A DNA stretch of 64,000 bases from NCBI GenBank assembly GCA_045596865.1, contig JAZODF010000039.1, positions 2,245-66,244 on the forward strand, read 5' to 3'. This document shows, piece by piece, positions 1-64,000 of the stretch. The notes below the pieces were generated by a model. It was given only the letters and a program-made list of their open reading frames with translations. It was not told the DNA's origin and made no database searches. How positions within the stretch are numbered: the first letter of the stretch is position 1; every line of letters starts with the position of its first letter. The DNA comes from Eubacteriales bacterium. Its GTDB lineage: Bacteria; Bacillota; Clostridia; Oscillospirales; CAG-272. Both the position numbers and the translations under genes were made by a program.

Positions 1-6
1 CTCAAA

Positions 7-468
7 ATGATTGAGAACAACGCAAGGCTCACAGAGGCGAGCATCGCCGCCGCGCTCGGCATCACCGAGGCAGAGGTCAGAGCCGAGATAAACGAGATGG
101 AGCAGGCGGGGATCATCCGCGGCTACAAGGGCGTCATCGACTGGGACAAGGTTAACGTCGAGTCGGTCAGCGCCATCATCGAGCTTAAGGTCGTGCCGAA
201 GGCGGGTCTTGGCTTTGAGGAGGTTGCCGAGCTCATTGCCCGATACCCCGAGGTTGAGTCGGTGTCCTTAATGTCGGGTGCCTGCGACCTGACGGTCATC
301 GTGAAGGGGTCGACCTTCCGTGACGTTTCCACCTTCGTTGCCAAGGAGCTCGCCGTCATTGAGGGCGTGACCTCCACCGCGACGCAGTTCATCATGCGCA
401 GATACAAGGAATTCGGCGTTGAGCTCACCTCGAGCGAGGACGACGGGCGCGGAAGGATCTCATTATGA
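7..468 (+). CDS. Lrp/AsnC family transcriptional regulator
   Basis: 153-aa ORF. N-terminal wHTH (LTEASIAAALGITEAEVRAEINEMEQAGIIRGY) followed by an AsnC-type ligand domain. ATGA overlap with the downstream aminotransferase. Confidence 0.85.
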   Translation: MIENNARLTEASIAAALGITEAEVRAEINEMEQAGIIRGYKGVIDWDKVNVESVSAIIELKVVPKAGLGFEEVAELIARYPEVESVSLMSGACDLTVIVKGSTFRDVSTFVAKELAVIEGVTSTATQFIMRRYKEFGVELTSSEDDGRGRISL

Positions 469-1646
469 TAGATTACGAGAAGGTATTGTCAAGGACCGTC
501 CTTGATATGAAGCCCTCGGGAATACGGCGATTTTTCGACATTGCAAACACGATGGAGGGGGTCATCTCCCTCGGTGTCGGTGAGCCCGATTTTCGCACGC
601 CGTGGCAGGTGCGCTCGGCGGGCATACGCTCGCTCCAGAGGGCGAACACGAGATACACCTCCAACCTTGGTCTTGCCGAGCTGCGGCGCGAGATAGCGCG
701 GTACGTGTCACGCAAGTATGAGGTCGAGTACGAGCCGATGACCGAGGTGCTCGTCACCGTTGGTGGCAGCGAGGCGATCGATGCGAGCATCCGCGCGCTC
801 GTCAATCCCGGGGATGAGATCATCATACCCGAGCCGTCCTACGTCTGCTACGAGCCGATGACCCGCCTTGCGGGCGGGGTACCCGTGGTCATCAACACGC
901 AGGCAGAGAACGATTTCAAGCTGACCGCAGAGGAGCTGCGCGCGGCTATCACGCCGCGGACGAAGGCGCTCATCCTTCCCTACCCCTGCAACCCGACGGG
1001 CGCGATCATGGAGCGCGCCGACCTCGAGGCGATCGCCGAGGTGCTACGCGGCACGGATATCATCGTGATTTCCGACGAGATCTACGCCGAGCTGACGTTC
1101 GGCGGGGTGAGGCACACCTCCATCGCCGCGATACCCGATATGCGGGAGCGGTGCGTGATGATAAACGGCTTTTCCAAGGCGTTTTCGATGACGGGATGGC
1201 GGCTTGGCTACGCCTGCGGTCCCGCGCCCCTGCTCGGGCAGATCATGAAGATACACCAATACGCGATAATGTGTGCGCCGACAACCTCACAGTATGCGGC
1301 GGTCGAGGCCCTGCGCTCCTGTGACGGGGAGGTCGAGCGCATGCGCGACGAGTACGACGCGCGAAGAAAAATGATCGTCGCAGGATTCAACAAAATAGGC
1401 CTTGCCTGCCGCGAGCCGAAGGGTGCGTTCTACGCATTCCCGTCGATACAGTCGACAGGCCTCACAAGCGAGGAATTTTGCGAGCGTCTTTTGTACTCTA
1501 AGAAGGTCGCACTCGTGCCCGGTAACGCATTCGGCGAGTCGGGCGAGGGATTCGTCCGCGCGTCCTACTGCTACTCCCTCGCGCACATTGAGGAGGCCCT
1601 GCGCCGCGTCGGCGAGTTTGTCGAGGAGCTTAAGGCGGGGGAATAG
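465..1646 (+). CDS. PLP-dependent aminotransferase, class I/II (AspC-like)
   Basis: 393 aa. PLP-lysine motif SKAFSMTGWRLGY and NPTG motif (PYPCNPTGAIM). Typical length. Confidence 0.85.
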   Translation: MIDYEKVLSRTVLDMKPSGIRRFFDIANTMEGVISLGVGEPDFRTPWQVRSAGIRSLQRANTRYTSNLGLAELRREIARYVSRKYEVEYEPMTEVLVTVGGSEAIDASIRALVNPGDEIIIPEPSYVCYEPMTRLAGGVPVVINTQAENDFKLTAEELRAAITPRTKALILPYPCNPTGAIMERADLEAIAEVLRGTDIIVISDEIYAELTFGGVRHTSIAAIPDMRERCVMINGFSKAFSMTGWRLGYACGPAPLLGQIMKIHQYAIMCAPTTSQYAAVEALRSCDGEVERMRDEYDARRKMIVAGFNKIGLACREPKGAFYAFPSIQSTGLTSEEFCERLLYSKKVALVPGNAFGESGEGFVRASYCYSLAHIEEALRRVGEFVEELKAGE

Positions 1647-1791
1647 CCCGTCGCGGGTAAAACAAACCCGAAACCGCGCATTTGTAAATAACAGTTTACA
1701 ATATTTCGCATAAGTGCCGACCCGTGTTAAATTTTCGGGGGTGGCGCGGTACAGGCGAATGGTATTGATTTTTGAAGAAATAACGATAGAG

Positions 1792-1827
1792 GTCCCGCTC
1801 GGTATCGAGCGGGACCTTGTTTTTTGC
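1792..1827 (+). terminator. Rho-independent terminator
   Basis: Perfect 11-bp stem GGTCCCGCTCG/CGAGCGGGACC, GTAT loop, then TTGTTTTTT. Confidence 0.6.
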
Positions 1828-1955
1828 GTTTTAAGGGTTGTTTTTTTACGCGAACCGTCCGCATGTTTTCGGGGCGGATTTGCCCGTTTTTGCGGGGTGA
1901 AATTCGTCCGCCGTTAATGCTATCAGAGCGGGTGTGCCCGTTTTTCTTTTGCGAT

Positions 1956-2726
1956 TTACACCCGTCGCTTGTTGAATATCGGCACCGAGGCGGCGAAGCA
2001 AAGGACGGTCAGGGTCGCGGTGATAATAATTGCGTGGGTATATTCGCCCGCCTCCATAACGCCGTATATCAGCGAGTTGCCGTCGGCGAGGGCGGTGGGC
2101 AAATATTTGCCGATTTTCGGTAAAAGACCGACGAGGTAACAGAAGAGCACCACCCCGCCCGTGCCGAGATAGACGCCGACGCTCGAGGGTGATAGGGTCG
2201 AAAACAGGATGACGAGCGCGACGGTGAAGAGGCCGAAGAGCCACCAAGAGAATGCCGAGAGGAGGATATTATGCGCCACGGAATTATCCCAGATCACCTC
2301 GGAACAGACGTAGGTGATACCGAAGCAAAGGAGATAGCAGACCGACCAGACGACGGCAAGGACGGATGCCTTTGCAAGGACGACCTTGTACCGCGAAAGC
2401 CCCTTCGTCAACGAGAGGACGAGCGTGCCCGAGGAGTATTCGCGAGTGAATATCCCGCCCTCGAGAATTATAAGGACGATGAGGCCGATGGGGAGATTTT
2501 TATAATACTGCACCCAGCAGTCGAGCGAGGTAACCTCGGTCACCGTTGGAATGGCCATGCCACCCTCGACCGACGCGGAAAGCGTTTCGAGCAGCCACGG
2601 GGTCAGCCACGCAACCGCGGGATTCATTACGCCGAGGAGGAGAAAGACGCCGAGGAGTATCGGGAGCTTGCCACCGCAGAGATGTGCCAGCCACTCCTTT
2701 TTCAAAAAGGCAAGGAAGGATTTCAT
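1956..2726 (-). CDS. ABC-2 type transporter permease
   Basis: 256 aa with about 6 hydrophobic helices. ATGA-type overlap with the upstream ATPase gene. Confidence 0.6.
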   Translation of the reverse strand: MKSFLAFLKKEWLAHLCGGKLPILLGVFLLLGVMNPAVAWLTPWLLETLSASVEGGMAIPTVTEVTSLDCWVQYYKNLPIGLIVLIILEGGIFTREYSSGTLVLSLTKGLSRYKVVLAKASVLAVVWSVCYLLCFGITYVCSEVIWDNSVAHNILLSAFSWWLFGLFTVALVILFSTLSPSSVGVYLGTGGVVLFCYLVGLLPKIGKYLPTALADGNSLIYGVMEAGEYTHAIIITATLTVLCFAASVPIFNKRRV

Positions 2727-3628
2727 TTCTCGGTCACCTCCATAAACAGGTCCTCGAGGCTCGGCTCGACCCGCTCGATTTTCATAACGGGGATATCGCG
2801 CTCGGCAATGAAGCGGAGCACGGCGGATGCCGAATGTGCATCCTCGCCAAAGGTCACCCTGCCCTCGTCGACCGAGCGCATACCGCGAAATTCACCGAGA
2901 AGGATAGGGATATCCGACGGCCGCTCGGGCTCTATCATATATTCGTTTTTGCGGTATTTCGATTTGACGTCGGCGAGCGGTCCGCAGACCTCAACCACGC
3001 CGTTATTCAAAAAAGCGACGTCGGTACAAATTCGCTCAACGTCGGTGAGAATGTGCGTCGAAAACAGGACGGTGGTCCGATCGCGCACCGAGAGGAGGAT
3101 GTCGAGGATTTCCTTGCGCCCGACGGGGTCAAGCGCCGAGGTCGGCTCGTCACAGATGAGCAGTCGCGGGTTGCCAAGGAGCGCCTGCGCGATGCCGAGG
3201 CGTTGCTTCATTCCGCGGGAAAAGCCCCTGATACGGTGGGTTTCGCCCGCAAGTCCGACCAGCGAGAGCAGCTCGGCGGTGCGCTCCTTAATTTCGGCGG
3301 GCGGCATTTCGGCAATCTCACCACAGAAGGTGAGATATTCCGCCGCGGTCATAAAACCGTAGAATTCGGGCACGTCGGGCAGATAGCCGATGAAGCGATT
3401 CGTGGCGGTTTGGCCAAATTCGACGCGCTCGCCGTTTACGAAGATCTCGCCCGCGTCAGCGGCGAGGAGACCGAGGACCGCCTTCATCGTCGTGGTTTTG
3501 CCCGCGCCGTTTTTGCCGATAAAGCCGTAGATGCTATGCTCGGGGACGGCGAGGCTAAGCCCGCGGAGGACCGCCTTGTCACCGAAGCTCTTGTATAGCC
3601 CCTTTATTTCAAGCATATTTTGCGCCAT
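2723..3628 (-). CDS. ABC transporter ATP-binding protein
   Basis: Walker A GKNGAGKTTT, signature-like FSRGMKQRLGIA, Walker B LLICDEPTSALD. Start set to MAQNMLEIKG (ATG at 3628), which overlaps the TAA of the merR-like gene by 1 nt. Confidence 0.9.
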   Translation of the reverse strand: MAQNMLEIKGLYKSFGDKAVLRGLSLAVPEHSIYGFIGKNGAGKTTTMKAVLGLLAADAGEIFVNGERVEFGQTATNRFIGYLPDVPEFYGFMTAAEYLTFCGEIAEMPPAEIKERTAELLSLVGLAGETHRIRGFSRGMKQRLGIAQALLGNPRLLICDEPTSALDPVGRKEILDILLSVRDRTTVLFSTHILTDVERICTDVAFLNNGVVEVCGPLADVKSKYRKNEYMIEPERPSDIPILLGEFRGMRSVDEGRVTFGEDAHSASAVLRFIAERDIPVMKIERVEPSLEDLFMEVTEK

Positions 3629-4359
3629 TATTTCTTCTCTCCCCCATCGTGATAGACCTCGACGCAAAGGCCCTTGTTTTTGCAGTTGGGACAGGTCAGC
3701 CGACGCATTTTCGGCGTGTGGTGGGCGAAGAAGGACTCACGCAGTCGAGGGCGAAAGACCTCGTGACACTCGGGACAGATGTAGGCAACGTGCCCGAAAT
3801 AGTAGACGGACACCGCGATGCCCCAGGGAATTGCCACCGCCGCCCAGACGGCAAACAGCCACCAGAGGCCGTGCGTCAGACCGAGCACCAGCGCGGTGAT
3901 CTCGAGCGCGCTTACGGGGATGCCCGTGAGGATCATCATAAGGCGCATTTTTGTGAGTTTATCCTTTTGTTTCATAACGTGTGCTATATCACCGATGGAT
4001 TCAACCGAGAAGGTCTTTATCTCGCGTAGCTCGCGCTTGATACCCTCGATTACGCGGAGCTGATTCTGCCGCTCGGCAAGCTCGGCGCGAAGGGTGCCCT
4101 CCTGCTCGTCGAGGATGACGGAAATGATGTTTCCGAGGTTTGGCTCGTTAAGCAGAGTGGCGATGCTGTTTATCGGCAGGCCCGCCTCACGAAGGAAGCA
4201 GATGACCCGCATAAGGCGAAGATCGTCCTCCGAATACAGACGTCGACCGCCCTCGCTAAGCTCGCTTGGCACGAGGATGCCGCGGTTATCGTAATATTGC
4301 ACCGTGCGAACCGATACGCCGCACAGCCTCGCTATCTCTCCGGTTGTGTATTTTGACAT
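3628..4359 (-). CDS. MerR family transcriptional regulator with C-terminal 2-TM and zinc-ribbon extension
   Basis: MerR HTH (YTTGEIARLCGVSVRTVQYYDNRGIL), coiled linker, two hydrophobic helices, then CPEC...CPNC. Start at MSKY (4359) preceded by AAAGGAGGTG. Confidence 0.85.
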   Translation of the reverse strand: MSKYTTGEIARLCGVSVRTVQYYDNRGILVPSELSEGGRRLYSEDDLRLMRVICFLREAGLPINSIATLLNEPNLGNIISVILDEQEGTLRAELAERQNQLRVIEGIKRELREIKTFSVESIGDIAHVMKQKDKLTKMRLMMILTGIPVSALEITALVLGLTHGLWWLFAVWAAVAIPWGIAVSVYYFGHVAYICPECHEVFRPRLRESFFAHHTPKMRRLTCPNCKNKGLCVEVYHDGGEKK

Positions 4360-4381
4360 AGCTAACACCTCCTTTGTCCCC

Positions 4382-4412
4382 ATTATATATCATTACGCAG
4401 CGTCACGAGCAA
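4382..4412 (-). promoter_or_regulatory. Putative merR-operon promoter with 19-nt spacer
   Basis: On the minus strand: TTGCTC, 19 nt, TATAAT. Inverted repeat GCGTCA/TGACGC (4400-4405 and 4417-4422) brackets the -35. Confidence 0.35.
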
Positions 4413-4699
4413 TACCTGACGCAGGGGGATTTTTTAATAAATGCGCTATTTTTCGCTTTTTTCTTCTTTTTCATTATTATATCACACCTGCGCGTGATGT
4501 TCAAGGGGGGTCACGCGCCGCGCCGCACTAGGCCGCCCACCCTCGCAAGACGAGCGACCCCCGCCGTCCTTCGGCATTCTGTCACGCCGTTCTTGTGCGT
4601 TTTTCGCCCCCTTGCGCGTTAATGTAAATAGTTATTTACACAATTTCTAATATCCCCGCACCCGTGTTGAATTATCACGGGTTTTCTATGTATTAATCA

Positions 4700-4737
4700 C
4701 AAAGAAAACGCCCCGAGCCGATTTTGGCTCGGGGCAG
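4700..4737 (-). terminator. Rho-independent terminator after the acyl-CoA ligase gene
   Basis: Stem GCCCCGAGCC/GGCTCGGGGC, followed on the minus strand by GTTTTCTTTGTG. Confidence 0.55.
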
Positions 4738-4817
4738 GTATTTCCCGCAGGCGGCGGATGAAACCTACGCCGCCTAAGTCGGGGGATGTGTCGTATTTTC
4801 GGGGTTTTCGACCTATA

Positions 4818-6497
4818 TTAGTCGATAGACATATCGAGCTTGAAGCGCATGATCTTTCTGAGGGTGTTCTTCGGGAAGTCCTCCTCGCGAACCTTGATTA
4901 CGAGGATCTTCTTGTACGCGACGGCGGTGGTGTTGTACTCGTCGACGAACTTCTTGATATACGCCTTCTTATCCTCGATGCCCTCCTTCTTGCAGAAGTC
5001 GGGGTCGAGATAGAACTCTGCTACGATTGCGTTGTGCTCCATGCCTCTCTTCGACTGACCCTCGTAAACGATGGTGTCAAGAACGCCGGGAACGGCGGCA
5101 AACTCGCTCTCGATCTCCTCGGGGTAAACGTTCTTTCCGTTGGAGAGGATGATGAGGTTCTTGTTTCTACCCGTGATGGCGATTGCGCCCTCCTTGGTGA
5201 TCTTACCGTAGTCGCCCGTGCGGAAATATCCGTCCTCGGTCATTGCGTCTGCGGTCGCGTCGGGATCCTTGAAGTAGCCGAGCATTACGTTCGGGCCCTT
5301 CACGCAGATCTCGCCCTCGCCGTCCTCGTTAGGCTCGTCAATGCGGACGTCGTCGCCGTCGATAGCGAAGCCGACCGAGCCGTCAACGATGCGGTAGGAG
5401 TGGTTAACCGAGATAAGCGGCGAGCACTCGGTAATTCCGTAGCCGTTAAGAATGGTTACGCCGATGCCGTCGAAGAAATCGATAATATCCTGGTTGATGG
5501 GTGCGCCACCGCAAACGAGGTGGTTAAGCTTGCCGCCGAACGCCTCCATGATCTGACCGAAGAGCTTCTTGCGAAGGTCGATGCCGAGCTTGCGAAGGAA
5601 GTTCGACACCTTGATCATACGGTGAACGAGCTTGGTCTTGCCCTTCTCCTTGAGGGATGCCTGAATCTTACGGTAGAAGGTCTCGACGTAGAGGGGAACG
5701 AGCACGACGTGACCGGGTGCCTGCTCCTTCAGCTCACGCGAAACGTACGCGATGCCCGAGGAGAGGTAGACCTCGATGCCCACGCTGTTCTGTCCGTAGA
5801 TGGCAACGCTCGAGCCGTAGGTGTGATGAGGGGGAAGGACGCCGACCGTCTTCGTCGAGAAATCGATGTACTGAACGACGTCGGAGAGATCCCAAACGAT
5901 ACCCTCCTGGCAGAGCATAACGCCCTTGCCCTTGCCGGTGGTGCCGGAGGTGAACACGAGCAGTGCCATTGCACGGGGGTCGATCTTGGTTGCGTAGTAG
6001 GGGGCGCTGTCCTTCTTGAAGGATTCAAGACCCTCTGCCGCCATTGCGGCGATGTCGGTTTCGAGAACGAGAAGCTCTACGCCAAGTGCGTCGGCGATCT
6101 CCCTGCCCTTTGCCTCGATTGCCTTTTCAACGACGAGGACCTCGGTGTCCGCGCGCTCGGCGGTGGGGATGAGCTCTGCCGCGCTCCAATCCCTGTCAAG
6201 CGGGATAAGCACGGATGCGGTACACATAGATGCGTAATAAACGAGCGTCCAATTGTAGGTCCACTTGCCGATAAGGGTGATGTGCTTGCCTGCGATGCCC
6301 TTCTCGATAAATGCGGTGGAAAGGCCGCGGATGTCGTCGCGGAGCTCGGGGTAGGTCTTTCTCACGATCTCCTTGTCCCTCGGGGTCACGCGCCAGGAGT
6401 AGGCGTATCTGTCCGCCCAGCGGTCGCCAATGTCCTCCACCATGTGGCGGATGTCGGTGTAATAAACTCTTTCACGAATCTTCTTTTCAGGTTTCAT
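4818..6497 (-). CDS. Long-chain fatty acid-CoA ligase (AMP-binding enzyme family)
   Basis: 559 aa. AMP-binding motif FTSGTTGKGKGVML, plus NGYGITECSP and YFRTGDYGK. RBS AAAAGGAGAA. Confidence 0.85.
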   Translation of the reverse strand: MKPEKKIRERVYYTDIRHMVEDIGDRWADRYAYSWRVTPRDKEIVRKTYPELRDDIRGLSTAFIEKGIAGKHITLIGKWTYNWTLVYYASMCTASVLIPLDRDWSAAELIPTAERADTEVLVVEKAIEAKGREIADALGVELLVLETDIAAMAAEGLESFKKDSAPYYATKIDPRAMALLVFTSGTTGKGKGVMLCQEGIVWDLSDVVQYIDFSTKTVGVLPPHHTYGSSVAIYGQNSVGIEVYLSSGIAYVSRELKEQAPGHVVLVPLYVETFYRKIQASLKEKGKTKLVHRMIKVSNFLRKLGIDLRKKLFGQIMEAFGGKLNHLVCGGAPINQDIIDFFDGIGVTILNGYGITECSPLISVNHSYRIVDGSVGFAIDGDDVRIDEPNEDGEGEICVKGPNVMLGYFKDPDATADAMTEDGYFRTGDYGKITKEGAIAITGRNKNLIILSNGKNVYPEEIESEFAAVPGVLDTIVYEGQSKRGMEHNAIVAEFYLDPDFCKKEGIEDKKAYIKKFVDEYNTTAVAYKKILVIKVREEDFPKNTLRKIMRFKLDMSID

Positions 6498-6511
6498 TTT
6501 TCATTCTCCTT

Positions 6512-7064
6512 TTAAGATGTGACGTCGCCCGCGCTCTTTCCCGAGGCGGCGAAGCTTGTTATATTTCTGTGTATTTTCTCCAAAGTGTTGTAGAAGGAGA
6601 GCAGCTCCTCCTCGGAAACGCCGTTATCGGCGGCCGACTGCACGCGGACAACCTCGTCAACGATGCGGTGTGCGAGGTCCCTGCCCTTTTCGGTGAGGGT
6701 GAAGCGGGCGTTGTAGCTGCGCTTTTTGCCGTCCTGCCCCTCCGCGGCGATGTATCCGTCGGATTTCAGCGTGGCGATCTCACGCGAGACGAGCGATTTG
6801 TCGATCATACTGACCGCGGCGATCTCGGCGGCGGTGAGCCCGTCGGGATATTCGAGCAGCTTATAGACCCAGAAAACGTGAACGCCCTTGACCCCAAGAT
6901 GCGGTGCAACGTCCAGCTTAATGCGGTTTATCGCCTTGTGAATACCGTCGATATATAGGGTGAATTTTTCATATCTGAGCTTTTCCACTTGCGGTGTTTT
7001 CCATCTCCTTTCGGTGATAAAATGTTTACCTGTCAACTTTTCACCAAATATCATTATATCACAC
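6512..7064 (-). CDS. MarR family transcriptional regulator
   Basis: wHTH region LTAAEIAAVSMIDKSLVSREIATLKSDGYI...TLTEKG. Sits 14 nt upstream of the acyl-CoA ligase gene. Start uncertain: ATG at 7064, TTG at 7081, or an internal GTG. Confidence 0.75.
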
Positions 7065-7113
7065 ACTTTCGCGTTTGTCAACAGTCTTTATAATTTGTTG
7101 GCGGGGCGTGCTA

Positions 7114-7142
7114 TTGACTTTACCTGCGCGAGGGGGTATAAT
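7114..7142 (+). promoter_or_regulatory. Sigma-A type promoter
   Basis: TTGACT-N17-TATAAT. Shares GCGCG(A)GGGGGTATAATAGAGG with the promoter at 9745. Confidence 0.5.
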
Positions 7143-7253
7143 AGAGGTGTCGGTGTGCTCGCGGTATAGATCGACGGGTCGCGAACCGCATCGTTAATTG
7201 AGTGGCGAATACGTATTATCTAATGTATATAATGAATAATAAAGGAGCATTTT

Positions 7254-8258
7254 ATGAAAAGAATTATCTGCGCCTGCTTGGCGATAATTTCCCTGCTCTC
7301 CGTTTTTCCGCTTGTCGGATGCGCTCCGAGGCTACCCGAGGTTGAGTACACGCTCGCCGAGGATGCGACCTTCGTGAACGGGGGAGTCAAGTACGGCCTC
7401 TCGGACAAGGGACTTATCGCCCTTGAGGTGGTCGACAGGACGTTGACCGAGGTCCGGCTCTACGGCTACGTCAACGAGTACAACGTCGACGAGGCGACCG
7501 ACGCGTTTATGGCGGCGATTGATGCAAAGGCCGTACCGACCGACGAGGTCTACGCAATTGCAGGCGGCTTCCTTAACGACAACGACACGGTCGAATATCT
7601 CGTTTTGCCAAGCTCGCTCTCGCTCGGATTTTTCGAGGAGGGGTGCATCGTCGGGTGTGACAATCTCAAAAAGGTTAAGCTCCACAACGACATGCTCAAG
7701 GCGGATATCACACTCCGCACCGAGAAAAATGCGTTCTCCCTCGCAGATGATACCGTGTTCTCGGTCTGCAATCTTGAAAGGGTGGGTAAGTACGCCGTAA
7801 CCCTCGAGACCCTCGGCAAGCGTCTGGTATACGATCGTGACGTGTATTTCGTCATTTCGGCAGACGTTGATCACACCTATTTCGGTGCCGACACGGTGCT
7901 CGAATACGTCAGCGCCACCTACGAAATCACCGCGCGAATCATGGGCGGCAAGCGCCGTAAGATCTGGTTCTACCAGAGGGGCCCCGAGGATAAGTACATA
8001 GAGAAGATCGCCTCGGCGGGCGACACCGTAAAATACAGCTCCAAAAGAGAGAAGCTGAAAATCGAATATACCCTTGACGGCTGTGCGGATATTGAGGCGT
8101 GGGTTCTCAAAAATCACATGCCCTTCTCCTGCAAGGATGAGTATTCGACGAACAACACCTTCTTTTGTACCGAACGTAACTATCGCACGGATGACGTGTA
8201 CTTCGAGCTGGAGCTTGAGGGATATCTCACCTTCCAATCGGACGGTGACAGGGATTAA
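7254..8258 (+). CDS. Hypothetical lipoprotein
   Basis: 334 aa. Signal peptide with lipobox (SVFPLVGC). RBS AAAGGAG. No recognisable catalytic motif. Confidence 0.6.
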   Translation: MKRIICACLAIISLLSVFPLVGCAPRLPEVEYTLAEDATFVNGGVKYGLSDKGLIALEVVDRTLTEVRLYGYVNEYNVDEATDAFMAAIDAKAVPTDEVYAIAGGFLNDNDTVEYLVLPSSLSLGFFEEGCIVGCDNLKKVKLHNDMLKADITLRTEKNAFSLADDTVFSVCNLERVGKYAVTLETLGKRLVYDRDVYFVISADVDHTYFGADTVLEYVSATYEITARIMGGKRRKIWFYQRGPEDKYIEKIASAGDTVKYSSKREKLKIEYTLDGCADIEAWVLKNHMPFSCKDEYSTNNTFFCTERNYRTDDVYFELELEGYLTFQSDGDRD

Positions 8259-8283
8259 TGTAATCTTTTATTTACATATCGAC

Positions 8284-8320
8284 AAAAAAGCGGAGCGAAA
8301 AATCGCTCCGCTTTGCTATT
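8284..8320. terminator. Bidirectional terminator between convergent genes
   Basis: A-run, stem GCGGAGCG/CGCTCCGC, T-rich tail. Confidence 0.6.
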
Positions 8321-8371
8321 TAATTTAACACGGGGTGGGGGCAACCGCTATTTATGCGGTTTTTCGCGGGG

Positions 8372-9442
8372 TTATTCGGGCAGGCGCTCGACCGTCAGCT
8401 CAAAGGTCTTGAAGTTGAGAATTACGTCGTAGGTGCCGACCTCGCGCAGGTAGTAAGTACTGCCCGAGACGTCAAGATTCTCGTCCTCTGTGGCGACAAA
8501 GACGATCTCGTCGTAGCTCTCGGTGTAGAAGGTCGGGATTCGGGTGTCCTTCTCGTCCGCGCTCATACGGTAGCGGATGACGTGCGGCGCCGCCTCGTCA
8601 TACGGGGTCAGGGTGATGAAGTCACCGTCCTCGTATATCTGGCAGGTGTACCGGATGGCGTCGGGTGAAACCGGCTCAATGCGCAGGGTGTAAGTCACCG
8701 AGTTCATATAGACGTTGTACCTGCCGCCGTAGTTGACCGACACGTTGGATTTGCTGAAATTACCGAAGAGGTCGGTTTTATCGTCGGCCGCGGCGAAGTG
8801 ATAAATGCTGACGTGGGTGCGATCGTGGAAGAACAGGTACTCGCCCGCGGGGATCTCGACGTCCGTGAGGCAATACTCGTCGGGGTTATCGGGATTCTTC
8901 GCCATCGGGTGATACTCGGATTTCATCCACATCTCACAGCTCGGCATGGTGTAGTAGCGAGGGGTGTCTATCTCGCGCTTGTAGACGAGGTCAAAGGTGT
9001 GCGCGTTCACGTCGAATTTGATGGTGTAGACGCCGCTTTTCACAATATTTATCTGGATATCGTAGCCGCTCTCCTTCTCCTCGGAGGCGTATTCGGTGTC
9101 GGTCGGGTCGCCGAGAGTGGCGTACAGGTCGCGCATATCCCCCGAAACGGCGTAGAAATAGTCACCCTCGTACAGGTAGATCTCGTCGTAGACGCGGTTG
9201 TCGCCCTCGAGCGAGAAGATCTTGTAGTTCATAAAGTAACCGTGGACGCTCATGGACAAAATGAGCTTATCCGAGGTGTAATACTCGGTATCGGGCGCGG
9301 GAGTGAAGTGGTCGACGGTCACGTCCTCGGGCAAAACCACGGTGATGTCGGAGTTGTAATCCCTATCGCCGCCCGCGAAATCACAGCCGACGAGCAGACA
9401 TATAAGCATAAGTGCGGCAAAAATCAGAGCAAGTCGTTTCAT
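8372..9442 (-). CDS. Hypothetical lipoprotein
   Basis: Start set to MKRLALIFAALMLICLLVGC (lipobox), preceded by GGAGG. About 356 aa and Tyr/Asp-rich. Confidence 0.6.
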   Translation of the reverse strand: MKRLALIFAALMLICLLVGCDFAGGDRDYNSDITVVLPEDVTVDHFTPAPDTEYYTSDKLILSMSVHGYFMNYKIFSLEGDNRVYDEIYLYEGDYFYAVSGDMRDLYATLGDPTDTEYASEEKESGYDIQINIVKSGVYTIKFDVNAHTFDLVYKREIDTPRYYTMPSCEMWMKSEYHPMAKNPDNPDEYCLTDVEIPAGEYLFFHDRTHVSIYHFAAADDKTDLFGNFSKSNVSVNYGGRYNVYMNSVTYTLRIEPVSPDAIRYTCQIYEDGDFITLTPYDEAAPHVIRYRMSADEKDTRIPTFYTESYDEIVFVATEDENLDVSGSTYYLREVGTYDVILNFKTFELTVERLPE

Positions 9443-9604
9443 AACGCAACCTCCATTGATTGTTTTCAACCCTATTTTAGCACAACGAACGCCGCCCGTC
9501 AAGCAGATAATTGACGTTTGTTAAAGATTTGGGGGGCGATTCGCGGCAAAAAGTGGCGCGGGCAGGGCACGGCAAAAAGCGGGGTCAAGCGAGGCGAGCA
9601 CAGC

Positions 9605-9689
9605 GGCAAAGCCTCGCCCATCGGGAGAGTGTGTCAGAGAGTTGCCATGCAACTCGACGGAGAGGGCAAAGCCTCGCCCATCGGGAGAG
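9605..9689 (+). repeat. Two direct copies of a 25-nt motif, period 60
   Basis: GGCAAAGCCTCGCCCATCGGGAGAG at 9605-9629 and 9665-9689. Confidence 0.8.
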
Positions 9690-9744
9690 GTGGCGGCGGC
9701 GACGGGGGTCAAACGGGGCGAACGCGAGGCGGGAAATTTCGGGA

Positions 9745-9774
9745 TTGACAAGCATACCCGCGCGGGGGTATAAT
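9745..9774 (+). promoter_or_regulatory. Sigma-A type promoter
   Basis: TTGACA-N18-TATAAT, 30 nt upstream of the nucleoside hydrolase start. Confidence 0.5.
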
Positions 9775-9803
9775 AGAGGCAGAAAAGAAAGCGAGGACAG
9801 GCT

Positions 9804-10700
9804 ATGACAGATATCACGAAACGGCTCGAATGCCCGAATTACACCCCCGATGCGGTTATCGACACCGACGCGTACAACGAGGTGGACGATCAGTTTGCCA
9901 TAGCCTATCTGCTCCGCTCGCAGGAGCGGGTGAAGACGGTTGCGATATACGCCGCGCCCTTCTCCTTCCCTCACATCAGCCCCGCCGAGGGCATGGAGGC
10001 GAGCTACCGCGAGATACTGACCCTCTTATCGCTGGTGGGCGAGGAGCGACCCGTGTACCGCGGATCGACCAAATACCTCGATAACGAGGCGACCCCCGTC
10101 GAGTCGGAGGCGGCACGCGACCTCGCGGCGCGGGCAATGAATTACACGCCCGACCGACCCCTGTACGTCATTGCAATCGGCGCGATCACCAACGTGGCGA
10201 GCGCGCTTCTCATAAACCCCGAGATACGCGAGCGAATCGTGGTAATCTGGCTCGGCGGTCACGCGCGGCACATGGATATCACCGACGAGTACAATATGCG
10301 CCAGGACGTCGCCGCGGCGCGCGTCGTGATGAGCTCGGGCGTCCCCTTCGTCCAGCTGCCCTGCGCGGGCGTCGTCAGCTCCTTTACCATTTCGGGTGAC
10401 GAGCTTCGCACGCGCCTTATCGGTCGCGGACCGCTTGCCGACCACCTTGCCGGCTACGTTCTCGAGGTAATGGCGCACCACGGGGATGCGGATTGGACGC
10501 GCGTGCTCTGGGACGTGACGGCGGTGGCGTGGCTAATCGACCGCGAGGGGCGGTTTATGCTCTCCCGTATTGAGAGCACCGTATTGCCCGATTACACCTG
10601 TCACTACGAAAAACGCGACACGGGTGCCCCCATGCGCTACGTTTTCCACATTTTTCGCGACGCGCTGATGCGCGACCTTATCGAAAAGATCACCGATTAA
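9804..10700 (+). CDS. Nucleoside hydrolase (IU-NH family)
   Basis: 298 aa. N-terminal aspartate cluster DTDAYNEVDDQFAIAYLL, which is the DxDxxxDD fingerprint. Confidence 0.85.
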   Translation: MTDITKRLECPNYTPDAVIDTDAYNEVDDQFAIAYLLRSQERVKTVAIYAAPFSFPHISPAEGMEASYREILTLLSLVGEERPVYRGSTKYLDNEATPVESEAARDLAARAMNYTPDRPLYVIAIGAITNVASALLINPEIRERIVVIWLGGHARHMDITDEYNMRQDVAAARVVMSSGVPFVQLPCAGVVSSFTISGDELRTRLIGRGPLADHLAGYVLEVMAHHGDADWTRVLWDVTAVAWLIDREGRFMLSRIESTVLPDYTCHYEKRDTGAPMRYVFHIFRDALMRDLIEKITD

Positions 10701-10741
10701 CGGCGGTGTAAAATACCCGCGAGCGGGCACAAAAAACACCG

Positions 10742-10775
10742 CAAAAAATCACCCACCCCGACGAGGGGTGGGTGT
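10742..10775 (-). terminator. Rho-independent terminator after pfkA
   Basis: Stem CACCCACCCC/GGGGTGGGTG, followed on the minus strand by ATTTTTTGC. Confidence 0.55.
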
Positions 10776-10782
10776 TGCCTTA

Positions 10783-11847
10783 TTACAGGTTGATCGTCTT
10801 GGAAATGCCGTACAGGCGCGCCATCGCCTGCTGCTTTTCGCGGATCTCGGCGCGCATTTTGCCGAGCTCGCGCTCGGTGAAGGCGTCAAGGTCGCCGTCC
10901 TTCAGCTTATCCTTATACATTCTGTCGAGGATAAGGGCGTAGTTGATGTCAATTGCGACGATGCTTCCCTTCTTCTCGCACATTACGAGGTTGGACTGAC
11001 CCTTGAGGAGCTGCTCAACCGCCATTGCGCCCATCGAGGATGCGAGGACGCGGTCCTTCAGGGTGGGGTTTCCGCCGCGCACGATGTGAGCGAAGCGGGC
11101 AAACTTGGTCTCGACGCCCGTCTTCTCCTGTACCGTCTTGGCAAGGGCGGGTCCGACGTCGCTGCCGACGCCCTCGGACACGATGATGATGAAATTACGC
11201 TTGCCGAGAGCCTTTGCGCGGCTGATACGCGCGCAGATGTCGTCAACGTCGTAGGTGAACTCGGGAATGATGACCGCGGTCGCGCCCGATGCGATACCGG
11301 TGGAAAGGGCGATGTCGCCCGCGCCGCGTCCCATAACCTCAACGACGTTGCATCTTGCGTGGGATTCGCAGGTGTCGCGGAGCTTGTCAACCAGCTCGAT
11401 AACCGTGTTCATCGCGGTGTCGAAGCCGATGGTGTTGTCGGTGGATGCGATATCGTTGTCGATCGTGCAGGGCACGCCGATACAGGGCACGCCGTGTTCG
11501 GTAAGGTCGGTCGCACCGCGGAAGGTGCCGTCGCCGCCGAGCGCAACGATGCCGTCGATGCCGAACTCACGGCAGGTTTCGACTGCCTTTGCCATGCCCT
11601 CGGGGGTGGCAAATTCGGGACAGCGGTCGGAGTAGAGGACTGTGCCGCCCTTGTTGATGATGTTGGACACGTCGCGGTAATCGAGCTTGCGGATGTCGCC
11701 GTCGATGAGTCCCGAGTATCCCCTGTATATACCCATAACCTCGACGTTATGGGAGAGCGCGGTACGGACCACGGCTCTGACTGCGGCGTTCATGCCGGGA
11801 GCGTCACCGCCCGAGGTCAACACGCCGATTCTCTTAAACTTTTTCAT
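10783..11847 (-). CDS. pfkA: ATP-dependent 6-phosphofructokinase
   Basis: IGVLTSGGDAPGMNAA, GGDGT and TIDND motifs. 354 aa. Confidence 0.9.
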   Translation of the reverse strand: MKKFKRIGVLTSGGDAPGMNAAVRAVVRTALSHNVEVMGIYRGYSGLIDGDIRKLDYRDVSNIINKGGTVLYSDRCPEFATPEGMAKAVETCREFGIDGIVALGGDGTFRGATDLTEHGVPCIGVPCTIDNDIASTDNTIGFDTAMNTVIELVDKLRDTCESHARCNVVEVMGRGAGDIALSTGIASGATAVIIPEFTYDVDDICARISRAKALGKRNFIIIVSEGVGSDVGPALAKTVQEKTGVETKFARFAHIVRGGNPTLKDRVLASSMGAMAVEQLLKGQSNLVMCEKKGSIVAIDINYALILDRMYKDKLKDGDLDAFTERELGKMRAEIREKQQAMARLYGISKTINL

Positions 11848-11889
11848 TTTCTACCTCTTTTTTGCTGTGTCGATTTTTAGTCTTTTACT

Positions 11890-11918
11890 ATTATACATTA
11901 TCCTTTTTGATTTTTCAA
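11890..11918 (-). promoter_or_regulatory. Putative pfkA promoter
   Basis: Minus strand TTGAAA-N17-TATAAT. Two direct copies of CCTTTTTGATTTTTC (11902-11916 and 11921-11935) overlap it. Confidence 0.45.
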
Positions 11919-12008
11919 TGCCTTTTTGATTTTTCGCAAACTTTTTCCGAAAGTAGTATTTCTCCCATATATTTTATGCGCGCCAAGCGCAAATACCCGT
12001 GCGACCGC

Positions 12009-12037
12009 TTGATTTGTTCATATCCGTGTGGTAAAAT
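12009..12037 (+). promoter_or_regulatory. Island-1 promoter, near-identical to the RHS promoter
   Basis: TTGATT-N17-(TGG)TAAAAT with extended -10. The 40-nt block 12009-12048 matches 43767-43806 at 37/40 positions. Confidence 0.6.
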
Positions 12038-12097
12038 ATAGGTGGAATTATTAAAACAAATATAACGATTCAATTTATTAAAAGACGTTTTAATGGA

Positions 12098-12355
12098 ATG
12101 GGGCAAACTATAGTGAGAAGACAAAAAGGTAATGAAGGCGAAGAATATATCAATGCCTTTCCAAAATTTAAAAAATGGATTAATGAATGTATGTGTTGTC
12201 ATGAAAAAGGATATAATCCATCAATGCCTGAAAAAATCACAACAGTTGACGGATCATTAGAGGTGTACTATATAAAAAAGTATTTTAAGCCTTTGTTGTT
12301 AAATAAAGATGGTTTGTGCCCACTATGTGAAAAACTACTGAACAAAAAACAGTAA
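12098..12355 (+). CDS. Small Cys-rich (zinc-ribbon-like) hypothetical protein
   Basis: 85 aa, AT-rich. Cys pattern CMCC...CPLC. No convincing RBS, so coding status is uncertain. Confidence 0.4.
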   Translation: MGQTIVRRQKGNEGEEYINAFPKFKKWINECMCCHEKGYNPSMPEKITTVDGSLEVYYIKKYFKPLLLNKDGLCPLCEKLLNKKQ

Positions 12356-12399
12356 ACGGGTTTTATTGATCGATTTGTTTAATTGAATGGGAGATTTCA

Positions 12400-12831
12400 A
12401 TGGATAAATTCATAGTTGATGACATGAAAAAGGAATCGAGAATGGGTTGCCCCCTTATGATAATAAGCTACATATTGGCGGTGTTGACGCTTGTGTATAA
12501 TTATCATACAAGAGAATACAGCAACAAAGAGATGTTAATTATTTTCCTCGTGTTTCTTTTCCTTGGAGCATACAGCATGTATGTATGGCTTTATGGTATT
12601 AATTACAGGGTTGAGTTTAACAACGAAAAAGTTTACTTAAGAACTCTGTTTAGACGAATAGAGCTCAGTATATGCGATGTTAAAAAATACACCTGTAAGA
12701 GGTATAAGAAAAGCGTTTTCTATCAATTCAATCTGATAACAAAAGATAGAAAGGTGTTGATTAACACCAGATACAAAGACGAGTTTGAAAAGGTGTTAAA
12801 AAATAACAACGTCGAGCAAGTAGCTAAATAA
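12400..12831 (+). CDS. Hypothetical 2-TM membrane protein with basic soluble C-terminal domain
   Basis: 143 aa. GGGAG RBS. Two hydrophobic helices, then a Lys/Arg-rich beta-type domain. Confidence 0.6.
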   Translation: MDKFIVDDMKKESRMGCPLMIISYILAVLTLVYNYHTREYSNKEMLIIFLVFLFLGAYSMYVWLYGINYRVEFNNEKVYLRTLFRRIELSICDVKKYTCKRYKKSVFYQFNLITKDRKVLINTRYKDEFEKVLKNNNVEQVAK

Positions 12832-12875
12832 CGTGGTGTGGTTTTAATGATAATGAGAGTAATAGAAAGGTTAAT

Positions 12876-13274
12876 ATGATAATCATTGCTCAAATAGCAT
12901 TTGTTGGTCTGTGCTTTACCTCAACAAGCTTTCTGCACTTATACAAATTTCCTACAGCCAATAAGATTATAACGATCGTAGGAATTATTATTAATTTCTG
13001 TGCCGTTGTATTAGAGCTTATATTTTGGGATTCCTTGATTTATCAGAAAAGTGTTTTAATAATAAGCGTATTACTTCTTACACTTATGTTTTGTATAGCT
13101 GAAATAGCCTGCAAGAAAAAGTACATAAATGTAATAGGAGATTACATCAAAGCAATCATGGAAACATCGTCACATAATCTCACAAACAGTGATATTCAAA
13201 AGCTCTTGCTAAAATCATATAACGAATATGCTTCTTTGAAGGATATAGAGAAAGCACGTCAACTCATACTTTGA
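12876..13274 (+). CDS. Hypothetical 3-TM membrane protein (holin-like topology)
   Basis: 132 aa. GAAAGG RBS. Three hydrophobic helices and an approximately 55-aa hydrophilic helical tail. Confidence 0.6.
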   Translation: MIIIAQIAFVGLCFTSTSFLHLYKFPTANKIITIVGIIINFCAVVLELIFWDSLIYQKSVLIISVLLLTLMFCIAEIACKKKYINVIGDYIKAIMETSSHNLTNSDIQKLLLKSYNEYASLKDIEKARQLIL

Positions 13275-13319
13275 AAACAGACTATTCATATTATAAATCG
13301 TTTTTTGCGAGGTAAGCCT

Positions 13320-13865
13320 ATGAAACTAAAGCTTAACGATGAACCAACAAAAAACATTATTTTGTTTTCTCTTGTAACGATTGCAACTGCGATTTTTACG
13401 ATTTTTCTTTTTACTATTCCGGGTGGTCCTGTAAAGTATAGTGAGAAAAATACATACGAGGTGAGAGGGATAGTAACAGATTTCGAATATGTTCCTCCTA
13501 CTTATTTTGGAGAAAAAATCAGGCATCCTCACATTATCCATTTAGATAACGGTACTGACTGCGTTTTTAATTATTATAATTACGAAATGTATTACAACGA
13601 TCCTGATCAATCAAAAATCAAGAATGAACTTGAAGGTCAATATGTTGTAATTCGATTGTCAAAAATAAATGACAGAGTCATTACTATAAACACGGATGAA
13701 AAATGCTACCTATCTTTTGAAGCAAGCAACAGACAGCATATTATTGGAATAATTGGAGTTGTGTTGCTTGATTTCTCTGTTTTGTTTTCTGCGTATGTGT
13801 TTTGGATAAACCCGATTATTAGTATCAAAAAATGGAAAAAGAAAAAACGGATAAAGAAAAAATAA
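13320..13865 (+). CDS. Hypothetical bitopic membrane protein (N- and C-terminal TM, poly-Lys tail)
   Basis: Start set to MKLKLND (GAGGT RBS 6 nt upstream). About 181 aa. TM, then an approximately 110-aa Tyr/Asn-rich domain, then TM, then KKWKKKKRIKKK. Confidence 0.6.
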   Translation: MKLKLNDEPTKNIILFSLVTIATAIFTIFLFTIPGGPVKYSEKNTYEVRGIVTDFEYVPPTYFGEKIRHPHIIHLDNGTDCVFNYYNYEMYYNDPDQSKIKNELEGQYVVIRLSKINDRVITINTDEKCYLSFEASNRQHIIGIIGVVLLDFSVLFSAYVFWINPIISIKKWKKKKRIKKK

Positions 13866-13889
13866 CTTGTAAATCAATTTATACTCTTT

Positions 13890-13921
13890 GCGAGCTCTCC
13901 TTCGGGAGGGCTCGCTTTTTG
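13890..13921 (+). terminator. Island-1 terminator, identical to the RHS-locus terminator
   Basis: GCGAGCTCTCC-TTCG-GGAGGGCTCGC then TTTTTG. 32/32 identical to 48728-48759. Confidence 0.8.
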
Positions 13922-14046
13922 CTTTGCGGGGGCTTGCGGGCGGCGGGGTGGCGCGTGCGCGTGTGCAGTAGTATCAAAATAAGGTTGTGGGGTTGGGTTT
14001 TTGGGAAATTTGGTGCCATTTTTTTAGGAAATTGCCGCCTTGGCGA

Positions 14047-14075
14047 TTGACAAAGCCGCGGCTTTATGCTATAAT
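14047..14075 (+). promoter_or_regulatory. Sigma-A type promoter
   Basis: TTGACA-N17-TATAAT upstream of the MGS-like gene. Confidence 0.5.
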
Positions 14076-14148
14076 GGCTTAAAATGCAGTATAATGGCTT
14101 TACGGGCGGAACGCCCATTTCATATTACCACGAACGGAGGACAGGGGC

Positions 14149-14577
14149 ATGTATATTGCTATAATCGCTGACGATAACAAAAAGGAGCTCATGGCGCAGT
14201 TCTGCATCGCTTATTGCGGAATTTTGTGCAAGCACAACCTTTACGCGACCCACATCACGGGTAAATACATTTCCGACGCAACCGGCCTCGAGATCGAGAC
14301 CCTTCTCTCCGGTAGCGAGGGCGGCACCGAGCAGATCGCATCCATGGTCGCATTCAACGAGATCGACCTCGTGCTCTACTTCCGCAACACCGCGGTAGAG
14401 CGTGAGATGTATGAGTCGGACACCAACCTTCTGCGCCTTTGCGACGTTTACAATATTCCCGTCGCAACCAACATCGCCACCGCCGAGGTGCTTGTAACCG
14501 CGCTGGAGGCGGGCTCGCTCAGCTGGCGCGATTTCATCAACCCGAGAAGCGAGTACAACCTCAAAAAGAGAAAATGA
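14149..14577 (+). CDS. Methylglyoxal synthase-like (MGS-like) domain protein
   Basis: 142 aa. It aligns by eye to MgsA (LYATHITGKYISDATG, NIPVATNIATAE), but positions I recall as catalytic are substituted. Confidence 0.7.
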   Translation: MYIAIIADDNKKELMAQFCIAYCGILCKHNLYATHITGKYISDATGLEIETLLSGSEGGTEQIASMVAFNEIDLVLYFRNTAVEREMYESDTNLLRLCDVYNIPVATNIATAEVLVTALEAGSLSWRDFINPRSEYNLKKRK

Positions 14578-14656
14578 TCATTGCCGCGGGATAACTGTGC
14601 CGCGGCATAACGAGTGGCTGTCGATTGACAGCCACTTTTAAATAAAGGAAGACAAA

Positions 14657-15106
14657 ATGAGAACCATAAAGACAGCCAAGATCACCGTCCGATCGGTGAT
14701 CGACAACCTCGAGGGCGGCCTGCCCGAGGGGGACCCCGAGGTAAACGCCATTACCTCCGAGGGTAGCTACACCGTGCATGACGGCGGATATATCATCAGA
14801 TACGCCGAGGTGTCCGAGGAGGCGCGGACGGATTGCGAGCTTCGTATTCAGAGAGAGGGTGTGAGCCTGACCCGCCGCGGTGCGGTCGTGTGCGACATCC
14901 TGTTCGAGGAGGGGGAGGAATGTGTGACCCTCTACTCGGTGCCTCCCTACCGCTTTGATATGACGGTGCGGACGCGGAGAATACGCAATAGCCTGACCCC
15001 CGAGGGCGGCGAGCTGCAGCTCATATACTCGATGAACGTGGGCGGACAGGACAAGGACGTGCGCATGCGCATCGGTGTGAAGGTGGAGGCGGTCGATGGA
15101 GATTAA
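14657..15106 (+). CDS. DUF1934-like (YwiB-type beta-barrel) protein
   Basis: 149 aa with size and beta-rich pattern typical of DUF1934. The call rests on recollection of the family only. Confidence 0.45.
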   Translation: MRTIKTAKITVRSVIDNLEGGLPEGDPEVNAITSEGSYTVHDGGYIIRYAEVSEEARTDCELRIQREGVSLTRRGAVVCDILFEEGEECVTLYSVPPYRFDMTVRTRRIRNSLTPEGGELQLIYSMNVGGQDKDVRMRIGVKVEAVDGD

Positions 15107-16124
15107 CGAGCTTCGTGCGCGGCTGAAGGACGGGCGGCTTGGCGGCTGCTTCATCCTCGCGGGCGAGGAGGACTACCTCAAGAGGTATTACCTCACCAAG
15201 ATTCGCGAGGCGATCGTGACCGACGAGGCGTTTGCCACCTTCAATTACGCGGTCTATGATGGGGCGGAGGTCAATTTCGCCGCCATCCGTGACGACATAA
15301 CCTCGCCGCCGATGATGGCAGACGGCAAGCTCATCGAATGGCGGTACCCCAATTTTGACAAGATGAAGGAGGCGGACCTCGCCCTGTTTGAGGACACGGT
15401 GGCCCTGCTTTCCGAATATGAATACGCGACGCTCGTTTTCCTCGTGGCGGAGGACGGGCTGACCCTCGGCGTCGGCAAGCGCGAGTCAAAGCTCGAAAAG
15501 CGGCTCGCAAAATCGGCAAATCTCCTGAATTTCGGGATGCAGACCGACGCCGCGCTGATCTCCTGGCTCGGTAAGCATTTCGACGCGGAGGGAATCAAGG
15601 TCAGCGGGGCGGTGCTAAGCAGCCTGCTTTTCCGCGTCGGTCACTCGATGACCGTGCTGAACGAGGAGGTCACGAAGCTATGCGCGATGGCGAAGGCGCG
15701 CGGCAAGGCGGAGATAACCGAGGCGGATATCGTCGAGGTGTGCTCTTCGACGCCCGAGTGCGATACCTTTGCCCTGTCGAACGCGATCCTCGCGCGGGAC
15801 AAGAGAATGGCGCTCGCCGCGCTTGACGAGATGAAGTCGCGCAGGGTCGACCCAATGATGATCCTCGGCATGATTTCAAAGACCTACTCCGAGCTTCTCG
15901 AGGTCATTTCGATGCTCGCGGACGGTATGGGCTCCGCGGATATACAGGCGGCGACGGGCATGAACGCATATCGACTGAAGCATTATATTAACGCCGCACC
16001 GAAATTCAGCCCGCAAAGGGCGCTAAACATCCTCTCCGAGCTGCAAAGAGTTGACACGGGGTCGAAGTTTGGCGGAGTTACGGGCTACACCGCGCTCGAG
16101 CTGTTTATCACCAAGTGCGTGTAA
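15096..16124 (+). CDS. holA: DNA polymerase III subunit delta
   Basis: 342 aa. N-terminal FILAGEEDYLKRYY-type motif, with length and helical C-terminal domain typical of HolA. Confidence 0.85.
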   Translation: MEINELRARLKDGRLGGCFILAGEEDYLKRYYLTKIREAIVTDEAFATFNYAVYDGAEVNFAAIRDDITSPPMMADGKLIEWRYPNFDKMKEADLALFEDTVALLSEYEYATLVFLVAEDGLTLGVGKRESKLEKRLAKSANLLNFGMQTDAALISWLGKHFDAEGIKVSGAVLSSLLFRVGHSMTVLNEEVTKLCAMAKARGKAEITEADIVEVCSSTPECDTFALSNAILARDKRMALAALDEMKSRRVDPMMILGMISKTYSELLEVISMLADGMGSADIQAATGMNAYRLKHYINAAPKFSPQRALNILSELQRVDTGSKFGGVTGYTALELFITKCV

Positions 16125-16175
16125 CGGGCGGATGAAATGTAAATAATTATTGACAAAGATTTAAGGAACGACACA

Positions 16176-16775
16176 ATGAAAAGATTTATAAAACCGATTA
16201 TTTCCCTGCTCCTTCTTATCGTTATGCTGACGGGGGTTATGACCTCCTGCGGCAGGAAGAAGGAGTACGTTAAGCTGACCATCGAGGGGCTTGGCGACAT
16301 CGTTATTCAGCTCGATTACGAGAGCGCACCCAAGACCTGCGAGAACTTTGTAAAGCTGGTTGACGAGGGCTTCTACGACGGTCTGACCTTCCACAGGGTT
16401 ATCGAGAACTTTATGATACAGGGCGGATGCCCGAAGGCAGACGGCACGGGTGACGCGGGCTATAACATCCCCGGCGAATTTTTCTATAACGGTTGGGCGA
16501 ACAACCACATAAACCACACACGCGGCGTTATTTCGATGGCGCGCGGCGGCTATTCGATGGATTCGGCGTCCTGCCAATTCTTCATCGTCGTGGCGGACTA
16601 CCCCTCCCTCAACGGTCAGTATGCGGCATTCGGCTACGTTATCGAGGGCATGGACGTCGTTGACGCGATCGTAGACAACACCGCCCACCTCGCAATCAGC
16701 AACGGCATGGGCATCCCGAAGGAAAGCCAGGCAAAGATCGAGAAGGCAGAGAGCTTCTACAAGTGGGATAACTGA
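16176..16775 (+). CDS. Peptidyl-prolyl cis-trans isomerase, cyclophilin type, lipoprotein
   Basis: Lipobox LTGVMTSC. Cyclophilin signature FHRVIENFMIQGG. Confidence 0.9.
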   Translation: MKRFIKPIISLLLLIVMLTGVMTSCGRKKEYVKLTIEGLGDIVIQLDYESAPKTCENFVKLVDEGFYDGLTFHRVIENFMIQGGCPKADGTGDAGYNIPGEFFYNGWANNHINHTRGVISMARGGYSMDSASCQFFIVVADYPSLNGQYAAFGYVIEGMDVVDAIVDNTAHLAISNGMGIPKESQAKIEKAESFYKWDN

Positions 16776-16888
16776 TCCCGAAGCGTTGCCCGCGCGGCGA
16801 AAAGCCCCGCAAAACGCGACACCTCCCCCGACCGACTGCAAAATTTCACCTCTTTTTTATCCGTCGGGCGGACAATTGAAAAAACGTA

Positions 16889-16917
16889 TTGACAAGCGCG
16901 CCGCGGCGTGCTACAAT
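16889..16917 (+). promoter_or_regulatory. Sigma-A type promoter upstream of guaB
   Basis: TTGACA-N17-TACAAT. Confidence 0.5.
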
Positions 16918-16991
16918 ATCAAATAATTTATTTTGCGTACACGCAAAGCACAAAGGAAAAGAAATTCTAAAAAATAAGTGAGGATGAAAAA

Positions 16992-18491
16992 ATGGCAACC
17001 TATTTTACCGAGCCCTCCCGCACGTTTTCCGAGTACCTTCTTATCCCCGGGTACACAGACGAGAGATGCATTCCGTCGAACGTTTCGCTAAGAACCCCTC
17101 TCGTAAAGTACCGCAAGGGTGAGGAGGAGTGCCCCATCTCCATCAACATCCCCCTCGTCAGCGCGATCATGCAGTCGGTATCAAACGACACGATGGCGAT
17201 CGCACTCGCGAAGGAGGGCGGCCTCTCCTTCATCTACGGCAATCAGTCGATAGAGAACGAGGCGGCGATGGTAGCGCGGGTCAAGAATTACAAGGCGGGA
17301 TTCGTTATCAGCGACTCTAACCTCGTGCCCGACGACACGCTCGAGGACGTGCTCCGCCTCTATGAACAGAAGGGCCACTCGACGATGGCGGTCACTGACG
17401 ACGGTAGCGCGACGGGCAGACTGCTCGGTATCGTGACGAGCCGTGATTACAGGGTATCGAGAATGTCGCTCGACGAGAAGGTGCACACCTTCATGACCCC
17501 GATCGAAAAGCTCATCACCGCGCCCGAGGGAACCACACTCAAGGTTGCCAACGACATCATCTGGGAGCACAAGCTCAACTCGCTTCCCATCGTGGACGCG
17601 GAGGGCAGGCTCAAATATTTCGTATTCCGCAAGGATTACTCACAGCACAAGGAGAATCCGCAGGAGCTGCTCGACGGACAGAAGAGATACATGGTCGGCG
17701 CGGGTATCAACACCCGTGACTACGAGACCCGCGTGCCCGCGCTCGTTGAGGCGGGTGCAGACGTGCTCTGCATCGATTCGTCCGAGGGATATACCGTATG
17801 GCAGAAGAGAACGATCGATTTCATCCGCGAGCGCTACGGCGACAGCGTGAAGGTTGGCGCAGGTAACGTCGTAGACCGCGAGGGCTTCCTCTTCCTTGCC
17901 GAGGCGGGTGCCGATTTCGTTAAGGTCGGTATCGGCGGCGGCTCCATCTGCATTACCCGTGCGACCAAGGGTATCGGCCGCGGACAGGCCTCCGCAGTCA
18001 TCGAGGTTGCAGCGGCGCGCGACGAGTATTACGAGAAGACGGGCATTTACGTTCCCATCTGCTCCGACGGCGGTATCGTGCACGATTATCACATGACCCT
18101 CGCTCTTGCGATGGGATCGGATTTCATAATGATGGGCAGATATTTCGCAAAGTTTGACGAGTCCCCGATGCCGAAGGTAACCATCGGCGGCGTGCAGTAC
18201 AAGGAGTATTTCGGCGAGGGCTCCAACCGTGCGAAGAACTGGCAGCGGTATGACCTCGGCGGCAAGGTCGGCCTCTCCTTTGAGGAGGGTGTCGACGCCT
18301 ACGTCCCCGCGGCAGGACCGCTTCACGACGGTGTCGAGATGTCGCTTTACAAGGTGAAGTCCACCATGTGCAACTGCGGCGCGATCACCATCCCCGAGCT
18401 CCAAGAGAAGGCGAAGCTGACCCTCGTGTCCGCGACCTCCATCGTCGAGGGCGATTATCACGACGTAACGCTCAGAAGCAATATTAAGTAA
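16992..18491 (+). CDS. guaB: IMP dehydrogenase
   Basis: 499 aa. Catalytic loop [12 protein letters not shown] and an inserted CBS-pair region. Confidence 0.85.
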
Positions 18492-18518
18492 ACCTTTCTT
18501 TACAATTTATCATCAAAT

Positions 18519-18558
18519 GGGAGCAGACGCCGTATGAGCGTCCGCTCCCTCGGTTTTT
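18519..18558 (+). terminator. Rho-independent terminator after guaB
   Basis: 12-bp stem GGGAGCAGACGC/GCGTCCGCTCCC with 1 mismatch, then TCGGTTTTT. Confidence 0.65.
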
Positions 18559-18677
18559 CATTTAATTTAACACGGGTACGGACTTAGTGCTGTTTTGAGC
18601 GCACATCACCGAGATTTTCGGCCCGTCACCGGGTGGCGCGGGGTCAGCCCCCGCCCGCCCGTATCACAGGAGAGAAA

Positions 18678-19685
18678 ATGAGCAAGCTATTTATTCCCGA
18701 GGGGTACCGCTCCTCGATGGACCTATACAGAACGCAGAAGGCGATATCCTTCATCAAGGGGCATTTTCAGGAGTGCCTTGCGTCCCGGATGGGACTTCGC
18801 CGTGTGTCGGCGCCCCTGTTCGTCACCGAGGAGTCCGGCCTTAACGATAACCTGAACGGCACCGAGCGTCCCGTAACCTTTGACATCCCCGACGTCGGCA
18901 GATCGGGGCAGGTCGTGCACTCGCTCGCGAAGTGGAAGCGCCTCGCCCTGAAGGAATACCATTTCTACGAGGGTAACGGCCTCTACACCGATATGAACGC
19001 GATAAGACGCGACGAGGAGCTCGACAACACGCACTCCATCTACGTTGACCAATGGGATTGGGAGCGGGTCATCACCCGCGCCGACCGCACGCTCGACTAC
19101 CTTCGCGCCGTGGCACAGGACGTTGTCGACGCGATTTGCGACACGTCGGACGCGCTTCGCGCCGCCTTCCCCGAGGTTACGGTCGCGCTGAGCAGAGATA
19201 TGTACGCGATAACGAGCGAGGAGCTCCTCAGAAGATACCCCACCCTCACCGCCAAGGAGCGGGAGGACGCCGTCACCCGCGAGCACGGCACCGTCCTCAT
19301 TATGCAGATCGGCGGCCGCCTCTCAAACGGGGAGGTGCACGACGGCCGCGCGCCCGACTACGACGACTGGGCGCTTAACGGCGACATCCTGTTCTGGGAC
19401 GAGGTGCTCGGCCGCTCGCTGGAAATCTCCTCTATGGGAATACGCGTTGACGAGGAATCGTTGATGCGCCAGCTCACCGAGCGGGGATGCACCGAGCGTG
19501 CCTCCCTGCCCTTCCATTCGATGCTCCTTCGCGGCGAATTGCCGCTGACCGTCGGGGGTGGTATCGGGCAGTCCCGCCTTTGCATGCTGATGATGGGATG
19601 CGCCCACATCGGCGAGGTGCAGTCCTCCATCTGGGACGATGCGACCCACGCGGGATGCCGCGCGGCGGGGATACGCCTGCTTTAA
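18678..19685 (+). CDS. asnA: Aspartate-ammonia ligase
   Basis: Start set to MSKLFIPEGY (AGGAGAG RBS). The AsnA-like block QVVHSLAKWKR is present. Confidence 0.9.
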   Translation: MSKLFIPEGYRSSMDLYRTQKAISFIKGHFQECLASRMGLRRVSAPLFVTEESGLNDNLNGTERPVTFDIPDVGRSGQVVHSLAKWKRLALKEYHFYEGNGLYTDMNAIRRDEELDNTHSIYVDQWDWERVITRADRTLDYLRAVAQDVVDAICDTSDALRAAFPEVTVALSRDMYAITSEELLRRYPTLTAKEREDAVTREHGTVLIMQIGGRLSNGEVHDGRAPDYDDWALNGDILFWDEVLGRSLEISSMGIRVDEESLMRQLTERGCTERASLPFHSMLLRGELPLTVGGGIGQSRLCMLMMGCAHIGEVQSSIWDDATHAGCRAAGIRLL

Positions 19686-19793
19686 AATTACAACAGCTTT
19701 CCCGACTTATATGCACATTCGATGTGAAAATGAATATTATTTTCGCCAAGAAATACACTTTTCATATATACTGACAAATTTTTGACAAATCTA

Positions 19794-19822
19794 TTGACAA
19801 ATGCACGCCGTTCGTGTATAAT
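19794..19822 (+). promoter_or_regulatory. Sigma-A type promoter preceded by TGACAAAT direct repeats
   Basis: TTGACA-N17-TATAAT. TGACAAAT occurs at 19772, 19783 and 19795. Confidence 0.5.
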
Positions 19823-19946
19823 GAAATGCCAAGCAGAAATCATACCTTATTATTAAATGGTTTATTTAATAGCGATCGTGTGTATAGCTTGCAGAAAATG
19901 AGCAAAAATAAAAATTAAAATAAAAAAATAACAAGGAGTACCCCAA

Positions 19947-20888
19947 ATGAAGAAGATTCTCTCCCTGGTCCTTCTCGTTGCTATGCTCGCGCTCGCACTC
20001 GTTGGCTGCGGCAACAAGGATAACGGACCCGACAACACCCCCTCCGAGAAGGAGTACACCCTCTCCATCGCAGTTGACAACGATGCGAAGGGCGCAAAAA
20101 TCACCAACACCGCAGTCGCTCTCGTAATCGATGCAGACGGCAAGATCGTTGCATGCCGCCTCGATTGCGCTGAGGTTTCCGTAAAGCTTGACGGCGAGGA
20201 AATCGCTACCGTTGACCGCGTTACCACCAAGGTTGAGCTTGGCGACGCTTACACCGGTATGCCCGCAGGCTCCTTCGAGCAGCAGGCTAAGGCATTCGAG
20301 CAGTACGTAATCGGCAAGACCGCCGCTGAGATCGAGGCACTTGACCTCGCACTCGTTACCGGCTGCACCATGGCATCCACCGGCCCCGTATTCAAGAGCA
20401 TTATCGCTAAGGCGTTCGCATACGAGCGCAAGGTCAGCTTCAAGACCACCGGCACCATCTCCCTCGGTCTTGCTATCGACTCCGCCCTCAAGGGCAGCGT
20501 TGCTGACGGTAACGTTACCGTTTCCGCCGACTTCGCCGCAGCCGCTCTCGTAGACGGCAAGGTCGTTGCAGGCATCATCGACTCCAACGAGCGCAAGGCC
20601 GCAGTTGCAGTTGAGACCGTTGACGACGCAGCTACCCTCACCGTTACCCCCGCTGATTACGCAGGCTCCAAGAACGAGCAGGGTGACGCATACGACGCAT
20701 ACCAGCCCATGCCCGCAGGCAGATGGTATCAGCAGGCTCAGGCATTCGCAAACACCGCAGTTGGCAAGACTGCCGCTGAGGTTGCCGAGCTCACCGTTGA
20801 TAAGGACGCCCTCACTCAGGTTGGCTGCTCCATCTACGCAGGTGGCTACAAGGCAGCGCTTGTAAGAGCGGTTGGCTACGCAAGATAA
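19947..20888 (+). CDS. Lipoprotein with two FMN_bind-like repeats (variant flavinylation motif)
   Basis: Lipobox LALVGC. Internal duplication, with each half ending in GKTAAE(I/V)..L...(T/V)GC(T/S) and resembling the RnfG GGATLSS region. Immediately upstream of apbE. Confidence 0.5.
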   Translation: MKKILSLVLLVAMLALALVGCGNKDNGPDNTPSEKEYTLSIAVDNDAKGAKITNTAVALVIDADGKIVACRLDCAEVSVKLDGEEIATVDRVTTKVELGDAYTGMPAGSFEQQAKAFEQYVIGKTAAEIEALDLALVTGCTMASTGPVFKSIIAKAFAYERKVSFKTTGTISLGLAIDSALKGSVADGNVTVSADFAAAALVDGKVVAGIIDSNERKAAVAVETVDDAATLTVTPADYAGSKNEQGDAYDAYQPMPAGRWYQQAQAFANTAVGKTAAEVAELTVDKDALTQVGCSIYAGGYKAALVRAVGYAR

Positions 20889-21035
20889 TCATTTCCCAAG
20901 CGAAACGGTTTTCGGGTAAATAAATACCAAAACGAAAAAGAGCCTTGCAAAGGGCTCTTTTTTGTAGTAAAATAGAGAAAACGGGTTGTGGTAAAATAGT
21001 GAAAACGCGCCCGATCGAACGAAGAAGGAGGAAGA

Positions 21036-22103
21036 ATGAAAAGGATAAGTGCGGTATTGCTCGTGATAACGATCGCCATGTCCCTGCTCGTGGGATGTAA
21101 CGACAAGGGCGGAGAGCAAAAATACGATACCAAAACGCGACAGGTGTCGCTCGTATATTTCAACACCGTGTCGATCATATCCTCCTACGGTGACACGACG
21201 GATGCCGAGATGGACGCATACGCCGCCGCGGCGGACGATCTGCTCGGATATTACCACCACCTGTTCGATATCTACTTTGAATACGCGGGGATAAGCAATC
21301 TTCGCACCGTGAACAAGAACGCGGGAAAGGCACCCGTCAAGGTCGACGCGGAGCTAATCGACTTCCTCGAGGAATGTAAAGAATTGTTTACGCTGACAAA
21401 TGGCAAGACCAACGTTATGATGGGGGCCGTGTTAAGAATTTGGCACAATTACCGCGAGGACGGTATGGATGATCCGAGTGCGGCAAAGGTGCCGAGCACC
21501 GAGGAATTGACCGCCGCGGCGGAGCATACGGACATCGACTCGCTCATCATTGACCGCGAGGCGGGCACGGTGTATATTTCCGACCCCGAGGCGTCGATCG
21601 ACGTCGGCGCGATCGGCAAGGGATATGCGACCGAGCGGCTTTACGAGCGGCTCTGCGAGATGGGCGCCGACTCGATGGCGCTGAATATTGGCGGCAACCT
21701 TCGCACCATTGGCGTGATGCCGAGCGGCGACAATTGGCGCACGGGGATTACCAACCCCGACCGCACGAACCCGAATTTCGCCGCGAGAATATCCTTCGGC
21801 GAGACCTCCTGCGTCACCTCGGGCGACTACGAGCGGTATTACGTCGCGGGGGGTGAGAAATATCACCATATCATCGACCCCGTGACCCTCTTCCCCGCCG
21901 ATTATTTCTCCTCCATCACGGTCATCACGCCGAATAGCGCGATGGCGGACGCGCTCTCGACCGCGCTGTTTTGCCTGCCACTTGAGGACGGGCAGAGCAT
22001 GCTTGCCTCCATCCGTGCCGCGGGTATCACCGTCGAGGCGCTGTGGATAGACGGGGAGGGTAAAATCACCGCAACCGACGGCATCGTGAGATTGCCGGAT
22101 TGA
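21036..22103 (+). CDS. apbE: FAD:protein FMN transferase, lipoprotein
   Basis: Lipobox LLVGC. AIGKGYA and HHIIDP motifs. Confidence 0.9.
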   Translation: MKRISAVLLVITIAMSLLVGCNDKGGEQKYDTKTRQVSLVYFNTVSIISSYGDTTDAEMDAYAAAADDLLGYYHHLFDIYFEYAGISNLRTVNKNAGKAPVKVDAELIDFLEECKELFTLTNGKTNVMMGAVLRIWHNYREDGMDDPSAAKVPSTEELTAAAEHTDIDSLIIDREAGTVYISDPEASIDVGAIGKGYATERLYERLCEMGADSMALNIGGNLRTIGVMPSGDNWRTGITNPDRTNPNFAARISFGETSCVTSGDYERYYVAGGEKYHHIIDPVTLFPADYFSSITVITPNSAMADALSTALFCLPLEDGQSMLASIRAAGITVEALWIDGEGKITATDGIVRLPD

Positions 22104-22261
22104 CGGCAATGCGACCACCCGTGTCGTGAGATTGCCGGATTGACGGCAATGCGACCGACCGCAACGCAACCCCGAACGCATCGTGAGATTGCCGGATTGA
22201 CGGCAACGCGTCCGACCGCAACGCAACCCCGACCGACCGCATCGTGAGATTGCCGGATTGA
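22084..22261 (+). repeat. Four tandem copies of the apbE 3' end with hairpin
   Basis: TCGTGAGATTGCCGGATTGACGGCAA(T/C)GCG starts at 22084, 22124, 22181 and 22242. Each full copy contains the hairpin ATTGCCG-GATTGA-CGGCAAT. Confidence 0.85.
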
Positions 22262-22346
22262 TTTCCGCGTGCTTAGGAAAGGCGGCTTTACCGGGATTGA
22301 CGGCTTTTCCCGTCGCAAAGCAACACAACCAACAACGCAATTCAAG

Positions 22347-22380
22347 GCCTTCCTTAGTAAAAAGGAGGGCTTTTTGTTTT
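22347..22380 (+). terminator. Rho-independent terminator
   Basis: GCCTTCCTT/AAGGAGGGC stem with 1 mismatch, then TTTTTGTTTT. Confidence 0.55.
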
Positions 22381-22687
22381 CCCACGCGGTGGGTACGACC
22401 CCGCAAAAAGCGAGTCCGGGAGGACAATTCGCGAGTGACAAGTCGGGGGAGGTGTGCGAAAACGGCGGTTTTTGTCTTCGAGCGATGGGCGCGGCGCGTC
22501 CCGCCCATCATCACCGCGGTGGACGGGTGAAAAATATTTTTCACGCGGTGAATTTTCCCCGTTTTGCACACCGGAAGGCACGCGGGCGGGTGGCAGGGCG
22601 GTGGAAGCTTTATGAAAATTCACCAAAAATATGACCGCCGTACCCCTTGTTTGTTATTAATTTAACAATGATTTTTCGCACGCGCAC

Positions 22688-22717
22688 TTGACACAAGCGG
22701 CGCGCATGGGATATAAT
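22688..22717 (+). promoter_or_regulatory. Sigma-A type promoter of the rnf operon
   Basis: TTGACA-N18-TATAAT, 85 nt upstream of rnfC. Confidence 0.5.
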
Positions 22718-22801
22718 AATAAAGATATTTTATATATTAACATACCCCCGCGTGCACGAGCGATACGCGGGACCCCACAAAACAACGGAAGGAAAAAGAA
22801 C

Positions 22802-24133
22802 ATGTTTGGGTTTAAATTTTTGGGTAACACGAAGGTTCCCCATCGCAAAAACACCGCAAGCCTGCCCGCCGTCCGTCTGACCCCGCCCGCGGAGGTGCTG
22901 ATCCCGATGACACAGCATCTCGGTGCGCCCGCGACCCCCATCGTCAAATTCGGTGACGAGGTCAAGGTCGGTCAGAGGATCGCCGAGGCAAGCGGCCCCG
23001 TTTCCGCACCCATTTACGCATCGGTTTCCGGCAAGGTTGCAAAGCCCGAGACCTACCTCACCCCGGGCGGTAAGCTCGTCAGCGCGATACGTATCGTCAG
23101 CGACGGACAGATGACCCCCGCCGAGGTTACCCCGCCCTCTGTCAACGATTTCGACAGCTTCATCGACGCGGTACGCGAGTCGGGCATCGTCGGTCTTGGC
23201 GGTGCGGGCTTCCCCACCGCGTTCAAGCTCTCCGCCGCTAAGAACGGCGGGATTGATACCGTCGTCATCAACGCCGCCGAGTGCGAGCCGTACATCACCT
23301 CCGACACGCGCCGCATGATCGATCACACCGAGGATATCGTCGCGGGCGTTGATCTGCTGTTTAAGCACATCCCCGGCCTCAAGAGCGTGATTTTCGGCAT
23401 CGAGTCGAATAAGAAGGAGGCAATCGCCGCGCTTAACGCCGCATTCGCGGAGAATCCCGCGGTGTCCGTCGCCGTCCTGCCGAGCAGGTACCCCCAGGGC
23501 GCGGAAAAGATCATAGTACACAACACCACCCGCCGCATCGTGCCCGAGGGCAAGCTGCCCGCCGACGTCGGCGTGATCGTAATGAACGTTTCCACCGTTG
23601 CCGAGATCGCGGCGTACGTCAGAACGGGTATGCCGCTCGTAGAGCGGACGGTGACCGTCGACGGATCGGCAATCAAGAATCCGATGAGCGTCATCGCCCC
23701 CATCGGCACCCCCATCCGCGCGCTGATCGATTTCGTCGGCGGTGCGGAGGATATTGGCAAGGTGCTTTACGGCGGTCCGATGATGGGCGTGGCCGTGCGC
23801 TCGCTTGACGAGCCCGTGCTCAAGACCACCAACGCCGTCACCGTGCTGACCCGCGCGGATTCCCTGAAGGGTGATTCGCTCGCCTGCATTCATTGCGGCA
23901 GATGCGTTGCCGCCTGCCCGATGGGGCTTAACCCCACCAGCTTCTCGAAGGCGCTTGAAATCGAGTCCAAGGAGGACAAGATCGCCCGCCTCGAGGACAA
24001 TAAAATAGGCCTTTGTATGGAGTGCGGATGCTGCTCCTTCGTCTGTCCCTCTCGCCGACCGCTCGTGCAGAACAACCGTCTGGCAAAGGGTGTGGTGAAG
24101 GAACACCGCGACCATCTCAAGGACAAGAAGTAA
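22802..24133 (+). CDS. rnfC: Rnf electron transport complex subunit C
   Basis: Start set to MFGFKFLG. GLGGAGFPT, plus two ferredoxin motifs CIHCGRCVAACP and CMECGCCSFVCP. Confidence 0.9.
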   Translation: MFGFKFLGNTKVPHRKNTASLPAVRLTPPAEVLIPMTQHLGAPATPIVKFGDEVKVGQRIAEASGPVSAPIYASVSGKVAKPETYLTPGGKLVSAIRIVSDGQMTPAEVTPPSVNDFDSFIDAVRESGIVGLGGAGFPTAFKLSAAKNGGIDTVVINAAECEPYITSDTRRMIDHTEDIVAGVDLLFKHIPGLKSVIFGIESNKKEAIAALNAAFAENPAVSVAVLPSRYPQGAEKIIVHNTTRRIVPEGKLPADVGVIVMNVSTVAEIAAYVRTGMPLVERTVTVDGSAIKNPMSVIAPIGTPIRALIDFVGGAEDIGKVLYGGPMMGVAVRSLDEPVLKTTNAVTVLTRADSLKGDSLACIHCGRCVAACPMGLNPTSFSKALEIESKEDKIARLEDNKIGLCMECGCCSFVCPSRRPLVQNNRLAKGVVKEHRDHLKDKK

Positions 24134-24142
24134 GGAGGGAAT

Positions 24143-25132
24143 ATGGAAAACAAATTAATAGTATCTACGTCCCCTCACCTTCATTCCGGGGCAAGCACGC
24201 AGAGGATCATGCTCGACGTGCTTATTGCGCTGTTGCCTGCTACTATCGCGGCGGTAGTGCTCTTCGGCTGGCCCGCCGCGGTGCTTATCGCGGTTTCGGT
24301 TACTACCGCGGTGCTGTCCGAGTTTATTTTCAACCTTATCATTAAGAAGCGTCAGACCGTCGGCGACCTCAGCGCGGCGGTGACCGGCCTTCTTCTCGCC
24401 CTGACCCTTCCCGCCTCTGCCGAGACTATCAAGAACGGCTGGTGGCAGGTTATGATCGGCGCTATCTTCGCCATCGTCGTCGTTAAGGGCCTCTTCGGCG
24501 GCCTTGGCTGTAACTTCGCCAACCCCGCCATCACCGCACGCATTATGATGCTCATTTCCTTCGGCGATACGGGAGCCTCGGTTGCGACCCGCTTCGGCAG
24601 CCTTATCGAGGGCACGAAGGCGGACGGCAGCCTCATCACCGGCGCGACCCCGCTTGCCGCGCTCGGCGCGGGCGTTTCGACCGATTCGCTTCCTTCCTTC
24701 GTTGATATGCTCCTCGGCAATCGCCCCGGTGCCATCGGCGAGACCTGTGCGGTTGCGCTTCTCATCGGCCTCGTTTACCTTCTCGTTCGCCGCGTTATCT
24801 CCTGGGAGACGCCCGCGGTCATCGTCGGCGTGACCTTCCTTCTCTCGCTCGCTCTCAGCGGCAGTGCGACCGTCGCACTCTATCACGTGCTGGGCGGCGG
24901 CCTGATCCTCGCGGCGATCTTTATGGCGACCGATTACGTCACCACCCCCATCAACAGGTGGGGCAAGGTCGTGTTCGCATTCGGCGTCGCGCTCATTACC
25001 GTTGTTATCCGCTTCTTCGGCTCGCTTCCCGAGGGAGTATCCTACGCTATCCTTCTTATGAACATTCTCTCACCCTATATTGAGAAGCTCTGCGCACGCA
25101 AGCCTCTCGGAGCAGGAGGTAAGGCAAAATGA
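24143..25132 (+). CDS. rnfD: Rnf complex subunit D
   Basis: 329 aa, polytopic. STSPHLH N-terminus and flavinylation-type TGATPLAAL. Confidence 0.9.
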   Translation: MENKLIVSTSPHLHSGASTQRIMLDVLIALLPATIAAVVLFGWPAAVLIAVSVTTAVLSEFIFNLIIKKRQTVGDLSAAVTGLLLALTLPASAETIKNGWWQVMIGAIFAIVVVKGLFGGLGCNFANPAITARIMMLISFGDTGASVATRFGSLIEGTKADGSLITGATPLAALGAGVSTDSLPSFVDMLLGNRPGAIGETCAVALLIGLVYLLVRRVISWETPAVIVGVTFLLSLALSGSATVALYHVLGGGLILAAIFMATDYVTTPINRWGKVVFAFGVALITVVIRFFGSLPEGVSYAILLMNILSPYIEKLCARKPLGAGGKAK

Positions 25133-26364
25133 TGAAAAAGCTCAAGCCCACCATCGTCCTTACCGCCATCTGCCTTATCGTGGCACTTCTTCTCTCGGTG
25201 GTAAATATGTTCACGTCCCCCGTCATCAAGGCAAGAGAGGACAAGAAGGCGTCCGAGTCGCTGCTCAAGGTTCTCCCTGACGGATCGGACTTCCGGCCGA
25301 TCACCCTTGACGCGAGCTATCCTGCCGCAGTCAAGGAAGGCTACTCCGCAAACGGCGGATTCGTATTCCGCGCGGTCGGCGGCGGCAGAAACGGCGACAT
25401 CGTCGTTATGGTCGGTATCAATTCCGACGGACAGATCGTCGGCACCGAGATCATCTCCGAGAGTGAGTCAAAGGGCTATAAGGAAAAGATCTTCTCGATC
25501 GTTACCGGCACCGACGGAAAGTACAAGGGACAGACCCTTGACACCTTCGCTCCCGTAATCGCGGGCGGCGCCACCCTTTCCTCTAACGGCTTTGCCGACG
25601 CCATCAAGGCGGCGCTTCAGGCCTTCACTATTGCAAACGGCGGATCGGTTGACACCCGTACTCCCGAACAAATCCTTCAGGACAACTGCAACCTCGCACT
25701 CGGCACAGAGGGCAAGACCTTCACCAAGTGGTTCGCCACCGAGGTCCTCGACGGCATTGACGCCGTATACGAAACCGAGGACGGCAGAGTATACAAGATC
25801 GGCGACAGGCTCGTCGGCTCAAAGAGCGGCGGAATAGTCAACGCCGTAGTTGACGGAGAGATCGTCGACACGACAGCCGAGGATGCAAAGGTCCTCGATG
25901 CAGAGTCGCTTATAGACGGTTCCACCCTCACCGAGATCGCAAAGCCCGACGGAGCATCCAAGTACGTCAGCAAGGTCTACGCCACCGAGAGCGGCAACCT
26001 CGTCTTCGACCTCGTTGCGGACGGTTACCAGTCGCTCTTTGAGTACGGCTCGGGTGAGAAGATCTATATCACCGTTTCCATCAGCGCCGACGGCAAGATC
26101 ATCGACGTCGTCACCACCAAGCACAGCGAGTCCAAGGGCTACGGCGATGCTTGTGCGACCGACGAGTACACCGGCGCATTCAAGGGCGCGTCCGACGCGG
26201 ACGTCAACCTCTCGGTCAGCGTTCCCGATTACACCCTCGACCAGATTCCCGCGGGCACCGAGGGAATCGGTATTATCGCAAGTGCAACCTACACCACCTA
26301 CGGCTATCAGCGCGCCATCAAGGCCGCCTTTGCCGCTTATGAAATTCTGAAAGGAGAGGAATAA
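25129..26364 (+). CDS. rnfG: Rnf complex subunit G with two FMN_bind domains
   Basis: 411 aa with an N-terminal TM. First domain has GGATLSSNG and the second has ASATYTTYG. About double the RnfG size I recall. Confidence 0.85.
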   Translation: MMKKLKPTIVLTAICLIVALLLSVVNMFTSPVIKAREDKKASESLLKVLPDGSDFRPITLDASYPAAVKEGYSANGGFVFRAVGGGRNGDIVVMVGINSDGQIVGTEIISESESKGYKEKIFSIVTGTDGKYKGQTLDTFAPVIAGGATLSSNGFADAIKAALQAFTIANGGSVDTRTPEQILQDNCNLALGTEGKTFTKWFATEVLDGIDAVYETEDGRVYKIGDRLVGSKSGGIVNAVVDGEIVDTTAEDAKVLDAESLIDGSTLTEIAKPDGASKYVSKVYATESGNLVFDLVADGYQSLFEYGSGEKIYITVSISADGKIIDVVTTKHSESKGYGDACATDEYTGAFKGASDADVNLSVSVPDYTLDQIPAGTEGIGIIASATYTTYGYQRAIKAAFAAYEILKGEE

Positions 26365-27161
26365 TGAAATCAAAGGCAAATAAGCTCGCTATTCTTCTCC
26401 GCGGAATTATTGCGGAGAACCCCGTATTCATCCTCGTTCTCGGCACCTGTCCTTCCATTGCGACCTCGACCTCGATGTTCTCCGCGCTCTCGATGGGTAT
26501 TGCGGCGACCATCGTCCTCGTCTGCTCGAACGTGGTAATCTCCCTGCTTCGCAAGATCATCCCCGACACGGTTCGTATCCCCTGCTACATCGTCGTTATC
26601 GCGACCTTCGTTACCGCAGTACAGATGCTGCTGCAGGCGTATCTCGAGCCGGTCTACAACCTGCTCGGTGCATGGCTCGCGCTGATCGTCGTTAACTGCA
26701 TCGTTCTCGGCCGTGCCGAGATGTTCGCAAGAAAGAACGGCCCGCTCGATTCCGCGCTCGACGGTCTTGGAATGGGTATCGGCTTCCTCGTCGCCCTGCT
26801 CTCCATGGCGGCCATCCGCGAGATCTTCGGTAACGGTACCGTCCTCTCCGGCCTTGAGGCAATGGGTGTTGAGGCGATCAAGATCCCCTTCATCTACGAG
26901 CACCGTATCTCCATTCTCACCGAGGCGGCAGGCGGCTTCCTCGTATACGGTATTATGATTGCCGTTATGAACAAGCTCACCGCAAAGAAGGGCGGCATCA
27001 AGCGCAAGGACTTCTCCTGCGACGGCTGTCCCTCCGCTCACCTTTGTAACAAGACCTCCTGCTCGGAGATCACCGAGCTGGCATCCGACGCGGCAGAGAC
27101 CGCCGAGATGACCCGTGAGGCAGAAAATGCAGAAAAGAAGGAGGTAGGCGAAAATGTCTGA
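26364..27161 (+). CDS. rnfE: Rnf complex subunit E with Cys-rich acidic C-terminal tail
   Basis: 265 aa. RnfE/NqrD-like polytopic core, then CDGCPSAHLCNKTSC and an acidic tail. Confidence 0.9.
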   Translation: MKSKANKLAILLRGIIAENPVFILVLGTCPSIATSTSMFSALSMGIAATIVLVCSNVVISLLRKIIPDTVRIPCYIVVIATFVTAVQMLLQAYLEPVYNLLGAWLALIVVNCIVLGRAEMFARKNGPLDSALDGLGMGIGFLVALLSMAAIREIFGNGTVLSGLEAMGVEAIKIPFIYEHRISILTEAAGGFLVYGIMIAVMNKLTAKKGGIKRKDFSCDGCPSAHLCNKTSCSEITELASDAAETAEMTREAENAEKKEVGENV

Positions 27162-27756
27162 GACCATGACGACCCTCCTCACCGTGCTTCTTGCGGGCAT
27201 CCTCACCGATAACTACGTCCTCGTGCGGACGATCGGTATCTGCCCCTTCCTCGGTGTATCCAAGAAATTCCAGCAGGCAGCAGGCATGGGTGTCGCGGTT
27301 ATCTTCGTTATGCTTTGCGCGACGGCGGTGACCTGGCCCATCTACACCTACCTGCTTGCCAAGAACAACCTCGTCTATCTTCAGACGATCGTGTTCATCC
27401 TCGTAATCGCCGCACTCGTTCAGTTCGTGGAGATTGTGCTCAAAAAGTTCCTTCCTCCCCTTTACAAGTCGCTTGGCGTTTATCTTCCGCTCATTACCAC
27501 TAACTGTGCCGTTCTCGGCATTGCGAACGAGAATATCACCAAGGGCTATGACTTCCTTACCTCGATGGCATCCTCGCTCGGCGTAGGTCTTGGCTTCCTT
27601 CTTGCGATGGTCCTGTTCGCAGGCGTGCGCTCGAGGATCGAGAACTGCCCCTCGCCCAAGTCCTTCCGCGGTATTCCCATTACGCTCGTTGCCGCCGCTA
27701 TCGTCGCGCTTGCCTTCAAGGGCTTCGACGGTGTGGTAAGCGGCCTGCTCGGTTAA
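27154..27756 (+). CDS. rnfA: Rnf complex subunit A
   Basis: 200 aa, polytopic, RnfA/NqrE-like. 8-nt overlap with rnfE. Confidence 0.9.
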   Translation: MSETMTTLLTVLLAGILTDNYVLVRTIGICPFLGVSKKFQQAAGMGVAVIFVMLCATAVTWPIYTYLLAKNNLVYLQTIVFILVIAALVQFVEIVLKKFLPPLYKSLGVYLPLITTNCAVLGIANENITKGYDFLTSMASSLGVGLGFLLAMVLFAGVRSRIENCPSPKSFRGIPITLVAAAIVALAFKGFDGVVSGLLG

Positions 27757-27769
27757 GGAGGTGCGATTT

Positions 27770-28588
27770 ATGTTTATTGAAATATTGATCCCCGTTCTTA
27801 TCCTTGCCGCAATCGGCATTCTTTGTGCGGTGCTTCTCACCGTGTCCTCCATCTTCTTCGCGGTGAAGGAGGACGAAACCGCCCTTGCTATCCGTGACTG
27901 CCTGCCCGGTGCGAACTGCGGCGCGTGCGGCTACTCGGGCTGTGACGGCTACTCCAAGGCTCTTTCCGAGGGCAGGGAGACCCGCACCAACCTCTGTACC
28001 CCCGGTGGCGACGGCGCCGCCAAGGCAATTGCCGCGACCCTCGGCGTTGAGGCGGAGGACGTTGTTGAGAAGGTGGCTTACGTCGCCTGCAACGGCACCT
28101 GCGACGTCGTGGCTAAGAAATACGAATACGTCGGTCAGAAGACCTGCCGCACGGCCAACCTCGCCTACTCGGGCGACCGTGTGTGCATTTACGCCTGCCT
28201 CGGCTACGGTGACTGTGTCAACGTGTGCCCCGAGAACGCGATCAGCGTCAAGGACGGCGTGGCTCGCGTAGATCCGCAGAAGTGCGTCGGCTGTGGCATT
28301 TGTACCCGTACCTGTCCCAACGGTATCATCCACCTTATCAACGATACCTCGCGCGTCGTTGTCGAGTGCTCCAACCACGATATGGGCGGTAATACGAGAA
28401 AGTATTGCTCCAACGGCTGTATCGGCTGTAAGAAGTGCGAGAAGACCTGTCCCCACGATGCCATCCACGTTATCGACAACCTCGCCACCATTGATTACGA
28501 CAAGTGTGTCGGCTGTGGCGCGTGCGTGTCCGTTTGTCCCGTGCATTGCATCCACGAGGGTAACTTCATCTGCGGGGCACATTTCTAA
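27770..28588 (+). CDS. rnfB: Rnf complex subunit B (polyferredoxin)
   Basis: Start set to MFIEIL (AAGGAGG RBS). N-terminal TM, CGACGYSGCDGY, and several CxxCxxCxxxCP motifs. Confidence 0.9.
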   Translation: MFIEILIPVLILAAIGILCAVLLTVSSIFFAVKEDETALAIRDCLPGANCGACGYSGCDGYSKALSEGRETRTNLCTPGGDGAAKAIAATLGVEAEDVVEKVAYVACNGTCDVVAKKYEYVGQKTCRTANLAYSGDRVCIYACLGYGDCVNVCPENAISVKDGVARVDPQKCVGCGICTRTCPNGIIHLINDTSRVVVECSNHDMGGNTRKYCSNGCIGCKKCEKTCPHDAIHVIDNLATIDYDKCVGCGACVSVCPVHCIHEGNFICGAHF

Positions 28589-28675
28589 AATCTCTCTCGC
28601 GTAGGCGAGAATCAAACACCACCCACCCTGCGAGAAATCGCAGGGTGGAATTACGAAAGAGCGAAGGAGGTAAAA

Positions 28676-29047
28676 ATGCCCGAGGCATTAAAGAAGCATA
28701 AGCTCGATATCATCATCATTGCCGCCATCCTCCTCGTTGCCACCGTCACCCTTACCCTGACGCTCGCGCTTCGCGAGCGCGGCGACGCCGTCCGCGTTAC
28801 CGTCGGCGGTGTCACGGTCGGTGAGTATTCCCTGTCGGTCGATGCGACCTACACGCTGAACGGCGGCACAAATATCCTCGTTATCGAGGGGGGCACGGCA
28901 TATCTTTCCTACGCCGACTGTCCCGACAAGACCTGCGTAAACACGGGCAGGATAAAATACGTCGGCCAGAGCATCGTCTGCCTGCCGAACAAGATTACCG
29001 TCGCCGTGATCGGCGACGACGACGGCGGCGTCGACCTCATCAGCTAG
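28676..29047 (+). CDS. NusG domain II-like membrane-anchored protein
   Basis: 123 aa. N-terminal TM plus a small beta domain with CPDKTC...C. This type of protein usually sits next to a Gx/Hpre_diP_synt_I protein. Confidence 0.6.
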   Translation: MPEALKKHKLDIIIIAAILLVATVTLTLTLALRERGDAVRVTVGGVTVGEYSLSVDATYTLNGGTNILVIEGGTAYLSYADCPDKTCVNTGRIKYVGQSIVCLPNKITVAVIGDDDGGVDLIS

Positions 29048-29154
29048 CCGCCATTACACCGTAGGTGTAACCCCAAGCGAAAAAACATTTTGCGTTAGTA
29101 CAATCATTTGCCAACGGCAAATTCAATCAACCATCGAACATAACAGGCACCCCC

Positions 29155-29664
29155 GTGCCGGTCAGGAATATAATGAAAAATACGAAGAAGCTCGCCGCGC
29201 TTGCGGTGACCGTCGCGCTTGCGATGGTGCTCTCCTTCCTCGAGTCGCGCATCCCCGCCTTCGTTGCCATTCCGGGCATCAAGGTCGGCCTCGCGAACAT
29301 CGCGGTCATCTTCACCCTATACAAATTCGGTACGCGCGACGCGGCGGTGGTGTCGGTCATCCGCGTGCTGCTCGTTTCGTTGCTATTCGGCACGACGGTC
29401 AGCCTGTGGTACAGCCTCGCGGGCGCGACGCTCAGCTTTATTCTGATGCTCGTTTTGAAGAAGCTCACCCCACTGTCGGTAGTGACTGTCAGCGTGGTCG
29501 GCGGCATCTCGCACAACATCGCACAGATCGGCGTTGCCTGCCTGCTGCTTGAAACGAACGTGATAATGTATTATCTCCCCTTCCTTCTTCTCTCGGGCGT
29601 TATTGCGGGTATTGCGGTCGGTATCGCCTCCGCCCTGCTTATCAAGCGGGTCAACCTTAAATGA
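29155..29664 (+). CDS. Gx transporter family protein (heptaprenyl diphosphate synthase component I-like)
   Basis: About 165 aa, 5 TM, with LESRIP-type motif (FLESRIPAFVAIPGIKVGLANI). Start may be ATG at 29173. Confidence 0.6.
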   Translation: MPVRNIMKNTKKLAALAVTVALAMVLSFLESRIPAFVAIPGIKVGLANIAVIFTLYKFGTRDAAVVSVIRVLLVSLLFGTTVSLWYSLAGATLSFILMLVLKKLTPLSVVTVSVVGGISHNIAQIGVACLLLETNVIMYYLPFLLLSGVIAGIAVGIASALLIKRVNLK

Positions 29665-29700
29665 CAGGAAAACAACGAAAACAACGAAAGGAGAGAGCAC

Positions 29701-31086
29701 TTGAAGGTCAATTTACTTAAGGACAGAATCGGCAGGATGTTCCTCCTCCTTTTCTTCTCCGCCCTTGGTAGCACCATCATACAGACGGTGTATTCCACGG
29801 TCGATATGGTCTGCGTCGGTCATTACGCGGGCGCGAACGGCTCCTCCGCGCTTGCCTGCACCAACCCGATGTGGGCGATGATGTTTGCCCCCGGCGTGCT
29901 CGCGGGTGTCGGCGGATCGATAATGGTCGCCAACCGCAAGGGTGCCGCCGACGAGAGGTCGGCAAACGGCTATTTCACCATTGCGACGGTGCTGTGTGCG
30001 ATATTTTCGCTGATCATCACGCTCGTTATGCTTATCTTCCCTGCCGAGCTTATCACCTTCTTCGGCGCGGATGACCCCGTTGTCCTCGGCCTCGCGGTCG
30101 ATTATATGCGTAGCGTCGCCGTCGTTTCACCCTCCTTTACCATGTGCGCCTGTCTTTCGACCTTTATGCGCAACGACGGCGAGGCGGTAGTGCCCACGGT
30201 TGCCACGATCGTCGGCGGAGTTGTCAACATGGTGCTCGACGTTTTGCTCGTGTTCGATTTCGGCGCGGGGCTTGGCGTTACGGGTGCGGGTCTTGCCACC
30301 TCGATCGGACAGGTTGTCGCCTTTGCCATCATCCTTTGCTACTTCTTCACGAAGAAGTGCACGCTCCGCTTCTGCGTCCCCGACAGGATCGCGGGCAAGC
30401 TTATGCGAATTTTCACCCTCGGCTTCTCGGTATTTTCGATCGAGATCGCCTCGGCGGTCACGACCACCGTTTTCAACAACATCATCGTGTCGGAGCTGTC
30501 CTTCGACCACCTTGCAATATACGGCACCGTGGCAACGGTGACGATATTCTTCTACTGCCTGCTTAACGCGGCGGGCACGGCAATGCAGCCCATCGCATCG
30601 CAGAATTTCGGTGCAAAACAGCTACCCCGTGTCACAAAATCGCTGAAAATCGCCCTCTTGACGGCGGTGCTGCTCGGCCTCATTTGCTTCACGGTGGTGG
30701 AGCTCTTCCCCGCCGAGGTTTTGATGATGTATATGGACGTCAACGACGTCATCCTCGAGGTCGGACCGCGCATCATCCGCATCTACTGCATCGCGACCCC
30801 CGTGCTCGGCGTCACCCTTGTTTCGAGCTTCTATTTCCAGTCTGTTTTGAAGCAATGGATGTCCGTGGTTATCGCCCTGCTCCGCGGGCTTATCCTCCCG
30901 ATTGCTCTTGTATCCACCCTGCCGCACCTCCTCGGTGCTGATGCGATATGGTGGTGCATCCCGATCACCGAGGGAATCTGCTTCCTTGTCAGCCTGTTAT
31001 TCCTCTTCATCTCGAATCACAGCCTGCGCCGCCTCGCGGACACCGATCCCGCCATGCCGCCCCAGCCGATTGCGGACAACCTTTGA
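29701..31086 (+). CDS. MATE family efflux transporter
   Basis: 461 aa, 12 TM. TTG start after AAAGGAGAG. Confidence 0.85.
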   Translation: MKVNLLKDRIGRMFLLLFFSALGSTIIQTVYSTVDMVCVGHYAGANGSSALACTNPMWAMMFAPGVLAGVGGSIMVANRKGAADERSANGYFTIATVLCAIFSLIITLVMLIFPAELITFFGADDPVVLGLAVDYMRSVAVVSPSFTMCACLSTFMRNDGEAVVPTVATIVGGVVNMVLDVLLVFDFGAGLGVTGAGLATSIGQVVAFAIILCYFFTKKCTLRFCVPDRIAGKLMRIFTLGFSVFSIEIASAVTTTVFNNIIVSELSFDHLAIYGTVATVTIFFYCLLNAAGTAMQPIASQNFGAKQLPRVTKSLKIALLTAVLLGLICFTVVELFPAEVLMMYMDVNDVILEVGPRIIRIYCIATPVLGVTLVSSFYFQSVLKQWMSVVIALLRGLILPIALVSTLPHLLGADAIWWCIPITEGICFLVSLLFLFISNHSLRRLADTDPAMPPQPIADNL

Positions 31087-31180
31087 TAAGCAGAGGCAAC
31101 ACAAAAAACCAACAAAATCGTTAAAAAAACGCCAATCAAACGGATATTTTCGAAGTGCAAAAATATTTTATTAAAAGGTA

Positions 31181-31209
31181 TTGACAAACGCAAAATCTTT
31201 TGGTATAAT
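31181..31209 (+). promoter_or_regulatory. Sigma-A promoter of tRNA-Thr
   Basis: Perfect TTGACA-N17-TATAAT, 32 nt upstream of the tRNA 5' end. Confidence 0.6.
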
Positions 31210-31241
31210 AGTCTGCGTCACGAGGAAATATCCTTTGACAT

Positions 31242-31317
31242 GCTGCTATGGCTCAGCTGGTAGAGCACATCCTTGGTAAGGATGAGGTCCCCGGTCCGAA
31301 TCCGGGTAGCAGCTCCA
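31242..31317 (+). tRNA. tRNA-Thr (anticodon GGU)
   Basis: Manual cloverleaf: acceptor GCTGCTA/TAGCAGC, D arm GCTC-AGCTGGTA-GAGC, anticodon stem CATCC/GGATG with loop TTGGTAA, T arm CCCGG-TCCGAAT-CCGGG, and an encoded CCA. Confidence 0.9.
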
Positions 31318-31859
31318 GACACCCCCGAGGGAATCCCCTCGGGGCTTTGGTTTTTTATAAGGCTTTATGCACCCGCGACGGCTCGGTCACAACCCAAGCA
31401 CGGGGGTGTCGGGAGGTGCTACCCGGTGCCGCGACCGCGTTTTGTCCGCATATACCGCACCCAAGCATCGCCCACCACCCAAGGCGAAAGAACACACCCG
31501 AACCACCGTACCCGCCACGGCGGACAAAACCGGTTCGCAACATTCGCCATAGGCGAATATCCGGGTTTCGCCGCGAGGGCTCAATACCCGATGGGGCGAA
31601 CTGCGACAGACACCCCCGAGGGAATCCCCTCGGGGCTTTGGTTTTTTATAGGGCTTTTGATAGCCTCCCAAGCCGAGATGCGCACCGTACACGGGGGTGT
31701 CGGGAGATGCTACCCTGTGCCGCGACCGCGTTTTGTCCGCATATACCGCACCCAAGCATCGCCCACCACCCAAGGCGAAAGAACACACCCGAACCACCGT
31801 ACCCACCACGGCGGACAAAACCGGTTCGCAACATTCGCCATAGGCGAATATCCGGGTTT
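31316..31859 (+). repeat. Tandem duplication, period 291 bp (units 31316-31606 and 31607-31859)
   Basis: Unit 2 aligns to unit 1 at a constant offset of 291. It includes the CCA-proximal terminator hairpin and an approximately 190-bp near-identical C-rich block. Confidence 0.85.
31322..31356 (+). terminator. Rho-independent terminator after tRNA-Thr
   Basis: CCCCGAGGG/CCCTCGGGG stem then CTTTGGTTTTTT. Duplicated at 31613-31647. Confidence 0.7.
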
Positions 31860-31925
31860 GGATTTCGCGCGCTCGACGCTCGCGAAATCCAATTGCTCCA
31901 CGCGACGAGATGAAAACCGCGTCCG

Positions 31926-32138
31926 TTGTAGGGACCTGGCGTCCTCGCGCCGAGGTGCGAATCACATCGATTTGTAGGGACCTGGCGTAAAAGTTGCTCC
32001 GCAACTGAGACGGTCCGTGACGAATTGACGTTACAAACAGATGCTATCGCGGTCGCGTGGATGGCTCGGTTGCCGATAATTATGCTTCGATTTTTCGCCG
32101 CGCTCTCCTCGGACCGTCGAGGACGCCGGTCCCTACAA
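31926..32138. repeat. Approximately 213-bp segment bounded by 21/22-bp inverted repeats (MITE/REP-like)
   Basis: TTGTAGGGACCTGGCGTCCTCG at 31926-31947. Its reverse complement, lacking one T, is at 32118-32138. A third direct partial copy is at 31972-31988. Confidence 0.6.
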
Positions 32139-32225
32139 TTTATCACTCGCGTAAGCGAATATCACTCCGCCAACGGCGGCATATCTCTTGTGCGCTCCGC
32201 GCACAAATATCATCCGGAGGTACTT

Positions 32226-32612
32226 ATGACACGAAGCGAATTTGAACAGACGGTGCTTGACACCTACGGCGTGCGGGCGGACTACCCGTTTGAGGAGGAT
32301 TTCGTCACGGGGGTGTTTCGACACTCCGACACGGGCAAGTGGTTTGCCCTGGCAATGAATATAAATGAAGGAAAGATCGGCCGCGCGGGCGGTCTGCGGG
32401 TCGACGTCGTCAACCTCAAATGCGCACCCGAGGTCATCGAATCCATCGTCGGGGTCGAGGTCGGCATATACCCCGCGTATCACATGAACAAGCTGCATTG
32501 GATCACCGTCGCGCTCGACGAATGCGAGGCGGGTATGCTTGAATGGCTGCTCGGCATCAGCTACGAGCTGACCCGTGGGAAAATCCCGCGAGGCAAAAGA
32601 CGGGCAAAATAA
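32226..32612 (+). CDS. MmcQ/YjbR family DNA-binding protein
   Basis: Start set to MTRSEF (GGAGG RBS). 128 aa with YGVRADYPFEED...KWFAL...HMNKLHWITV, characteristic of YjbR. Confidence 0.75.
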   Translation: MTRSEFEQTVLDTYGVRADYPFEEDFVTGVFRHSDTGKWFALAMNINEGKIGRAGGLRVDVVNLKCAPEVIESIVGVEVGIYPAYHMNKLHWITVALDECEAGMLEWLLGISYELTRGKIPRGKRRAK

Positions 32613-32613
32613 A

Positions 32614-32640
32614 AGGAGCACGAAACGTGCTCCTTTTTCT
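32614..32640. terminator. Bidirectional terminator
   Basis: AAAA-GGAGCACG-AAA-CGTGCTCC-TTTTT. Confidence 0.65.
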
Positions 32641-32752
32641 ATTCTTCGCGCGCGATAAGGCGATAAAAAACGCGGTTTTGCCCACCCCGTGTTAAATTTG
32701 CGGGGGATTTAATGGCGGTTTGTCGGATATTCGCAGAGTGTAACGGGCGCGC

Positions 32753-33409
32753 CTATTCACCGAGGATCTGCACGCGAAGGGAGTTCATGCTCTCGTCAAG
32801 CTCGGCCGAGAGGGTCGCCGAGCGAAGCAGCTCCGCACGGGTGTCATCGGTAATTCTCGCGCCGTCCTTCTTGTAGCGCATGTGGTGGTCGAGGCTCGCC
32901 CAGAAGTCCATCGCAATAGTGCGAAGCTGGATCTCGACGCGCATCATCCGTTTTTCATCAAAGAGGAAGATGGGTATCTCGACGATGAGGTGCAGACTGC
33001 GGTAGCCGTTTTCCTTCGGGCTTTTAATGTAGTCCTTGCGCGAGATCAGACGGACGTCGTCCTGCCCGAGGAAGCTGTCCGCGAGGGCGTACACGTCGTC
33101 AAGAAAGCTGCATATCACGCGGACACCCGCAACGTCGTTTATCATCGATTCGATGCCCTCGACGGTCACCTCGGAGCCGAGCTTTTCCATTTTTCTTCGT
33201 ATGCTCTCGGGCGATTTGAGGCGGGATTTCACCGTTTCGATGGGGTTGCGATCGTGACGGAAGGTAAAGTCCTCCGAGATCACGCGGAATTTGGTTTCGA
33301 CCTCCATCATCGCACAGCGGTAGTAGGACATCAGCCGCAGGTATTTTTCGGCAAACGGGGCGAGCTCCGCGAGGATGGCGGCGCGGTCGGTTTTATCAAA
33401 CGTTTTCAT
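32753..33409 (-). CDS. Small alarmone synthetase (RelA/SpoT-domain GTP pyrophosphokinase)
   Basis: 218 aa. DVAGVRVICSF, YRSLHLIV and EIQLRTIAMDFWASLDH. Confidence 0.85.
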   Translation of the reverse strand: MKTFDKTDRAAILAELAPFAEKYLRLMSYYRCAMMEVETKFRVISEDFTFRHDRNPIETVKSRLKSPESIRRKMEKLGSEVTVEGIESMINDVAGVRVICSFLDDVYALADSFLGQDDVRLISRKDYIKSPKENGYRSLHLIVEIPIFLFDEKRMMRVEIQLRTIAMDFWASLDHHMRYKKDGARITDDTRAELLRSATLSAELDESMNSLRVQILGE

Positions 33410-34769
33410 TTTTCGTCACCATTTTGGAGAGTATTTTGGGGAAGGTCACGGCGAATATCGTCGTGCAGATTATTGCCGCGGTCGCGTCGGCAATTGCCTC
33501 CGCCGCGTAGACGCCCGAAACGCCCATAAACGTGGGGAGAATATACGCCAGCGGCACGAGGAGAATGACCTTGCGAAGCAGGGCGATAAACAGCGATATC
33601 TTCGCCTGACCGAGGCCGATAAAGACGTTCTGGCAGGCCCTTTGAAGGCCGAATATCGTCATTCCGGCGAGGAACAGCGGCATATACTGTGCGACGAGGT
33701 TGAGAAGCTCGGGGCTCTCGTTATTGAACAAACCGCCGATAGCGCGCGGGAATAGGATCATCACAAGCACGCCGACGAGATTGACGGTAAACATAATGCC
33801 GAGGGTGATCTTGAACGCGGAGATCACGCGGTCGCGGCGACCGTGACCGTAATTGTAGCTGAGGACGGGGGTAACGCCGTTGGTAAAGCCCGCGAGAGGC
33901 ACGCTGACGATCTGCATCGCGCTCTGCATCACCGTGAGCGCACCGACGTGCAGGTCACCGCCGTAGAGGCGAAGCTGAGAGTTGAGGGTAAAGCCGACGA
34001 GGCTCTCCGTGCTGGCCATAACGAAGGGGGAGATGCCGAGGGCGCAGGTCATACCGATTATGCGAAGCTCGGGGCGCATCGAGCGAAGGCTGAGGCGGAG
34101 CGTCGCGCGCTTGCTGAACAGGAAGGCGAGGACGAAGGTGGCGGATGCCGCCTGGCTGATCACGGTGGCGATCGCCGCACCTGCGACACCCATATCGAAG
34201 CCGAAAATGAACAAGGGGTCAAGGGCGGTATTAAGCACCGCGCCGATAAGAACGGACACCATCGCCACGCCGGGGCGGCCCTGACAGTTAATGAAGGTGT
34301 TAAGACCGGTGGCGATCAGCACGAACACCGTGCCGATAAGGTAGATGCGCACGTATTCGAGCGCGTAGGGGAGCGTGACATCGGATGCGCCGCCGAAGTT
34401 GAGGATCGGAATAGCGAAGACCTCGCCGAGGACGGAGCAAAGAACGCCGAAGAAAAGAAGCATAACGAAGCCGTTACCGAGGTATTTCGTCGCCTCGTCA
34501 CGGTCGCCGCGACCGAGAGCAATAGCGGCAAGGGGCGCACCGCCGCCACCGACGAGCGAGGCAAACGCCGCAACGAGCAGTATGACCGACGTGGTAACGC
34601 CGACCCCCGCAAGGGCGGTGTCGCCCACCTCGGGTATGTGGCCGATATATATTTTGTCGATAATGCCGTAGAGCAGATTCACGAGCTGTGCCATTACGGC
34701 AGGGAGTGCCATTTTCACGATAAGCGGCAGCATCGGGGCCGTGCCGAGAAGTTCATCCTTTTTAGTCAT
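33396..34769 (-). CDS. MATE family efflux transporter
   Basis: Start set to MTKKDELLG (GGAGGAAAAA RBS). 12 TM. Its 3' end overlaps the SAS start by 14 nt. Confidence 0.85.
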   Translation of the reverse strand: MTKKDELLGTAPMLPLIVKMALPAVMAQLVNLLYGIIDKIYIGHIPEVGDTALAGVGVTTSVILLVAAFASLVGGGGAPLAAIALGRGDRDEATKYLGNGFVMLLFFGVLCSVLGEVFAIPILNFGGASDVTLPYALEYVRIYLIGTVFVLIATGLNTFINCQGRPGVAMVSVLIGAVLNTALDPLFIFGFDMGVAGAAIATVISQAASATFVLAFLFSKRATLRLSLRSMRPELRIIGMTCALGISPFVMASTESLVGFTLNSQLRLYGGDLHVGALTVMQSAMQIVSVPLAGFTNGVTPVLSYNYGHGRRDRVISAFKITLGIMFTVNLVGVLVMILFPRAIGGLFNNESPELLNLVAQYMPLFLAGMTIFGLQRACQNVFIGLGQAKISLFIALLRKVILLVPLAYILPTFMGVSGVYAAEAIADATAAIICTTIFAVTFPKILSKMVTKNENV

Positions 34770-34911
34770 TTTTCCTCCGTTTGCAAAAAATACAATACAA
34801 TTATATACCGAATATGTTAACAAATCAAGAGAGGGGAGGATAAAAGTTCTCCCCCGATGGGGACGAGTTAAAAAACGGCCCCCGCGGTGCTATCGCGGGG
34901 GCCAAAATCGG

Positions 34912-35454
34912 TTATTTCAAAATGTAAAGCTTAGTCGACAAGGGTCGGAACAGGAGCGGGAACAAAACCGCGTTGCAGGCGAGTTGAATTATGTAAAATA
35001 CCCCACCCCGTGCGTAATAAACGGCGAATCTTGCGAGGATATTATCAAACCGACCGCTGAAAAGCCCGACGTCAACGAACGAGGACAAGACCCCGAAAAA
35101 CAGCGTCAAGGCAAGCGCCGCGGCGGTGATGGCAAAGCGGTTTTTCACTCGCATGCGACCGAGCAGCATAAAGATGCAGGCAACCAGCGGCCAATAGATA
35201 AAATAGGTAATGACCCACGGGCCGAATCCGTAAATCAACGGCTCGATCAAAACGAAGATGACCGCGGCGAGAATCCCCATCCAGCCGAAAACGTAGCCGT
35301 AGATCGCACAAAGCAGGGTGACGACCTCGATATTCGGAAGCGCGGCGAGGACGAGCTTGCCGCACTCGATGCTAGCCGCCATAAGACCGACCGTGCAAAC
35401 GGCACGGGCGATGCCGAATTTTCTTTTACCGGACGTGCCGTTTATCTCCTTCAT
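34912..35454 (-). CDS. ECF-type S-component-like membrane protein (putative cobalamin uptake)
   Basis: 180 aa, 5-6 TM. Second gene of a B12-riboswitch-controlled operon. Confidence 0.45.
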   Translation of the reverse strand: MKEINGTSGKRKFGIARAVCTVGLMAASIECGKLVLAALPNIEVVTLLCAIYGYVFGWMGILAAVIFVLIEPLIYGFGPWVITYFIYWPLVACIFMLLGRMRVKNRFAITAAALALTLFFGVLSSFVDVGLFSGRFDNILARFAVYYARGGVFYIIQLACNAVLFPLLFRPLSTKLYILK

Positions 35455-35942
35455 CAGTATTTAAGCTCCCCGAAGTAGATTACCGCGCCGTCGGGCACGG
35501 AGAGCTGTCCAAGGCCTACCGCCGCGGTGACGAGCTCCTCGCCCTCGAAGGTGACGGTGGTGGAATATACACTCTCGCGGTCCTGGTCGGCGGTGACGCT
35601 CGTCCAGATGCCGACGTAAATGCCCGCGGAGGCATCCTCCGAGAGGTGGCCGACCTTCGTCAGATACGGGCCGTAGCCCGCGTTTGCCGAGGTGTAGTCG
35701 AGCTTGCCCTCGCCCTTCAGGTAGTCGAGGACGGCGATTGCACCGACCTCGCCGTTAATTTTGTCGAGGGGCACGTCATACGCGCGCACATCTTCCCCGA
35801 CCGCGACGACGATGGTGGCGTGACCCGTGTCATCAACCTTGCCACCCGCGCAAGCGGTGAGCACAACGAGAGTCGCGAGGATCATAAGAAGTGCAAGGAT
35901 AATTTTCGTTACCCTTCCCTGCTCGGTTTTTGCTGTTTTCAT
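35454..35942 (-). CDS. DUF4430-like lipoprotein (transcobalamin-like B12 binder)
   Basis: Start set to MKTAKTEQ (AAAGGAGAA RBS). Lipobox LTAC. The AVLDYLKGEGKLDY...GYGPYLTKV pattern resembles DUF4430. Confidence 0.6.
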   Translation of the reverse strand: MKTAKTEQGRVTKIILALLMILATLVVLTACAGGKVDDTGHATIVVAVGEDVRAYDVPLDKINGEVGAIAVLDYLKGEGKLDYTSANAGYGPYLTKVGHLSEDASAGIYVGIWTSVTADQDRESVYSTTVTFEGEELVTAAVGLGQLSVPDGAVIYFGELKY

Positions 35943-35975
35943 TTTCGTTCTCCTTTCAATATTAACAGCATCCGA

Positions 35976-36205
35976 GCAAACGAAACGCCCTCCAATACGG
36001 AGGGCGCATAGTGATTCACACGGGGAAAACGGGCATAGCACGCCCATTGATCGCCGCGGGTATCATCTTCCTCCGTTTGCCCAAGGAATATATACACTCT
36101 CCACGGCAGGCCTTCCGACTTTGACGGCAATGGCTGTTGCGACGGGTTTTCACCGCACTTTCCCTGCTTGAGGCGGCCTGCCTTGCGGCGCGCCACCTAT
36201 CGTGG
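35976..36205 (-). promoter_or_regulatory. Cobalamin riboswitch with terminator expression platform
   Basis: Minus strand reads GGCAGGCC...AGGGAAAGTGCGGTGAAAACCCG...B12 box AGTCGGAAGGCCTGCC (GGCAGGCC pairs with GGCCTGCC), then terminator CGCCCTCC-GTATT-GGAGGGCG-TTTCGTTT. Confidence 0.75.
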
Positions 36206-36447
36206 AGGAATGTTCAATTGTGTTTGGTTTTGTAAATAACAGTTTACTTTAATCAGGGATATATCGTCATCGGCGCGCCCTTTCCTGCCGCGTTTAAATT
36301 TGACACGGGGTGGGGGTTAGGCGGTTTTGACGGTTTTGCGGGTTGTTTTACCGCGCCGCGGGGTGTTACGGATTTCGGCGTCACAGGCTGCCATAAATCT
36401 CACCGCCGACACCGCTATACATGGTGGATCAACGGCAAAGAGTGCAC

Positions 36448-37227
36448 TCAAAATTTCGGGTTGCGAAGGGGCACCTCGTCGATGAGGTGCACGCCGAAAT
36501 GGTTGGCGTAGCGGATGCCCGCAAGGATTTCCTCGCGATTAGCAACGTGGCTTGGCAAATGGGCGTCGAAGCCGATTACCGCGGTGGCACCAAGCCTGCC
36601 CGCCACCTGCCAGAATTCGTCGCGGGGGTAGTAGCGCTTGTCGCGAATGCCGTTGAGGTTGATCTCAAGCGGAACAGAAAGCTCGACCGAGCGCTTGATA
36701 AGCCGTGCCATTTCGGCGCGGTAGAGGTCGAGGTCACCCTCGAAGTGCATCATATCGGGGTGCGCGAGGATGGAAAAGCGCCCCGTATTCATTGCGGCAA
36801 TTCCGTTGTCGACGTAGGCACGAAGGCGAGCGGGATCGGTGGTAGAATCAAATCCGCAGAAGCAGTCATCCGTACCCTCGTTGCCGATGTTATGCCCCGC
36901 CCAGATGAGATAGTCGAGCGGATATTTCCGATACTCGGCGACGAGGCGGTCGAAATATTTCGGGTAAAGCTCGGTTTCAAAGCCGATTTTCACGTCTATG
37001 TAGCCGCGATAGCGCTCGCGAAGCTTCAAGAGGGTGTCGAAATAGCCGCCCATCTCCTCGGGTAGCATGCGCGAATAGGAAACGAAGCCGTTTGGGAAGA
37101 AATAGGGGGTATGGTCAGAAAAGCCGATGGTCGTAAAACCCTCGGCTATCGCAATTTTGATATATTCCTCCTCGGTGCCTGCGGCGTGGCCGCACCGATA
37201 GGTGTGATTGTGATAATTACATTTCAT
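36448..37227 (-). CDS. Histidinol-phosphatase, PHP family (HisJ/HisK type)
   Basis: Start set to MKCNYHNHTYRCGHA. PHP metal-binding motifs HNHT, GFSDH, AHPD and FDAH. Confidence 0.8.
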   Translation of the reverse strand: MKCNYHNHTYRCGHAAGTEEEYIKIAIAEGFTTIGFSDHTPYFFPNGFVSYSRMLPEEMGGYFDTLLKLRERYRGYIDVKIGFETELYPKYFDRLVAEYRKYPLDYLIWAGHNIGNEGTDDCFCGFDSTTDPARLRAYVDNGIAAMNTGRFSILAHPDMMHFEGDLDLYRAEMARLIKRSVELSVPLEINLNGIRDKRYYPRDEFWQVAGRLGATAVIGFDAHLPSHVANREEILAGIRYANHFGVHLIDEVPLRNPKF

Positions 37228-37256
37228 TGTCGTAGTCCGCGCGAAGCGCGTAAAAA

Positions 37257-37679
37257 TCAGGTAATGATCAGGAAAACGAGGGCGGCAACCGCAATTACAA
37301 GCAGGACGGCGAGAGTGATAAACAGGGCGCGCTTGATGCGGCGGGCGCGGGCAAAGCGGCGTGCCTTGCGCAGATATTTGCTGATGGGGTCGCGCTTTTT
37401 CACAACGTCGCGGCGGAAGAGGGCGAGCCAATTGACGTCCTCCTTGGTGACCTCGTCACTCTTGCGAATGGCGCCCGGCTCGTGTGCGAAGAGGTTGCGA
37501 AGATTGCGATACTTCACAAGGCGGGGCAATACCGATTCCCTGTCAGGAGCGAAGCGCGCGTTGTTAAGACGGTTGATGTATTCGGTTACGCCTGCCGTTG
37601 CGACGCCAAACTTCTCACAGCAAAGCCTGTCCAGCTCGAGAAAGCCCTTGAGGAATTTTTCGTTAAGTCGCTTACTCAC
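37257..37679 (-). CDS. Hypothetical tail-anchored membrane protein
   Basis: 140 aa, GTG start, helical N-terminal domain, single C-terminal TM. Weak RBS. Confidence 0.45.
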   Translation of the reverse strand: MSKRLNEKFLKGFLELDRLCCEKFGVATAGVTEYINRLNNARFAPDRESVLPRLVKYRNLRNLFAHEPGAIRKSDEVTKEDVNWLALFRRDVVKKRDPISKYLRKARRFARARRIKRALFITLAVLLVIAVAALVFLIIT

Positions 37680-37986
37680 GGTCTGTCTGCCTTTCTCAAA
37701 TATTTGCGTTTGTTAACGCATGTCAATTAGATTTTACACTAAACTAAAATATTTTGCAATAGTTATGCGCGAAATATATACTCAAAACTGTTAAATATTC
37801 TTAAATGTGTAAATATTTGTTTGCATTTACGCCTATGTTTTGCTTCGTGCTATCCTATTTTTGCCGTTTTTGTGGGATTTATTCCCCGATTTTTCCACTT
37901 TTATAAATGAATCACGGAGGGCGCCAATGCCCTCCGCGACACTATTTTCACAGTATTTGGTGTTATCCCGAAACGAAGCCGCATGT

Positions 37987-38270
37987 CGCGCAAAATATGC
38001 CAAAATGCGACACGGGGTCGGGCTTACGCGGGTTTTTGCACGGCTTCGCGGGTGCCCGCGAGGTGCGGTGGGACACACAATCCGCCGTTATCACACCGCG
38101 TCGCGACGCAAAATACGTCAAAACGCGACACAGGGTCGGACTTACACGGTTTTTCGGCACAAGGCCACCGGATGGGTCGGACTTACGCGGTATTACGACA
38201 CAAGGTCACCGGATGGGTCGGACTTACGCGGTATTCCGGCACAAGGTCACCTGATGGGTCGGACCGCGTC
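37987..38270 (+). repeat. Cluster of GGGTCGGACTTAC-containing repeats, including 41-bp tandem units
   Basis: Paralogous approximately 56-nt units at 37987-38042 and 38102-38160. 41-bp tandem units start at 38161, 38202 and 38243 (the last is partial). Confidence 0.8.
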
Positions 38271-38323
38271 GAGGCGATCTTGCGGGGTGTAATGGTCCCG
38301 CACGGGATGCGCCCGCAGGCATT

Positions 38324-39595
38324 TTACCAATCGGTTACGGTTGCCTCGGTGATCGGGATTGTGACGCTCATATCAACGTCGCCGCGGGTGATGTTGAACA
38401 CCACGGTCGAGTCGACGCGCGCATTGATCATACATTCGGTCGCGTTGTGCGTGCGGTCAGCCTCGTAGAGGATGCCGTCAATCTCGACCGAGCGGATAAT
38501 ATCCCCCTCGAGCAGGCGGACGTCGGCAACGCTGCCCGCGGTTACGCCCGTGATCTTCACGATCTCCTTTTTGTGTACCTTGCCCGTTTCGGTATCGTAC
38601 ACGGTATATCTGTCTTCCACGCCGACGCGCACGCCGATAACGCACCGCTTGACGCAGGTAACGGTCTTGCCGTCGCAGTTGTAGATTATATTCTCGGTCA
38701 CGCTCTTGACGAGGTCGGAGGGGATGGCGTAGCCGATATTCTCCACCTCCTCGGAGGAGGTCTTTGCGTTCACGATGCCGATGAGGTTGCCCTCGGCGTT
38801 ATACAGGCCACCGCCCGAGTTACCCTCGTTGACCGCGGTGTCGATGCGCATCACGCGAATGGTGATGGCGGTTTTCTCATCCGCGGCAAGCAGCTCGATA
38901 TTCTCCGAATCCACGTTGACGTAGCCGACGGTGGCGGAAATTCCGTCGCCCTCGGGGTTGCCGATTGCGATGGCGGTATCAAGCACGCAGACCTCGTCGG
39001 AGGAGGCGAAGGTCGCCGCAACCGCATTCGATTCGGCGAGGATGCGGCTGCCCTTTATTTTCAGGACCGCAATGTCGAAATACATCGACCCGCCGACGTA
39101 CTCGCAGTAAATCTCCTTGCCGCAGTTCTCCATACCGAACAGCTCAACGTACATTTTGTCGCTGATATGACCGGCGGTGGATGCGCTCTCCTCATAAACG
39201 ACGTGGTAATTCGTGATGACGTAGGCGTCCCCGTTCTCCTTATCGAGCTGATAGATCACGCCCGCGCCCTTGCGCGTTTCGCTACGGGAGGAGGTGTAGT
39301 TCGGGCCGTAGCCCGACTTGTATTCAAAATAGCAGGACACGCTGACGGTGGACAGCAGGCCCTTCGCCGCGGCGGCGACGTTGGGGTTCTCGGCGCCGTT
39401 TATCGTGACGTTGACGGTGTCGCCGCCCTCGACGGTGACGTTACCGACCATGCTGTTGTCGATGAGGTTTTCGACCTCCTCGCGCGTCATATACTTTTCG
39501 TCGTCGAATTTCAGGACGCACCCCGTCAGGCAAAGAGCAAGGCTCGCAAATACGAGGAGCATCGCAAAAATCCGCAGTTTATTGCTTTTAATCAT
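38324..39595 (-). CDS. S1C (HtrA/DegP-like) serine protease, lipoprotein
   Basis: Lipobox LTGC. TNYHVV (His), GNSGGGLYN (Ser), and a C-terminal PDZ-like region. Confidence 0.8.
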   Translation of the reverse strand: MIKSNKLRIFAMLLVFASLALCLTGCVLKFDDEKYMTREEVENLIDNSMVGNVTVEGGDTVNVTINGAENPNVAAAAKGLLSTVSVSCYFEYKSGYGPNYTSSRSETRKGAGVIYQLDKENGDAYVITNYHVVYEESASTAGHISDKMYVELFGMENCGKEIYCEYVGGSMYFDIAVLKIKGSRILAESNAVAATFASSDEVCVLDTAIAIGNPEGDGISATVGYVNVDSENIELLAADEKTAITIRVMRIDTAVNEGNSGGGLYNAEGNLIGIVNAKTSSEEVENIGYAIPSDLVKSVTENIIYNCDGKTVTCVKRCVIGVRVGVEDRYTVYDTETGKVHKKEIVKITGVTAGSVADVRLLEGDIIRSVEIDGILYEADRTHNATECMINARVDSTVVFNITRGDVDMSVTIPITEATVTDW

Positions 39596-39885
39596 AAAAA
39601 CTCCGTTACGGTGGCAGTTTTTCGAGATAATTCACCACCTTACAGGTATATTATAATATATCTTTGTGTACGAAGTATTAATAAGATATAAATTTTGTGC
39701 GCATCGCGCGCGGAAAGGGCGGCGAATTGATGAATTGGTTGCAATTCAATTCATGGAGCGAAGCGAGAAATCATGGCGGAGCCAATTCATGATGCGTAAG
39801 CATCAATTCATTCATAAAAACGAACAGAGCAAGAATCGAAGGAGGTTTATCCTTTTACTCTTGCTCTTTTCTTATTTTTCTCTCG

Positions 39886-41013
39886 TTATTTCTTGTTCGG
39901 ATTTTTGAAGAACTGGTAGAGGTAGCAGGGGATCATGCCGTTATAGAGCTTCTTCACCTTATCGGCGCGGCGGCCGTACAGCCGCTCGAAGCCCGCGTGG
40001 CTGGTGATGATGTACGCCTGCCATGGCTCAAGGGTCTTGAAATGCCGTCCGAGGTCGCGGTAAAGCGCCTCCACCTCGGCAAGCTCGCCAAGTCGCTCAC
40101 CGTACGGGGGATTGGTGACGATGGTGCCGCGCCTGCCGCCCGTGGTGATGCGGCGGGCATCCTGGCGAAACACCTTCATCGAGTTGAGCACGCCCGCACG
40201 GTAGGCGTTGGCCTTCGTGATCTCAAGGCAATCCTCGTCGATATCGGAGGCGTACGCCTCGAAGTCGCTCTTAACGATGCCCTCGAGCGCCTCCTCCTTC
40301 GCATCCCGCCACAGCCACTCGGGGATATAGGGGAACGCCTCGGCGGCGAAGTGACGGCGCATTCCGGGGGCGATGTTGCGCATGCGCATTGCCGCCTCGA
40401 TGGCTATCGTACCACTGCCGCACATGGGGTCCCAGAGGAGGACGTCCTCCCTCGGGCGGGAGGTGGCAACGATAGCCGCGGCGAGCGTTTCGCGAATAGG
40501 GGCGGCGTTGGATTCGCGGCGATAGCCGCGCTTATGCAGGGGCTCGCCCGAGGTGTCGATCATCAGGGTCGCCTCGTCATTTAGGATAAAGAACTCGACC
40601 TTATACTTCCCCGCGTCCTCGGGGAATACCGAGATGCCGTACCGCTCGGACATTGAGCGGACGATTGCCTTTTTGATGATGGCCTGGCAATCGGGGATGG
40701 AGTGCAGGGCGGAGTGTATAGAATGGCCCGTGACAGGAAATGCGTCGTTTTTGCCGATGAAGTCCGCCCACGGGAGGGCGCGCGTGCCCTCAAAGAGCAT
40801 ATCGAAGGTGGTCGCGGTAAAGGAGCCGACCTTAATATACACCCGCTCGGCATAGCGCAGAAAGACGTTGGCAAGCGCGACCGCCTGCTCGTCGCCCGCG
40901 AAGGTGACCCTGCCGTTTATTGTGGAAATGCGCTCGTACCCGAGGGCGTCGATCTCCTCGCCGAGGAGGTGCTCAAGCCCAAACAGGCAGGTCGCAACAA
41001 GCTGTAGCCTCAT
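39886..41013 (-). CDS. THUMP-domain class I SAM-dependent RNA methyltransferase
   Basis: 375 aa. DPMCGSGTIAIEAA (SAM binding) and NPPYGERLG. Confidence 0.85.
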   Translation of the reverse strand: MRLQLVATCLFGLEHLLGEEIDALGYERISTINGRVTFAGDEQAVALANVFLRYAERVYIKVGSFTATTFDMLFEGTRALPWADFIGKNDAFPVTGHSIHSALHSIPDCQAIIKKAIVRSMSERYGISVFPEDAGKYKVEFFILNDEATLMIDTSGEPLHKRGYRRESNAAPIRETLAAAIVATSRPREDVLLWDPMCGSGTIAIEAAMRMRNIAPGMRRHFAAEAFPYIPEWLWRDAKEEALEGIVKSDFEAYASDIDEDCLEITKANAYRAGVLNSMKVFRQDARRITTGGRRGTIVTNPPYGERLGELAEVEALYRDLGRHFKTLEPWQAYIITSHAGFERLYGRRADKVKKLYNGMIPCYLYQFFKNPNKK

Positions 41014-41084
41014 GTGTTATCCCTTTCAAAGGACAAGCGCACCGAAGGGGGTGCGCTTGTCATGTAGAATGTAAATAGTTGTTG

Positions 41085-41936
41085 TCAATTTTTGCTCGCG
41101 AGATAGTCCTCGAAAATGACGGTATCGAAGCCGTCACCGAGGGCGCGGAGCTCCTCCTCCTCGCTCTTTACGGTCCATGCGATGAGGGGCGTGTTAAATT
41201 TACGGCGGATTTCGCGCAGAGTGGGGATGGTTGCACCGCACTTTTCGTAGGCGATAAAGTCGGGCCGCATAAAGAAATTGAGGTAAAGGCGGGTCAAGAG
41301 CCAATAGAGGGGCTTGCCACGGGTCTTTTCGCTCCTTGAATAGTCGGTCGAGAGGATGCCGATAAGGACGTCGGGGCGGTGCGCCTTGAAATTCTTCAGG
41401 GCCTTCGGGTTAAAGGACTCGACGATGTAGTCGCCGCGATATCCCTCAAGCTCGGTGACGAGTCGCTCTGCAACCGCGCCCTCGCTCGGATCCTGCTTGA
41501 TCTCGATGAGCATGGGGATGGCGCCGTCGATAAGCTCGAGCACCTCACGGAAGGTGGGAATACCCTCACCCGTGCCCAAGAGGCTGACCTTTTTCAGCTC
41601 GGCGGTGGGAATTTCGGACACCTTGCCGCTGACACCGCACACGCGGTCGAGGGTAGAGTCGTGGAATACGACGAGCTCGCCGTCGCCGCTAAGCCGCACG
41701 TCAAGCTCAATGCCGTAACCCGCCGCCTTCGCCGCGGCGAAGGCAGAGAGCGAATTTTCCGCGCGGACGGAGTCGTGCAGTCCGCGGTGGGCGTACTTTA
41801 CGCCCGTGATATATTTCTGCATTTCGGCGTTTCTGTGCCCCGGGCGAAGCGCCCATGCGCGAAGGATAAGAAACGCGACAAACAGGAGCAAAAGCGCCCC
41901 AAGCGTAATGATAAGTGCAATTAATGCGGGATGCAT
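41085..41936 (-). CDS. Glycerophosphodiester phosphodiesterase, membrane-anchored
   Basis: N-terminal TM. AHRGLHD, ENSLSAF, GIELDVRL and VFHD motifs. Confidence 0.85.
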   Translation of the reverse strand: MHPALIALIITLGALLLLFVAFLILRAWALRPGHRNAEMQKYITGVKYAHRGLHDSVRAENSLSAFAAAKAAGYGIELDVRLSGDGELVVFHDSTLDRVCGVSGKVSEIPTAELKKVSLLGTGEGIPTFREVLELIDGAIPMLIEIKQDPSEGAVAERLVTELEGYRGDYIVESFNPKALKNFKAHRPDVLIGILSTDYSRSEKTRGKPLYWLLTRLYLNFFMRPDFIAYEKCGATIPTLREIRRKFNTPLIAWTVKSEEEELRALGDGFDTVIFEDYLASKN

Positions 41937-41979
41937 ATTTTCACCAAAATCCCTTCAAAAACGTGACACGGGGTCGGGC

Positions 41980-43503
41980 TTAGTCATCCGCGCCGCCGAG
42001 CGCCTCGAGTGCGGAGACCTTCTCTGCCTTGGCGTCGCCGTGCTTAACGAAGAACATAGTAACGAAGGAGAACGCAACGAATACCGCACCGAAGATAAAG
42101 AAGACGTAGCGCATACCGAGGTTCGCGTTGCCGAGTGCGTTACCGACGAGGTCGTAGATCGCGCCCGAGAGGATGGGTGCAACGATCTGTGCCGCCATGG
42201 ACGCGGTGTAGTAGTAGCCGGTGTACTTACCGACGTCGCCGCCGCGCGCCAGCTCAACAACCATCGGGAAGGAGTTGACGTTGATGGTAGCCCAGCCAAT
42301 GCCCGCGAGTGCGAAGATCGGGAACATTATGATGGCGGGAACGGTGGGGGTGATGAAATAGCCGAGAAGGAAGGCACTCGCCAGCATGATGATACCCGCG
42401 AGGATGGTCTTTCTTCTACCGAATTTCGAGGACACGATACCGACGGGTATGTAGGAGATGATCGCCGCCGCCTGTGCAATGATGAGGGTGGCGTTGTAAT
42501 CGAATCCGAGAACGTTGGTGGCGTAAACCGAATACTTCGAGGTGATGGAGTTGTATCCGATATACCAGAGGGCAACCGACGCGAGAATGAGCGCAAGCGA
42601 GATGAACTCGGGCTTCGAGAGCTTTCTCTTCTCGCCACTCGCCTCCTGTTCCTCCTCGTTAAGACCGAGGCGCTCGGACTCCGCCTCCATTTCCTCGGCC
42701 CAGGTCTTTTCCTTGACCGTGAGGATGAAGATAACAAGGCCCATGCCCATGATCGCGCAAACCGCGATCACGTAGCCGACGTAGCTCATATAAAGATTCT
42801 TCGCGGTGCCGAATACCATACCGAGGACGAGCACGAGAACGCCGCCCGCGGCACCCATAAGGTTGATGATCGCGTTACCCTTGGAGCGCAGGGGCTTGAC
42901 GGTAACGTCGGGCATAAGTGCAACGGCAGGCGAGCGGAAGGTCGCCATAGAAAGGAGCACGACGAGAAGCACGCCGATAAATCCAACGACGGGCCAGAGG
43001 TTAGAGAGGGTGAACTCGTTCACCTTTGTGGTAATTTCGGCAAACACGCCGTCGAGGCGTGCAAGCTCTGCCTCGTGGAGGGCGACGAGCGCTTCATTGC
43101 CCGCTTCCTTTGCCTCGGCGAGGAGCTGCTTTGCCGCGGTCTGGAGCTCCTTGGTGTTGTTATACCACTCTACGATGCCCTCGTCGGCGAGGCGGGAGAG
43201 CTGCCACGCGTCGATGCATGCAAGGAACACGAAGGAAAGAATCGCCGCGCAGGTACCGAGGACGATGAAGGGGGTACGTCTGCCGAACTTGGTCATCACC
43301 TTGTCCGACAGGGCGCCGAAGATCGGCAGAAGGAACACGGCGAGGACGTTGTCGAGCGACATAACCGCGCCCGAAATAGTCTGCGAGAGGCCGTAATGGT
43401 TAGTCATAATAAGGGGGACGATTGCGTCGTACGCCTGCCAGAAGGCGCTGATGAGGAAGAACGCAAAGCCCACGAGAATCGTGCGTTTGTAATTAAGCTT
43501 CAT
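41980..43503 (-). CDS. MFS transporter (GPH/SLC45-like) with long hydrophilic insertion
   Basis: Start set to MKLNYKRT. 12 TM. An approximately 75-aa helical insertion (QLSRLADEG...KVNEFT) follows the early TMs. Confidence 0.8.
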   Translation of the reverse strand: MKLNYKRTILVGFAFFLISAFWQAYDAIVPLIMTNHYGLSQTISGAVMSLDNVLAVFLLPIFGALSDKVMTKFGRRTPFIVLGTCAAILSFVFLACIDAWQLSRLADEGIVEWYNNTKELQTAAKQLLAEAKEAGNEALVALHEAELARLDGVFAEITTKVNEFTLSNLWPVVGFIGVLLVVLLSMATFRSPAVALMPDVTVKPLRSKGNAIINLMGAAGGVLVLVLGMVFGTAKNLYMSYVGYVIAVCAIMGMGLVIFILTVKEKTWAEEMEAESERLGLNEEEQEASGEKRKLSKPEFISLALILASVALWYIGYNSITSKYSVYATNVLGFDYNATLIIAQAAAIISYIPVGIVSSKFGRRKTILAGIIMLASAFLLGYFITPTVPAIIMFPIFALAGIGWATINVNSFPMVVELARGGDVGKYTGYYYTASMAAQIVAPILSGAIYDLVGNALGNANLGMRYVFFIFGAVFVAFSFVTMFFVKHGDAKAEKVSALEALGGADD

Positions 43504-43559
43504 AAATTTTCTCCGTTTTCTGCGGCGGTGCCGCGAATAAATGGGGTAAGCCATCTTTA

Positions 43560-43588
43560 ATATTAGCATAAAACGCACTATTTGTCAA
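43560..43588 (-). promoter_or_regulatory. Putative MFS promoter
   Basis: Minus strand TTGACA-N17-TAATAT. Confidence 0.45.
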
Positions 43589-43589
43589 A

Positions 43590-43655
43590 TGTTATATAAT
43601 ATTTCATATATTTTCCTGCACGTGTTATATAATATTTCATATATTTTCCTACACG
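43590..43655 (+). repeat. Two tandem copies of an AT-rich 33-bp unit
   Basis: TGTTATATAATATTTCATATATTTTCCT(G/A)CACG at 43590-43622 and 43623-43655. Confidence 0.85.
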
Positions 43656-43766
43656 CGCGCCGTGCACGCGACAAAAAGGACAAAAGCCCGTCCAACTTTT
43701 GCCCAACCCATATCACCCGGCAAATACCGCCGCAACCCCCGTCACGCCATAAACAGCACAAAGGCA

Positions 43767-43795
43767 TTGATTTGTTCATATCTATATGGTAAAAT
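43767..43795 (+). promoter_or_regulatory. RHS-cassette promoter
   Basis: TTGATT-N17-(TGG)TAAAAT, with AAAGGAGAA RBS and ATG 39 nt downstream of the -10. Paralogous to 12009-12037. Confidence 0.6.
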
Positions 43796-43833
43796 ATAGG
43801 TGGAATCAATAAAAACAAAAAAGGAGAAACGAA

Positions 43834-46800
43834 ATGGCTTATGTGAAAAATTTCAATCCAGGACAGATTTTGCTTGACCTTCCGAGTGCTAACCACATTT
43901 ATGAGCTGCCACTATTGTCGTTTGGCGACGTTAACGGAAGCGTTGGAATTTCGGTTATTTATAACCGCCAGTTTGCCGCTATGGGCGATCAGCGCTTCGG
44001 TTTTTACATGGGCTACAAGCTGAATTTGCAGAAAAAGATTCTGTTTAGCGACAATAGCTCGGGTAATTACATCGACGCCAACGGAAAAACGATTCCCTTT
44101 TGGAGAACAGAAGGAGTTTATCTTTTTGAGGACGAGGGCACTCGCGTAATGGTTCCTATCGGAACATCATACAAGGTATTCTACCCGGATAATAGCTATG
44201 AAATATTCGATCAATCCGGAAGAATCACGCTAATGTACGATAAATACGGGCATATTTTGGCAAGCTTAACGTACGGTAGCAACGGACTTTTAACATCCAT
44301 AACCATTAAGAACAAGCACGTTGTTTCCGTATCGAACAATGCTGCCAATATGATTTCCTCGATCTCACACAATGGCTTATCTATTGGATTTGTTCACCCT
44401 GCCGGTCCGCTTAACGTTTCGCATTATTCGGGGGTATCGTACTCGATCGTGCCCACAAGCGGATATGGCTTGACCGCCACCGCCACGGGGACAGAAAACT
44501 CGGTATCCGTTTCGCATTCGGTTCGCTTGACGCTCTCGGGAACGAATGTACGCTCGTCATACTTGATCAATAACAACGAGATCGATTATCAAATCTATTC
44601 CTTCCCCGATGAGGTTAATTGTCAGACACTGTATAACCAAGTTGAAATAACGGACAAAAACGGCGTAAAAACGAGAACGCAGTATCAAGGAAAGCACCCA
44701 ACCTATTCGTACGAGGTGACCGGTAATGATGACGTAGCCTTCGTGGATAACAAATACGGCGGTGCGGTAACTTTACATAGGCAATATTTAACGACCGAGG
44801 ACGGAAAGCCTAAAGGAATACAGCGGCTCAAAGATGGAGCCGCGATGTTGATTGCTGGTTCCAAAGAGTGGTTTTACGATATAACCGAGTATTCCTCGGT
44901 TATGGCAAACGGCTACTTCGTTTTGTCGGGATGGATCAATGCTCAAACCGAGTGTGACGATCCGGAAAACGTAGTTATGCAGCTCGACACAAGCACGGGT
45001 CCGACTTATTTTAGCATCGACGCCACCCCCTGCAACACTTGGAGATATTTCGCTCATACCTTCAAGACAAGCACCGCATTTGTTCGGATTCGCATTGACT
45101 CTAACAAAGCAGATTTAAGAGATTTAAGAATCACGTTCCAAGAAACCGGCAAGATCAATAACGGTGATTCATCCCATCTCACGCTCACGTCAGACGTGTT
45201 GTATTGCCGCAGAGCGAACACCGCCTCGTATGATAAAGTCCCCTTGTCTGAAGCAACCTTCAGTCACGGAGCGTTTAGTGTTCCGAACGAGTATGAACCA
45301 AACGCGAAGGTATATTACAACGACATCCTGAGATATAAGAAAAACCAAGCGGCGGGTGTTAATACAAATCATTTTTATTACAACAACGGTGAGTGTGTTT
45401 ACATATTGTCCTCTGCTTCGGATTCCTACATCACGGTTGAATACAACGGTGTTTCCTATAATCTGCACGATGCGTTTCTTGGGAATGAGGTATTCCGTCA
45501 CGGACACGGAAACGTCATCACTCAGATCAACAACACGACCGTGGCGATCGGGTCGCAAACCCAACGCCGTTTGGTAATACAAACCAAGAAAGCTACCGGC
45601 GAGCTGATTTCTTCACAGACGCTGGATAACAAACTCGACGTCATATCCGTAACAAATGAAGGGGTCACAACGACCTACGAAAGAACGAACGGCCTTATTA
45701 CGTCCGAGAGTGTTTCGGATTCGAGCGGACAGATTTTGTTCACTCGCACTATGTCATACGGTACGGATTCGGGCGGTAACGACGTCGTGACGTTGGTGGA
45801 CGAGTTTGGAAAAAGCACAGTCATTACGCTAGATTCAAACCACGGTGTCGAGCTATCTCTTACCGCCCCGGATAATAGTATAACCTCGAACGAATACGAC
45901 AGCGATTACTGCGCGCTGACCAAGCGCACGTTCTCCGGCTCCGCGCCTCGCTCCAATCAGCTTGCTTATTTTGCAGGCAATCTTCAAGGTGTTAATACGG
46001 GCTCTTTAGGCTACGAGTTCGAATACACCGACGGAAAGTTATCTAAGGTCGAAAAATCCGACGCCCCCGTAGAACAGCACGTAAATACCGATACCTCTAC
46101 GACAAGTCACTACCCATCGTCGCAGTCACCGCTTTATTCGGAGATAACAAACTTTGATAAATACGGCAGACCCATTTTGATAGAAAACCAAGCCGCATTT
46201 ACCTACAGCGTATTTCCCAACTATAACAGTTCCGGCGAAATGACGTCCAACATAAACAACGCAAGCTCCGTTCCGGCAACCGTTATCGACCATGTCGCGA
46301 ATGAAACGACGAGGTATTCGTATAACACCTCGGGCAAGGTGATTTCCGCGCTCGTAGCAGCCACGGATGATTATTCGGACAAAAAACGGGTCAGCGGCTG
46401 CGTCTACGATGCTATCGGACGCCTTTCCATGCAAAATTTCGCGTATGGCACAGGCACGAACGATATGGTTTTCGAGCAAATCGGATATAGAAAGGCGGAA
46501 ACAGACCCGACGGCAAACAACGTCATTCAATCTTATTCATATTATCACATTGAACACTCATCCGGTATTCCCGTCGCAAGCTCGCAAAATACGTTCGATT
46601 CCTTCAACCGTATTTCGGAAAGGTCAATCAGCTTGGGTAATGCCGTCTTTACAAAGCAGTTCAACTATAACAAAACTTGGTTGAGCAGCGAGTACCTTTG
46701 CCTAAATGATTCGTTATCCGAAACAATCTATTACAGTCGTGACGATATGGGCAGGCTCGCCTCCACATTGATAAGCAATCCTAATTCAGCGTATCACACC

Positions 46801-48324
46801 TCATACGCCTACGATTCGTTCGGTCAGCTCGTCCGCGAGAATAATCAACGGCTTGGTAAAACCTTTACGTACTCCTACGACACCCTCGGAAATATTACGA
46901 GCGTGGATGAATACGCCTACACCACGTCAAGCACGCTCGGCACGAGAACCTCGCAAAAGAGCTTCGTATATCAGGCGGATAGGTTAACAAATGCAAACGG
47001 ACAAAGCATCGGATACGACACCCTCGGGCGTCCAACCACCGTCGGTACGCTAAGTTATCAATGGTCGAGGAACAAGCTCTCGGGAGTCACCCGTGGCTCG
47101 TTGTCGCAGTACGGGGCGCTATATCATAATATCACCTTTGATTACAACGGTTTGGGTCAGCGCACGGGAAAGCATTATCAGTATGATACGACCGTTGGAA
47201 GCACTAACGATTTGTCCTATACGTACGATACCGAGTACAACTACGATGACGCGGGTAGGCTGATGCGCGAGGTTTGCACCGAGCATTATATGCACGGCGC
47301 AACGACCGTTTACGAGCTTATTTACCTCTATAACGAGTCGGGTATGATCGGCGTACGCCTGAGCGTTAACGGTGGGGCATTTACCGACTATTACTACCGC
47401 AGAAATGCTCTCGGCGACGTGATTGCTATTTATAACACAAGCTACACGCGCGTGGTTGAGTATGCCTACGACGCGTGGGGCAATTGCACGACCCTTATCG
47501 GCAGTACGACCGCAATAGGACAGATAAATCCCATCCTATACAGAGGATACTACCGCGATAGGGAAACGGGGCTATATTTCTGCAATTCGAGGTATTATGA
47601 CCCTAGCTGGCGTAGGTTTATCTCGCCCGACGATACTGCGTATCTTGATCCCGAAAACGTCAACGGTCTGAACTTGTATGCATACTGTGGTAATGATCCT
47701 GTAAATTATGTCGATCCGAGTGGTTGTAGTTCTAACTCTTTATGGAAGACTATTTTTGGGGTGGCTATTGGGGTTGGATTAGCCGCTTTGGCTATTGGTG
47801 CAACCATACTTACGGGTGGTTCCTTTGCGGCAATAGGTATTGGTTTCGTATTAGGAGCTACAGCTAGTTTTGTTGGACAGGGTGTTGGAAATGTCCTTAG
47901 TGGCGAGAACTTCTTTGATGGAATAAGCATTGGTTCCATAATTATGGGAGGATTGGCAGGAGCTGCATTCGCCACCGGTGTAGGAGGTTTATGGGGTGCA
48001 GTTGCTATCGGAGCAGCCTCTAACGCTGGAACTTCTGCTTTGGAAAATAAGAGTTGGGCAAATATTGCAGGAAGTGCGGTAGTTGGAGGAATCGCAGCAG
48101 GTATTGGATATGGAGTCGGAAAGTTTGCCTCCAACCATATTTATAAAAACACAGGGATGACATTTAATGACTTCTATAATTTGGGGATAGTTGATACGAA
48201 TCCAGTTATGGCCGCATTCTATGCCCTTGGAGCGTCTTGGTACACGTTTTTGCCAAATATTGCTACATCATCCTCGAGAGGATTAATCAAATTTCTAGGC
48301 AATAAAGGAATTGGGTGGTTTTAA
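43834..48324 (+). CDS. RHS/YD-repeat polymorphic toxin with glycine-zipper transmembrane C-terminal domain
   Basis: 1496 aa. Many YD repeats (e.g. YDKYGHILASLTYGSNG, YSYDTLGNITSV, YNYDDAGRLMRE). RHS core (YYYRRNALGDVIAIY...YAYDAWGN...YRGYYRDRETGLYFCNSRYYDPSWRRFISPD...YAYCGNDPVNYVDPSG). A 199-aa Gly/Ala-rich hydrophobic tail follows. Confidence 0.9.
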   Translation: MAYVKNFNPGQILLDLPSANHIYELPLLSFGDVNGSVGISVIYNRQFAAMGDQRFGFYMGYKLNLQKKILFSDNSSGNYIDANGKTIPFWRTEGVYLFEDEGTRVMVPIGTSYKVFYPDNSYEIFDQSGRITLMYDKYGHILASLTYGSNGLLTSITIKNKHVVSVSNNAANMISSISHNGLSIGFVHPAGPLNVSHYSGVSYSIVPTSGYGLTATATGTENSVSVSHSVRLTLSGTNVRSSYLINNNEIDYQIYSFPDEVNCQTLYNQVEITDKNGVKTRTQYQGKHPTYSYEVTGNDDVAFVDNKYGGAVTLHRQYLTTEDGKPKGIQRLKDGAAMLIAGSKEWFYDITEYSSVMANGYFVLSGWINAQTECDDPENVVMQLDTSTGPTYFSIDATPCNTWRYFAHTFKTSTAFVRIRIDSNKADLRDLRITFQETGKINNGDSSHLTLTSDVLYCRRANTASYDKVPLSEATFSHGAFSVPNEYEPNAKVYYNDILRYKKNQAAGVNTNHFYYNNGECVYILSSASDSYITVEYNGVSYNLHDAFLGNEVFRHGHGNVITQINNTTVAIGSQTQRRLVIQTKKATGELISSQTLDNKLDVISVTNEGVTTTYERTNGLITSESVSDSSGQILFTRTMSYGTDSGGNDVVTLVDEFGKSTVITLDSNHGVELSLTAPDNSITSNEYDSDYCALTKRTFSGSAPRSNQLAYFAGNLQGVNTGSLGYEFEYTDGKLSKVEKSDAPVEQHVNTDTSTTSHYPSSQSPLYSEITNFDKYGRPILIENQAAFTYSVFPNYNSSGEMTSNINNASSVPATVIDHVANETTRYSYNTSGKVISALVAATDDYSDKKRVSGCVYDAIGRLSMQNFAYGTGTNDMVFEQIGYRKAETDPTANNVIQSYSYYHIEHSSGIPVASSQNTFDSFNRISERSISLGNAVFTKQFNYNKTWLSSEYLCLNDSLSETIYYSRDDMGRLASTLISNPNSAYHTSYAYDSFGQLVRENNQRLGKTFTYSYDTLGNITSVDEYAYTTSSTLGTRTSQKSFVYQADRLTNANGQSIGYDTLGRPTTVGTLSYQWSRNKLSGVTRGSLSQYGALYHNITFDYNGLGQRTGKHYQYDTTVGSTNDLSYTYDTEYNYDDAGRLMREVCTEHYMHGATTVYELIYLYNESGMIGVRLSVNGGAFTDYYYRRNALGDVIAIYNTSYTRVVEYAYDAWGNCTTLIGSTTAIGQINPILYRGYYRDRETGLYFCNSRYYDPSWRRFISPDDTAYLDPENVNGLNLYAYCGNDPVNYVDPSGCSSNSLWKTIFGVAIGVGLAALAIGATILTGGSFAAIGIGFVLGATASFVGQGVGNVLSGENFFDGISIGSIIMGGLAGAAFATGVGGLWGAVAIGAASNAGTSALENKSWANIAGSAVVGGIAAGIGYGVGKFASNHIYKNTGMTFNDFYNLGIVDTNPVMAAFYALGASWYTFLPNIATSSSRGLIKFLGNKGIGWF

Positions 48325-48662
48325 TGAAAATGAGAGCAATAGAAATAGCAAACGGTTTTTTGTTGGTTTCATTAACAAGTGTAGATGTGATGTTAATTGT
48401 TAAATTCGGTTTAGCTAACGACGGTTGGCTTCTCATTGCACTTGCATTGATTTTCTTTATTATTTATATTGGTGGAAGACTTTCTCCTCGTTTTGCAGTG
48501 ACTTTGATACATAAACTATCAAAGAGAATGTATAGAGATTCAGACAACATTTCAGTACCGACATTGGAGGAAGCAAAGGAAACCTTTAAGAGCAGATTGC
48601 CTTATTTGTTGGTGATCGTTAATATTCTTATGCTGTTATTGATACTCACATTTTTGTTATAA
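48324..48662 (+). CDS. Putative cognate immunity protein (3-TM membrane protein)
   Basis: ATG overlaps the RHS TAA (TAATG). About 112 aa, AT-rich, two N-terminal TMs plus one C-terminal TM. An alternative GTG start is at 48315. Confidence 0.6.
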   Translation: MKMRAIEIANGFLLVSLTSVDVMLIVKFGLANDGWLLIALALIFFIIYIGGRLSPRFAVTLIHKLSKRMYRDSDNISVPTLEEAKETFKSRLPYLLVIVNILMLLLILTFLL

Positions 48663-48727
48663 CGTTCGCGTCATATAAGAAGTTTGGATTTACGGATCAA
48701 GAATAACTACATCAATTTATACCCATC

Positions 48728-48759
48728 GCGAGCTCTCCTTCGGGAGGGCTCGCTTTTTG
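48728..48759 (+). terminator. RHS-locus terminator
   Basis: GCGAGCTCTCC-TTCG-GGAGGGCTCGC then TTTTTG. Identical to 13890-13921. Confidence 0.8.
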
Positions 48760-48864
48760 TTTTTTCGAAAACGATGTAATTTTTCCCAAAAATATGGACA
48801 AACGGCGCGGGATGTGGTATAGTTAGGCTATACCAAAGGTATAGACACCGAAAGGAGAAACACT

Positions 48865-51213
48865 ATGATTACCGATATTCGTCCCGCCGTGGCGCTTCGC
48901 CTCGGCTCGCAAAAGGCACTGATAAACGGGGTGCGCACCATGCTGGACGCCGCGCCCTTCCTTCGTGACGGGGTGGTTTACCTCCCCACCGACGCGCTTG
49001 CCGACGTTCAACCGAGCGGCGAGATCATCACCGAGGGCGGTGCGAAATTTGCCACCGCGGTGAAGGACGCGTATATAAATATTGATTCGATGGGTCTTAT
49101 AATGATAGACCGCGACCCCGAGATAACCACCCTCAACCACAACGAGCACCGCGACTACATGATGAACCTGATGGCAGAGATGCTGTTCGACATTGAGCGC
49201 GTGCCGATGACGGCGGGACAATACGCACCCGCGACCGAGGAGCAAAGAGCGGCATACAAGCGGATCGGTGCGGATATTATCGCGCGCCTTGGCGCGCGGG
49301 TCGCGGTGCACCCCTGCATTTTCGGTAGCGCCGAGATCTTTGCAAGGCTCCGCGAGCTTTACGAGCGGGGCGAGGAGAGCACGCGGGGAATATTTGCCGC
49401 TGTGCTTGCCGAGTGTGAGCGGCTTTCCGCAAGGGAGGAGTTCGCCCTCAACCCCGAGGAAAACGGCCTTCTGACACCCATCACTATGCCCGCGGATTTC
49501 GTCGGCGGATATGACGTTGGCGGGCGACACTCCTTCTCCGAGGGGAAGGCCGACGTCGCAGTTTGCCTCGCCTTCGGTTACCTGATAACGGGCAAGGCGC
49601 TCTACGCGAAGCAGGCATACTACATCATTCGCGGCATCTGCGATTTCGAGCACTGGGGTCCCGGGCATTTCCTCAACTGCGCGGGTGCGGCGGCGCTCTC
49701 GGCGACGGTCTACGACTGGCTCTACCACGCGTGGGGAGAGATGGGCCTCGACCGCGGTATCATCAAGCGCGAGGTTTACTCACACGGAATATATCAGGGC
49801 TATCTGTCGGCTATTCACGACCGCTCCGACTACCCGTCGGCGAAGCAGGGCACGGGCTGGCGCTTCAAGGCGAAGCCCGACAACTGGAACGCGGTGTGCA
49901 ACGGCAGCCTTATCGTGGCGGCGTTGTCCTTCCTCACCGACGGGGTTGACGACGTCCTCGGACAGGAACAGATTGACATAACCGCCGAGCTCATCGGCTG
50001 CTCGCTCGCTACGATTTCACACGGGTCGCTGGTTTTGAAGCAATACGCGCCCGACGGCTCCTACGTCGAGTCGAACTCCTACTGGTCCTACGGCACCTCG
50101 GCGCTCTTCCGCGCTATCGGTGCGCTCTACGATGCGCTCGGCACCGACCTTGGTCTGTCGCTCTCGGGCGGACTTGACAAGACCTGCTACTACGCCCTCT
50201 CGGCAGAGTCGGCGGACTTCGTCGGATGGAATTACCACGACGGCTCGCTCGGGTCGCAGAACTCGAGCATATTCAACCTGTTTGCGACCGTGTCGGGCGA
50301 TCACGCGCTCTACGCATTCCGCGACCTGCACGTCCGCCGCGGCAAGTCGCCGAACTACCTTGACCTGCTCTACCACCCGCTCGCACGCGGGTACGAGATG
50401 CCCAAGCTGACCGCGCCCGCCCTCGACTGCTATATGGAGGGTATCGACGCGCTCGTAGTGCGTGACGGATGGGAGTCGGGCTCGCTTTACGCGGGAATCA
50501 TGGGCGGCTACAATCCTAATGGGGGTAGCCACAATCAGCTCGACTCGGGCTCCTTCGTCTATCACAATCACGGTGTGCTCTGGCTCACGGATATGGGCCC
50601 CGATTACTACAATATCACGGGCGGTTATTTCGGCAACTACAAGCTCTATCGCAGGTGTGCCGAGGGTAACAACGTCCTCTCGCTCCCCTCAATCGACTAC
50701 GGTCAGCTCGGCGACGCGACGGGCTACCTTTACGAGTACCGCACGGACACTACCCCCTACGCCATTATCGACAACCACGAGGTCTACGGTGACAAGGTCA
50801 CGGTGGCAAAGCGCGGTATGCTCCTGACAAACGACAGAAGGACGACCGTCATTCAGGACGAGGTCGAATTCGTCGCACCCACCGACGCGTATTGGGTCGC
50901 GCATTTCAATTCGAGCGAGATCACCGCGGCGGTCAGCAAGGATGGCGCGAGCGTCCTTCTCACCCACAAGGACGGCAAGTCCATCGCCATCCGCGCGATT
51001 GGCGACGCGGTGAGATTCATCGTACGCGACTGCTACGATTTCCTCCTGCCGACGACCGACAACTTCGAGGGTGAGTACGACCGCAGCTCCTACTCGCGCC
51101 TTGTTATCGAGTACAAGGGCACGGAGAAAATCAACCTCGCCGTCGTTATCGAGGACGAGTGCGAGCACGGCTACGACAAAGTCATCCCGATGGACGAGTG
51201 GGTAAATATTTAA
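48865..51213 (+). CDS. Heparinase II/III-like family protein with N-terminal stalk-like domain
   Basis: 782 aa. NWNAVCNGSL (toroid region) and GGSHNQLDSGSFVYHNHGVLWLTDMGPDYY (Hepar_II_III-like). No signal peptide. Confidence 0.6.
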   Translation: MITDIRPAVALRLGSQKALINGVRTMLDAAPFLRDGVVYLPTDALADVQPSGEIITEGGAKFATAVKDAYINIDSMGLIMIDRDPEITTLNHNEHRDYMMNLMAEMLFDIERVPMTAGQYAPATEEQRAAYKRIGADIIARLGARVAVHPCIFGSAEIFARLRELYERGEESTRGIFAAVLAECERLSAREEFALNPEENGLLTPITMPADFVGGYDVGGRHSFSEGKADVAVCLAFGYLITGKALYAKQAYYIIRGICDFEHWGPGHFLNCAGAAALSATVYDWLYHAWGEMGLDRGIIKREVYSHGIYQGYLSAIHDRSDYPSAKQGTGWRFKAKPDNWNAVCNGSLIVAALSFLTDGVDDVLGQEQIDITAELIGCSLATISHGSLVLKQYAPDGSYVESNSYWSYGTSALFRAIGALYDALGTDLGLSLSGGLDKTCYYALSAESADFVGWNYHDGSLGSQNSSIFNLFATVSGDHALYAFRDLHVRRGKSPNYLDLLYHPLARGYEMPKLTAPALDCYMEGIDALVVRDGWESGSLYAGIMGGYNPNGGSHNQLDSGSFVYHNHGVLWLTDMGPDYYNITGGYFGNYKLYRRCAEGNNVLSLPSIDYGQLGDATGYLYEYRTDTTPYAIIDNHEVYGDKVTVAKRGMLLTNDRRTTVIQDEVEFVAPTDAYWVAHFNSSEITAAVSKDGASVLLTHKDGKSIAIRAIGDAVRFIVRDCYDFLLPTTDNFEGEYDRSSYSRLVIEYKGTEKINLAVVIEDECEHGYDKVIPMDEWVNI

Positions 51214-51416
51214 TCCCGCCGCACGCCGTTAATTGTAAACAGTATTTTACATTCGTCGGTTGTTTTTGCCCCACCGCGCCGCGACAAAGCGCCCCTCAAA
51301 GGCTCAGCAAAACCGCGAATTTCGCACACAGGGTCGGACTTGTGATGTTTTTCGCGCATTCAAGCCCCCTTCGCGCATACCAACCGCGCGACAAAAACAA
51401 AAAAGGCAATAAAAAG

Positions 51417-51447
51417 GCACCAACGGGGTCACCGTTGGTGCCTTTTG
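51417..51447. terminator. Bidirectional terminator
   Basis: AAAAA-GGCACCAACGG-GGTCA-CCGTTGGTGCC-TTTT. Confidence 0.7.
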
Positions 51448-51493
51448 ATATGATAACGAGCGGTGCGCCGCCCGGGGGGACGGGCGAGTGCCG

Positions 51494-52852
51494 TCAGTTT
51501 TTCAGCGAGTGGATGGGTGCGGGAATACGCCCGCCGCGAGAGATAAACCGCTCGCAGGATTCGTCGAGAACGGGCATTATCGGTGCCCTGCCGAGCAGGC
51601 CGCCAAACTCGGCGTATTCGCCGACGCCCTTGCCAACGACGGGGATAACGCGCACCGCGGTGGTCTTCGTATTCACGACGCCGATGGAGATTTCGTCGGC
51701 GATGATGCCCGAGACGGTAGCCGCGCTGACGTCCCCGGGCAGGGCAATCATATCAAGTCCGACCGAGCATACCGCGGTCATTGCCTCCAGCTTCGCGAGC
51801 GAGAGGACGCCGCGCTCGGCGGCAGAGATCATGCCACGATCCTCCGACACGGGGATGAACGCGCCCGAGAGGCCGCCAACGTGACCAGACGCCATAACGC
51901 CGCCCTTTTTCACCGCGTCGTTAAGCAGGGCGAGCGCGGCGGTCGTGCCGTGCATGCCGCAGGTGGATATGCCCATATTTTCGATAATCTCGGCAACCGA
52001 GTCACCCGCCGCGGGGGTGGGTGCGAGCGAGAGGTCAACGATGCCGTAGGGCACGCCGAGCCGCTTTGCCGCCTCGGTGGCTATGAGCTGGCCGACGCGG
52101 GTTATCTTGAAGGCAATCTTCTTCACGGTGTCGGCAAGCGTCGAGAAGTCGCAATCCCCCGCCTCCCTGACCGCGGCGGCAACAACGCCCGGTCCGCTGA
52201 CGCCGACGTTTATGACGGTGTCGGGCTCACCAACGCCGTGGAGCGCGCCCGCCATGAAGGGGTTATCCTCGGGGATATTCGCAAAAACGACGAGCTTGGC
52301 ACAGCCGATGGAGTCACGCTCGGCGGTAGCGGCGGCTGTTTTCTTCACCACCTCGCCCATCAGGCGAACGGCGTCCATATTTATTCCCGCCTTGGTTGTT
52401 GCGACGTTGACCGAGGAGCAGACGTTCTCGGTAGTGGCAAGTGCCTCGGGGATAGAGTCGATAAGAGCACGCGAGCCCGGGGTGAAGCCCTTGTGCACGA
52501 GGGCGGAATAGCCGCCGATGAAGTTCACCCCAAGGGTGTCCGCCGCGCGCTGGAGCATTTTTGCAAGGCGGACGAAGCCGTCGGAGTCGAGCGACGCACC
52601 GACGAGCGAGATGGGGGTAACCGAAATGCGCTTGTTGACGATCGGGATGCCGTAGGTTGCCTCGAGCTCGTCACACACGGCAACAAGACGCGCCGCGGAG
52701 CGGGTAATCTTATCGAATATTTTCGCCTCCAGACGCGCGGGATCGTCCGACACGCAATCGAACAGGGAGATGCCCATCGTGACCGTGCGGATATCAAGGT
52801 TTTCCTCGCGGATCATGCGGATGGTTTGAAGGATGTCCTGTGTGTTGATCAT
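51494..52852 (-). CDS. UPF0210/DUF711 (PFL-like) family protein
   Basis: 452 aa. N-terminus [30 protein letters not shown] is typical of UPF0210. Confidence 0.8.
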
Positions 52853-52853
52853 A

Positions 52854-53123
52854 TCAGATTTTGTGCATGACGTTGAAGATATCCTCGTGCATTACGCGGA
52901 TGTCGACGCCACACTCCTTCCCCGCCAACGCCATGCCGTCGGCGAAGCTTTTGAAATCGACGTTAAGTCCGTCAAGCTCAACGAGCATGATCATCGCAAA
53001 ATATTCCGCAAGGACGGTCTGGCTGATGTCGACGATGTTTGCGCCGTATTTCGCGCACTCGTGGCTCGCCATGGCGATGATGCCGACGCGGTCCTTACCC
53101 GTTACGGTTACAACTGCCTTCAT
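52854..53123 (-). CDS. ACT domain protein (UPF0237 family)
   Basis: Start set to [16 protein letters not shown]. 89 aa. The usual partner gene of UPF0210. Confidence 0.8.
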
Positions 53124-53163
53124 ATTAACACCTCTTTTTCGGGCCGTAGCCCGTGATGAAATA

Positions 53164-53192
53164 ATTTTACTACGCCCCGCGTACTTTCGCAA
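53164..53192 (-). promoter_or_regulatory. Putative promoter of the ACT-DUF711 operon
   Basis: Minus strand TTGCGA-N17-TAAAAT. Confidence 0.4.
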
Positions 53193-53439
53193 GGGTTTTT
53201 GTTGAATTTTTTTAATGTTTGTGATAGAATATAGATAACCGGTATTTTATAGACGCATTTTTGTGTATTTCTAACCGAAGCCCCGCGGGCACACGGGCGG
53301 CATAGCCGAGAAAAGCCGTGAGCACAGCCAAGAGATAAGGGTAGGTGCGAGGATATCGCATAGCGACGGCCGAGAGCAAAGAAGCACAAAGACGCGATGT
53401 AAATAATTATTTACACAAATTTTGACGAAAGAGGTAATT

Positions 53440-54342
53440 ATGGGCGACCCGTGTGGAGTTATTGTCATAAACAAGTGCGAGGGATTAACCTCGCAGGCGG
53501 TGGTAAACCGCACGAAAAGATTGCTCGGCGCGGCGAAGGCGGGGCACACCGGCACGCTTGACCCGATGGCAACGGGCGTCCTTCCCGTCCTTGTTGGACG
53601 GGCGGTCAAGGCGAGCGAGTTTATGCTCTCATCGGACAAGCATTACGGTGCTACCCTGCTGCTCGGAATCACCACCGACACCGAGGACGTGACGGGTGAG
53701 GTGCTTACCGAGTGTGACGCTATCCCGACAGAGGACGAGGTGCGCGCGGCGATAGCCGCGCACGTCGGCAAAATTTTGCAGACGCCGCCGATGTACTCGG
53801 CGCTGAAGGTGGGGGGCAGAAAGCTCTGCGACCTGGCGCGCGAGGGCAAGACGGTCGAGCGGGAGGCAAGAGAGATAACCGTCCTCTCGATCGGGGTCGA
53901 AAGACTGTCCGAGCGGGAATATTTCCTTGACGTGGTGTGCTCGAAGGGCACCTACATACGCACCCTGTGCGCCGACATCGGCAAAATGCTCGGCTGTGGG
54001 GGGACGATGAAGACGCTCTGCCGCCTTAGTGCGGCGGGATTTGACCTGTCACAGGCGGTGAGCCTTGACGAGCTGGAGGGGATGAGCGAGGAGGAGCGCG
54101 CGGCGCGCGTCCTGCCGACCGAGGTGATATTTGAGAAATATCCCGCGGTTACCCTTCCCGACTTTTTCTCCCGTCTTGCGCACTCGGGCCTTCCCATTTA
54201 TTTAAAGAAGATCGGCGTCGCGCTTGACGCAGGACAGATAGTCCGTATGTGCGACAAGGACGGCTTTTTCGCCGTAGGTGAGGTCCGCGACCTTGACGAC
54301 GGACGGGCAATCAAGCCAATAAGACAGTTCGGAGAAATATAA
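53440..54342 (+). CDS. truB: tRNA pseudouridine(55) synthase
   Basis: Start set to MGDPCGVIVINK (AAAGAGG RBS). Catalytic motif GHTGTLDPMATGVL. Confidence 0.9.
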   Translation: MGDPCGVIVINKCEGLTSQAVVNRTKRLLGAAKAGHTGTLDPMATGVLPVLVGRAVKASEFMLSSDKHYGATLLLGITTDTEDVTGEVLTECDAIPTEDEVRAAIAAHVGKILQTPPMYSALKVGGRKLCDLAREGKTVEREAREITVLSIGVERLSEREYFLDVVCSKGTYIRTLCADIGKMLGCGGTMKTLCRLSAAGFDLSQAVSLDELEGMSEEERAARVLPTEVIFEKYPAVTLPDFFSRLAHSGLPIYLKKIGVALDAGQIVRMCDKDGFFAVGEVRDLDDGRAIKPIRQFGEI

Positions 54343-57300
54343 ATGACAGGAAAGAGCAAAGCGGGCGCATCGCCCGAGATCATAGAGGAAAATGTAAACA
54401 ACAGTTGCGGTTTCGACAGCGCGGATTGTACCAAGGCAAACGGCACAAATCCCGCAAATTGCGACACATCCCCCGACTTAGCGGGTAGCCCTGTGGCGGT
54501 GGATGCAAACGCAACGTGCAAAAGCGCAAACGACGTCGCGACAAGCGTCACCCACCCCAAAACGGGCGCAAACCTTGACGCGGATGACCCCGACGCGACA
54601 CCCGAAGGCGAGCCAAGCGGCGCGAAGCCCGCACCCGAGGACAAGGGACCGACCTGGACGGATATGCAAAGGCTTGCAATCGACACGCGCGAGCGCACCC
54701 TGCTCGTTTCGGCGGCGGCAGGCTCGGGAAAGACGGCAACCCTGACCGAGCGTATCATTCGCTCGATAACCGACCCCGTGCATCCCGTCGGCATCGACGA
54801 GATGCTTATCGTTACCTTTACCCGCCTTGCCGCGGGCGAGCTTCGCGAGAGGATAGGCAAGGCGATCCGCAAGGAGATTGAGAAGAACCCCGGCAATCCC
54901 CACCTCGAGCGTCAGCTTCACGCCCTGCCGAGCGCGCGGATATGCACCATTGACTCCTTTTGCGCGGACATCCTCCGCGCGAATGCCGACCGCGTCGGCA
55001 TCAGCCCGACCTTCCGCATTCCCGACGAGGCTGAGTGCGCGCTCATCGGTGAGAACCTGCTCGACGGCATATTCTCCGCCATCTACGCGGGTGAGCTTGC
55101 CGAGGTTGCGACCCCCGCCGCCCTCTCCGCACTTGCCGAATGTCTGACCGACACGGGACGGGATACCGACCTCGCGGCGGTTGTCGGCGCAATACACCAC
55201 ACCACCATCTCGACCATCGAGGGGGCGGATTCGCTGCTCCCGCTCGTCGAGGAATATAACCCCGAGAAATTCACCACCGTAGAGAATACCCGCTTCGGGC
55301 GGTATATCATGGACCGCCTTAACGAGCTCGTCGCGCATTACAAGCCCATCCTCCTCCTTGCACGTCGCGAGGTTGAGGAGGTGACTCAAACCGACAAGAC
55401 GAAGAAGCTGCTCGACATGCTCGCCGAGGACATCAAGCTCATCACCGACATTGAGGCGGCAAACGGCTACGCCGCGGTGCGCGAGGTCGTCCGCGCGGCA
55501 AAGTTCTCCAAGGCGGCGAACAACACCGACCCTACCCTGCCCCCGACGACGATGATCCACGGCTCGCTCCGTGACGAGCTGACCGCCCTTTCGGGCAAAT
55601 TCTTCCTGCATACCGAGGAGGATTGGAGGGTCGCGTACAGCGGCCTTTACGTCCAGATCGGCACGCTTTACCGTATCATCAAGCACTACGACCTGACCCT
55701 CCGTCGCGAGAAGGAGCGGCGCGGCATCTGCGAATTTTCGGACATCGAGAGATACACCTACGAATGCATGTGGCAAAACGGCGAGCGCACCGACGTCGCC
55801 CGCGCACAGGCGAAGCTGTACGCGCAGATATACATCGACGAGTATCAGGACGTCAACAACTTGCAGGACGCGATCTTCGAGGCGATCTCCACGCCCACCT
55901 CGCGCTTCATGGTCGGCGACATCAAGCAGAGCATCTACCGCTTCCGTAGCGCGAACCCCGACATCTTCGCAAGGATGAAGCGCACCTACCCCGAGATCAG
56001 CGTCGCGGGCGATTCGCCAAACGCGGCGATATTCATGTCGGACAATTTTCGTTGCGACAGGGGTATTATCGATTTCGTCAACCGCGTGTTTGACCGCGTG
56101 TTCGGCATCATCGGCGAGTCTATCGGCTACGTCCCGAGTGACCGCCTCGTCTGCAGTAAATACAAGAACAAGACCGAGCCGCCCTATCGCGCACCCGAGG
56201 TGTGCCTCATCGACAGCTCGGCAATCAAGAAAAAGCACAAGGACGACCCAAATTTCGAGGCCGGCCTGCTCACCCCGTACGCGGTGGCGGAGAAGATCCG
56301 CGAGCTCATCGAGGGGGGCGAGTGCAAGAACGACGGCACACCCATCACCCCGGGTGACATCGCCATCATCATGCGCACCGCGAAGGGGCGCATCGGCTAC
56401 TACAAGCAGGCGCTCGACGAATACGGCATACCCGCCGCCGTCGCGGAGGAAACGAAATTCTTCCTCACCCCCGAGGCGCTCCTCGCGCTCTGCCTGCTCA
56501 ACTCCATCGACAACCCGCACAGGGATATCTACCTCGCGGGGCTGATGCTCTCACCGCTATACGGCTTCACCGAGGACGAGCTGACCGTCATCCGTCGCAC
56601 GCGCGGCGGCACGCTCTACGAGTCGCTCACAGGCTTCTGCCGCGACAACCCCGATTTTGAGAAGGGGTCAAAATTCATCGAGCAGCTGAATCACTACCGC
56701 CTCCTATCCGAGGGGACGCCGACCGACGTGCTTATGCTCCGCCTTTATCACGAAACCGGCCTGCTCGCCCTCGCGGCGAAGAACGGCGGCCGCGACAGGC
56801 TCCTGCGCCTCTACGAATACGCGCGTAGCTTCGAGGCGAGCTCGTTCAAGGGGCTATACAACTTTATCACCTATCTCAACGGGATCACCGAGCGCAAAAA
56901 CGCGCTCGACAAGCGCGAGGCACCCCGCGACCCGCACGCGGTCGCGATCCTCACCTCCCACGGCTCGAAGGGGCTTGAGTACCCCGTCGTGTTCTACGTC
57001 GGCTCGGAGGAGGGGCTTGGCGGCGGGGGCGGCGCGCCCCCACGGTTTGAGTATTCCGAGGGGTTTGGCATAGGTATGTTTCTTCGCACGCCGTCGGGGC
57101 TCGCGCTGGTGAAAAACGCGACCAAGGCGGTCATCGCCGACCACGCACGCCGCCTCGAGATAGAGGAGGAGGCACGTATTCTCTACGTCACGCTGACCCG
57201 TGCGCGTGAGCGGCTGTACGTCGTGGCGAACGCGGGCAAGAAGATGGCGGACTTTGATAAGGAGATCGCCTACGCCCGTGAGTACATTGATTCCTATACT

Positions 57301-58344
57301 ATTTACAATCAGGGCAGCCTGCTTAAAATGATGCTGGCGGCAACCGATATTCGCCCCACGTCGATCACCGATTTTCTGGAAAGCGTGCCGCCCGAGCTGT
57401 CGCTCAGCGACGAGATGCAAACAAACGTTGACATTTCCGAGCGTCCGCGACCGACCAAAATCACCGAAAAAGTTGACACGGGTGGGGAGGTAGGCTTCAT
57501 TTCGCCGACCGACGAGTACGCGGGAGAGATGCGCGTGCCCGAGCCCTATCGCGAGGGGCAGATACGCAAAATGCTCGGCGAGAGGTTCTCCTACCGCTAT
57601 CCGAGATTGCACCTGACGCGCCTGCCCGAGAAGATGTCGGTGTCCGTCCTTTACCCCGAGCTGCTTGACGGTACGGACGAGGGCGTGGTAATGCTCGAGG
57701 AGGGGGGTGACACCACCGTCAAGGAGGACGAGGCACATCTTCGCTTCGCAGGTCTTGGCATCCTGCCCGAATTCCTGACGGGCGAGGAAAAGGACGGTAG
57801 CGCGAAGCGCGGAATCGCCACCCACCTGCTCTTCCAATTCTGCGACCTTGCAAGACTGAAGCGCGAGGGCGCGAGGGCCGAGCTTGACCACCTTGTCGCC
57901 GAGAGGTTTATCTCCGAGTCGGATGCGGCGCGAGTCCGCCTCGACGAGGTTGAGATGTTCCGCGAGTCACGCCTCATCGACGAGATGATGGCGGCGAGTG
58001 CCCTTTACCGCGAGTTTCGCTTCAACGTCCGCCTGCCCGCCGCGGATTTCGCATCAACCGACGCCCTGAAGGAGCTTTACCGCGACGAGGAGATCCTCGT
58101 GCAGGGTGTTATAGACTGCCTGTACGTTGACGCGGAGGGTGAGTATCACCTCATCGACTACAAGACCGACCGCCTCACGAAGGCACAGCTCGCCGACCCC
58201 GAAAAGGCACGGCAGAAAATGTGCGAATCGCACGCCCGTCAGCTCTCCTACTACGGCAAGGCGGTCGAGCTCATTTTCGGCAAGGCACCAAAAACCCGCG
58301 AGGTCTATTCACTCCACCTCGGCGACACGCTGTCGGTGATGTAA
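54343..58344 (+). CDS. addA: ATP-dependent helicase/nuclease subunit A (UvrD-like helicase + PD-(D/E)xK nuclease)
   Basis: 1333 aa. AAAGSGKT, DEYQD, and the C-terminal nuclease block GVIDCLYVDAEGEYHLIDYKTD. Approximately 105-aa low-complexity N-terminal extension. Confidence 0.85.
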   Translation: MTGKSKAGASPEIIEENVNNSCGFDSADCTKANGTNPANCDTSPDLAGSPVAVDANATCKSANDVATSVTHPKTGANLDADDPDATPEGEPSGAKPAPEDKGPTWTDMQRLAIDTRERTLLVSAAAGSGKTATLTERIIRSITDPVHPVGIDEMLIVTFTRLAAGELRERIGKAIRKEIEKNPGNPHLERQLHALPSARICTIDSFCADILRANADRVGISPTFRIPDEAECALIGENLLDGIFSAIYAGELAEVATPAALSALAECLTDTGRDTDLAAVVGAIHHTTISTIEGADSLLPLVEEYNPEKFTTVENTRFGRYIMDRLNELVAHYKPILLLARREVEEVTQTDKTKKLLDMLAEDIKLITDIEAANGYAAVREVVRAAKFSKAANNTDPTLPPTTMIHGSLRDELTALSGKFFLHTEEDWRVAYSGLYVQIGTLYRIIKHYDLTLRREKERRGICEFSDIERYTYECMWQNGERTDVARAQAKLYAQIYIDEYQDVNNLQDAIFEAISTPTSRFMVGDIKQSIYRFRSANPDIFARMKRTYPEISVAGDSPNAAIFMSDNFRCDRGIIDFVNRVFDRVFGIIGESIGYVPSDRLVCSKYKNKTEPPYRAPEVCLIDSSAIKKKHKDDPNFEAGLLTPYAVAEKIRELIEGGECKNDGTPITPGDIAIIMRTAKGRIGYYKQALDEYGIPAAVAEETKFFLTPEALLALCLLNSIDNPHRDIYLAGLMLSPLYGFTEDELTVIRRTRGGTLYESLTGFCRDNPDFEKGSKFIEQLNHYRLLSEGTPTDVLMLRLYHETGLLALAAKNGGRDRLLRLYEYARSFEASSFKGLYNFITYLNGITERKNALDKREAPRDPHAVAILTSHGSKGLEYPVVFYVGSEEGLGGGGGAPPRFEYSEGFGIGMFLRTPSGLALVKNATKAVIADHARRLEIEEEARILYVTLTRARERLYVVANAGKKMADFDKEIAYAREYIDSYTIYNQGSLLKMMLAATDIRPTSITDFLESVPPELSLSDEMQTNVDISERPRPTKITEKVDTGGEVGFISPTDEYAGEMRVPEPYREGQIRKMLGERFSYRYPRLHLTRLPEKMSVSVLYPELLDGTDEGVVMLEEGGDTTVKEDEAHLRFAGLGILPEFLTGEEKDGSAKRGIATHLLFQFCDLARLKREGARAELDHLVAERFISESDAARVRLDEVEMFRESRLIDEMMAASALYREFRFNVRLPAADFASTDALKELYRDEEILVQGVIDCLYVDAEGEYHLIDYKTDRLTKAQLADPEKARQKMCESHARQLSYYGKAVELIFGKAPKTREVYSLHLGDTLSVM

Positions 58345-58410
58345 CGGAGCTTTATGTAAAGGTTGCTTTACATTATTTACATTTCAATTTCATTTCAGCA
58401 ATAGCAAAAA

Positions 58411-58436
58411 GCCACCCGTAATTTAACACGGGTGGC
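58411..58436. terminator. Conserved-loop hairpin (probable bidirectional terminator)
   Basis: AAAAA-GCCACCCG-TAATTTAACA-CGGGTGGC-TTGTTTT. Confidence 0.6.
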
Positions 58437-58495
58437 TTGTTTTGGCGTTTTTTAGTTTCTGTCAAACGCACGGCGAGGTCGGACGACGGTGTGTA

Positions 58496-58732
58496 TCAAT
58501 ACTCAACCTGGATGAGGCAGGTGCGGTTATTATCGACGTACTGGCCCGTCCTCGGGTCGTATCTGTCACGGATGTGACGGTCGAAATACTCGGTTGCCTC
58601 CCCGGTGGTTTTGAAGCAGATCGCGCTGCTGACGTCGGACACGAGGTCGACCGTCACGCTGCCGTAGCCGTTGTTGCGCGCGTAGTACCAGCTACCGTCC
58701 TTCAGATATACGCGGATGACGTATGCTAACAT
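58496..58732 (-). CDS. Hypothetical small protein
   Basis: 78 aa. Strong RBS AAAAAGGAGAA. No recognisable motif. Confidence 0.5.
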   Translation of the reverse strand: MLAYVIRVYLKDGSWYYARNNGYGSVTVDLVSDVSSAICFKTTGEATEYFDRHIRDRYDPRTGQYVDNNRTCLIQVEY

Positions 58733-58888
58733 AATGATTCTCCTTTTTTGCCGCGTGCTGTCGCGGGTCGTTTTACACCCCTATTTTAGCACCCTACGGT
58801 CAAAAAAGCAAGGACTAATCCCAAAAAGCGGTGAAAATCCGCCAAAAAACCCCGTCCGCGGGAATTATCGCAAATTGTTGCATACTCC

Positions 58889-58917
58889 TTGACTTATTTA
58901 AAAGTGTATGATATAAT
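58889..58917 (+). promoter_or_regulatory. Sigma-A promoter of alaS
   Basis: TTGACT-N17-TATAAT, 42 nt upstream of the start. Confidence 0.55.
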
Positions 58918-58959
58918 TTGATTTTGGAAAATATTTATTTTATTTTGGAGGTGTTCACA

Positions 58960-61590
58960 ATGAAGTGGACTTCGCTTAACGACCTTCGCGAGAGCTTCCT
59001 CTCCTTCTTCGAGAGCAAGGGGCATTTAAGACTGCCGAGTTTCTCGCTTATTCCTAACAATGACAAATCTCTCCTTCTCATAAATTCGGGTATGGCGCCG
59101 ATGAAGAAGTTCTTCACCGGTGAGGAGCAGCCGCCGAGAAACCGCGTCTGCACCTGCCAGAAGTGTATCAGAACCCCCGACCTTGAGAGGGTTGGACACA
59201 CCGCACGCCACGGCACCTACTTCGAGATGCTCGGCAACTTCTCCTTCGGTGATTATTTCAAGGAGGAGGCTATTGCCTGGGCGTGGGAGTTCCTCACCGT
59301 CACCCTTGAGATTCCCGCCGACCTTCTCTGGCCGTCGGTTTACGAGCAGGACGACGAGGCGTACGCAATCTGGCGCGACAAGATCGGCGTGCCCGAGGCG
59401 CATATCGTCAAGCTCGGCAAGGCGGACAACTTCTGGAAACACGGCACCGGCCCCTGCGGCCCCTGCTCCGAGATCTACTTTGACCGCGGACTCAAGTACG
59501 GCTGTGGCTCGCCCGACTGCAAGCCCGGCTGTGACTGTGACAGGTTTATGGAGATCTGGAACAACGTGTTCTCGCAGTTTGACAACGACGGCAACGGCAA
59601 TTACACCGAGCTCGCACAGAAGAATATCGACACGGGCATGGGCCTCGAGCGACTTGCCTGCGTGCTTCAGGGCGTGGACAACCTCTTTGAGGTTGATACC
59701 GTTCGTCGCATTCTCGACACCGTTTGCTCCATCGCGGGCAAGACCTACGGCGACGACAAGAAGAACGACGTTTCCATCCGCGTTATCACCGACCATATCC
59801 GCAGCGCGACCTTCATGATCGCGGACGGCGTTATCCCCTCTAACGAGGGTCGCGGCTACGTTCTTCGCCGTATTCTTCGCCGCGCATGCCGCCACGGCAA
59901 GCTGCTCGGTATAGGCAGAATGTTCCTCGAGGAGCTCTGTAAAATCGTTATCTCGCAGAACGAGAACGCATATCCCGAGCTGAAAACCAAGTACGACTAC
60001 GTCCTCAAGGTGGTTCGCCTCGAGGAGGAGCGCTTCAATGCGACCATCGACGCGGGTCTCGGCATCCTTGCGGGTGTTATTGACCAGGCCATTGAGGAGG
60101 GCAAGACCGTCATTTCGGGCGAGGATGCCTTCAAGCTCTACGACACGTTCGGCTTCCCCGTTGACCTCACCCGTGAGATCGCCGAGGAGCGCGGACTCAC
60201 CATTGACGAGGCGGCGTTCACCGCCCTTATGAACGAGCAGAAGGCGAGAGCACGCGCCGCACGCGGAAACATCTCCGGTTGGGCTGACGGCTCCTCCGCA
60301 CTTCTTGAAAATATCCCCGCGACCGAGTTTGTCGGCTACGGTGCCCCCGAAAAGGCGCTCTGCGAGGCAGAGCTCATTGCCATTCTCACCGACGAGGGCG
60401 CGGTAACCGAGATCAGCGAGGGCGATTGCTCGCTCATCTTTAACAAGACCCCCTTCTACGGCGAAGGCGGCGGTCAGGTCGGCGACACGGGTGTTATCAC
60501 CGCGGGCGACACGGTCATCACCGTCACCGACACCAAGAAGACGAACGGCGTCTATATTCACGAGTGCCATATCGAGAACGGTAGCGTCAAGGTTGGCGAC
60601 ACCCTGCACCTCGAGGTGGCGTCCGCACGCCGCAAGGCAATCATGCGTAACCATTCCGCGGCGCACCTGCTCCAGTCGGCGCTCCGCTACGTGCTCGGCA
60701 CCCACGTCGAGCAGGCGGGCTCCTACGTTGACGAGCATCGCGTTCGCTTCGATTTCACCCACCTTTCCGCGCTGACCGAGGAGGAGCTCGGCCGCGTTGA
60801 GGCAATCGTAAACGAGAACATCCTCGCGGCAGAGGCCTGCTCCACCACCGTGACCGACATTGCTTCGGCAAAGGCGATGGGCGCGATGGCCCTATTCGGC
60901 GAGAAATACGGCGACACCGTCCGCGTGGTTAAGATCGGCAAGAGCTCCACCGAGCTTTGCGGAGGAACGCACGTGGCATCCACGGGCGAGATCGGCCTTT
61001 TCAAGATCATCTCCGAGACATCGGTTGCGGCGGGTGTCAGAAGAATTGAGGGTACGACGGGTCTTGGCGTGCTTCAGCTCCTTGAGGAGAAGCAGTCGCT
61101 CATCAACGAGACGGCACAGGTCCTTAAGGTGCCGAACCCGAACAACATTGCCAAGAAGGCACAGTCGGTCCAGGGCGAGCTGAAGGATGCGCGCCGTGAG
61201 CTCGAGGCATCGAATGCAAAGCTCGCAGAGATCAAGACCGAGAGCCTTCTCTCGGGCATCAAGCCCGTTGGCAGGTTCCTCCTTCTCACCGCGACGGTAG
61301 AGATGAAGCCTGATGCGGCACGCGCCCTTTGCGACAGCGTGAAGGCAAAGTATGCAAACGGCGTTGCGGTCATCGCGGTCGTCAACGACGGCAAGCTCAA
61401 CTTCGTTGCGGCGGCAGGTAAGGACGCGGTTGCGGCAGGCGCACATTGCGGCAACATCCTGCGCGAGGTTTCCGCGGTTACAGGCGGCAAGGGCGGCGGA
61501 CGCCCCGACAGCGCAATGAGCGGCGGCAGAGACCTCGACAAGATCGACGCGGCACTCAAAAAGGCGGAGGATATCCTCGCGGGTATCTAA
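58960..61590 (+). CDS. alaS: Alanine-tRNA ligase
   Basis: Start set to MKWTSLNDLRESFLSFFESKGH. 876 aa. Class II core, editing domain (HSAAHLL...CGGTHV) and C-terminal DHHA1-like domain. Confidence 0.95.
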   Translation: MKWTSLNDLRESFLSFFESKGHLRLPSFSLIPNNDKSLLLINSGMAPMKKFFTGEEQPPRNRVCTCQKCIRTPDLERVGHTARHGTYFEMLGNFSFGDYFKEEAIAWAWEFLTVTLEIPADLLWPSVYEQDDEAYAIWRDKIGVPEAHIVKLGKADNFWKHGTGPCGPCSEIYFDRGLKYGCGSPDCKPGCDCDRFMEIWNNVFSQFDNDGNGNYTELAQKNIDTGMGLERLACVLQGVDNLFEVDTVRRILDTVCSIAGKTYGDDKKNDVSIRVITDHIRSATFMIADGVIPSNEGRGYVLRRILRRACRHGKLLGIGRMFLEELCKIVISQNENAYPELKTKYDYVLKVVRLEEERFNATIDAGLGILAGVIDQAIEEGKTVISGEDAFKLYDTFGFPVDLTREIAEERGLTIDEAAFTALMNEQKARARAARGNISGWADGSSALLENIPATEFVGYGAPEKALCEAELIAILTDEGAVTEISEGDCSLIFNKTPFYGEGGGQVGDTGVITAGDTVITVTDTKKTNGVYIHECHIENGSVKVGDTLHLEVASARRKAIMRNHSAAHLLQSALRYVLGTHVEQAGSYVDEHRVRFDFTHLSALTEEELGRVEAIVNENILAAEACSTTVTDIASAKAMGAMALFGEKYGDTVRVVKIGKSSTELCGGTHVASTGEIGLFKIISETSVAAGVRRIEGTTGLGVLQLLEEKQSLINETAQVLKVPNPNNIAKKAQSVQGELKDARRELEASNAKLAEIKTESLLSGIKPVGRFLLLTATVEMKPDAARALCDSVKAKYANGVAVIAVVNDGKLNFVAAAGKDAVAAGAHCGNILREVSAVTGGKGGGRPDSAMSGGRDLDKIDAALKKAEDILAGI

Positions 61591-61599
61591 ATTCATATT

Positions 61600-61644
61600 G
61601 CCCCGACCAAGCTACGAGCAAATCGAGGTCGGGGCACTTTTTAT
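61600..61644 (+). terminator. Rho-independent terminator after alaS
   Basis: GCCCCGACC...GGTCGGGGC stem then ACTTTTTAT. Confidence 0.7.
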
Positions 61645-61750
61645 CAAAAAGGAGATTTTAGCGGTCATCAAATGTTAACCATACTTTACATTACAAAGCA
61701 CGCCACCGTCACGGGTGGCGTGCTTTTCTTTGCGCCGTAAAAGGCAAAAA

Positions 61751-61776
61751 GCCACCCGAAATTTAACACGGGTGGC
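61751..61776. repeat. Second copy of the conserved-loop hairpin
   Basis: GCCACCCG-AAATTTAACA-CGGGTGGC flanked by an A-run and a T-run. Differs from the 58411 copy at one loop base. Confidence 0.7.
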
Positions 61777-62090
61777 TTTGTTTATGTATTATTGAGGTTT
61801 TAAGATCTTTAAAAGCCGATGATTGAGTCTTCTCATCCTTCATTATTTGAGTAAATTAATTAAAGCACCGCCAAAAAAGATAATATGACCTAACGGCGCA
61901 AAAACCAAAAACTCGATACAGCGAAAATGCTTGTATAAATGCTCACATTTTTTCAACCGCAAGAAAATATTGTCGGTATCAACAGTAAGCGCCGGATAGT
62001 GACGATCATTGCGCCAACGAAACAAGGAGGAATGCGATCCAAGCGTTAATACAGCCCCTACGAAAGGTCGTGCGTTCATAGATCGCGCCG

Positions 62091-62633
62091 CTACCTGCCA
62101 AACTCAAATATTGTTTTCGTTTCCTTTCCGTCGGATACGGTTAATCTTGATCTGTATTTAAATAACGCGGGGCGCTCATAGGTGTAAACGTAATCGCCGA
62201 GTATGTACTTGTAACCGCCAAAAGTAGATTTCCAACCGTCCATCTTTCCGCTTTCCTTAACCAACCTAACCGCCGCGGCATCTAAATCACATTTGTTACC
62301 GTTTCTATCATAGCAATAGGCGGTTTGGGTTAATCCAACATATACATACAGAAACTCACCAAAATACAACAAAGCGCCATACCCTTGGCCTTCAGCAAAC
62401 AACCTTTTAGAAAAAAGCTCCTCGCCCTCATTTGAATACGCATTCACCCTCAAATAAGCAACAGTTGAGGTTTTTTCAAAGTAGCAAATTGCCACGTCAC
62501 CGTTGGTTCGGTTCAAGGTCATATTAGATGGCGCGGTTACGTTTCTCATTGGAACCGCCGCGAATAAAACCACCAACAATCCAACTATTAAAATAATTGC
62601 TATTATTTTCTTGACGTTCACGTTTACACTCAC
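62091..62633 (-). CDS. Hypothetical membrane-anchored protein (lower-GC gene)
   Basis: About 176-180 aa. N-terminal TM, Tyr/Gly-rich beta-type ectodomain. Start ambiguous (GTG at 62633 or 62621). Confidence 0.5.
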   Translation of the reverse strand: MSVNVNVKKIIAIILIVGLLVVLFAAVPMRNVTAPSNMTLNRTNGDVAICYFEKTSTVAYLRVNAYSNEGEELFSKRLFAEGQGYGALLYFGEFLYVYVGLTQTAYCYDRNGNKCDLDAAAVRLVKESGKMDGWKSTFGGYKYILGDYVYTYERPALFKYRSRLTVSDGKETKTIFEFGR

Positions 62634-62909
62634 TCCTTTATGTAGGCTGACGGGTTTGTCGTCGATTGCGTATAGGCTTCGGTGATATAGACAAATCTGA
62701 TTTAATATTAAAAACGCCTGTCAATTAAAGTATATCACTCGCGGTGTAGCTTGTCAACAACAGGGCATTTTGTGTTTTAATTTCTCCTATGTACGATAAA
62801 TAACCGCCTTTGTTCGGGTTTTTCGCAAAATTTCATAAATTATTATTTTCTGCGCGCGGGTTTACTTTTAGGCGGGCGGGTGTTATACTAACATCGTGGA
62901 GGTGATGGT

Positions 62910-63452
62910 ATGCTAATGTTCCTTGCGCTGATCGATGAGGGGCGGCAGGACGATTTTATCAAGATATACACGCGCTACAAGTCGCTCGCAACCAAGACCG
63001 CGGGATATTACCTCAGCAACCGATACGACGTCGAGGAGATCGTACAGACCGCGTTTTTCAGGATTTCACAATGCCTTGACAGGCTGGACACCGACAACCC
63101 GCGCAGGGTCGCAAATTTCGTCATCACGGTGACGCGGAATTGCTGTTACGACCTTTTAAGAAAGCAGAGGCGTTCGCCGAAGACCGTGACGATCGACTCG
63201 GTCGAGCTTTTGCCCGACGAGGAGGACGCGTACGAGAGGCTGATCGACAGGGAAACCTACGCCGAGGTCGTCAAATACATATTGAAAATGCCCGAGAAAT
63301 ACAGGTTCGTTTTATACCTTTACTACGCCTGTGACCTTTCGATAACGGCGATTGCCGTAGCGCTGAATATCAGCAGGAGCACCGCACACGGCAGGCTGAC
63401 GAAGGGGATCGAGATGATAAAGAGGCGGATCGGAGGGGTGGATAATGGATAA
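62910..63452 (+). CDS. ECF-type RNA polymerase sigma-70 factor
   Basis: 180 aa. Region 2 (EEIVQTAFFRISQCLDRL...TRNCCYDLLRK) and region 4 HTH (LSITAIAVALNISRSTAHGRLTKG). Confidence 0.85.
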   Translation: MLMFLALIDEGRQDDFIKIYTRYKSLATKTAGYYLSNRYDVEEIVQTAFFRISQCLDRLDTDNPRRVANFVITVTRNCCYDLLRKQRRSPKTVTIDSVELLPDEEDAYERLIDRETYAEVVKYILKMPEKYRFVLYLYYACDLSITAIAVALNISRSTAHGRLTKGIEMIKRRIGGVDNG

Positions 63453-64000
63453 GCTGATCAAACAGGCGGTAATCACCGCGGCGAGGATCGAGGCGCGCCA
63501 TTATGAGAGCCTGCCCGAGGATGCACCCCTGTCACGGGAGTGCGAGAGGACCATTCACGGCTATGCCGACAAGGCGAAAAAGAGGCTCGCACCGAGGCAG
63601 ATTGTCGCCCTGCTTATTGCGGCGGCGCTGTTGCTGGCCCTATCCATCACGGCGTACGCATACAGGGAGCAGATCGGCAGCTTCATCGAGGAGGTGTTCG
63701 ACGGCGACAAGTCCGACGGCACGAGCGGGCCGATAGTAGACGTCGTCGGCTACATGGCACCCTCCTACATCCCGAGCGGATACGCGAGGGAGAGCGAGGA
63801 AATCTCCGCCGAGGGTGTCGAGCTGGGTTGGCGGAACGGTGATCTGCATATCGCCTTTTACTGCTACGCCGTGGACAGCGGCCTGCCTTCCCCCGACACG
63901 GAGGGTGCGGTAATAGGCAGGATAACAGTTGACGGTGTGGCAATCGACAGCTTCACCAAGGGTGGCAGGACCGAGCTTGTTTGGAGCGACGGTGCCTACG
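63445..64000 (+). CDS. Putative anti-sigma factor / DUF4367-like protein (3' end outside window)
   Basis: Translated by hand. ATG overlaps the sigma gene by 8 nt: MDKLIKQAV..., single TM IVALLIAAALLLALSITAYAY, then PSYIPSGY-type ectodomain. Open to the window end. Confidence 0.6.
   Translation, partial: MDKLIKQAVITAARIEARHYESLPEDAPLSRECERTIHGYADKAKKRLAPRQIVALLIAAALLLALSITAYAYREQIGSFIEEVFDGDKSDGTSGPIVDVVGYMAPSYIPSGYARESEEISAEGVELGWRNGDLHIAFYCYAVDSGLPSPDTEGAVIGRITVDGVAIDSFTKGGRTELVWSDGAY

Follow-up and report, generated by a model that had tools for sequence, protein, structure and literature searches.

What is an AT-rich island of four small genes doing among housekeeping genes of a gut bacterium, and why do its promoter and terminator match those of a distant RHS toxin operon? 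The window, i.e., the whole 64-kb stretch of DNA analyzed here, carries this island between pfkA and an mgsA-like gene, about 30 kb away from its sole rhs gene. The segment 12009-13925 is likely a toxin-free polyimmunity operon composed of orphan RHS immunity genes. It contains the following features.

12009-12056, + strand: promoter block P1, with a -35 element TTGATT (12009-12014), a 17-nt spacer, TG at 12029-12030, a -10 element TAAAAT (12032-12037), and a common 5' leader of about 20 nt
12066-12113, + strand: relic of a toxin 3' end before ORF1 (RFNLLKDVLMEWGKL-stop), its stop codon overlapping the ORF1 GTG by 1 nt
12098-12355, + strand: ORF1, a predicted immunity protein, Cys-rich and soluble, of 85 aa from ATG 12098 or 80 aa from GTG 12113
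12360-12386, + strand: relic of a toxin 3' end before ORF2 (VLLIDLFN-stop), 13 nt before ORF2
12400-12831, + strand: ORF2, a predicted immunity protein of 143 aa with two TM helices and a PH-like beta-sandwich
12838-12868, + strand: stub of an RHS-immunity gene, consisting of the toxin's last codons (W, F, stop) and the first ~10 immunity codons, with the remainder deleted
12876-13274, + strand: ORF3, a predicted immunity protein of 132 aa with about three TM segments and a helical tail
13280-13315, + strand: relic of a toxin 3' end before ORF4 (DYSYYKSFFAR-stop), 4 nt before ORF4
13320-13865, + strand: ORF4, a predicted immunity protein of 181 aa with N- and C-terminal TM helices around a beta-rich domain
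13870-13925, + strand: terminator block T1, with a hairpin at 13890-13915 (11 bp, UUCG loop) and a U-tract

The four genes are all read from the plus strand, separated by gaps of 44 to 45 nt, with one promoter-like site upstream and one terminator downstream. The GC content of the island is 0.30 to 0.35 versus ~0.57 in the flanks, which bears out the description of the island in the initial annotation as far more AT-rich than its surroundings. Neither strand of 12009-13925 contains a toxin-like ORF, just the relics of 8 to 15 codons. Two short low-complexity repeats lie at the island edges (11902-11946 and, within the ORF4 tail, 13827-13863); Rfam, tRNA, and tandem-repeat scans of the island revealed nothing beyond these.

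Searches of Pfam, NCBIfam, PHROGs, PADLOC, and PDB sequences with ORF1 to ORF4 and with the immunity protein adjacent to the RHS toxin returned nothing significant. The lack of Pfam and NCBIfam matches indicates that the ORF1 to ORF4 families are new. Their description in the initial annotation, one Cys-rich protein followed by three small membrane proteins, holds overall and needs adjusting at two points. ORF1 probably starts at GTG 12113 (80 aa) rather than at ATG 12098, judging by its homologues, one of which, in L001, is 95% identical and belongs to a cluster of 126 sequences formed at 90% identity. ORF4, previously taken to be bitopic, appears instead to have terminal helices on both sides of the beta-rich domain, according to a low-confidence AlphaFold2 model (pLDDT 58, too poor for a structure search). 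ORF4 has 28 relatives, and 38 alignment columns are invariant across 23 of them. The ORF2 family includes at least 170 proteins (90% clustering), and an alignment of 30 relatives has 26 invariant columns. Its AlphaFold2 model (pLDDT 78) gives weak matches to PH domains (E about 3e-3), which speak to the fold, not to the function. The possibility that the array proteins with two TM helices (ORF2, the 138- and 182-aa proteins of L001, and the 158-aa protein of L004, a homologue of the 160-aa protein of L003) form one superfamily was considered and rejected: MAFFT alignments give 11 to 23% identity and hhalign probabilities are below 1%. These proteins have only their architecture in common.

The second locus consists of the following features.

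43767-43814, + strand: promoter block P2 of the RHS operon, homologous to P1
43834-48324, + strand: RHS toxin gene, 1496 aa, with the RHS core at residues 1212-1297 followed by a glycine-rich C-terminal domain of ~200 aa
48315-48662, + strand: RHS-immunity gene, encoding a membrane protein of 112-115 aa whose position makes it the partner of the toxin domain at the RHS C terminus
48692-48706 and 48708-48763, + strand: remnant resembling the ORF4 tail and terminator block T2 (hairpin at 48728-48753), homologous to T1

The RHS protein matches the PF05593 and TIGR01643 repeat profiles and, at residues 1212-1297, the TIGR03696 core profile; the start of the immunity gene overlaps the toxin stop codon. 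The locus 43767-48763 has the components of an RHS toxin-immunity operon: YD/RHS repeats, a core, a variable C terminus, and a small downstream gene.

The similarity of the expression signals of the two loci, claimed from the outset, is confirmed. Positions 12009-12048 and 43767-43806 are identical at 37 of 40 sites, and all three mismatches (C/T, G/A, and G/A) are transitions in the spacer. These are the only two matches in the 64 kb (0 of 100 shuffles give two), and the alignment can be extended to 48 nt at 90% identity. The reading of this block as an extended -10 promoter also holds, since a promoter scan flagged the TG of the TTGATT-17 nt-TAAAAT site. The terminator sequence at 13890-13921 is identical to 48728-48759 (32/32), again with just two matches in 64 kb and none in 100 shuffles. 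The predicted fold is a UUCG-capped stem of 11 bp followed by a U-tract (-22.6 kcal/mol, z -5.5). The homology of T1 and T2 spans 56 nt at 91% identity, and a weaker similarity reaches the final codons of ORF4.

Such signals could be generic elements used genome-wide, or a dispersed repeat, present at both loci by coincidence. In scans of sequence collections, the 25-nt hairpin core matched only two Planctomycetota metagenome-assembled genomes (MAGs), apparently unrelated, so the hairpin by itself is not unique. The promoter pattern, however, had no match in GTDB genomes, JGI metagenomes, or viral contigs, and neither block was found in the JGI metagenome and viral collections. Within the 64-kb window, each block occurs twice, at the island and the RHS locus only; in relatives, where the initial annotation had suggested looking for further copies, the blocks were found around arrays of this kind only. 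The similarity also goes beyond the functional elements themselves, taking in the leader and the remnant of the ORF4 tail. Retention of this remnant at the RHS-locus terminator points to common descent of the two loci, not to generic signals that have converged. A third block, absent from the initial annotation, joins them as well: 12838-12868 matches 48315-48345 (31 nt, 94%), where the RHS-immunity gene begins. On the evidence of the 64-kb window and these relatives, coincidental use of generic signals is highly improbable. The island and the RHS locus have a promoter and terminator in common probably because both derive from one type of module. The proposal that they constitute a single two-locus system was overstated: they are linked by descent and expression signals, with no sign of functional dependence, and the island retains just the 31-nt stub of the immunity gene of this particular RHS protein.

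The nature of the island genes is indicated by what precedes them. Relics of the last 8 to 15 toxin codons remain upstream of ORF1, ORF2, and ORF4, and their spacing from the immunity gene start either equals that in the homologues or differs by no more than 1 nt. The relic upstream of ORF1 resembles the end of an 88-aa toxin tip in L024 (...LLEEILKKWGKL-stop), where the tip has the same overlap with an ORF1 homologue; nucleotide homology between the window and L024 begins at 12075. This homologue is 79% identical to ORF1, overlaps the stop codon of the toxin tip, and lies in an orphan array 3' of a 2004-aa RHS gene. The VLLIDLFN-stop relic before ORF2 matches the RHS C-terminal ends VILLIDIFN-stop in L009 and IIFIIDLFN-stop in L014, each located 14 nt before an ORF2 homologue. 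In all eight contexts surveyed for the ORF2 family, the gene lies 14 nt after an RHS sequence, either a full-length gene (1628 aa) or an orphan C-terminal fragment (257 aa). The DYSYYKSFFAR-stop relic matches the RHS end VYKAYYKLFFMR-stop in L022, 4 nt before an ORF4 homologue; this homologue (81% identical) is found 4 nt after an RHS C terminus or behind a 196-aa orphan C-terminal fragment. Similarly, the 138-aa gene of L001 has a homologue behind a 217-aa orphan fragment, and the L001 copy is preceded by a 26-codon toxin relic. These toxin tails identify the island genes as former toxin partners.

For ORF3, the assignment as an immunity protein is the weakest of the four. Its five relatives are all found in small AT-rich arrays, none of them behind an intact toxin and one behind a tail remnant: in L029, the ORF3 homologue lies 13 nt behind a 68-aa Gly/Ala-rich remnant of a toxin tail accompanied by a YD-repeat relic. 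In L001, an FLGNL-stop relic is retained 5' of ORF3. Complete orphan toxin-immunity modules are present in L010, L014, L020, and L024 and are absent from the window. As for the cognate RHS toxin domains, none matches a Pfam family; the one hit was to a TNT domain, in an unrelated orphan.

These contexts also bear on the idea, raised in the initial annotation, that the island encodes holin-like export accessory or release factors, coregulated with an RHS protein that lacks a signal sequence. The promoter common to both loci would suit such a role, as would the small size and membrane location of three of the four island proteins and the match of the RHS-adjacent immunity protein to a holin family, which is below threshold (E 0.006, 16.6 bits versus a cutoff of 25.4). 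The island proteins themselves, however, have no significant matches to holin, phage, secretion, or defense families, their homologues pair one-to-one with different toxin C termini in the immunity position, and close relatives differ in island content. Together with the toxin-tail relics, which indicate a former toxin partnership, this makes an accessory function very hard to credit. The competing proposal of an orphan or displaced array of immunity proteins is well supported, by the homologues next to RHS toxins, by the relics, and by the presence of the RHS protein's own immunity gene in the array of relatives. Its further assumption that every cargo targets the membrane may not hold: ORF1 is a soluble Cys-rich protein, and its homologue follows a toxin tip that is not glycine-rich.

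The arrays of relatives show how the island content changes. At the same pfkA-mgsA site, L001 carries genes for 164-, 163-, and 138-aa proteins, ORF1, ORF2, the immunity gene, a 102-aa protein, ORF3, and a 182-aa protein, followed by the terminator hairpin and mgsA/DUF1934/holA. The immunity gene in this array is an intact copy (96% nucleotide identity) of the one that follows the RHS gene in the window. Relative to L001, the window lacks 854 nt: a deletion at a microhomology of 9 nt, (T/C)AATAGAAA, removed the body of the RHS-immunity gene together with the 102-aa gene. The site thus holds 4 genes in the window versus 9 in the L001/L028-type array, with ORF1 to ORF3 in common and the rest different. 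In L028, pfkA is directly followed by a promoter block (97% identical to P2) and the first array genes; a P1-type block also precedes a third module in L003, L004, and L006. The cassettes are 96 to 97% identical between the window and L001, whereas the adjacent core DNA is 88% identical and the flanking core genes of relatives are 84 to 92% identical, which indicates that the cassettes have been acquired and exchanged horizontally. Genomes with full RHS toxins of the cognate type have a GC content of 27 to 35% versus about 57% in the host, and the AT-rich cassettes match such low-GC bacteria in composition.

Deletions and gene stubs are common in these arrays, and the island might be viewed as a decaying, nonfunctional remnant of an RHS locus whose ORFs survive because the deletion is recent. 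This is quite improbable, given that ORF1 to ORF4 are intact and free of frameshifts, with 91 to 99% protein identity to the copies from other samples. The promoter and terminator are intact as well and have been conserved over species-level divergence, and it is consistently the toxins that are deleted, while the immunity genes and their upstream translation signals are kept.

The conserved 48-nt and 56-nt ends might alternatively be recombination handles or element ends of a cassette platform, with payloads swapped between loci and species, as the initial annotation also considered. This reading is compatible with an immunity function and gives the ends a role beyond expression. It would account for the same ends enclosing three payloads at three chromosomal sites, pfkA/mgsA, MFS/heparinase-like, and LRR_5/GT2 (L003, L004, and L006), for homology that begins exactly at the -35 element and ends at the U-tract, and for the better conservation of the cassettes than of the core flanks. 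A distant lineage, L017 and L018, has shared ends of its own, TTGACA-17 nt-TGTGGTAAAAT and the same terminator hairpin with compensatory stem changes, the latter seen in L017. Nevertheless, searches of the module boundaries found no recombinase or transposase genes, target-site duplications, or terminal inverted repeats at any of the three sites. The promoter and terminator of the pfkA site lie in DNA that is syntenic among relatives, with identity at the level of the flanks (88 to 92%), and look vertically inherited; the content changes observed fit internal microhomology deletion, not exchange at the ends. Blocks of 48 to 56 nt are also short for efficient homologous recombination. A role of the ends as handles is accordingly unlikely. 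It is also rather doubtful that gut Clostridia have an as yet undescribed cassette platform that works without a recombinase, in which a fixed promoter-terminator frame would be copied to new sites and its payload exchanged via conserved ends within and between species, as an integron-like immunity store.

The island can be compared with three described kinds of system. Polyimmunity loci are toxin-free tandems of immunity genes in the same orientation with short gaps, suggesting one polycistronic message; their content varies among close strains, those with at least four genes are termed "extended," they are reported in Firmicutes, and they have been proposed to provide preemptive protection from the toxins of nonkin (Zhang, de Souza, Anantharaman, Iyer, and Aravind 2012, Biol Direct 7:18; PMC3482391). 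The island likewise appears to be a tandem of immunity genes, judged by the positions of homologues and the relics. It is uninterrupted by toxin genes or cassettes, its co-oriented genes with short gaps would be compatible with one transcript, and the number and type of genes vary between close relatives. Unlike those loci, it has no adjacent recombinase, each of its genes retains a relic of the last codons of its own toxin, and it has its promoter and terminator in common with a genuine RHS toxin operon at another place in the genome. In a further difference, none of the four island proteins matches an Imm family of Pfam or NCBIfam above threshold. Membership in the described immunity families (Imm1-Imm7x, SUKH, SuFu, and others) is not a strict requirement for polyimmunity loci.

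The acquired interbacterial defense (AID) clusters of gut Bacteroidales are described as horizontally acquired orphan immunity arrays of foreign composition that reside on mobile elements, guard against type VI secretion system (T6SS) effectors in Gram-negative Bacteroidales, and are thought to protect against the toxins of other strains and species (Ross et al. 2019; bioRxiv 10.1101/471110). The island, too, appears to be a horizontally acquired orphan immunity array of foreign composition in a gut bacterium. Here, in contrast, RHS proteins from Clostridia-like bacteria take the place of T6SS effectors as the toxins, and the island sits among housekeeping genes with no mobility gene or recombinase in the surveyed flanks. 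The mobile elements of AID clusters reportedly include integrative elements or recombinase-associated arrays.

In Rhs and CDI systems, displaced C-terminal toxin fragments accumulate with their immunity genes 3' of rhs, and the modules, with AT-rich tips beside a GC-richer core, are rearranged by recombination (Poole et al. 2011, PMC3150448; Koskiniemi et al. 2014, PMC3967940). Classical orphan modules encode toxin fragments, usually with some core, and immediately follow the full-length main rhs gene. The island differs from them in keeping 8 to 15 codons per toxin and no core and in having its own promoter at a site with no rhs gene.

The ancestral module would have comprised a promoter, rhs, one or more immunity genes, and a terminator; the island would have lost rhs and retained the immunity genes. 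Each island gene would have been captured as a unit of toxin tail plus immunity gene, with subsequent deletion of the toxin, and the array content would turn over through gain and microhomology deletions. The resulting unit would consist of a strong sigma-A-type extended -10 promoter, four genes in the same orientation, and a strong intrinsic terminator. It would provide constitutive, coexpressed immunity against RHS toxins delivered by other cells rather than against the cell's own RHS protein. Sequence relationships, gene positions, and relics are observed directly, and single-unit transcription, immunity activity, and the order of evolutionary events are what we infer from them. The orphan status of the genes applies to the 64-kb window and may be canceled by further promoter and terminator copies or matching RHS genes elsewhere in the genome.

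The locus represents no new kind of system; polyimmunity loci are already known. In uncultured gut bacteria of the Gram-positive type, it illustrates step by step the derivation of immunity-only islands from RHS toxin operons. The pattern is one in which all but the final few toxin codons are deleted, the operon keeps its promoter, immunity gene, and terminator, and cassettes are shared across species. The analysis gives a testable function to four unannotated protein families, including one with at least 170 relatives and another whose L001 homologue belongs to the 126-sequence cluster, and names their probable toxin partners among uncharacterized RHS C-terminal domains.

The AT-rich block of four genes (ORF1 to ORF4, 12009-13925) at the pfkA/mgsA site is most probably a polyimmunity operon that contains no toxin gene and derives from RHS toxin-immunity modules. 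Its GC content is 30 to 35%, against about 57% in the flanks, and it shares three sequence blocks with the RHS locus (the first three entries, followed by the two genes of that locus):

12009-12048 and 43767-43806: 40-nt promoter block, with three differences, all of them transitions in the spacer
12838-12868 and 48315-48345: 31-nt block, 94% identical; the second copy is the junction between the RHS gene end and the downstream gene start (repeat pair D13)
13890-13921 and 48728-48759: 32-nt terminator, identical
43834-48324: RHS toxin gene
48315/48324-48662: gene for a membrane protein of 112 to 115 aa, overlapping the RHS stop codon

The four ORFs, their AT richness, the repeated promoter with its extended -10 element, and the identity of the terminators, all described in the initial annotation, are borne out, whereas the middle block had been overlooked. 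The promoter block (-35 element TTGATT, 17-nt spacer, extended -10 element TG-n-TAAAAT) occurs only twice in the window, with two matches in 0 of 100 shuffles, and the likeness reaches 48 nt (D17). The terminator has an 11-bp stem capped by a UUCG loop, then a U-tract (-22.6 kcal/mol, z = -5.5); its likeness stretches upstream, to 56 nt in total (D12).

The RHS gene encodes a 1,496-aa protein with YD/RHS repeats, an RHS-associated core (residues 1212 to 1297), and, after the core, a C-terminal domain of about 200 aa that is rich in glycine. The overlapping membrane protein gene occupies the position where a cognate immunity gene normally lies. An ORF4-tail-like remnant (48692-48706) is kept in the terminator block of this locus, which suggests that a gene of the ORF4 type formerly stood at the end of this locus. 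Both loci are surrounded by housekeeping genes (pfkA, mgsA-like, DUF1934, holA, MFS transporter, heparinase-like, truB, addA, rnf genes, and IMPDH), and no recombinase or secretion genes were found near either of them. A 33-nt tandem duplication (TGTTATATAATATTTCATATATTTTCCT[G/A]CACG, 96%) is located at 43590-43655, in the interval from the RHS promoter block to the start of the divergently oriented MFS transporter gene.

Searches of ORF1 to ORF4 and the RHS-adjacent protein against Pfam, NCBIfam, PHROGs, PADLOC, and PDB sequences gave no meaningful match. Their homologues are found in telling contexts. ORF2 has 170 relatives, and in all 8 contexts examined its homologue lies 14 nt after a full-length 1,628-aa RHS protein gene or a 257-aa orphan RHS fragment, which runs from the core (MVGQRYYSPELGRFIQ...NLYSYANNNPI) into a Gly/Ser-rich domain at its end. 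ORF4 has 28 relatives; an 81%-identical homologue is found 4 nt after an RHS C terminus, with a core closely similar to that of the window RHS, or after a 196-aa orphan fragment that begins with VNYSDPSG. The ORF1 homologue in the related contig L001 (95% identical) belongs to a cluster of 126 sequences formed at 90% identity. Another homologue, with 79% identity, is part of an orphan array behind a 2,004-aa RHS, where it overlaps the stop codon of a toxin tip of 88 aa. ORF3 has only five relatives, and each one examined belongs to a small AT-rich array. In L029, a YD-repeat relic and then a Gly/Ala-rich tail remnant of 68 aa come before the homologue, which starts 13 nt after the remnant; in L033 the array also holds an orphan TNT-type toxin fragment. 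For the 138-aa gene of L001, a homologue with 61% identity follows a 217-aa orphan fragment in L009. Source labels of homologues include “Clostridia bacterium” metagenome-assembled genomes (MAGs) (P0025 and P0147) and a Staphylococcus sp. MAG (P0054).

The AlphaFold2 model of ORF2 (30-sequence alignment, pLDDT 78) consists of two transmembrane (TM) helices, a six-strand sandwich, and a C-terminal helix, with weak matches to PH-like domains; the ORF4 model is unreliable (pLDDT 58). Two TM helices with a small β domain are an architecture common to several array proteins, among which no sequence relationship is detectable. The proposal of an orphan immunity array is supported, with one correction to its membrane-targeting cargos: ORF1 is a soluble protein, and the toxin tip paired with it is not rich in glycine. 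The alternative of a release or accessory module is without support.

The mfd-site island of L029 also contains (T/A)TGACAAAACCTTCATTTAC(G/A)TCTATAATGAAATTGGAAA twice (7650-7700 and 8447-8490). This repeat is a perfect TTGACA-17 nt-TATAAT promoter and, when translated, resembles YD-repeat codons (FTYVYNEIGN), suggesting that some rhs coding sequence acts as a promoter or was recruited as one.

Metagenome and MAG contigs of relatives, reached by exact-sequence look-ups, have core genes 84 to 92% identical to those of the window. In L028, array genes come after pfkA, headed by the promoter block (97% identity to the copy at the RHS locus). The L001 array encodes, in order, proteins of 164, 163, and 138 aa, ORF1, ORF2, a 114-aa and a 102-aa protein, ORF3, and a 182-aa protein, and closes with the same terminator hairpin before mgsA/DUF1934/holA. 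The window island is this array in a shorter form. The 114-aa gene is that found next to the RHS gene in the window (96% nucleotide identity to 48315-48665), and the exact protein has an array context in 5 of 5 contigs read. Compared to L001, the window lacks 854 nt, comprising most of this immunity gene and the 102-aa gene; the deletion junction lies at a 9-nt microhomology, (T/C)AATAGAAA, and leaves a 31-nt stub. Identity between L001 and the window is 96 to 97% in the cassettes versus 88% in the adjacent core DNA. The immunity gene of the RHS protein is missing from the island, and the two loci are relatives and not, as had been proposed, two halves of a single system.

ORF4 and the terminator block (94% nucleotide identity) are found again in L003, which comes from the same sample as L001, and in L004 and L006, flanked by genes for an LRR_5 protein and a glycosyltransferase and not at pfkA/mgsA. 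The 5' part of this module has the same promoter block (90%) and a different gene, encoding a two-TM protein of 160 aa. The limits of homology agree among the three module types: exactly the -35 hexamer on the 5' side and the U-tract on the 3' side. A more distant lineage (about 52% GC) follows the same logic with its own common ends, a promoter TTGACA-17 nt-TGTGGTAAAAT and a hairpin GCGAGCCTACCTTCGGGTAGGCTCG, which is the window terminator with compensatory stem changes. Its AT-rich immunity islands occupy two different housekeeping sites:

L017, 6942-8836: immunity island
L018, 7594-9202: immunity island, with the first gene truncated and fused to a toxin-tail relic

These two have in common the 3' terminator and about 320 nt at the 5' end, covering the promoter and the first part of a 189-aa gene; their internal content is unlike. 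Three payloads, each at its own site, are enclosed by the same ends, which would suit a use of these ends as recombination handles for payload exchange. This reading is less probable; neither recombination machinery nor end signatures were found, and the sole reconstructed change is the internal microhomology deletion.

For the predicted polyimmunity operon, a record of origin is kept in the intergenic DNA of the window, which encodes the last codons of lost toxins, at the same spacing to the immunity gene start or within 1 nt of it. Relics in the window and in relatives are as follows:

ORF1, 12066-12113: RFNLLKDVLMEWGKL and stop, overlapping GTG 12113; matches ...LLEEILKKWGKL and stop (L024)
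ORF2, 12360-12386: VLLIDLFN and stop; matches VILLIDIFN (L009) and IIFIIDLFN (L014), each with stop
ORF4, 13280-13315: DYSYYKSFFAR and stop; matches VYKAYYKLFFMR and stop (L022)
Immunity gene stub: W-F-stop codons kept; matches the end of the window RHS itself
L001 138-aa gene: relic of 26 codons; 24 of 27 positions, counting the stop, agree with the end of the 217-aa fragment of L009
L001 ORF3: FLGNL and stop; matches the L029 tail
L028 first array gene: 64-codon open tail joined directly to the promoter leader; no partner identified

These toxin ends indicate that each gene came into its array paired with a toxin, which was deleted afterwards. Full-toxin contigs with ORF1- or ORF2-type partners have 27 to 29% GC throughout, and L022 has 35%. 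The island, at 32% GC, is like these contigs and unlike its 57% GC host, which fits acquisition from low-GC toxin producers.

In L009 to L014, from a low-GC (about 28%) gut bacterium, tandem units of an RHS-core fragment with toxin, an immunity gene, and a large serine recombinase gene lie 3' of the RHS gene (e.g., L009 3100-15382 and L010 2210-15382). One immunity gene is preceded by the full 1,628-aa RHS in some samples and by a recombinase gene and the 257-aa orphan fragment in others. The breakpoint is sharp (nt 7191, within codons of the conserved core motif YYDVETGLAMVGQRYY), and a whole unit is missing in one sample. The pattern resembles site-specific insertion or exchange, with the rhs core receiving toxin-immunity cassettes; a literature search found no paper joining these elements.

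The window contains several other features:

31242-31317: tRNA-Thr(GGT), then, to 31859, a 291-nt unit in 1.9 copies (91 to 98% identity), each opening with a terminator-like hairpin, CCCCGAGGGAATCCCCTCGGGG
38133-38264: 41-nt tandem array, 3.2 copies, of a GC-rich intergenic repeat (core GACACGGGGTCGG[A/G]CTTA...), REP-like, with dispersed single copies in several intergenic regions (near 16054, 36303, 38010, 41954, 51326, and 57467)
22068-22261: 57-nt tandem repeat (2.3 copies, 92%) with TCGTGAGATTGCCGGATTGACGGCAA, upstream of an rnfC-like gene
1682, 4622, 16137, 41069, 53397, and 58354: six intergenic sites of the palindromic AT-rich motif ATGTAAAT-n4-ATTTACA (D3), possibly a regulator binding site
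36100-36177, minus strand: AdoCbl-II (cobalamin) riboswitch, 36.9 bits, just at the Rfam gathering score of 36.5
62091-62633, minus strand, and 62910-63452, plus strand: divergent pair of a 180-aa ORF (moderately AT-rich, N-terminal TM segment, no Pfam match) and an ECF-type sigma factor gene

The island agrees with the description of heterogeneous polyimmunity loci (Zhang et al. 2012, PMC3482391) and parallels the AID clusters of Bacteroidales (Ross et al. 2019, 10.1101/471110) and the Rhs/CDI orphan modules (PMC3150448, PMC3967940). In contrast to these systems, it consists of undescribed protein families, stands alone among housekeeping genes without mobility genes, and keeps short toxin relics instead of toxin cassettes. 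It also differs from them in that its promoter and terminator are those of a complete RHS operon as well, both most probably inherited parts of this type of RHS toxin-immunity module.

Follow-up and report, generated by a model that had tools for sequence, protein, structure and literature searches.

In the window, which is the whole 64,000-nucleotide stretch of Eubacteriales DNA analysed here, a low-GC unit of two genes extends from a −35 hexamer to a terminator (positions 43767-48763). The first gene encodes a 1496-aa RHS protein and the second a 112-aa protein. The features of this cassette, of its left flank and of a second site in the window are the following:

43579-43766, no strand assigned: left chromosomal flank, outside the cassette; MFS promoter region with a 33-nt tandem duplication
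43767-43795, + strand: promoter TTGATT-17 nt-TAAAAT with a TG extended −10; exact 5′ end of the portable unit
43821-43826, + strand: RBS AAGGAG, read from the sequence, 7 nt 5′ of the ATG
43834-48324, + strand: RHS ORF of 1496 aa, whose ATG is the first start codon to follow an in-frame stop
43834-47466, + strand: RHS/YD beta-shell, aa 1-1211, with RHS_repeat and YD_repeat matches
47467-47724, + strand: RHS-associated core, aa 1212-1297 (TIGR03696 Rhs_assc_core, E = 2e-21)
47725-48321, + strand: predicted polymorphic C-terminal toxin domain, aa 1298-1496, Gly/Ala-rich, with 8 predicted helices
48324-48662, + strand: predicted cognate immunity gene, 112 aa with three hydrophobic segments; TAATG overlap with the RHS stop
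48728-48763, + strand: intrinsic terminator (hairpin, then T-run); exact 3′ end of the portable unit
12009-13925, + strand: second hotspot, with the same promoter and terminator as the cassette, GC 0.32 and no RHS gene

The original prediction had described a self-contained cassette made of a promoter, an RBS, the RHS gene, a TAATG-coupled small membrane protein and a terminator, with a GC content below that of its flanks, and each of these parts was found. GC is 0.455 in the cassette, compared with 0.564 and 0.589 in the 5-kb flanks, and decreases to 0.439 in the region encoding the tail and to its lowest value, 0.330, in the small gene. A scan for promoter-like sequences returned 11 sites, against 10.2 expected from shuffles. 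Since this total is not above the shuffles, the call of the cassette promoter rests on its conservation at other loci. The 35-nt promoter sequence recurs with 0-2 mismatches at window positions 12009-12043 and at loci L001, L002, and L003, and its −35 hexamer is the point where homology to these four loci starts. At the opposite end, the stem of the terminator hairpin (48728-48753) is 11 bp long and includes 8 GC pairs, and a T-run comes after it. The 31-nt sequence of hairpin and T-run is identical at window positions 13890-13920 and at L001, L002, and L003, and has one mismatch in L084-86; homology among the cassette loci stops after the T-run. The left flank is without homology to the other cassette loci.

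Profile searches bear out the assignment of the large protein to the RHS group. YD/RHS repeats are matched by RHS_repeat (PF05593, E = 8e-8) and TIGR01643 (E = 2e-8), and TIGR03696 aligns to the core over 75 of its 76 profile positions with 76 bits, for a cut-off of 32.5. Within the shell, the N-terminus is conserved (aa 1-45) and a beta-rich insertion occupies aa ~325-470; no Pfam family matches either the first 69 aa or the insertion (searched as aa ~316-480). In an AF2 model of aa 1-640 (pLDDT 87, pTM 0.85), beta-structure is present from residue 11, and the best Foldseek matches of this model are Rhs cocoons, teneurins, and TcB-TcC (E = 3.5e-12 or weaker). The cocoon fold is thus matched by a structural model for aa 1-640 and by sequence profile only for aa 641-1297. 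As had been anticipated, the core ends in a canonical motif, YAYCGNDPVNYVDPSG, which finishes at G1297 and places VDPSG at the end of the core. The motif aspartates of RhsP, RhsA, and Tse15 have their counterparts in D1266 and D1294. In the alignment with RhsP, DPTG forms the end of the post-cleavage chain (8h8a), whereas the pre-cleavage chain (8h8b) has APTG there, and the position that varies between the two aligns with D1294. These residues probably constitute an aspartyl autoprotease motif, D1266 ... D1294-P-S-G1297, with a predicted cut after G1297.

The Gly/Ala-rich hydrophobic domain that was expected directly after the core is also present. Gly and Ala together make up 34% of its 199 aa and charged residues 6%, compared with 13% and 17.5% in the shell, and it holds 19 small-xxx-small-xxx-small motifs. 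Helices 1-3 of the 8 predicted have a mean hydropathy of at least 1.5, and the last 50 aa are likewise predicted to be helical and partly hydrophobic. The AF2 model of the tail is all-helical and of moderate confidence (pLDDT 78, pTM 0.60). No Pfam family matches the tail at E ≤ 0.1. Neither a Foldseek search of PDB and BFVD with the tail model nor a search of PDB sequences with its profile retrieved anything at E ≤ 0.001. With 42 representatives among 1.84 billion, the family to which the tail belongs is small; it is unannotated and all-helical, is always found C-terminal to an RHS core, after DPxG, and is spread over four different RHS backbones. Identity within this family is 38-56% over ~190 aa, and the Gly-rich helices are conserved too. 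One of its backbones, P0202, has an N-terminus that reads by eye as signal-peptide-like, which argues for extracellular action of the tail. The composition of the tail, the helices predicted in it, and the membrane character of the partner suggest that it inserts into membranes.

The original prediction also held that a variable toxin cargo lies behind DPSG, and comparison with relatives, all of them MAGs of uncultured Clostridia/Eubacteriales, agrees with this. The P0001 and P0002 shells are 90% identical, and their tails and downstream partner proteins are unrelated; the P0003 shell is 78% identical to that of the window's RHS, again with an unrelated tail and downstream gene. Nucleotide homology to the P0002 and P0003 relatives stops at position 47705, that is, codon 1291, six codons before the end of DPSG. 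An invariant tail, which had been named as the contrary outcome, is not what the family displays, as its 36 members comprise 20 tail clusters. P0003 and P0021 have a common tail cluster, and their partners are homologous (32% identity); that of P0003 (L003_138) contains no hydrophobic stretch by eye. Orphan tails are also seen. Several tails consist of hydrophobic helices and a distinct polar C-terminal piece, for instance in P0003 and P0018, with a weak DUF4160-like match, and ten other family tails searched against Pfam produced only sub-threshold matches to DUF4160, Gly-zipper_Omp, and Microp_apicomplexa_3. A hydrophobic Gly-rich helix is located right after DPxG in 31 of the 36 family members, compared with 8 of 29 members of other RHS families; this helix is thus a property of that family as a whole and not of the window's cargo alone. 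Judged from these alignments, the 199-aa tail is a polymorphic tip and the downstream gene is genetically associated with it, co-varying with the tip and not with the shell.

The 112-aa protein has a 35-aa polar loop between segments 2 and 3 and a hydrophobic C-terminus of uncharged type. At all five loci of the tail family that were read, among them those of the three other backbones P0194, P0200, and P0202, a three-segment membrane protein of 110-132 aa with this same architecture is encoded directly 3′ of the RHS gene. Homology among the distant partners is moderate (hhalign probability 74%, E = 2.9e-5). Between L007 and the window, the C-terminal tails are 93% identical and the downstream proteins 75%. 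In another species, the block formed by the window's tail and partner recurs with 84% nucleotide identity, starting within the core, at codon 1232. Most likely, the 112-aa membrane protein protects its owner from the tail.

With respect to its location, the cassette had been placed between MFS and heparinase-like genes. The MFS gene was confirmed, but the heparinase label is weak (Hepar_II_III_C, 23.1 bits for a cut-off of 24); the neighbouring genes examined are housekeeping. The possibility that the locus is ancestral and syntenic in all relatives was also considered. In a related species, RlmL-GDPD-MFS directly adjoins the heparinase-like gene, with a 248-nt gap and no RHS, and the RHS unit is therefore an insertion with an empty site in that species. 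Conspecific contigs have a different 3′ cargo at the MFS/heparinase-like site, and in another conspecific strain the RHS is at a different site from that of the window's cassette. The cassette ends are base-precise and the cassette contains no recombinase; no target-site duplications or inverted repeats were found at its ends. Look-ups of the exact proteins (P0001 and the window's MFS and GDPD) for the left junction in other strains found none on record, and a scan of metagenome contigs for the terminator hairpin yielded 8 matches, which are generic terminators with nothing else in common with the window. One relative sits in an island that also contains genes for a holin, a serine recombinase, and an HTH/ImmA pair. 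Nevertheless, a phage link is unsupported, as viral contigs of IMG/VR contain no match to the N-terminal 700 aa of the family, to the tail, or to the partner, and the RHS relatives found there match the C-terminal half only.

The second hotspot has four small ORFs, of 85, 143, 132, and 186 aa. Besides these ORFs, it retains, at 12838-12868, a 31-nt scar of a toxin-stop/immunity-start junction. Two of their products, of 143 and 186 aa, share 44% and 42% identity with proteins whose genes are located downstream of RHS genes or fragments (L052 and L095-97), and the homologue in L095-97 directly follows an orphan RHS fragment. In the conspecific loci L001 and L002, this same site is occupied by a full RHS. 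The second hotspot is read as an orphan immunity array. No PADLOC model matched the RHS protein, its partner, or the four ORFs of the second hotspot.

How the RHS protein leaves the cell is less apparent. Searches with Pfam and NCBIfam detected no signal peptide, LXG/WXG, PAAR, VgrG, TcB/SpvB, or wall-binding domain in it, and its N-terminus (MAYVKNFNPGQILLDLPSANH...) is without a hydrophobic core. Across the loci read, no conserved neighbouring gene points to a secretion machine. A WXG100-like partner was sought upstream of the relatives and none was found; the 73-aa gene before the L095-97 RHS encodes a Cys-rich protein. Delivery is thus unexplained by any export or delivery domain or by a conserved secretion neighbour. 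The missing N-terminal trafficking module bears on the delivery class and not on RHS family membership. It could tentatively be proposed, at rather low odds, that the leaderless RHS proteins of 1465-1524 aa from gut Clostridia are a distinct autonomous delivery class, each of them a complete cocoon without a carrier or secretion domain. Such proteins might be released non-classically, for instance by lysis of part of the population or by a holin-type route. Almost all of their tails open with a glycine-zipper hydrophobic helix right behind the cleavage site, and this helix might act as a translocation or pore module that inserts itself. Their promoter-to-terminator unit would be a mobile cassette that has base-precise ends and moves between chromosomal hotspots although it encodes no recombinase.

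Overall, the cassette probably encodes an interbacterial membrane-depolarising RHS toxin and its immunity protein, in a two-gene module similar to Tse5/Tsi5. In this model, the 1496-aa protein would fold into a closed YD/RHS beta-cocoon (aa ~11-1297) that encloses its own hydrophobic tail and thereby keeps it soluble. The aspartyl-protease motif of the core would cut after G1297 and leave the tail free inside the shell. At the target cell, the tail would be released and insert into the cytoplasmic membrane, where its glycine-zipper-rich helices would dissipate the membrane potential, as a pore or as an ionophore. The co-transcribed and translationally coupled 112-aa protein, in the membrane of the producer, would neutralise the cognate tail. 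We infer, then, that the tip is cleaved, that it depolarises membranes, that the small protein protects against it, and that the toxin acts from outside the target cell. Against the model count the absence of a delivery domain and of a conserved secretion neighbour, the lack of a relative of known function for the tail in Pfam, PDB, or BFVD, the moderate confidence of the tail model, and the moderate homology among distant partners. The tip and the immunity gene are probably swapped as one block by recombination within the conserved core-coding sequence. In close relatives, the promoter-to-terminator unit is located at three or more different chromosomal sites. Where the RHS gene has been lost, immunity genes may persist on the same promoter, for instance in the second hotspot.

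Given that most tails of the family start with a hydrophobic helix, part of the tail could be a translocation device instead of the lethal element. The latter would then be the short C-terminal piece (~aa 1440-1496) or some non-pore activity, in a manner comparable to Tde1 and to the entry domains of CdiA-CT. In favour of this, the helix opens 31 of 36 tails across 20 unrelated clusters, several tails, such as those of P0003 and P0018, pair such helices with a polar piece, and their partner (L003_138) contains no hydrophobic stretch by eye. Moreover, there is a precedent for glycine-zipper-dependent translocation (PMC10240207), and the T6SS effector Tde1 is reported to need its glycine zipper for entry. 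However, conservation in the window's tail family extends over the whole 190 aa, Gly-rich helices included, the last 50 aa are predicted to share the helical and partly hydrophobic character of the rest, and the partner, like those of known depolarising toxins, is a membrane protein. This explanation is therefore considered rather unlikely for the window's tail. A permanent role for the Gly-rich tail, as a membrane anchor or structural element of a teneurin-like surface or adhesion protein, would fit both the resemblance of the shell to teneurins and the near-universal hydrophobic start of the tails. It would not fit the wholesale replacement of the tail between near-identical shells, the intact cleavage motif, or the dedicated partner genes that co-vary with the tail, and a C-terminal anchor on a protein with no signal peptide would leave the shell in the cytoplasm; such a role is scarcely credible.

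The lack of an export signal, of a delivery domain, and of secretion genes nearby would also be compatible with abortive infection, in which a leaderless cytoplasmic cocoon frees a depolarising tail inside the cell on phage infection, with the small protein as its antitoxin, and the relative in the island with the recombinase, HTH/ImmA, and holin genes could be viewed in the same light. By contrast, conflict between cells has as its signature polymorphic tips, orphan tails, and arrays of orphan immunity genes, and the same tail is found on an RHS with a signal-peptide-like N-terminus. As the PADLOC and IMG/VR searches were also negative for these proteins, an intracellular function of this type seems very improbable. 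Absence of a known export route likewise invites a role in release for the small protein, as a holin-like export factor for the RHS instead of an immunity protein, and its three hydrophobic segments in ~110 aa bring it near the size of class I holins. Nevertheless, its match to Phage_holin_2_2 (E = 0.007) reaches 16.4 bits for a cut-off of 25.4, the polar loop between segments 2 and 3 and a C-terminus that is hydrophobic rather than charged speak against it, 90% identical shells have unrelated partners, and the partner of P0003 contains no hydrophobic stretch by eye. Holin identity was consequently rejected because the gene co-varies with the tail and not with the shell, and a release function is, in our estimation, exceedingly improbable. 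An interbacterial toxin with its immunity protein thus continues to be the preferred explanation.

As far as can be judged from sequence, the cassette belongs to a well-known class of bacterial warfare genes, the RHS/YD-repeat polymorphic toxins. The closest parallel considered here is Tse5/Tsi5 of the Pseudomonas aeruginosa T6SS. As reported in PMC9637101 and PMC10684867, Tse5-CT is an Rhs-encapsulated hydrophobic tail whose pores are cation-selective and which Tsi5, an integral membrane protein, neutralises. The Tse5 cocoon, like that of the cassette, ends in the RHS core motif. In both systems a hydrophobic tail of 150-200 aa comes next, for which transmembrane and amphipathic helices are predicted and which bears no enzymatic signature, and a small integral membrane immunity protein (predicted in the cassette) is encoded directly downstream. 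The window's tail has no sequence or fold match in PDB, and the toxin domain of Tse5 is reported as unresolved in its cryo-EM model. Unlike Tse5, the cassette RHS has no PAAR-like N-terminus, VgrG partner, or T6SS, its host is from a monoderm lineage of Clostridia, and its partner has three predicted membrane segments instead of the two of Tsi5.

Among the RHS toxins of Gram-positive bacteria, WapA carries a signal peptide together with wall-binding repeats, and those of its tips that have been characterised are tRNases. The cassette RHS resembles it as a Gram-positive RHS of intercellular competition whose C-terminal toxin is polymorphic and whose immunity gene lies next to it, but lacks the signal peptide and the wall-binding repeats and has a tail predicted to act on membranes. 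WapA is reported as a Sec-exported RHS toxin in Bacillus subtilis (Koskiniemi et al. 2013) and in Streptococcus suis (PMC12704120). LrhA, a T7SSb-associated Rhs of Listeria, has a candidate immunity protein that is membrane-associated, and its truncated forms consist of Rhs repeats and a toxin domain only, with an export route stated to be unclear (PMC10327511); the cassette RHS poses the same export question. In full-length LrhA, the N-terminal region is helical, DUF6531 is present, and genes for WXG100-like partners lie beside essC (PMC10327511); all of these features are absent from the cassette and its neighbours. The TcB-TcC cocoon shares the YD-shell fold and the aspartyl autoproteolysis motif around a variable C-terminal cargo. 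In the cassette, however, the shell is a single 1300-aa chain, and the neighbouring genes that were examined include no TcA or TcB. Moreover, the presence of a cognate immunity gene, unlike in Tc toxins, indicates a bacterial target.

Membrane depolarisation by small-residue-rich helices is known from other carriers. TelE is a glycine-zipper membrane-depolarising toxin of the Gram-positive T7SS. EsxX is another T7SS-delivered glycine-zipper toxin with this activity in Gram-positive bacteria (PMC12744356), TspA is named as a Gram-positive T7SS membrane-depolarising toxin in PMC10327511, and ionophoric toxins occur in CDI systems (PMC11630599). Like all of these, the cassette combines a small-residue-rich helical toxin (predicted), a membrane-protein immunity partner, polymorphism, and hotspots with orphan immunity genes. 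The carrier is LXG or CdiA in those toxins and an RHS cocoon here, where neither an LXG domain nor homology was detected. Islands of orphan immunity genes are also known, such as the acquired interbacterial defence clusters of Bacteroidales. Orphan Rhs immunity genes have been found in Serratia (PMC10539506). The second hotspot is similarly a toxin-less array, two of whose proteins are homologous to genes in immunity position, but, in contrast to such islands, it keeps the promoter and terminator of the RHS cassette, has no recombinase, and holds a full RHS in a conspecific strain.

So far, experiments on RHS proteins have dealt almost only with Gram-negative T6SS, Tc toxins, and a few Sec- or T7SS-linked Gram-positive cases. 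The cassette adds new families from uncultured gut Clostridia, namely an unannotated tail, predicted to act on membranes, and the matching membrane immunity proteins. It also raises the question of how a 165-kDa RHS cocoon without a recognisable export domain gets from a monoderm cell to the membrane of a competitor. Within one species, a single hotspot exists in two states, armed with a full RHS or disarmed, with only immunity genes on the same promoter, and the cassette itself offers a clear case from nature of a tip swapped together with its immunity gene, with a sharp breakpoint near the end of the core.

The RHS gene of the window sits in a self-contained cassette (43767-48763), in which every element of the original prediction (promoter, ribosome-binding site, RHS gene, TAATG-coupled small gene and terminator) can be placed by coordinates:

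43767-43795, forward strand: promoter TTGATT-17-TAAAAT with an extended -10 TG; sequence begins TTGATTTGTTCATATC
43821-43826, forward strand: ribosome-binding site AAGGAG, preceding the RHS ATG
43834-48324, forward strand: RHS open reading frame (ORF), uninterrupted, 1496 aa; no other start codon lies between the ATG and the in-frame stop before it
48324-48662, forward strand: partner ORF, 112 aa; its start overlaps the RHS stop as TAATG
48728-48763, forward strand: terminator, a hairpin with an 11-bp stem (8 GC pairs), then a T-run

The promoter scan as a whole showed no enrichment (11 sites versus 10.2 expected in shuffled sequence). Since the scan is no richer than shuffles, the promoter call is accepted because the site is conserved at other loci. 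The low GC content that had been noted is also found, at 0.455 across the cassette versus 0.564 and 0.589 in the 5-kb flanks, and it is lower still in the tail-coding part (0.439) and the partner gene (0.330). Other low-GC patches in the window lie at 39500-39999 (0.44) and 62001-63000 (0.43). The window also holds a tRNA-Thr(GGT) at 31242-31317 (forward strand) and an AdoCbl-II riboswitch at 36100-36177 (reverse strand; 36.9 bits, gathering score 36.5). Outside the cassette, directly upstream of the minus-strand promoter-like site of the MFS gene, there is a 33-nt AT-rich tandem duplication (43590-43655; copies 97% identical) that might bind a regulator or have arisen by slippage. A terminator-like hairpin on the minus strand (43678-43704; 11 pairs and a T-run) lies between the cassette and the promoter of the MFS gene; it may shield this gene against read-through, or it may be left over from the intergenic sequence that preceded the insertion.

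The 1496-aa protein matches RHS_repeat in Pfam, and YD_repeat and the RHS-associated core TIGR03696 in NCBIfam. The core match (76 bits, aa 1212-1297) covers 75 of the 76 profile positions and has the canonical DPSG-type ending that had been described, its last residues being ...YAYCGNDPVNYVDPSG, with G1297 as the terminal one. D1266 and D1294 align with both motif aspartates of solved Rhs proteins. In RhsP, the post-cleavage chain 8h8a stops precisely at the aligned DPTG, and at the residue aligned with D1294 the 'pre-autoproteolysis' entry 8h8b differs, having APTG in place of the DPTG of 8h8a. Because these aspartates and the DPxG align with the solved motif, autoproteolytic cleavage after G1297 is a well-founded prediction.

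The complete architecture recurs, with a strongly conserved N-terminus (MxYVKN..GQ..LDLP....HELPLLSFGD), in about 40 database proteins of 1465-1524 aa. Their named sources are all metagenome-assembled genomes (MAGs) of uncultured Clostridia or Eubacteriales from gut or rumen samples. Sequence profiles match solved Rhs proteins solely over roughly the last third of the protein. A confident AlphaFold2 model of aa 1-640, built from 32 family members (pLDDT 87, pTM 0.85), has beta-structure from residue 11 on, and its best structural matches are the T6SS Rhs cocoons 8qjc, 8qjd, 7pq5 and 7q97, teneurins and TcB-TcC. A beta-rich insertion in the shell at about aa 325-470 had no family match.

The region beyond the core is polymorphic, as a comparison of homologous C-termini bears out. 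Two relatives, P0002 and P0003, have shells 90% and 78% identical in protein (95% and 89% in DNA) to that of the window, and tails unrelated to its tail (aa 1298-1496). Both DNA alignments end at the same base, 47705, in codon 1291, inside NDPVN. Among 36 family members, the tails, of 164-220 aa, fall into 20 clusters. Searched exhaustively with HMMER, 1.84 billion representatives yielded only 42 relatives of the window's tail, all of them protein C-termini after an RHS core. Among these are three on longer RHS backbones of 1859, 1927 and 1972 aa, the shortest of which starts with a sequence that by eye resembles a signal peptide. In another species, the window's tail and partner recur as one block (locus L007; the tails are 93% and the partners 75% identical); the DNA match, at 84% identity, runs from codon 1232, inside the core, to near the end of the partner gene. 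There, this pair is the first unit of an orphan array (8016-12700) of RHS C-terminal core fragments with different tails, accompanied by small downstream genes. At another locus, L088, a stand-alone ORF (9371-10367) opens with ...VDPSG, carries by eye an orphan tail of the P0008/P0027 type, precedes a 127-aa gene and lies downstream of an RHS gene bearing the window's tail family.

The downstream genes vary as well. P0002 is followed by genes of 151 and 144 aa, and P0003 by a 138-aa protein that by eye has no hydrophobic stretch; these and the window's partner show no mutual resemblance. Related tails have related partners: P0003 and P0021, which have a common tail cluster, have downstream genes 32% identical. 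In the window, at L007 and at all three longer-backbone loci, the gene after the tail encodes a protein of 110-132 aa with one layout, in which a polar loop of about 35 aa separates two hydrophobic segments from a third at the C-terminus. Profile-profile comparison links close and distant partners (74% probability, E = 2.9e-5). Because it co-varies with the tail and not with the shell, the 112-aa protein is identified as the specific partner of the tail. The same co-variation excludes a general export or holin role, and the only holin match of the protein is sub-threshold (16.4 bits versus a 25.4 cut-off).

The cassette behaves as a unit inserted between the MFS and heparinase-like genes, and this part of the original prediction stands. 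In a related species (heparinase-like protein 59% identical), RlmL-GDPD-MFS and the heparinase-like gene on the opposite strand are separated by a 248-nt gap with no RHS gene, which makes this the empty site. Three conspecific contigs (97.8% DNA identity) match the window rightward from the terminator; upstream of it, they have the 3′ end of a gene for a different membrane protein. Two more (97-98% identity) carry the P0002 cassette between phosphofructokinase and MGS genes, and the P0003 locus, L003, provides a third context, with the same ends and LRR-protein and glycosyltransferase flanks. At all loci compared, homology starts at the -35 hexamer and stops after the terminator T-run. Duplications, inverted repeats and a recombinase were searched for at the unit ends and none was found. 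Of the flanking labels, 'heparinase-like' (48865-51213) holds less firmly, as it rests on a sub-threshold match to Hepar_II_III_C (23.1 bits versus a 24 cut-off) and on the source name of a 46%-identical homologue. Members of this gene's family occur widely among Clostridia MAGs and mostly lack annotation.

The position where conspecifics hold the P0002 cassette is occupied in the window by a second island (12009-13925; GC 0.32) with the same boundaries: the cassette promoter at its 5′ end (35 nt, 1 mismatch to consensus) and an identical terminator at its 3′ end. It has no RHS gene, encodes four small ORFs (85, 143, 132 and 186 aa) and retains, at 12838-12868, a 31-nt remnant of the window's toxin-stop/immunity-start junction. 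Two of its proteins are 44% and 42% identical to products of genes downstream of RHS genes or fragments in other genomes, and in loci L095-97 a gene matching a second-site protein directly follows an orphan RHS fragment. The site is read as an array of orphan immunity genes that the cassette promoter drives. The 85-aa ORF heading it (12098-12355) is Cys-rich and by eye zinc-ribbon-like, and it matched no PADLOC model. Similar-looking 73-aa Cys-rich ORFs, such as L095 9549-9770, lie just upstream of RHS genes in L095-97 and have no Pfam match.

The original observation and its interpretation as a polymorphic RHS toxin-immunity cassette both stand, and an RHS toxin with its cognate immunity protein is probably what the locus encodes. 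An intracellular role in abortive infection fits poorly with the orphan tails and orphan immunity arrays, as it does with the lack of any PADLOC match. As for its activity, the 199-aa tail contains 38 Gly, 30 Ala and only 12 charged residues, with 19 small-xxx-small-xxx-small motifs. Its AlphaFold2 model (22 homologues; pLDDT 78, pTM 0.60) consists of eight helices, the first three with mean hydropathy of at least 1.5. Searches of Pfam, PDB sequences, PDB structures and BFVD yielded no relative. The hydrophobic tail Tse5-CT, enclosed in an Rhs cocoon, partitions into bilayers and forms cation-selective pores; its immunity protein Tsi5, an integral membrane protein, neutralises it (PMC9637101; PMC10684867). 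By analogy, the window's tail, held inside its cocoon, would act on membranes like Tse5-CT, and the 112-aa protein would act like Tsi5. Gram-positive glycine-zipper depolarising toxins and CDI ionophores are further functional parallels. We lean slightly towards a tail that itself depolarises membranes.

The main rival to this reading is that the hydrophobic helices of the tail are a translocation module. It is favoured by the finding that a hydrophobic helix starts within 12 residues of the DPxG in 31 of the 36 tails of the family (about 17 of the 20 clusters), versus 8 of 29 in other RHS families, and by the short polar domains at the ends of some hydrophobic-start tails, of which at least P0003 has a partner that by eye lacks a hydrophobic stretch. 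In four proteins of other Firmicutes RHS families (P0044, P0046, P0051 and P0054), a single hydrophobic helix lies between the core motif and a C-terminal region that is more polar; two of the four by eye resemble GIY-YIG-type nucleases. This suggests that a membrane-insertion segment past the cleavage site is a recurrent feature of Gram-positive RHS toxins.

As to delivery, the protein has neither a signal peptide nor, by Pfam and NCBIfam, a PAAR, VgrG, LXG/WXG, SpvB/TcdB or wall-binding domain. No conserved neighbour gene is found across the window, L001, L003, L091-94 and L095-97, and IMG/VR contigs contain neither the RHS family nor its tail or partner. No more than a single lead, towards lysis-type release, comes from an island in L095 (3366-24401) with a large serine recombinase, Peptidase_U49, an HTH/ImmA-like pair, two full RHS genes of the window's family and an orphan RHS C-terminal fragment. 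Directly upstream of its second RHS gene are a weak XhlA-like gene and a Phage_holin_5_2 gene. LrhA of Listeria is a T7SSb-linked Rhs for which export of truncated forms with only repeats and toxin has been left open (PMC10327511), and the window's RHS protein shares this gap over export.

The overall logic of the cassette is classical, and what is new is the tail family together with its partner family. Three features go beyond the ordinary: a delivery domain is wholly absent, in a monoderm lineage; the tail start is hydrophobic throughout the family; and the unit is portable with base precision from promoter to terminator, while the window itself also holds an 'immunity-only' sister locus.

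Follow-up and report, generated by a model that had tools for sequence, protein, structure and literature searches.

The window, that is, the whole stretch of 64,000 nucleotides analyzed here, probably carries a two-gene polymorphic-toxin module of a monoderm bacterium, in which an RHS gene ends in a hydrophobic, glycine-zipper cargo tip, and an overlapping downstream gene encodes a small integral membrane protein. Our preferred reading, which we hold with reasonable confidence, is that the encapsulated tip is self-released and inserts in the membrane of a rival as an ion-conducting pore or ionophore, and that the partner is its membrane immunity protein. The tip most likely makes ion leaks in rival membranes, and the small membrane protein would protect the producer. 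What is established for this pair is its anatomy, its composition, its conservation, the pairing of the two genes, the mobility of the cassette, and its variability between strains. The mechanism is not new, as Tse5/Tsi5 already show an Rhs-encapsulated pore-forming tip with membrane immunity.

The RHS/YD-repeat polymorphic toxin gene (43834..48324, forward strand, 1496 amino acids) was called as an open reading frame with RHS_repeat and YD_repeat_2x matches, and its YD/RHS repeats are found both in Pfam (PF05593, E = 8 × 10−8) and in NCBIfam (TIGR01643, E = 2 × 10−8). The gene has a good ribosome binding site (aaggaga) 7 nt 5′ of the ATG, and the reading frame is not extendable further 5′. 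In a PDB sequence search, the Rhs cocoons 7q97, 8h8a, and 8qja, and Tse5 (8cp6) match amino acids 914–1303. The RHS-associated core domain (amino acids 1212–1297; 47467..47724, forward strand; TIGR03696, E = 2.1 × 10−21) ends in DPVNYVDPSG, and thus is closed by the PxxxxDPxG motif, as expected of RHS polymorphic toxins. Both Asp residues of the self-cleaving aspartyl protease are present in the core (RRFISPD1266 and VD1294PSG), an assignment based on the alignment and on published work on Tse5 D1141 (PMC10684867). When the family profile is compared to PDB sequences, the core end (RRFISPDD...NDPVNYVDPSG, followed by C) aligns with the core ends of TccC3, YenC2, and Tse5. Because amino acid 1297 is where the Tse5 shell chain comes to its end in the alignment (8cp6_B position 1120 of 1121), self-cleavage is likely to occur between C1298 and S1299. 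Judged by its sequence, this is a genuine RHS toxin scaffold.

How such a protein would leave the cell is less evident from its domains. In Pfam and NCBIfam searches the RHS protein showed neither LXG nor PAAR nor any further trafficking domain, and it has no signal peptide; amino acids 1–600 have neither a hydrophobic N-terminus nor a Pfam or NCBIfam domain. For the N-terminal 500 amino acids we found just 7 relatives, and the first ∼45 amino acids are kept in one relative, L011. A Pfam scan of 19 window ORFs on both flanks, which is an incomplete gene set, found no secretion-system domain near the pair, and in the flanks of L003 and L004, two relatives, Pfam gave no secretion genes either; all of these scans turned up housekeeping genes only.

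We place the start of the cargo at amino acid 1298, where the earlier note had placed it, because the TIGR03696 core stops at amino acid 1297. Codon 1298 starts at 47725, and the tip comprises the last 199 amino acids of the protein (47725..48321); the peptide quoted in that note is indeed the translation of this interval. The composition of the tip (G 19.1%, A 15.1%) departs from that of the RHS body (G 7.9%, A 5.4%), and only 12 of its 199 residues are charged. We counted strict glycine-zipper motifs, defined as (G/A/S)xxxGxxxG or GxxxGxxx(G/S/T) in hydrophobic helices (Kim et al. 2005, as quoted in PMC12744356). The tip has 10 of them, while 5000 composition-preserving shuffles of the tip average 3.85, and the fraction of shuffles that reach 10 is 0.006. 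These motifs cluster at tip positions 36–59, 71–91, and 118–136; windows of 199 amino acids in the RHS body have at most 2. Looser counts, small-xxx-small (19) and plain GxxxG (9), show no excess over composition alone. What sets the tip apart is therefore its composition, together with the strict register of the zipper and the conservation described below, as the looser motif counts match composition.

The tip has membrane character, with hydropathic segments at about 10–55, 66–100, and 113–132. An AlphaFold2 model of moderate confidence (pLDDT 69), built from an alignment of 35 sequences, is all-helical, with five long hydrophobic helices and three short ones (3–30, 34–58, 69–83, 88–106, 111–138, 147–157, 160–172, and 176–195). 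The first five predicted helices form the glycine-zipper core of the cargo (tip amino acids 1–138; 47725..48138, forward strand), arranged as two hairpins and one long helix. The remaining three, shorter and partly amphipathic, form a less conserved tail (tip amino acids 139–199; 48139..48321, forward strand) that is modeled with low confidence (pLDDT 41–59). Not all five helices of the core need to cross the bilayer, because hydrophobicity is weak in helices 4 and 5, with mean Kyte-Doolittle values of 0.99 and 0.68, and helices 3 and 4 have lengths of just 15 and 19 residues. With its 10 strict motifs and its modeled helices, the cargo is well described as a multi-helix hydrophobic glycine-zipper domain, as had been proposed. 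The accompanying claim that it has no enzyme-like motif also stands, as no enzyme or catalytic family matches the tip in Pfam, NCBIfam, or PDB sequences.

The tip has no detectable place among described families. The window tip has no family match in Pfam or NCBIfam, nor do all 35 members in Pfam; against PDB sequences, neither a single-sequence nor a profile search found a match beyond the RHS core; and a Foldseek search of the tip model against PDB structures gave no significant match. No sequence or fold similarity to characterized pore-formers was found in PDB sequences or with Foldseek. The top Foldseek rows are V/F-ATPase c-subunits with E > 0.5 and TM-score of about 0.2, a chance likeness of Gly-rich helical hairpins, and we also rejected SurE and Na+/H+ antiporter matches (E 0.04–1) as composition-driven. 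As far as sequence comparison reaches, the tip is a new and rare family of Clostridia-type gut bacteria.

Homologues of the tip amount to about 45 protein clusters with 43–93% identity, and 42 representatives were found among 1.84 billion proteins searched. Their sources are Clostridia-type or Acholeplasma genomes, or metagenomes, and nothing else; the named genome sources (Clostridia/Eubacteriales, Christensenella, and Acholeplasma) are monoderm or wall-less. Together with the AddA-type helicase-nuclease and a relative of the RHS N-terminus that is labeled “Clostridia bacterium”, these taxa point to a host that is probably of the class Clostridia. In every homologue that extends N-terminally, with the exception of the partial match P0076, the RHS core motif precedes the tip, a check that took in the 35-sequence alignment and further inspected matches. 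The tip has a dN/dS of 0.08 and the partner one of 0.34, both genes being under purifying selection, and we take the tip to be a real, selected domain. Thirteen tip residues are invariant (G44, Q52, N56, G60, G79, T84, G85, G91, I95, G96, S110, I114, and G132), including, in 35 homologues, the zipper glycines G44, G60, G79, G85, G91, G96, and G132. A likeness seen by eye between the third orphan tip of L004 (12661–13764) and the first hairpin of the tip had no support by hmmsearch at E ≤ 1.

Is the zipper itself the toxic element? Its core is modular. Profile positions 4–137 recur with other tails (L018 1188–1865 and L012 2482–3210), and the core also occurs with unrelated tails in P0080, P0045, and P0087, while the last 46 amino acids of the tail are found apart, fused to an unrelated protein (P0076). 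One could then see the glycine-zipper helices as an insertion or translocation module and not as the toxin. Like the Tde1 glycine zipper or CdiA-CT entry domains, they would bring a small effector at the C-terminus (tip amino acids 139–199) across or into the membrane of the target. Other RHS tips at the same loci do consist of a Gly-rich hydrophobic leader and then a soluble domain, for example L001 11246–12586 with a sub-threshold GIY-YIG match (E = 0.017), and a glycine zipper is needed for Tde1 translocation (PMC10240207). We nevertheless find this unlikely. The zipper core contains all 13 invariant residues; the tail has 61 amino acids, no invariant residue, no catalytic signature, and a low-confidence model. 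Moreover, the partner here is an integral membrane protein, as opposed to the soluble partner of a soluble-tail tip. In neighboring cassettes, all-hydrophobic tips come with membrane partners, and the GIY-YIG-like soluble-tail tip comes with a soluble 273-amino-acid partner. Partner type thus tracks tip type, and therefore, we argue, the site of action in the tip family would be the membrane itself.

The candidate immunity gene (48324..48662, forward strand, 112 amino acids) begins at an ATG (48324–48326) that overlaps the RHS stop codon TAA (48322–48324) as TAATG. The protein has three hydrophobic segments, at about 10–27, 33–54, and 93–112, in agreement with the earlier description of an overlapping three-helix membrane protein. 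An AlphaFold model from 6 sequences, of moderate confidence (pLDDT 68), predicts helices at 2–28, 33–53, 55–69, and 81–111. A basic loop of ∼40 amino acids separates membrane helices 2 and 3, and from the positive-inside rule we infer an N-in/C-out topology.

The partner protein has five close homologues, and a 100–143-amino-acid ORF overlaps or abuts the tip gene in 15 of 16 loci (6/6 genome, 9/10 metagenome), with a 2+1 layout of hydrophobic segments, of which just 1+1 were detected in L023. In L015, the one locus that has no intact partner, 9 codons are read before the contig runs into an unrelated gene, and this contig is possibly chimeric. The partner loses identity more quickly than the tip (tip/partner 93/72, 67/43, and about 45/25%), and tip divergence correlates modestly with partner divergence (Spearman 0.49, p = 0.024, from non-independent pairs). 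The partner behaves like an immunity gene, and these comparative data support a toxin/immunity pair. The proposal that the cargo is a toxin with membrane immunity is in this way supported by the conserved partner, the mobility of the cassette, the purifying selection, and the occurrence of the tip solely behind RHS cores.

An RHS protein without a signal peptide still has to be released, and the three-helix partner could be thought of as a holin-like release factor for it, likened to TcdE or to type 10 secretion, and not as an immunity protein. It has a weak Pfam match to the phage T7 holin family PF10746 (E = 0.006–0.007), and L011, which has the same N-terminal motif, has a Phage_holin_5_2 gene directly upstream. 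The match, however, at 16.4 bits is below the Pfam cutoff of 25.4 and appears in 2 of 11 family members, for which no PHROG holin family match was found either. The C-terminus of the partner is a membrane helix, with no charged C-terminal tail; no lysin gene adjoins the pair; and the holin of L011 is unrelated to the partner and has no homologue in the window. The partner travels with the tip and not with the RHS body, even where an orphan cassette has no complete RHS gene to export, and its sequence diversifies with the tip. A release role is for us quite improbable.

The preferred reading of a toxin and its immunity protein also agrees with how the pair moves. An exchangeable cassette (47527..48648, forward strand) takes in ∼66 codons from the 3′ end of the core, the tip, and the partner gene; it is delimited by its 84% nucleotide identity to L001 9803–10924, an orphan cassette in a Eubacteriales MAG. 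The remainder of the RHS gene has no counterpart in L001, and the breakpoint is inside core-coding DNA. Orphan arrays occur in L001–L004 and L006; the window has no orphan cassette, because the terminator follows the pair directly. By these comparisons, tip and partner make up a mobile cassette, a behavior typical of toxin/immunity pairs.

On a larger scale, the RHS gene and its partner are a strain-variable insert (43822..48728, 4907 nt), which two metagenome contigs do not have. Their flanks are 97–98% identical and in the same gene order, aligning to 43821 and again from 48729, and they carry instead an unrelated 591-nt, 29% GC segment that encodes a 169-amino-acid membrane protein. The GC content of the insert is 35–52% versus 55–64% in the flanks. 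A promoter-like site found by consensus scan 5′ of the RHS gene (TTGATT-17-TAAAAT with TG; 43767..43795, forward strand) sits in DNA common to strains without the insert, in a stretch conserved in L008, and the intrinsic terminator that closes the two-gene operon (11-bp GC-rich stem and T-run; 48728..48763, forward strand) is also common to those strains. Presence or absence between strains at a fixed promoter-terminator slot marks the pair as an actively exchanged factor of competition in the gut. We rejected a phage or prophage origin, since no relative was found among 2.9 million viral contigs, and the flanks carry no phage genes.

This mobility also bears on whether the hydrophobic tail is instead a C-terminal membrane anchor of an uncleaved RHS adhesin or structural protein at the surface, with no toxin/immunity relationship. 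Five hydrophobic helices without an enzyme motif would suit an anchor, and there is no export signal to otherwise explain arrival at the membrane. But an anchor would not need a co-diversifying partner, and this tail is strain-variable and moves as a cassette with its partner, including as orphan cassettes. Besides, it is found solely after the conserved RHS self-cleavage motif, with both catalytic Asp positions intact. A check for the tail as a conserved anchor of non-toxin proteins, which the earlier note had asked about, was negative, the tip being solely behind RHS cores. We regard an anchor as highly improbable.

The closest known system to the toxin/immunity pair that we favor is Tse5 (RhsP1, PA2684) and Tsi5 of Pseudomonas aeruginosa. 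Tse5-CT is an Rhs-encapsulated, membrane-inserting, depolarizing toxin, and Tsi5 a membrane immunity protein (PMC9637101, PMC10684867). Both systems have an RHS cocoon with the same core and self-cleavage ending, a helical tip (149 amino acids vs. about 198 here) that is membrane-spanning by prediction and has no enzyme motif, and, directly downstream, a gene for a small integral membrane protein. The cocoon of Tse5 has been shown to chaperone its hydrophobic cargo. That such a cargo would have to be kept soluble inside the cocoon had been put forward as the mechanistic interest of this locus; the point is sound, but it has already been solved experimentally for Tse5 (PMC9637101, PMC10684867; summarized in PMC12744356). 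There are also differences. The tips have no detectable similarity, the alignment being confined to the RHS cores; PDB searches with phmmer and with the profile reach 8cp6 via the shell chain only, in a library that possibly does not have the Tse5-CT chain. Tse5 is a T6SS effector of a diderm, with a PAAR-like N-terminus and a VgrG partner, whereas the RHS protein here is from a monoderm and lacks PAAR, T6SS, and any known export domain. For Tsi5, 2 TM helices are predicted, and the partner here has 3. A polytopic membrane immunity protein is the rule for channel-forming effectors (PMC12744356).

Closer in host are TelE, EsxX, and TspA, the type VIIb LXG toxins of Bacillota/monoderm hosts, in which, according to PMC12744356, an extended glycine zipper is the toxic element, membrane-acting with no enzyme domain, and immunity to the extracellular toxin is given by a membrane protein. 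They differ in using an N-terminal LXG via T7SSb as opposed to an RHS cocoon without LXG. EsxX and TelE also need soluble cytoplasmic immunity proteins (PMC12744356); no such gene is present at this locus, which would fit a tip that is shielded by its cocoon. The ionophore toxins of CDI systems (CdiA-CT, E. coli EC93, groups 1–6) are likewise predicted to be five-helix membrane bundles with a glycine zipper, and their CdiI immunity proteins are small, very hydrophobic, and rapidly diversifying into cognate pairs (PMC11630599). Their carrier, however, is CdiA with two-partner secretion in proteobacteria, CdiI forms a hairpin of 2 helices with 72–100 amino acids, and entry of the toxins depends on a distinct N-terminal domain that makes use of receptor proteins in the inner membrane (PMC11630599).

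Among polymorphic toxins, including RHS, the sole pore-forming domain listed by Zhang et al. 2012 is Tox-WTIP (PMC3482391), which is also a hydrophobic, non-catalytic tip on RHS proteins, but is proteobacterial and consists of two helices that bear the signatures RxxR and Wx[ST]IP (PMC3482391). The tip here has a single Arg (R185), no RxxR, no Wx[ST]IP, and five to eight helices, so it is not Tox-WTIP. The suggested resemblance to class II bacteriocins holds for composition, and fails for homology, leader peptide, and size. Those bacteriocins are normally <10 kDa with a double-glycine or Sec leader and an ABC transporter, and this tip has 199 amino acids and is fused to RHS; neither the tip nor any of the 35 members matches a Pfam bacteriocin family at E ≤ 1, and no transporter gene was found adjoining the RHS pair.

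For cleavage, encapsulation, pore formation, and immunity, we infer the following steps. The 1297-amino-acid RHS part would fold into a closed YD-repeat cocoon, and the aspartyl-protease motif at its C-terminal end would cut after about C1298. The freed 198-amino-acid tip would stay trapped in the cocoon, soluble and harmless to the producer. Once released and in contact with a competitor, the cocoon would let out the tip, which would insert in the cytoplasmic membrane as helical hairpins, with the glycine-zipper faces packing helices tightly, both within and between copies of the tip. The conserved polar residues Q52, N56, T84, and S110 may line an ion path, and the resulting pore or ionophore would collapse the membrane potential. 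The partner, made by coupled translation from the overlapping start, would reside in the producer membrane and block the insertion or oligomerization of tips from sister cells through helix-helix binding.

If the tip is confirmed as depolarizing, Rhs-encapsulated membrane toxins would comprise two sequence families, unrelated to each other, and the tip would be, to judge from the literature found, the first such toxin from monoderm gut anaerobes. Because the family is outside Pfam and NCBIfam, these genes at present bear no annotation beyond “RHS repeat protein” or “hypothetical”. With a tip of 198 amino acids, a partner of 112, invariant glycines, and four conserved polar residues, the pair is a small, self-contained system, convenient for studying glycine-zipper ion paths and the way in which a three-helix membrane protein may block them. 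It also bears on how a ∼165-kDa signal-less cocoon gets out of a monoderm cell and delivers a hydrophobic peptide to the membrane of its target.

A broader and rather speculative idea, to which we give a small chance, is that the signal-less RHS cocoons of gut Clostridia and of wall-less Acholeplasma form a distinct delivery class with a reusable glycine-zipper insertion module. These cocoons would share the ∼45-amino-acid N-terminal motif and have no known secretion domain. Their release may be by holin-type lysis, as hinted by the holin gene beside the L011 relative, and the zipper module would be either the pore itself or a vehicle that takes soluble toxins across the monoderm membrane. If true, RHS delivery in monoderms would be a direct hand-over from cocoon to membrane, with no injection machine.

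Finally, the DNA that encodes the tip contains two other reading frames, an antisense ORF at 47706–48134 (142 amino acids, Pro/Ala-rich) and a +1-frame ORF at 47742–47867, both of which we set aside as side effects of coding DNA rich in GGN/GCN. Relatives have the +1-frame ORF too, but only through conservation of the nucleotide sequence.

The RHS gene (43834-48324, + strand) encodes a protein of 1496 aa with RHS/YD repeats (PF05593 and TIGR01643, from Pfam and NCBIfam), which a PDB sequence search matches to the solved Rhs cocoons 7q97, 8h8a/b and 8qja and to the Tse5 shell. The RHS-associated core TIGR03696 occupies aa 1212-1297 (E=2e-21). The C-terminal end of the core reads ...RRFISPDDTAYLDPENVNGLNLYAYCGNDPVNYVDPSG|C, both aspartates of a putative self-cleavage motif are present in it, and in the PDB sequence alignment aa 1297 pairs with the penultimate residue of the Tse5 shell chain. 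Domain, shell alignment and motif all end the core at aa 1297, and therefore the cargo, or tip, is aa 1298-1496 (nt 47725-48321), the same limits given in the earlier note. Tse5 is cleaved at L1168|I1169 (PMC10684867); by analogy, the released peptide probably starts at S1299.

The tip had been described as a glycine-zipper, multi-helix hydrophobic domain, and our analysis agrees. It is 19% Gly and 15% Ala (8% and 5% in the RHS body), with 12 charged residues in 199. It has 10 strict glycine-zipper motifs versus 3.85 in composition-preserving shuffles (p ~0.006), and no RHS-body window of equal length has more than 2. Looser small-xxx-small counts show no excess over what the composition predicts. 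What sets the tip apart is its unusual composition together with the strict register and the conservation of the glycines. An alignment of 35 sequences has 13 invariant tip residues (G44, Q52, N56, G60, G79, T84, G85, G91, I95, G96, S110, I114 and G132, numbered within the tip), all of them in the first five helices, which we call the zipper core (tip aa 1-138). The AlphaFold2 model from that alignment is all-helical at moderate confidence (pLDDT 69): helices 3-30 and 34-58 form a hairpin, 69-83 and 88-106 form a shorter one, and helices 111-138, 147-157, 160-172 and 176-195 follow.

The expectation that the cargo has no enzyme motif is borne out by searches of the tip against Pfam, NCBIfam and PDB sequences (single-sequence or profile), all without a match; the 35 aligned family members have no Pfam match either, and Foldseek of the model against the PDB gives nothing significant. 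The suggested resemblance to class II bacteriocins is one of composition; the tip is not one in any defining respect. Two other ORFs lie inside the tip-coding region, a Pro/Ala-rich antisense ORF of 142 aa (47706-48134, - strand) and a Trp/Gly/Tyr-rich ORF of 41 aa in the +1 frame (47742-47867, + strand). We reject both as genes; they are by-products of GGN/GCN-rich sequence, and the +1-frame ORF recurs in relatives solely because the DNA is conserved.

Homologues of the tip form a genuine but rare family, with 45 clusters (43-93% identity) among 5.8 billion clustered proteins and 42 members when 1.84 billion representatives are scanned exhaustively with phmmer. None of 2.9 million viral contigs carries the tip. 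The full-length carriers are RHS proteins of 1496-2038 aa. In the 35-sequence alignment and the further matches that we inspected, every homologue that reaches upstream of the tip has an RHS core ending in ...NNPVxxxDPxG, except for the partial match P0076. On this showing the tip is not an anchor of unrelated proteins, and the outcome that the earlier note named as refuting, a tail identified as a conserved membrane anchor of non-toxin proteins, did not occur. P0076 is a metagenome protein of 199 aa in which the last 46 residues alone match the tip C-terminus (63% identity), the N-terminal 150 aa being unrelated; it may be a 3′ end left behind when a cassette was replaced, or else a chimera.

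The genomes that carry the tip are gut Eubacteriales/Clostridiales MAGs, one Christensenella MAG and Acholeplasma granularum ATCC 19168. Metagenomes add another 12 loci, two with a human-gut label, and every named host is monoderm or wall-less. The Acholeplasma locus (NZ_JAFR01000011.1, 40809-61375) has an RHS gene with the tip (46% identity) followed by a partner with three membrane segments. For an RHS toxin this wall-less mollicute is an unusual host; it can be cultivated and might serve for experiments.

The partner gene (48324-48662, + strand; 112 aa) starts within the RHS stop codon: in the TAATG junction, the stop TAA at 48322-48324 overlaps the ATG at 48324-48326. A strong intrinsic terminator follows at 48728-48763. 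Hydropathy places three membrane segments at about 10-27, 33-54 and 93-112, so that the membrane partner with an overlapping start, as the earlier note had it, is indeed there. AlphaFold predicts helices 2-28, 33-53, 55-69 and 81-111 (pLDDT 68). The 40-aa loop between helices 2 and 3 has nine basic and five acidic residues, and the positive-inside rule suggests an N-in/C-out topology.

The case for a toxin and its immunity protein is comparative. Where the downstream DNA is long enough to tell, an ORF (100-143 aa) comes next after the tip in all six genome loci and in 9 of 10 metagenome loci. It overlaps or abuts the RHS stop in every paired locus but L023, a relative's locus where it starts 49 nt downstream. 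Of its hydrophobic segments, two are N-terminal and the third is at the very C-terminus (a single N-terminal segment is detected in L023). The sole exception to the pairing is L015 (5291-5305), in which the partner ORF begins and after nine codons gives way to a convergent PNPase (polynucleotide phosphorylase) gene; this probably reflects a join made in metagenome assembly, and not a toxin that naturally lacks immunity. The partner diverges faster than the tip. Tip and partner identities to the window are 93% and 72% for the relative L001, 67% and 43% for L002, and about 40-49% versus 21-29% for the remaining loci. The comparison of window and L001 gives dN/dS values of 0.08 (tip) and 0.34 (partner); hence both are real genes, the partner being under weaker constraint.

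Tip and partner also move together. A cassette at 47527-48648, made of the last 66 core codons, the tip and the partner, has 84% DNA identity to an orphan cassette in L001, where the rest of the RHS gene has no counterpart. Orphan core-tip-partner arrays trail the main gene in L001-L004 and L006. In them, membrane proteins come after other all-hydrophobic tips (L003 12460-12981, L004 11904-12359), and a soluble protein of 273 aa comes after one tip that has a Gly-rich leader and a soluble tail resembling GIY-YIG below threshold (E=0.017). Conserved pairing, faster divergence of the partner, cassette behaviour and the match between tip type and partner type thus give comparative support to the proposal that tip and partner are a toxin/immunity pair. 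The cleavage motif, the mobility of the cassette and a partner that diversifies along with the tip contradict the idea that the hydrophobic tail simply serves as a membrane anchor. Given that the zipper core is found again with different tails, it could instead be a translocation module for a small C-terminal effector, but the invariant residues all sit in that core, the 61 aa behind it (tip aa 139-199) are modelled poorly, and what accompanies the tip is a membrane protein.

The orphan arrays downstream of the family tip span 11246-13454 in L001, 11030-12981 in L003 and 11053-14755 in L004, and several of their tips open with other Gly-rich hydrophobic segments. At 14267-14755, L004 resembles an RHS-core remnant fused directly to a protein with three membrane segments in the partner's layout; read this way, it looks like an immunity gene bereft of its toxin.

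The pair sits among housekeeping genes, with a trypsin-like peptidase, RlmL, GDPD and an MFS transporter on one side, and a 782-aa protein of no known family, DUF711, TruB, AddA and AlaRS on the other. None of the 19 window ORFs scanned has a secretion-system domain. GC content is 55-64% in the flanks, 41-52% in the RHS body, and about 35% in the partner gene and the spacer after it. In two metagenome contigs from sister strains, L008 and L009, both flanks are 97-98% identical to the window in identical gene order. The alignment runs up to 43821 and resumes from 48729; in between, these strains have a 591-nt segment of 29% GC (L008 13346-13936, in place of window 43822-48728) encoding an unrelated protein of 169 aa with two N-terminal membrane helices. 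The 4907-nt segment with the RHS and partner genes is therefore a strain-specific replacement, bounded by a promoter-like site (43767-43795) and the terminator, both common to the sister strains. The 169-aa protein, which in L008 has no Pfam match and a soluble tail behind its two helices, might be the product of an orphan immunity gene or an unrelated cargo. Directly downstream of the insert, the 782-aa protein (48865-51213, + strand) is conserved in the sister strains and has no Pfam domain at E<=1e-5. In the stretch separating the divergent MFS gene from the RHS promoter, a 33-bp AT-rich unit is tandemly duplicated in perfect register (43590-43655, TGTTATATAATATTTCATATATTTTCCT[G/A]CACG, copies 97% identical), and L008 has a single unit. 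The repeat could be an operator or promoter element.

As for mechanism, the RHS cocoon would self-cleave and retain the hydrophobic tip inside, and with the tip enclosed, a cytoplasmic immunity protein would be unnecessary. At the target cell, the tip would insert as helical hairpins, its glycine-zipper faces driving tight packing and oligomerisation, and the resulting ion path would dissipate the membrane potential. The three-helix partner, in the producer's membrane, would block insertion or assembly. Beyond a hydrophobic tip paired with a membrane protein, we infer each of these steps from this anatomy and established knowledge of Rhs proteins, as the best-supported reading. A good and direct precedent is Tse5-CT of P. 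aeruginosa, an Rhs tip of 149 aa with no enzyme motif. It enters lipid layers spontaneously, opens cation-preferring pores and depolarises cells, and the membrane protein Tsi5 neutralises it (PMC9637101). By cryo-EM, the Tse5 shell is a chaperone that encapsulates an integral-membrane toxin (PMC10684867). A 2025 study of EsxX reports that channel-forming effectors nearly always come with polytopic membrane immunity proteins, and that the Rhs barrel makes cytoplasmic immunity to Tse5 needless (PMC12744356). CDI ionophores are predicted five-helix bundles with a glycine zipper, and their immunity proteins are small and hydrophobic (PMC11630599).

By analogy, then, the window's system would work like Tse5/Tsi5, with a toxic element like those of TelE, EsxX, TspA and the CDI ionophores. 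In the PDB sequence searches, Tse5 is matched by the RHS core, through the shell chain only. Unlike Tse5, LXG toxins and CdiA, the protein has no PAAR, LXG or CdiA context. Zhang et al. 2012 described a single pore-forming RHS tip, Tox-WTIP, and the signatures listed for it are absent from this one (PMC3482391). The tip is not a demonstrable member of the Tse5, TelE/EsxX/TspA, CDI ionophore or Tox-WTIP families, and thus the novelty is modest: a new sequence family of tips within a type of system already described.

The point of interest beyond a Tse5-like function is the delivery route. Neither a signal peptide nor a known trafficking domain is present in the window RHS protein or in most of its relatives; what they have at the N-terminus is a conserved motif of about 45 aa. 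The hosts are bounded by a single membrane, and Acholeplasma lacks a wall altogether. The lack of a signal peptide, and a Phage_holin_5_2 gene just upstream in one relative (L011), would fit a partner that could be a holin-like factor aiding release of the RHS protein. The partner's own holin match, however, is sub-threshold and found in 2 of 11 members only, the partner matches no PHROG holin family, and it moves with the tip in orphan cassettes. Immunity to the tip is the reading of the partner that we retain. In L011, two small genes (9420-9981) stand directly before the RHS relative, which starts at 10001 and has the same N-terminal motif as the window protein. One encodes the Phage_holin_5_2 protein (90 aa), the other a protein of 94 aa that combines a single membrane helix with a coiled coil. 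Neither small protein has a homologue in the window; the L011 arrangement may hint that signal-less RHS proteins are released with the help of a holin.
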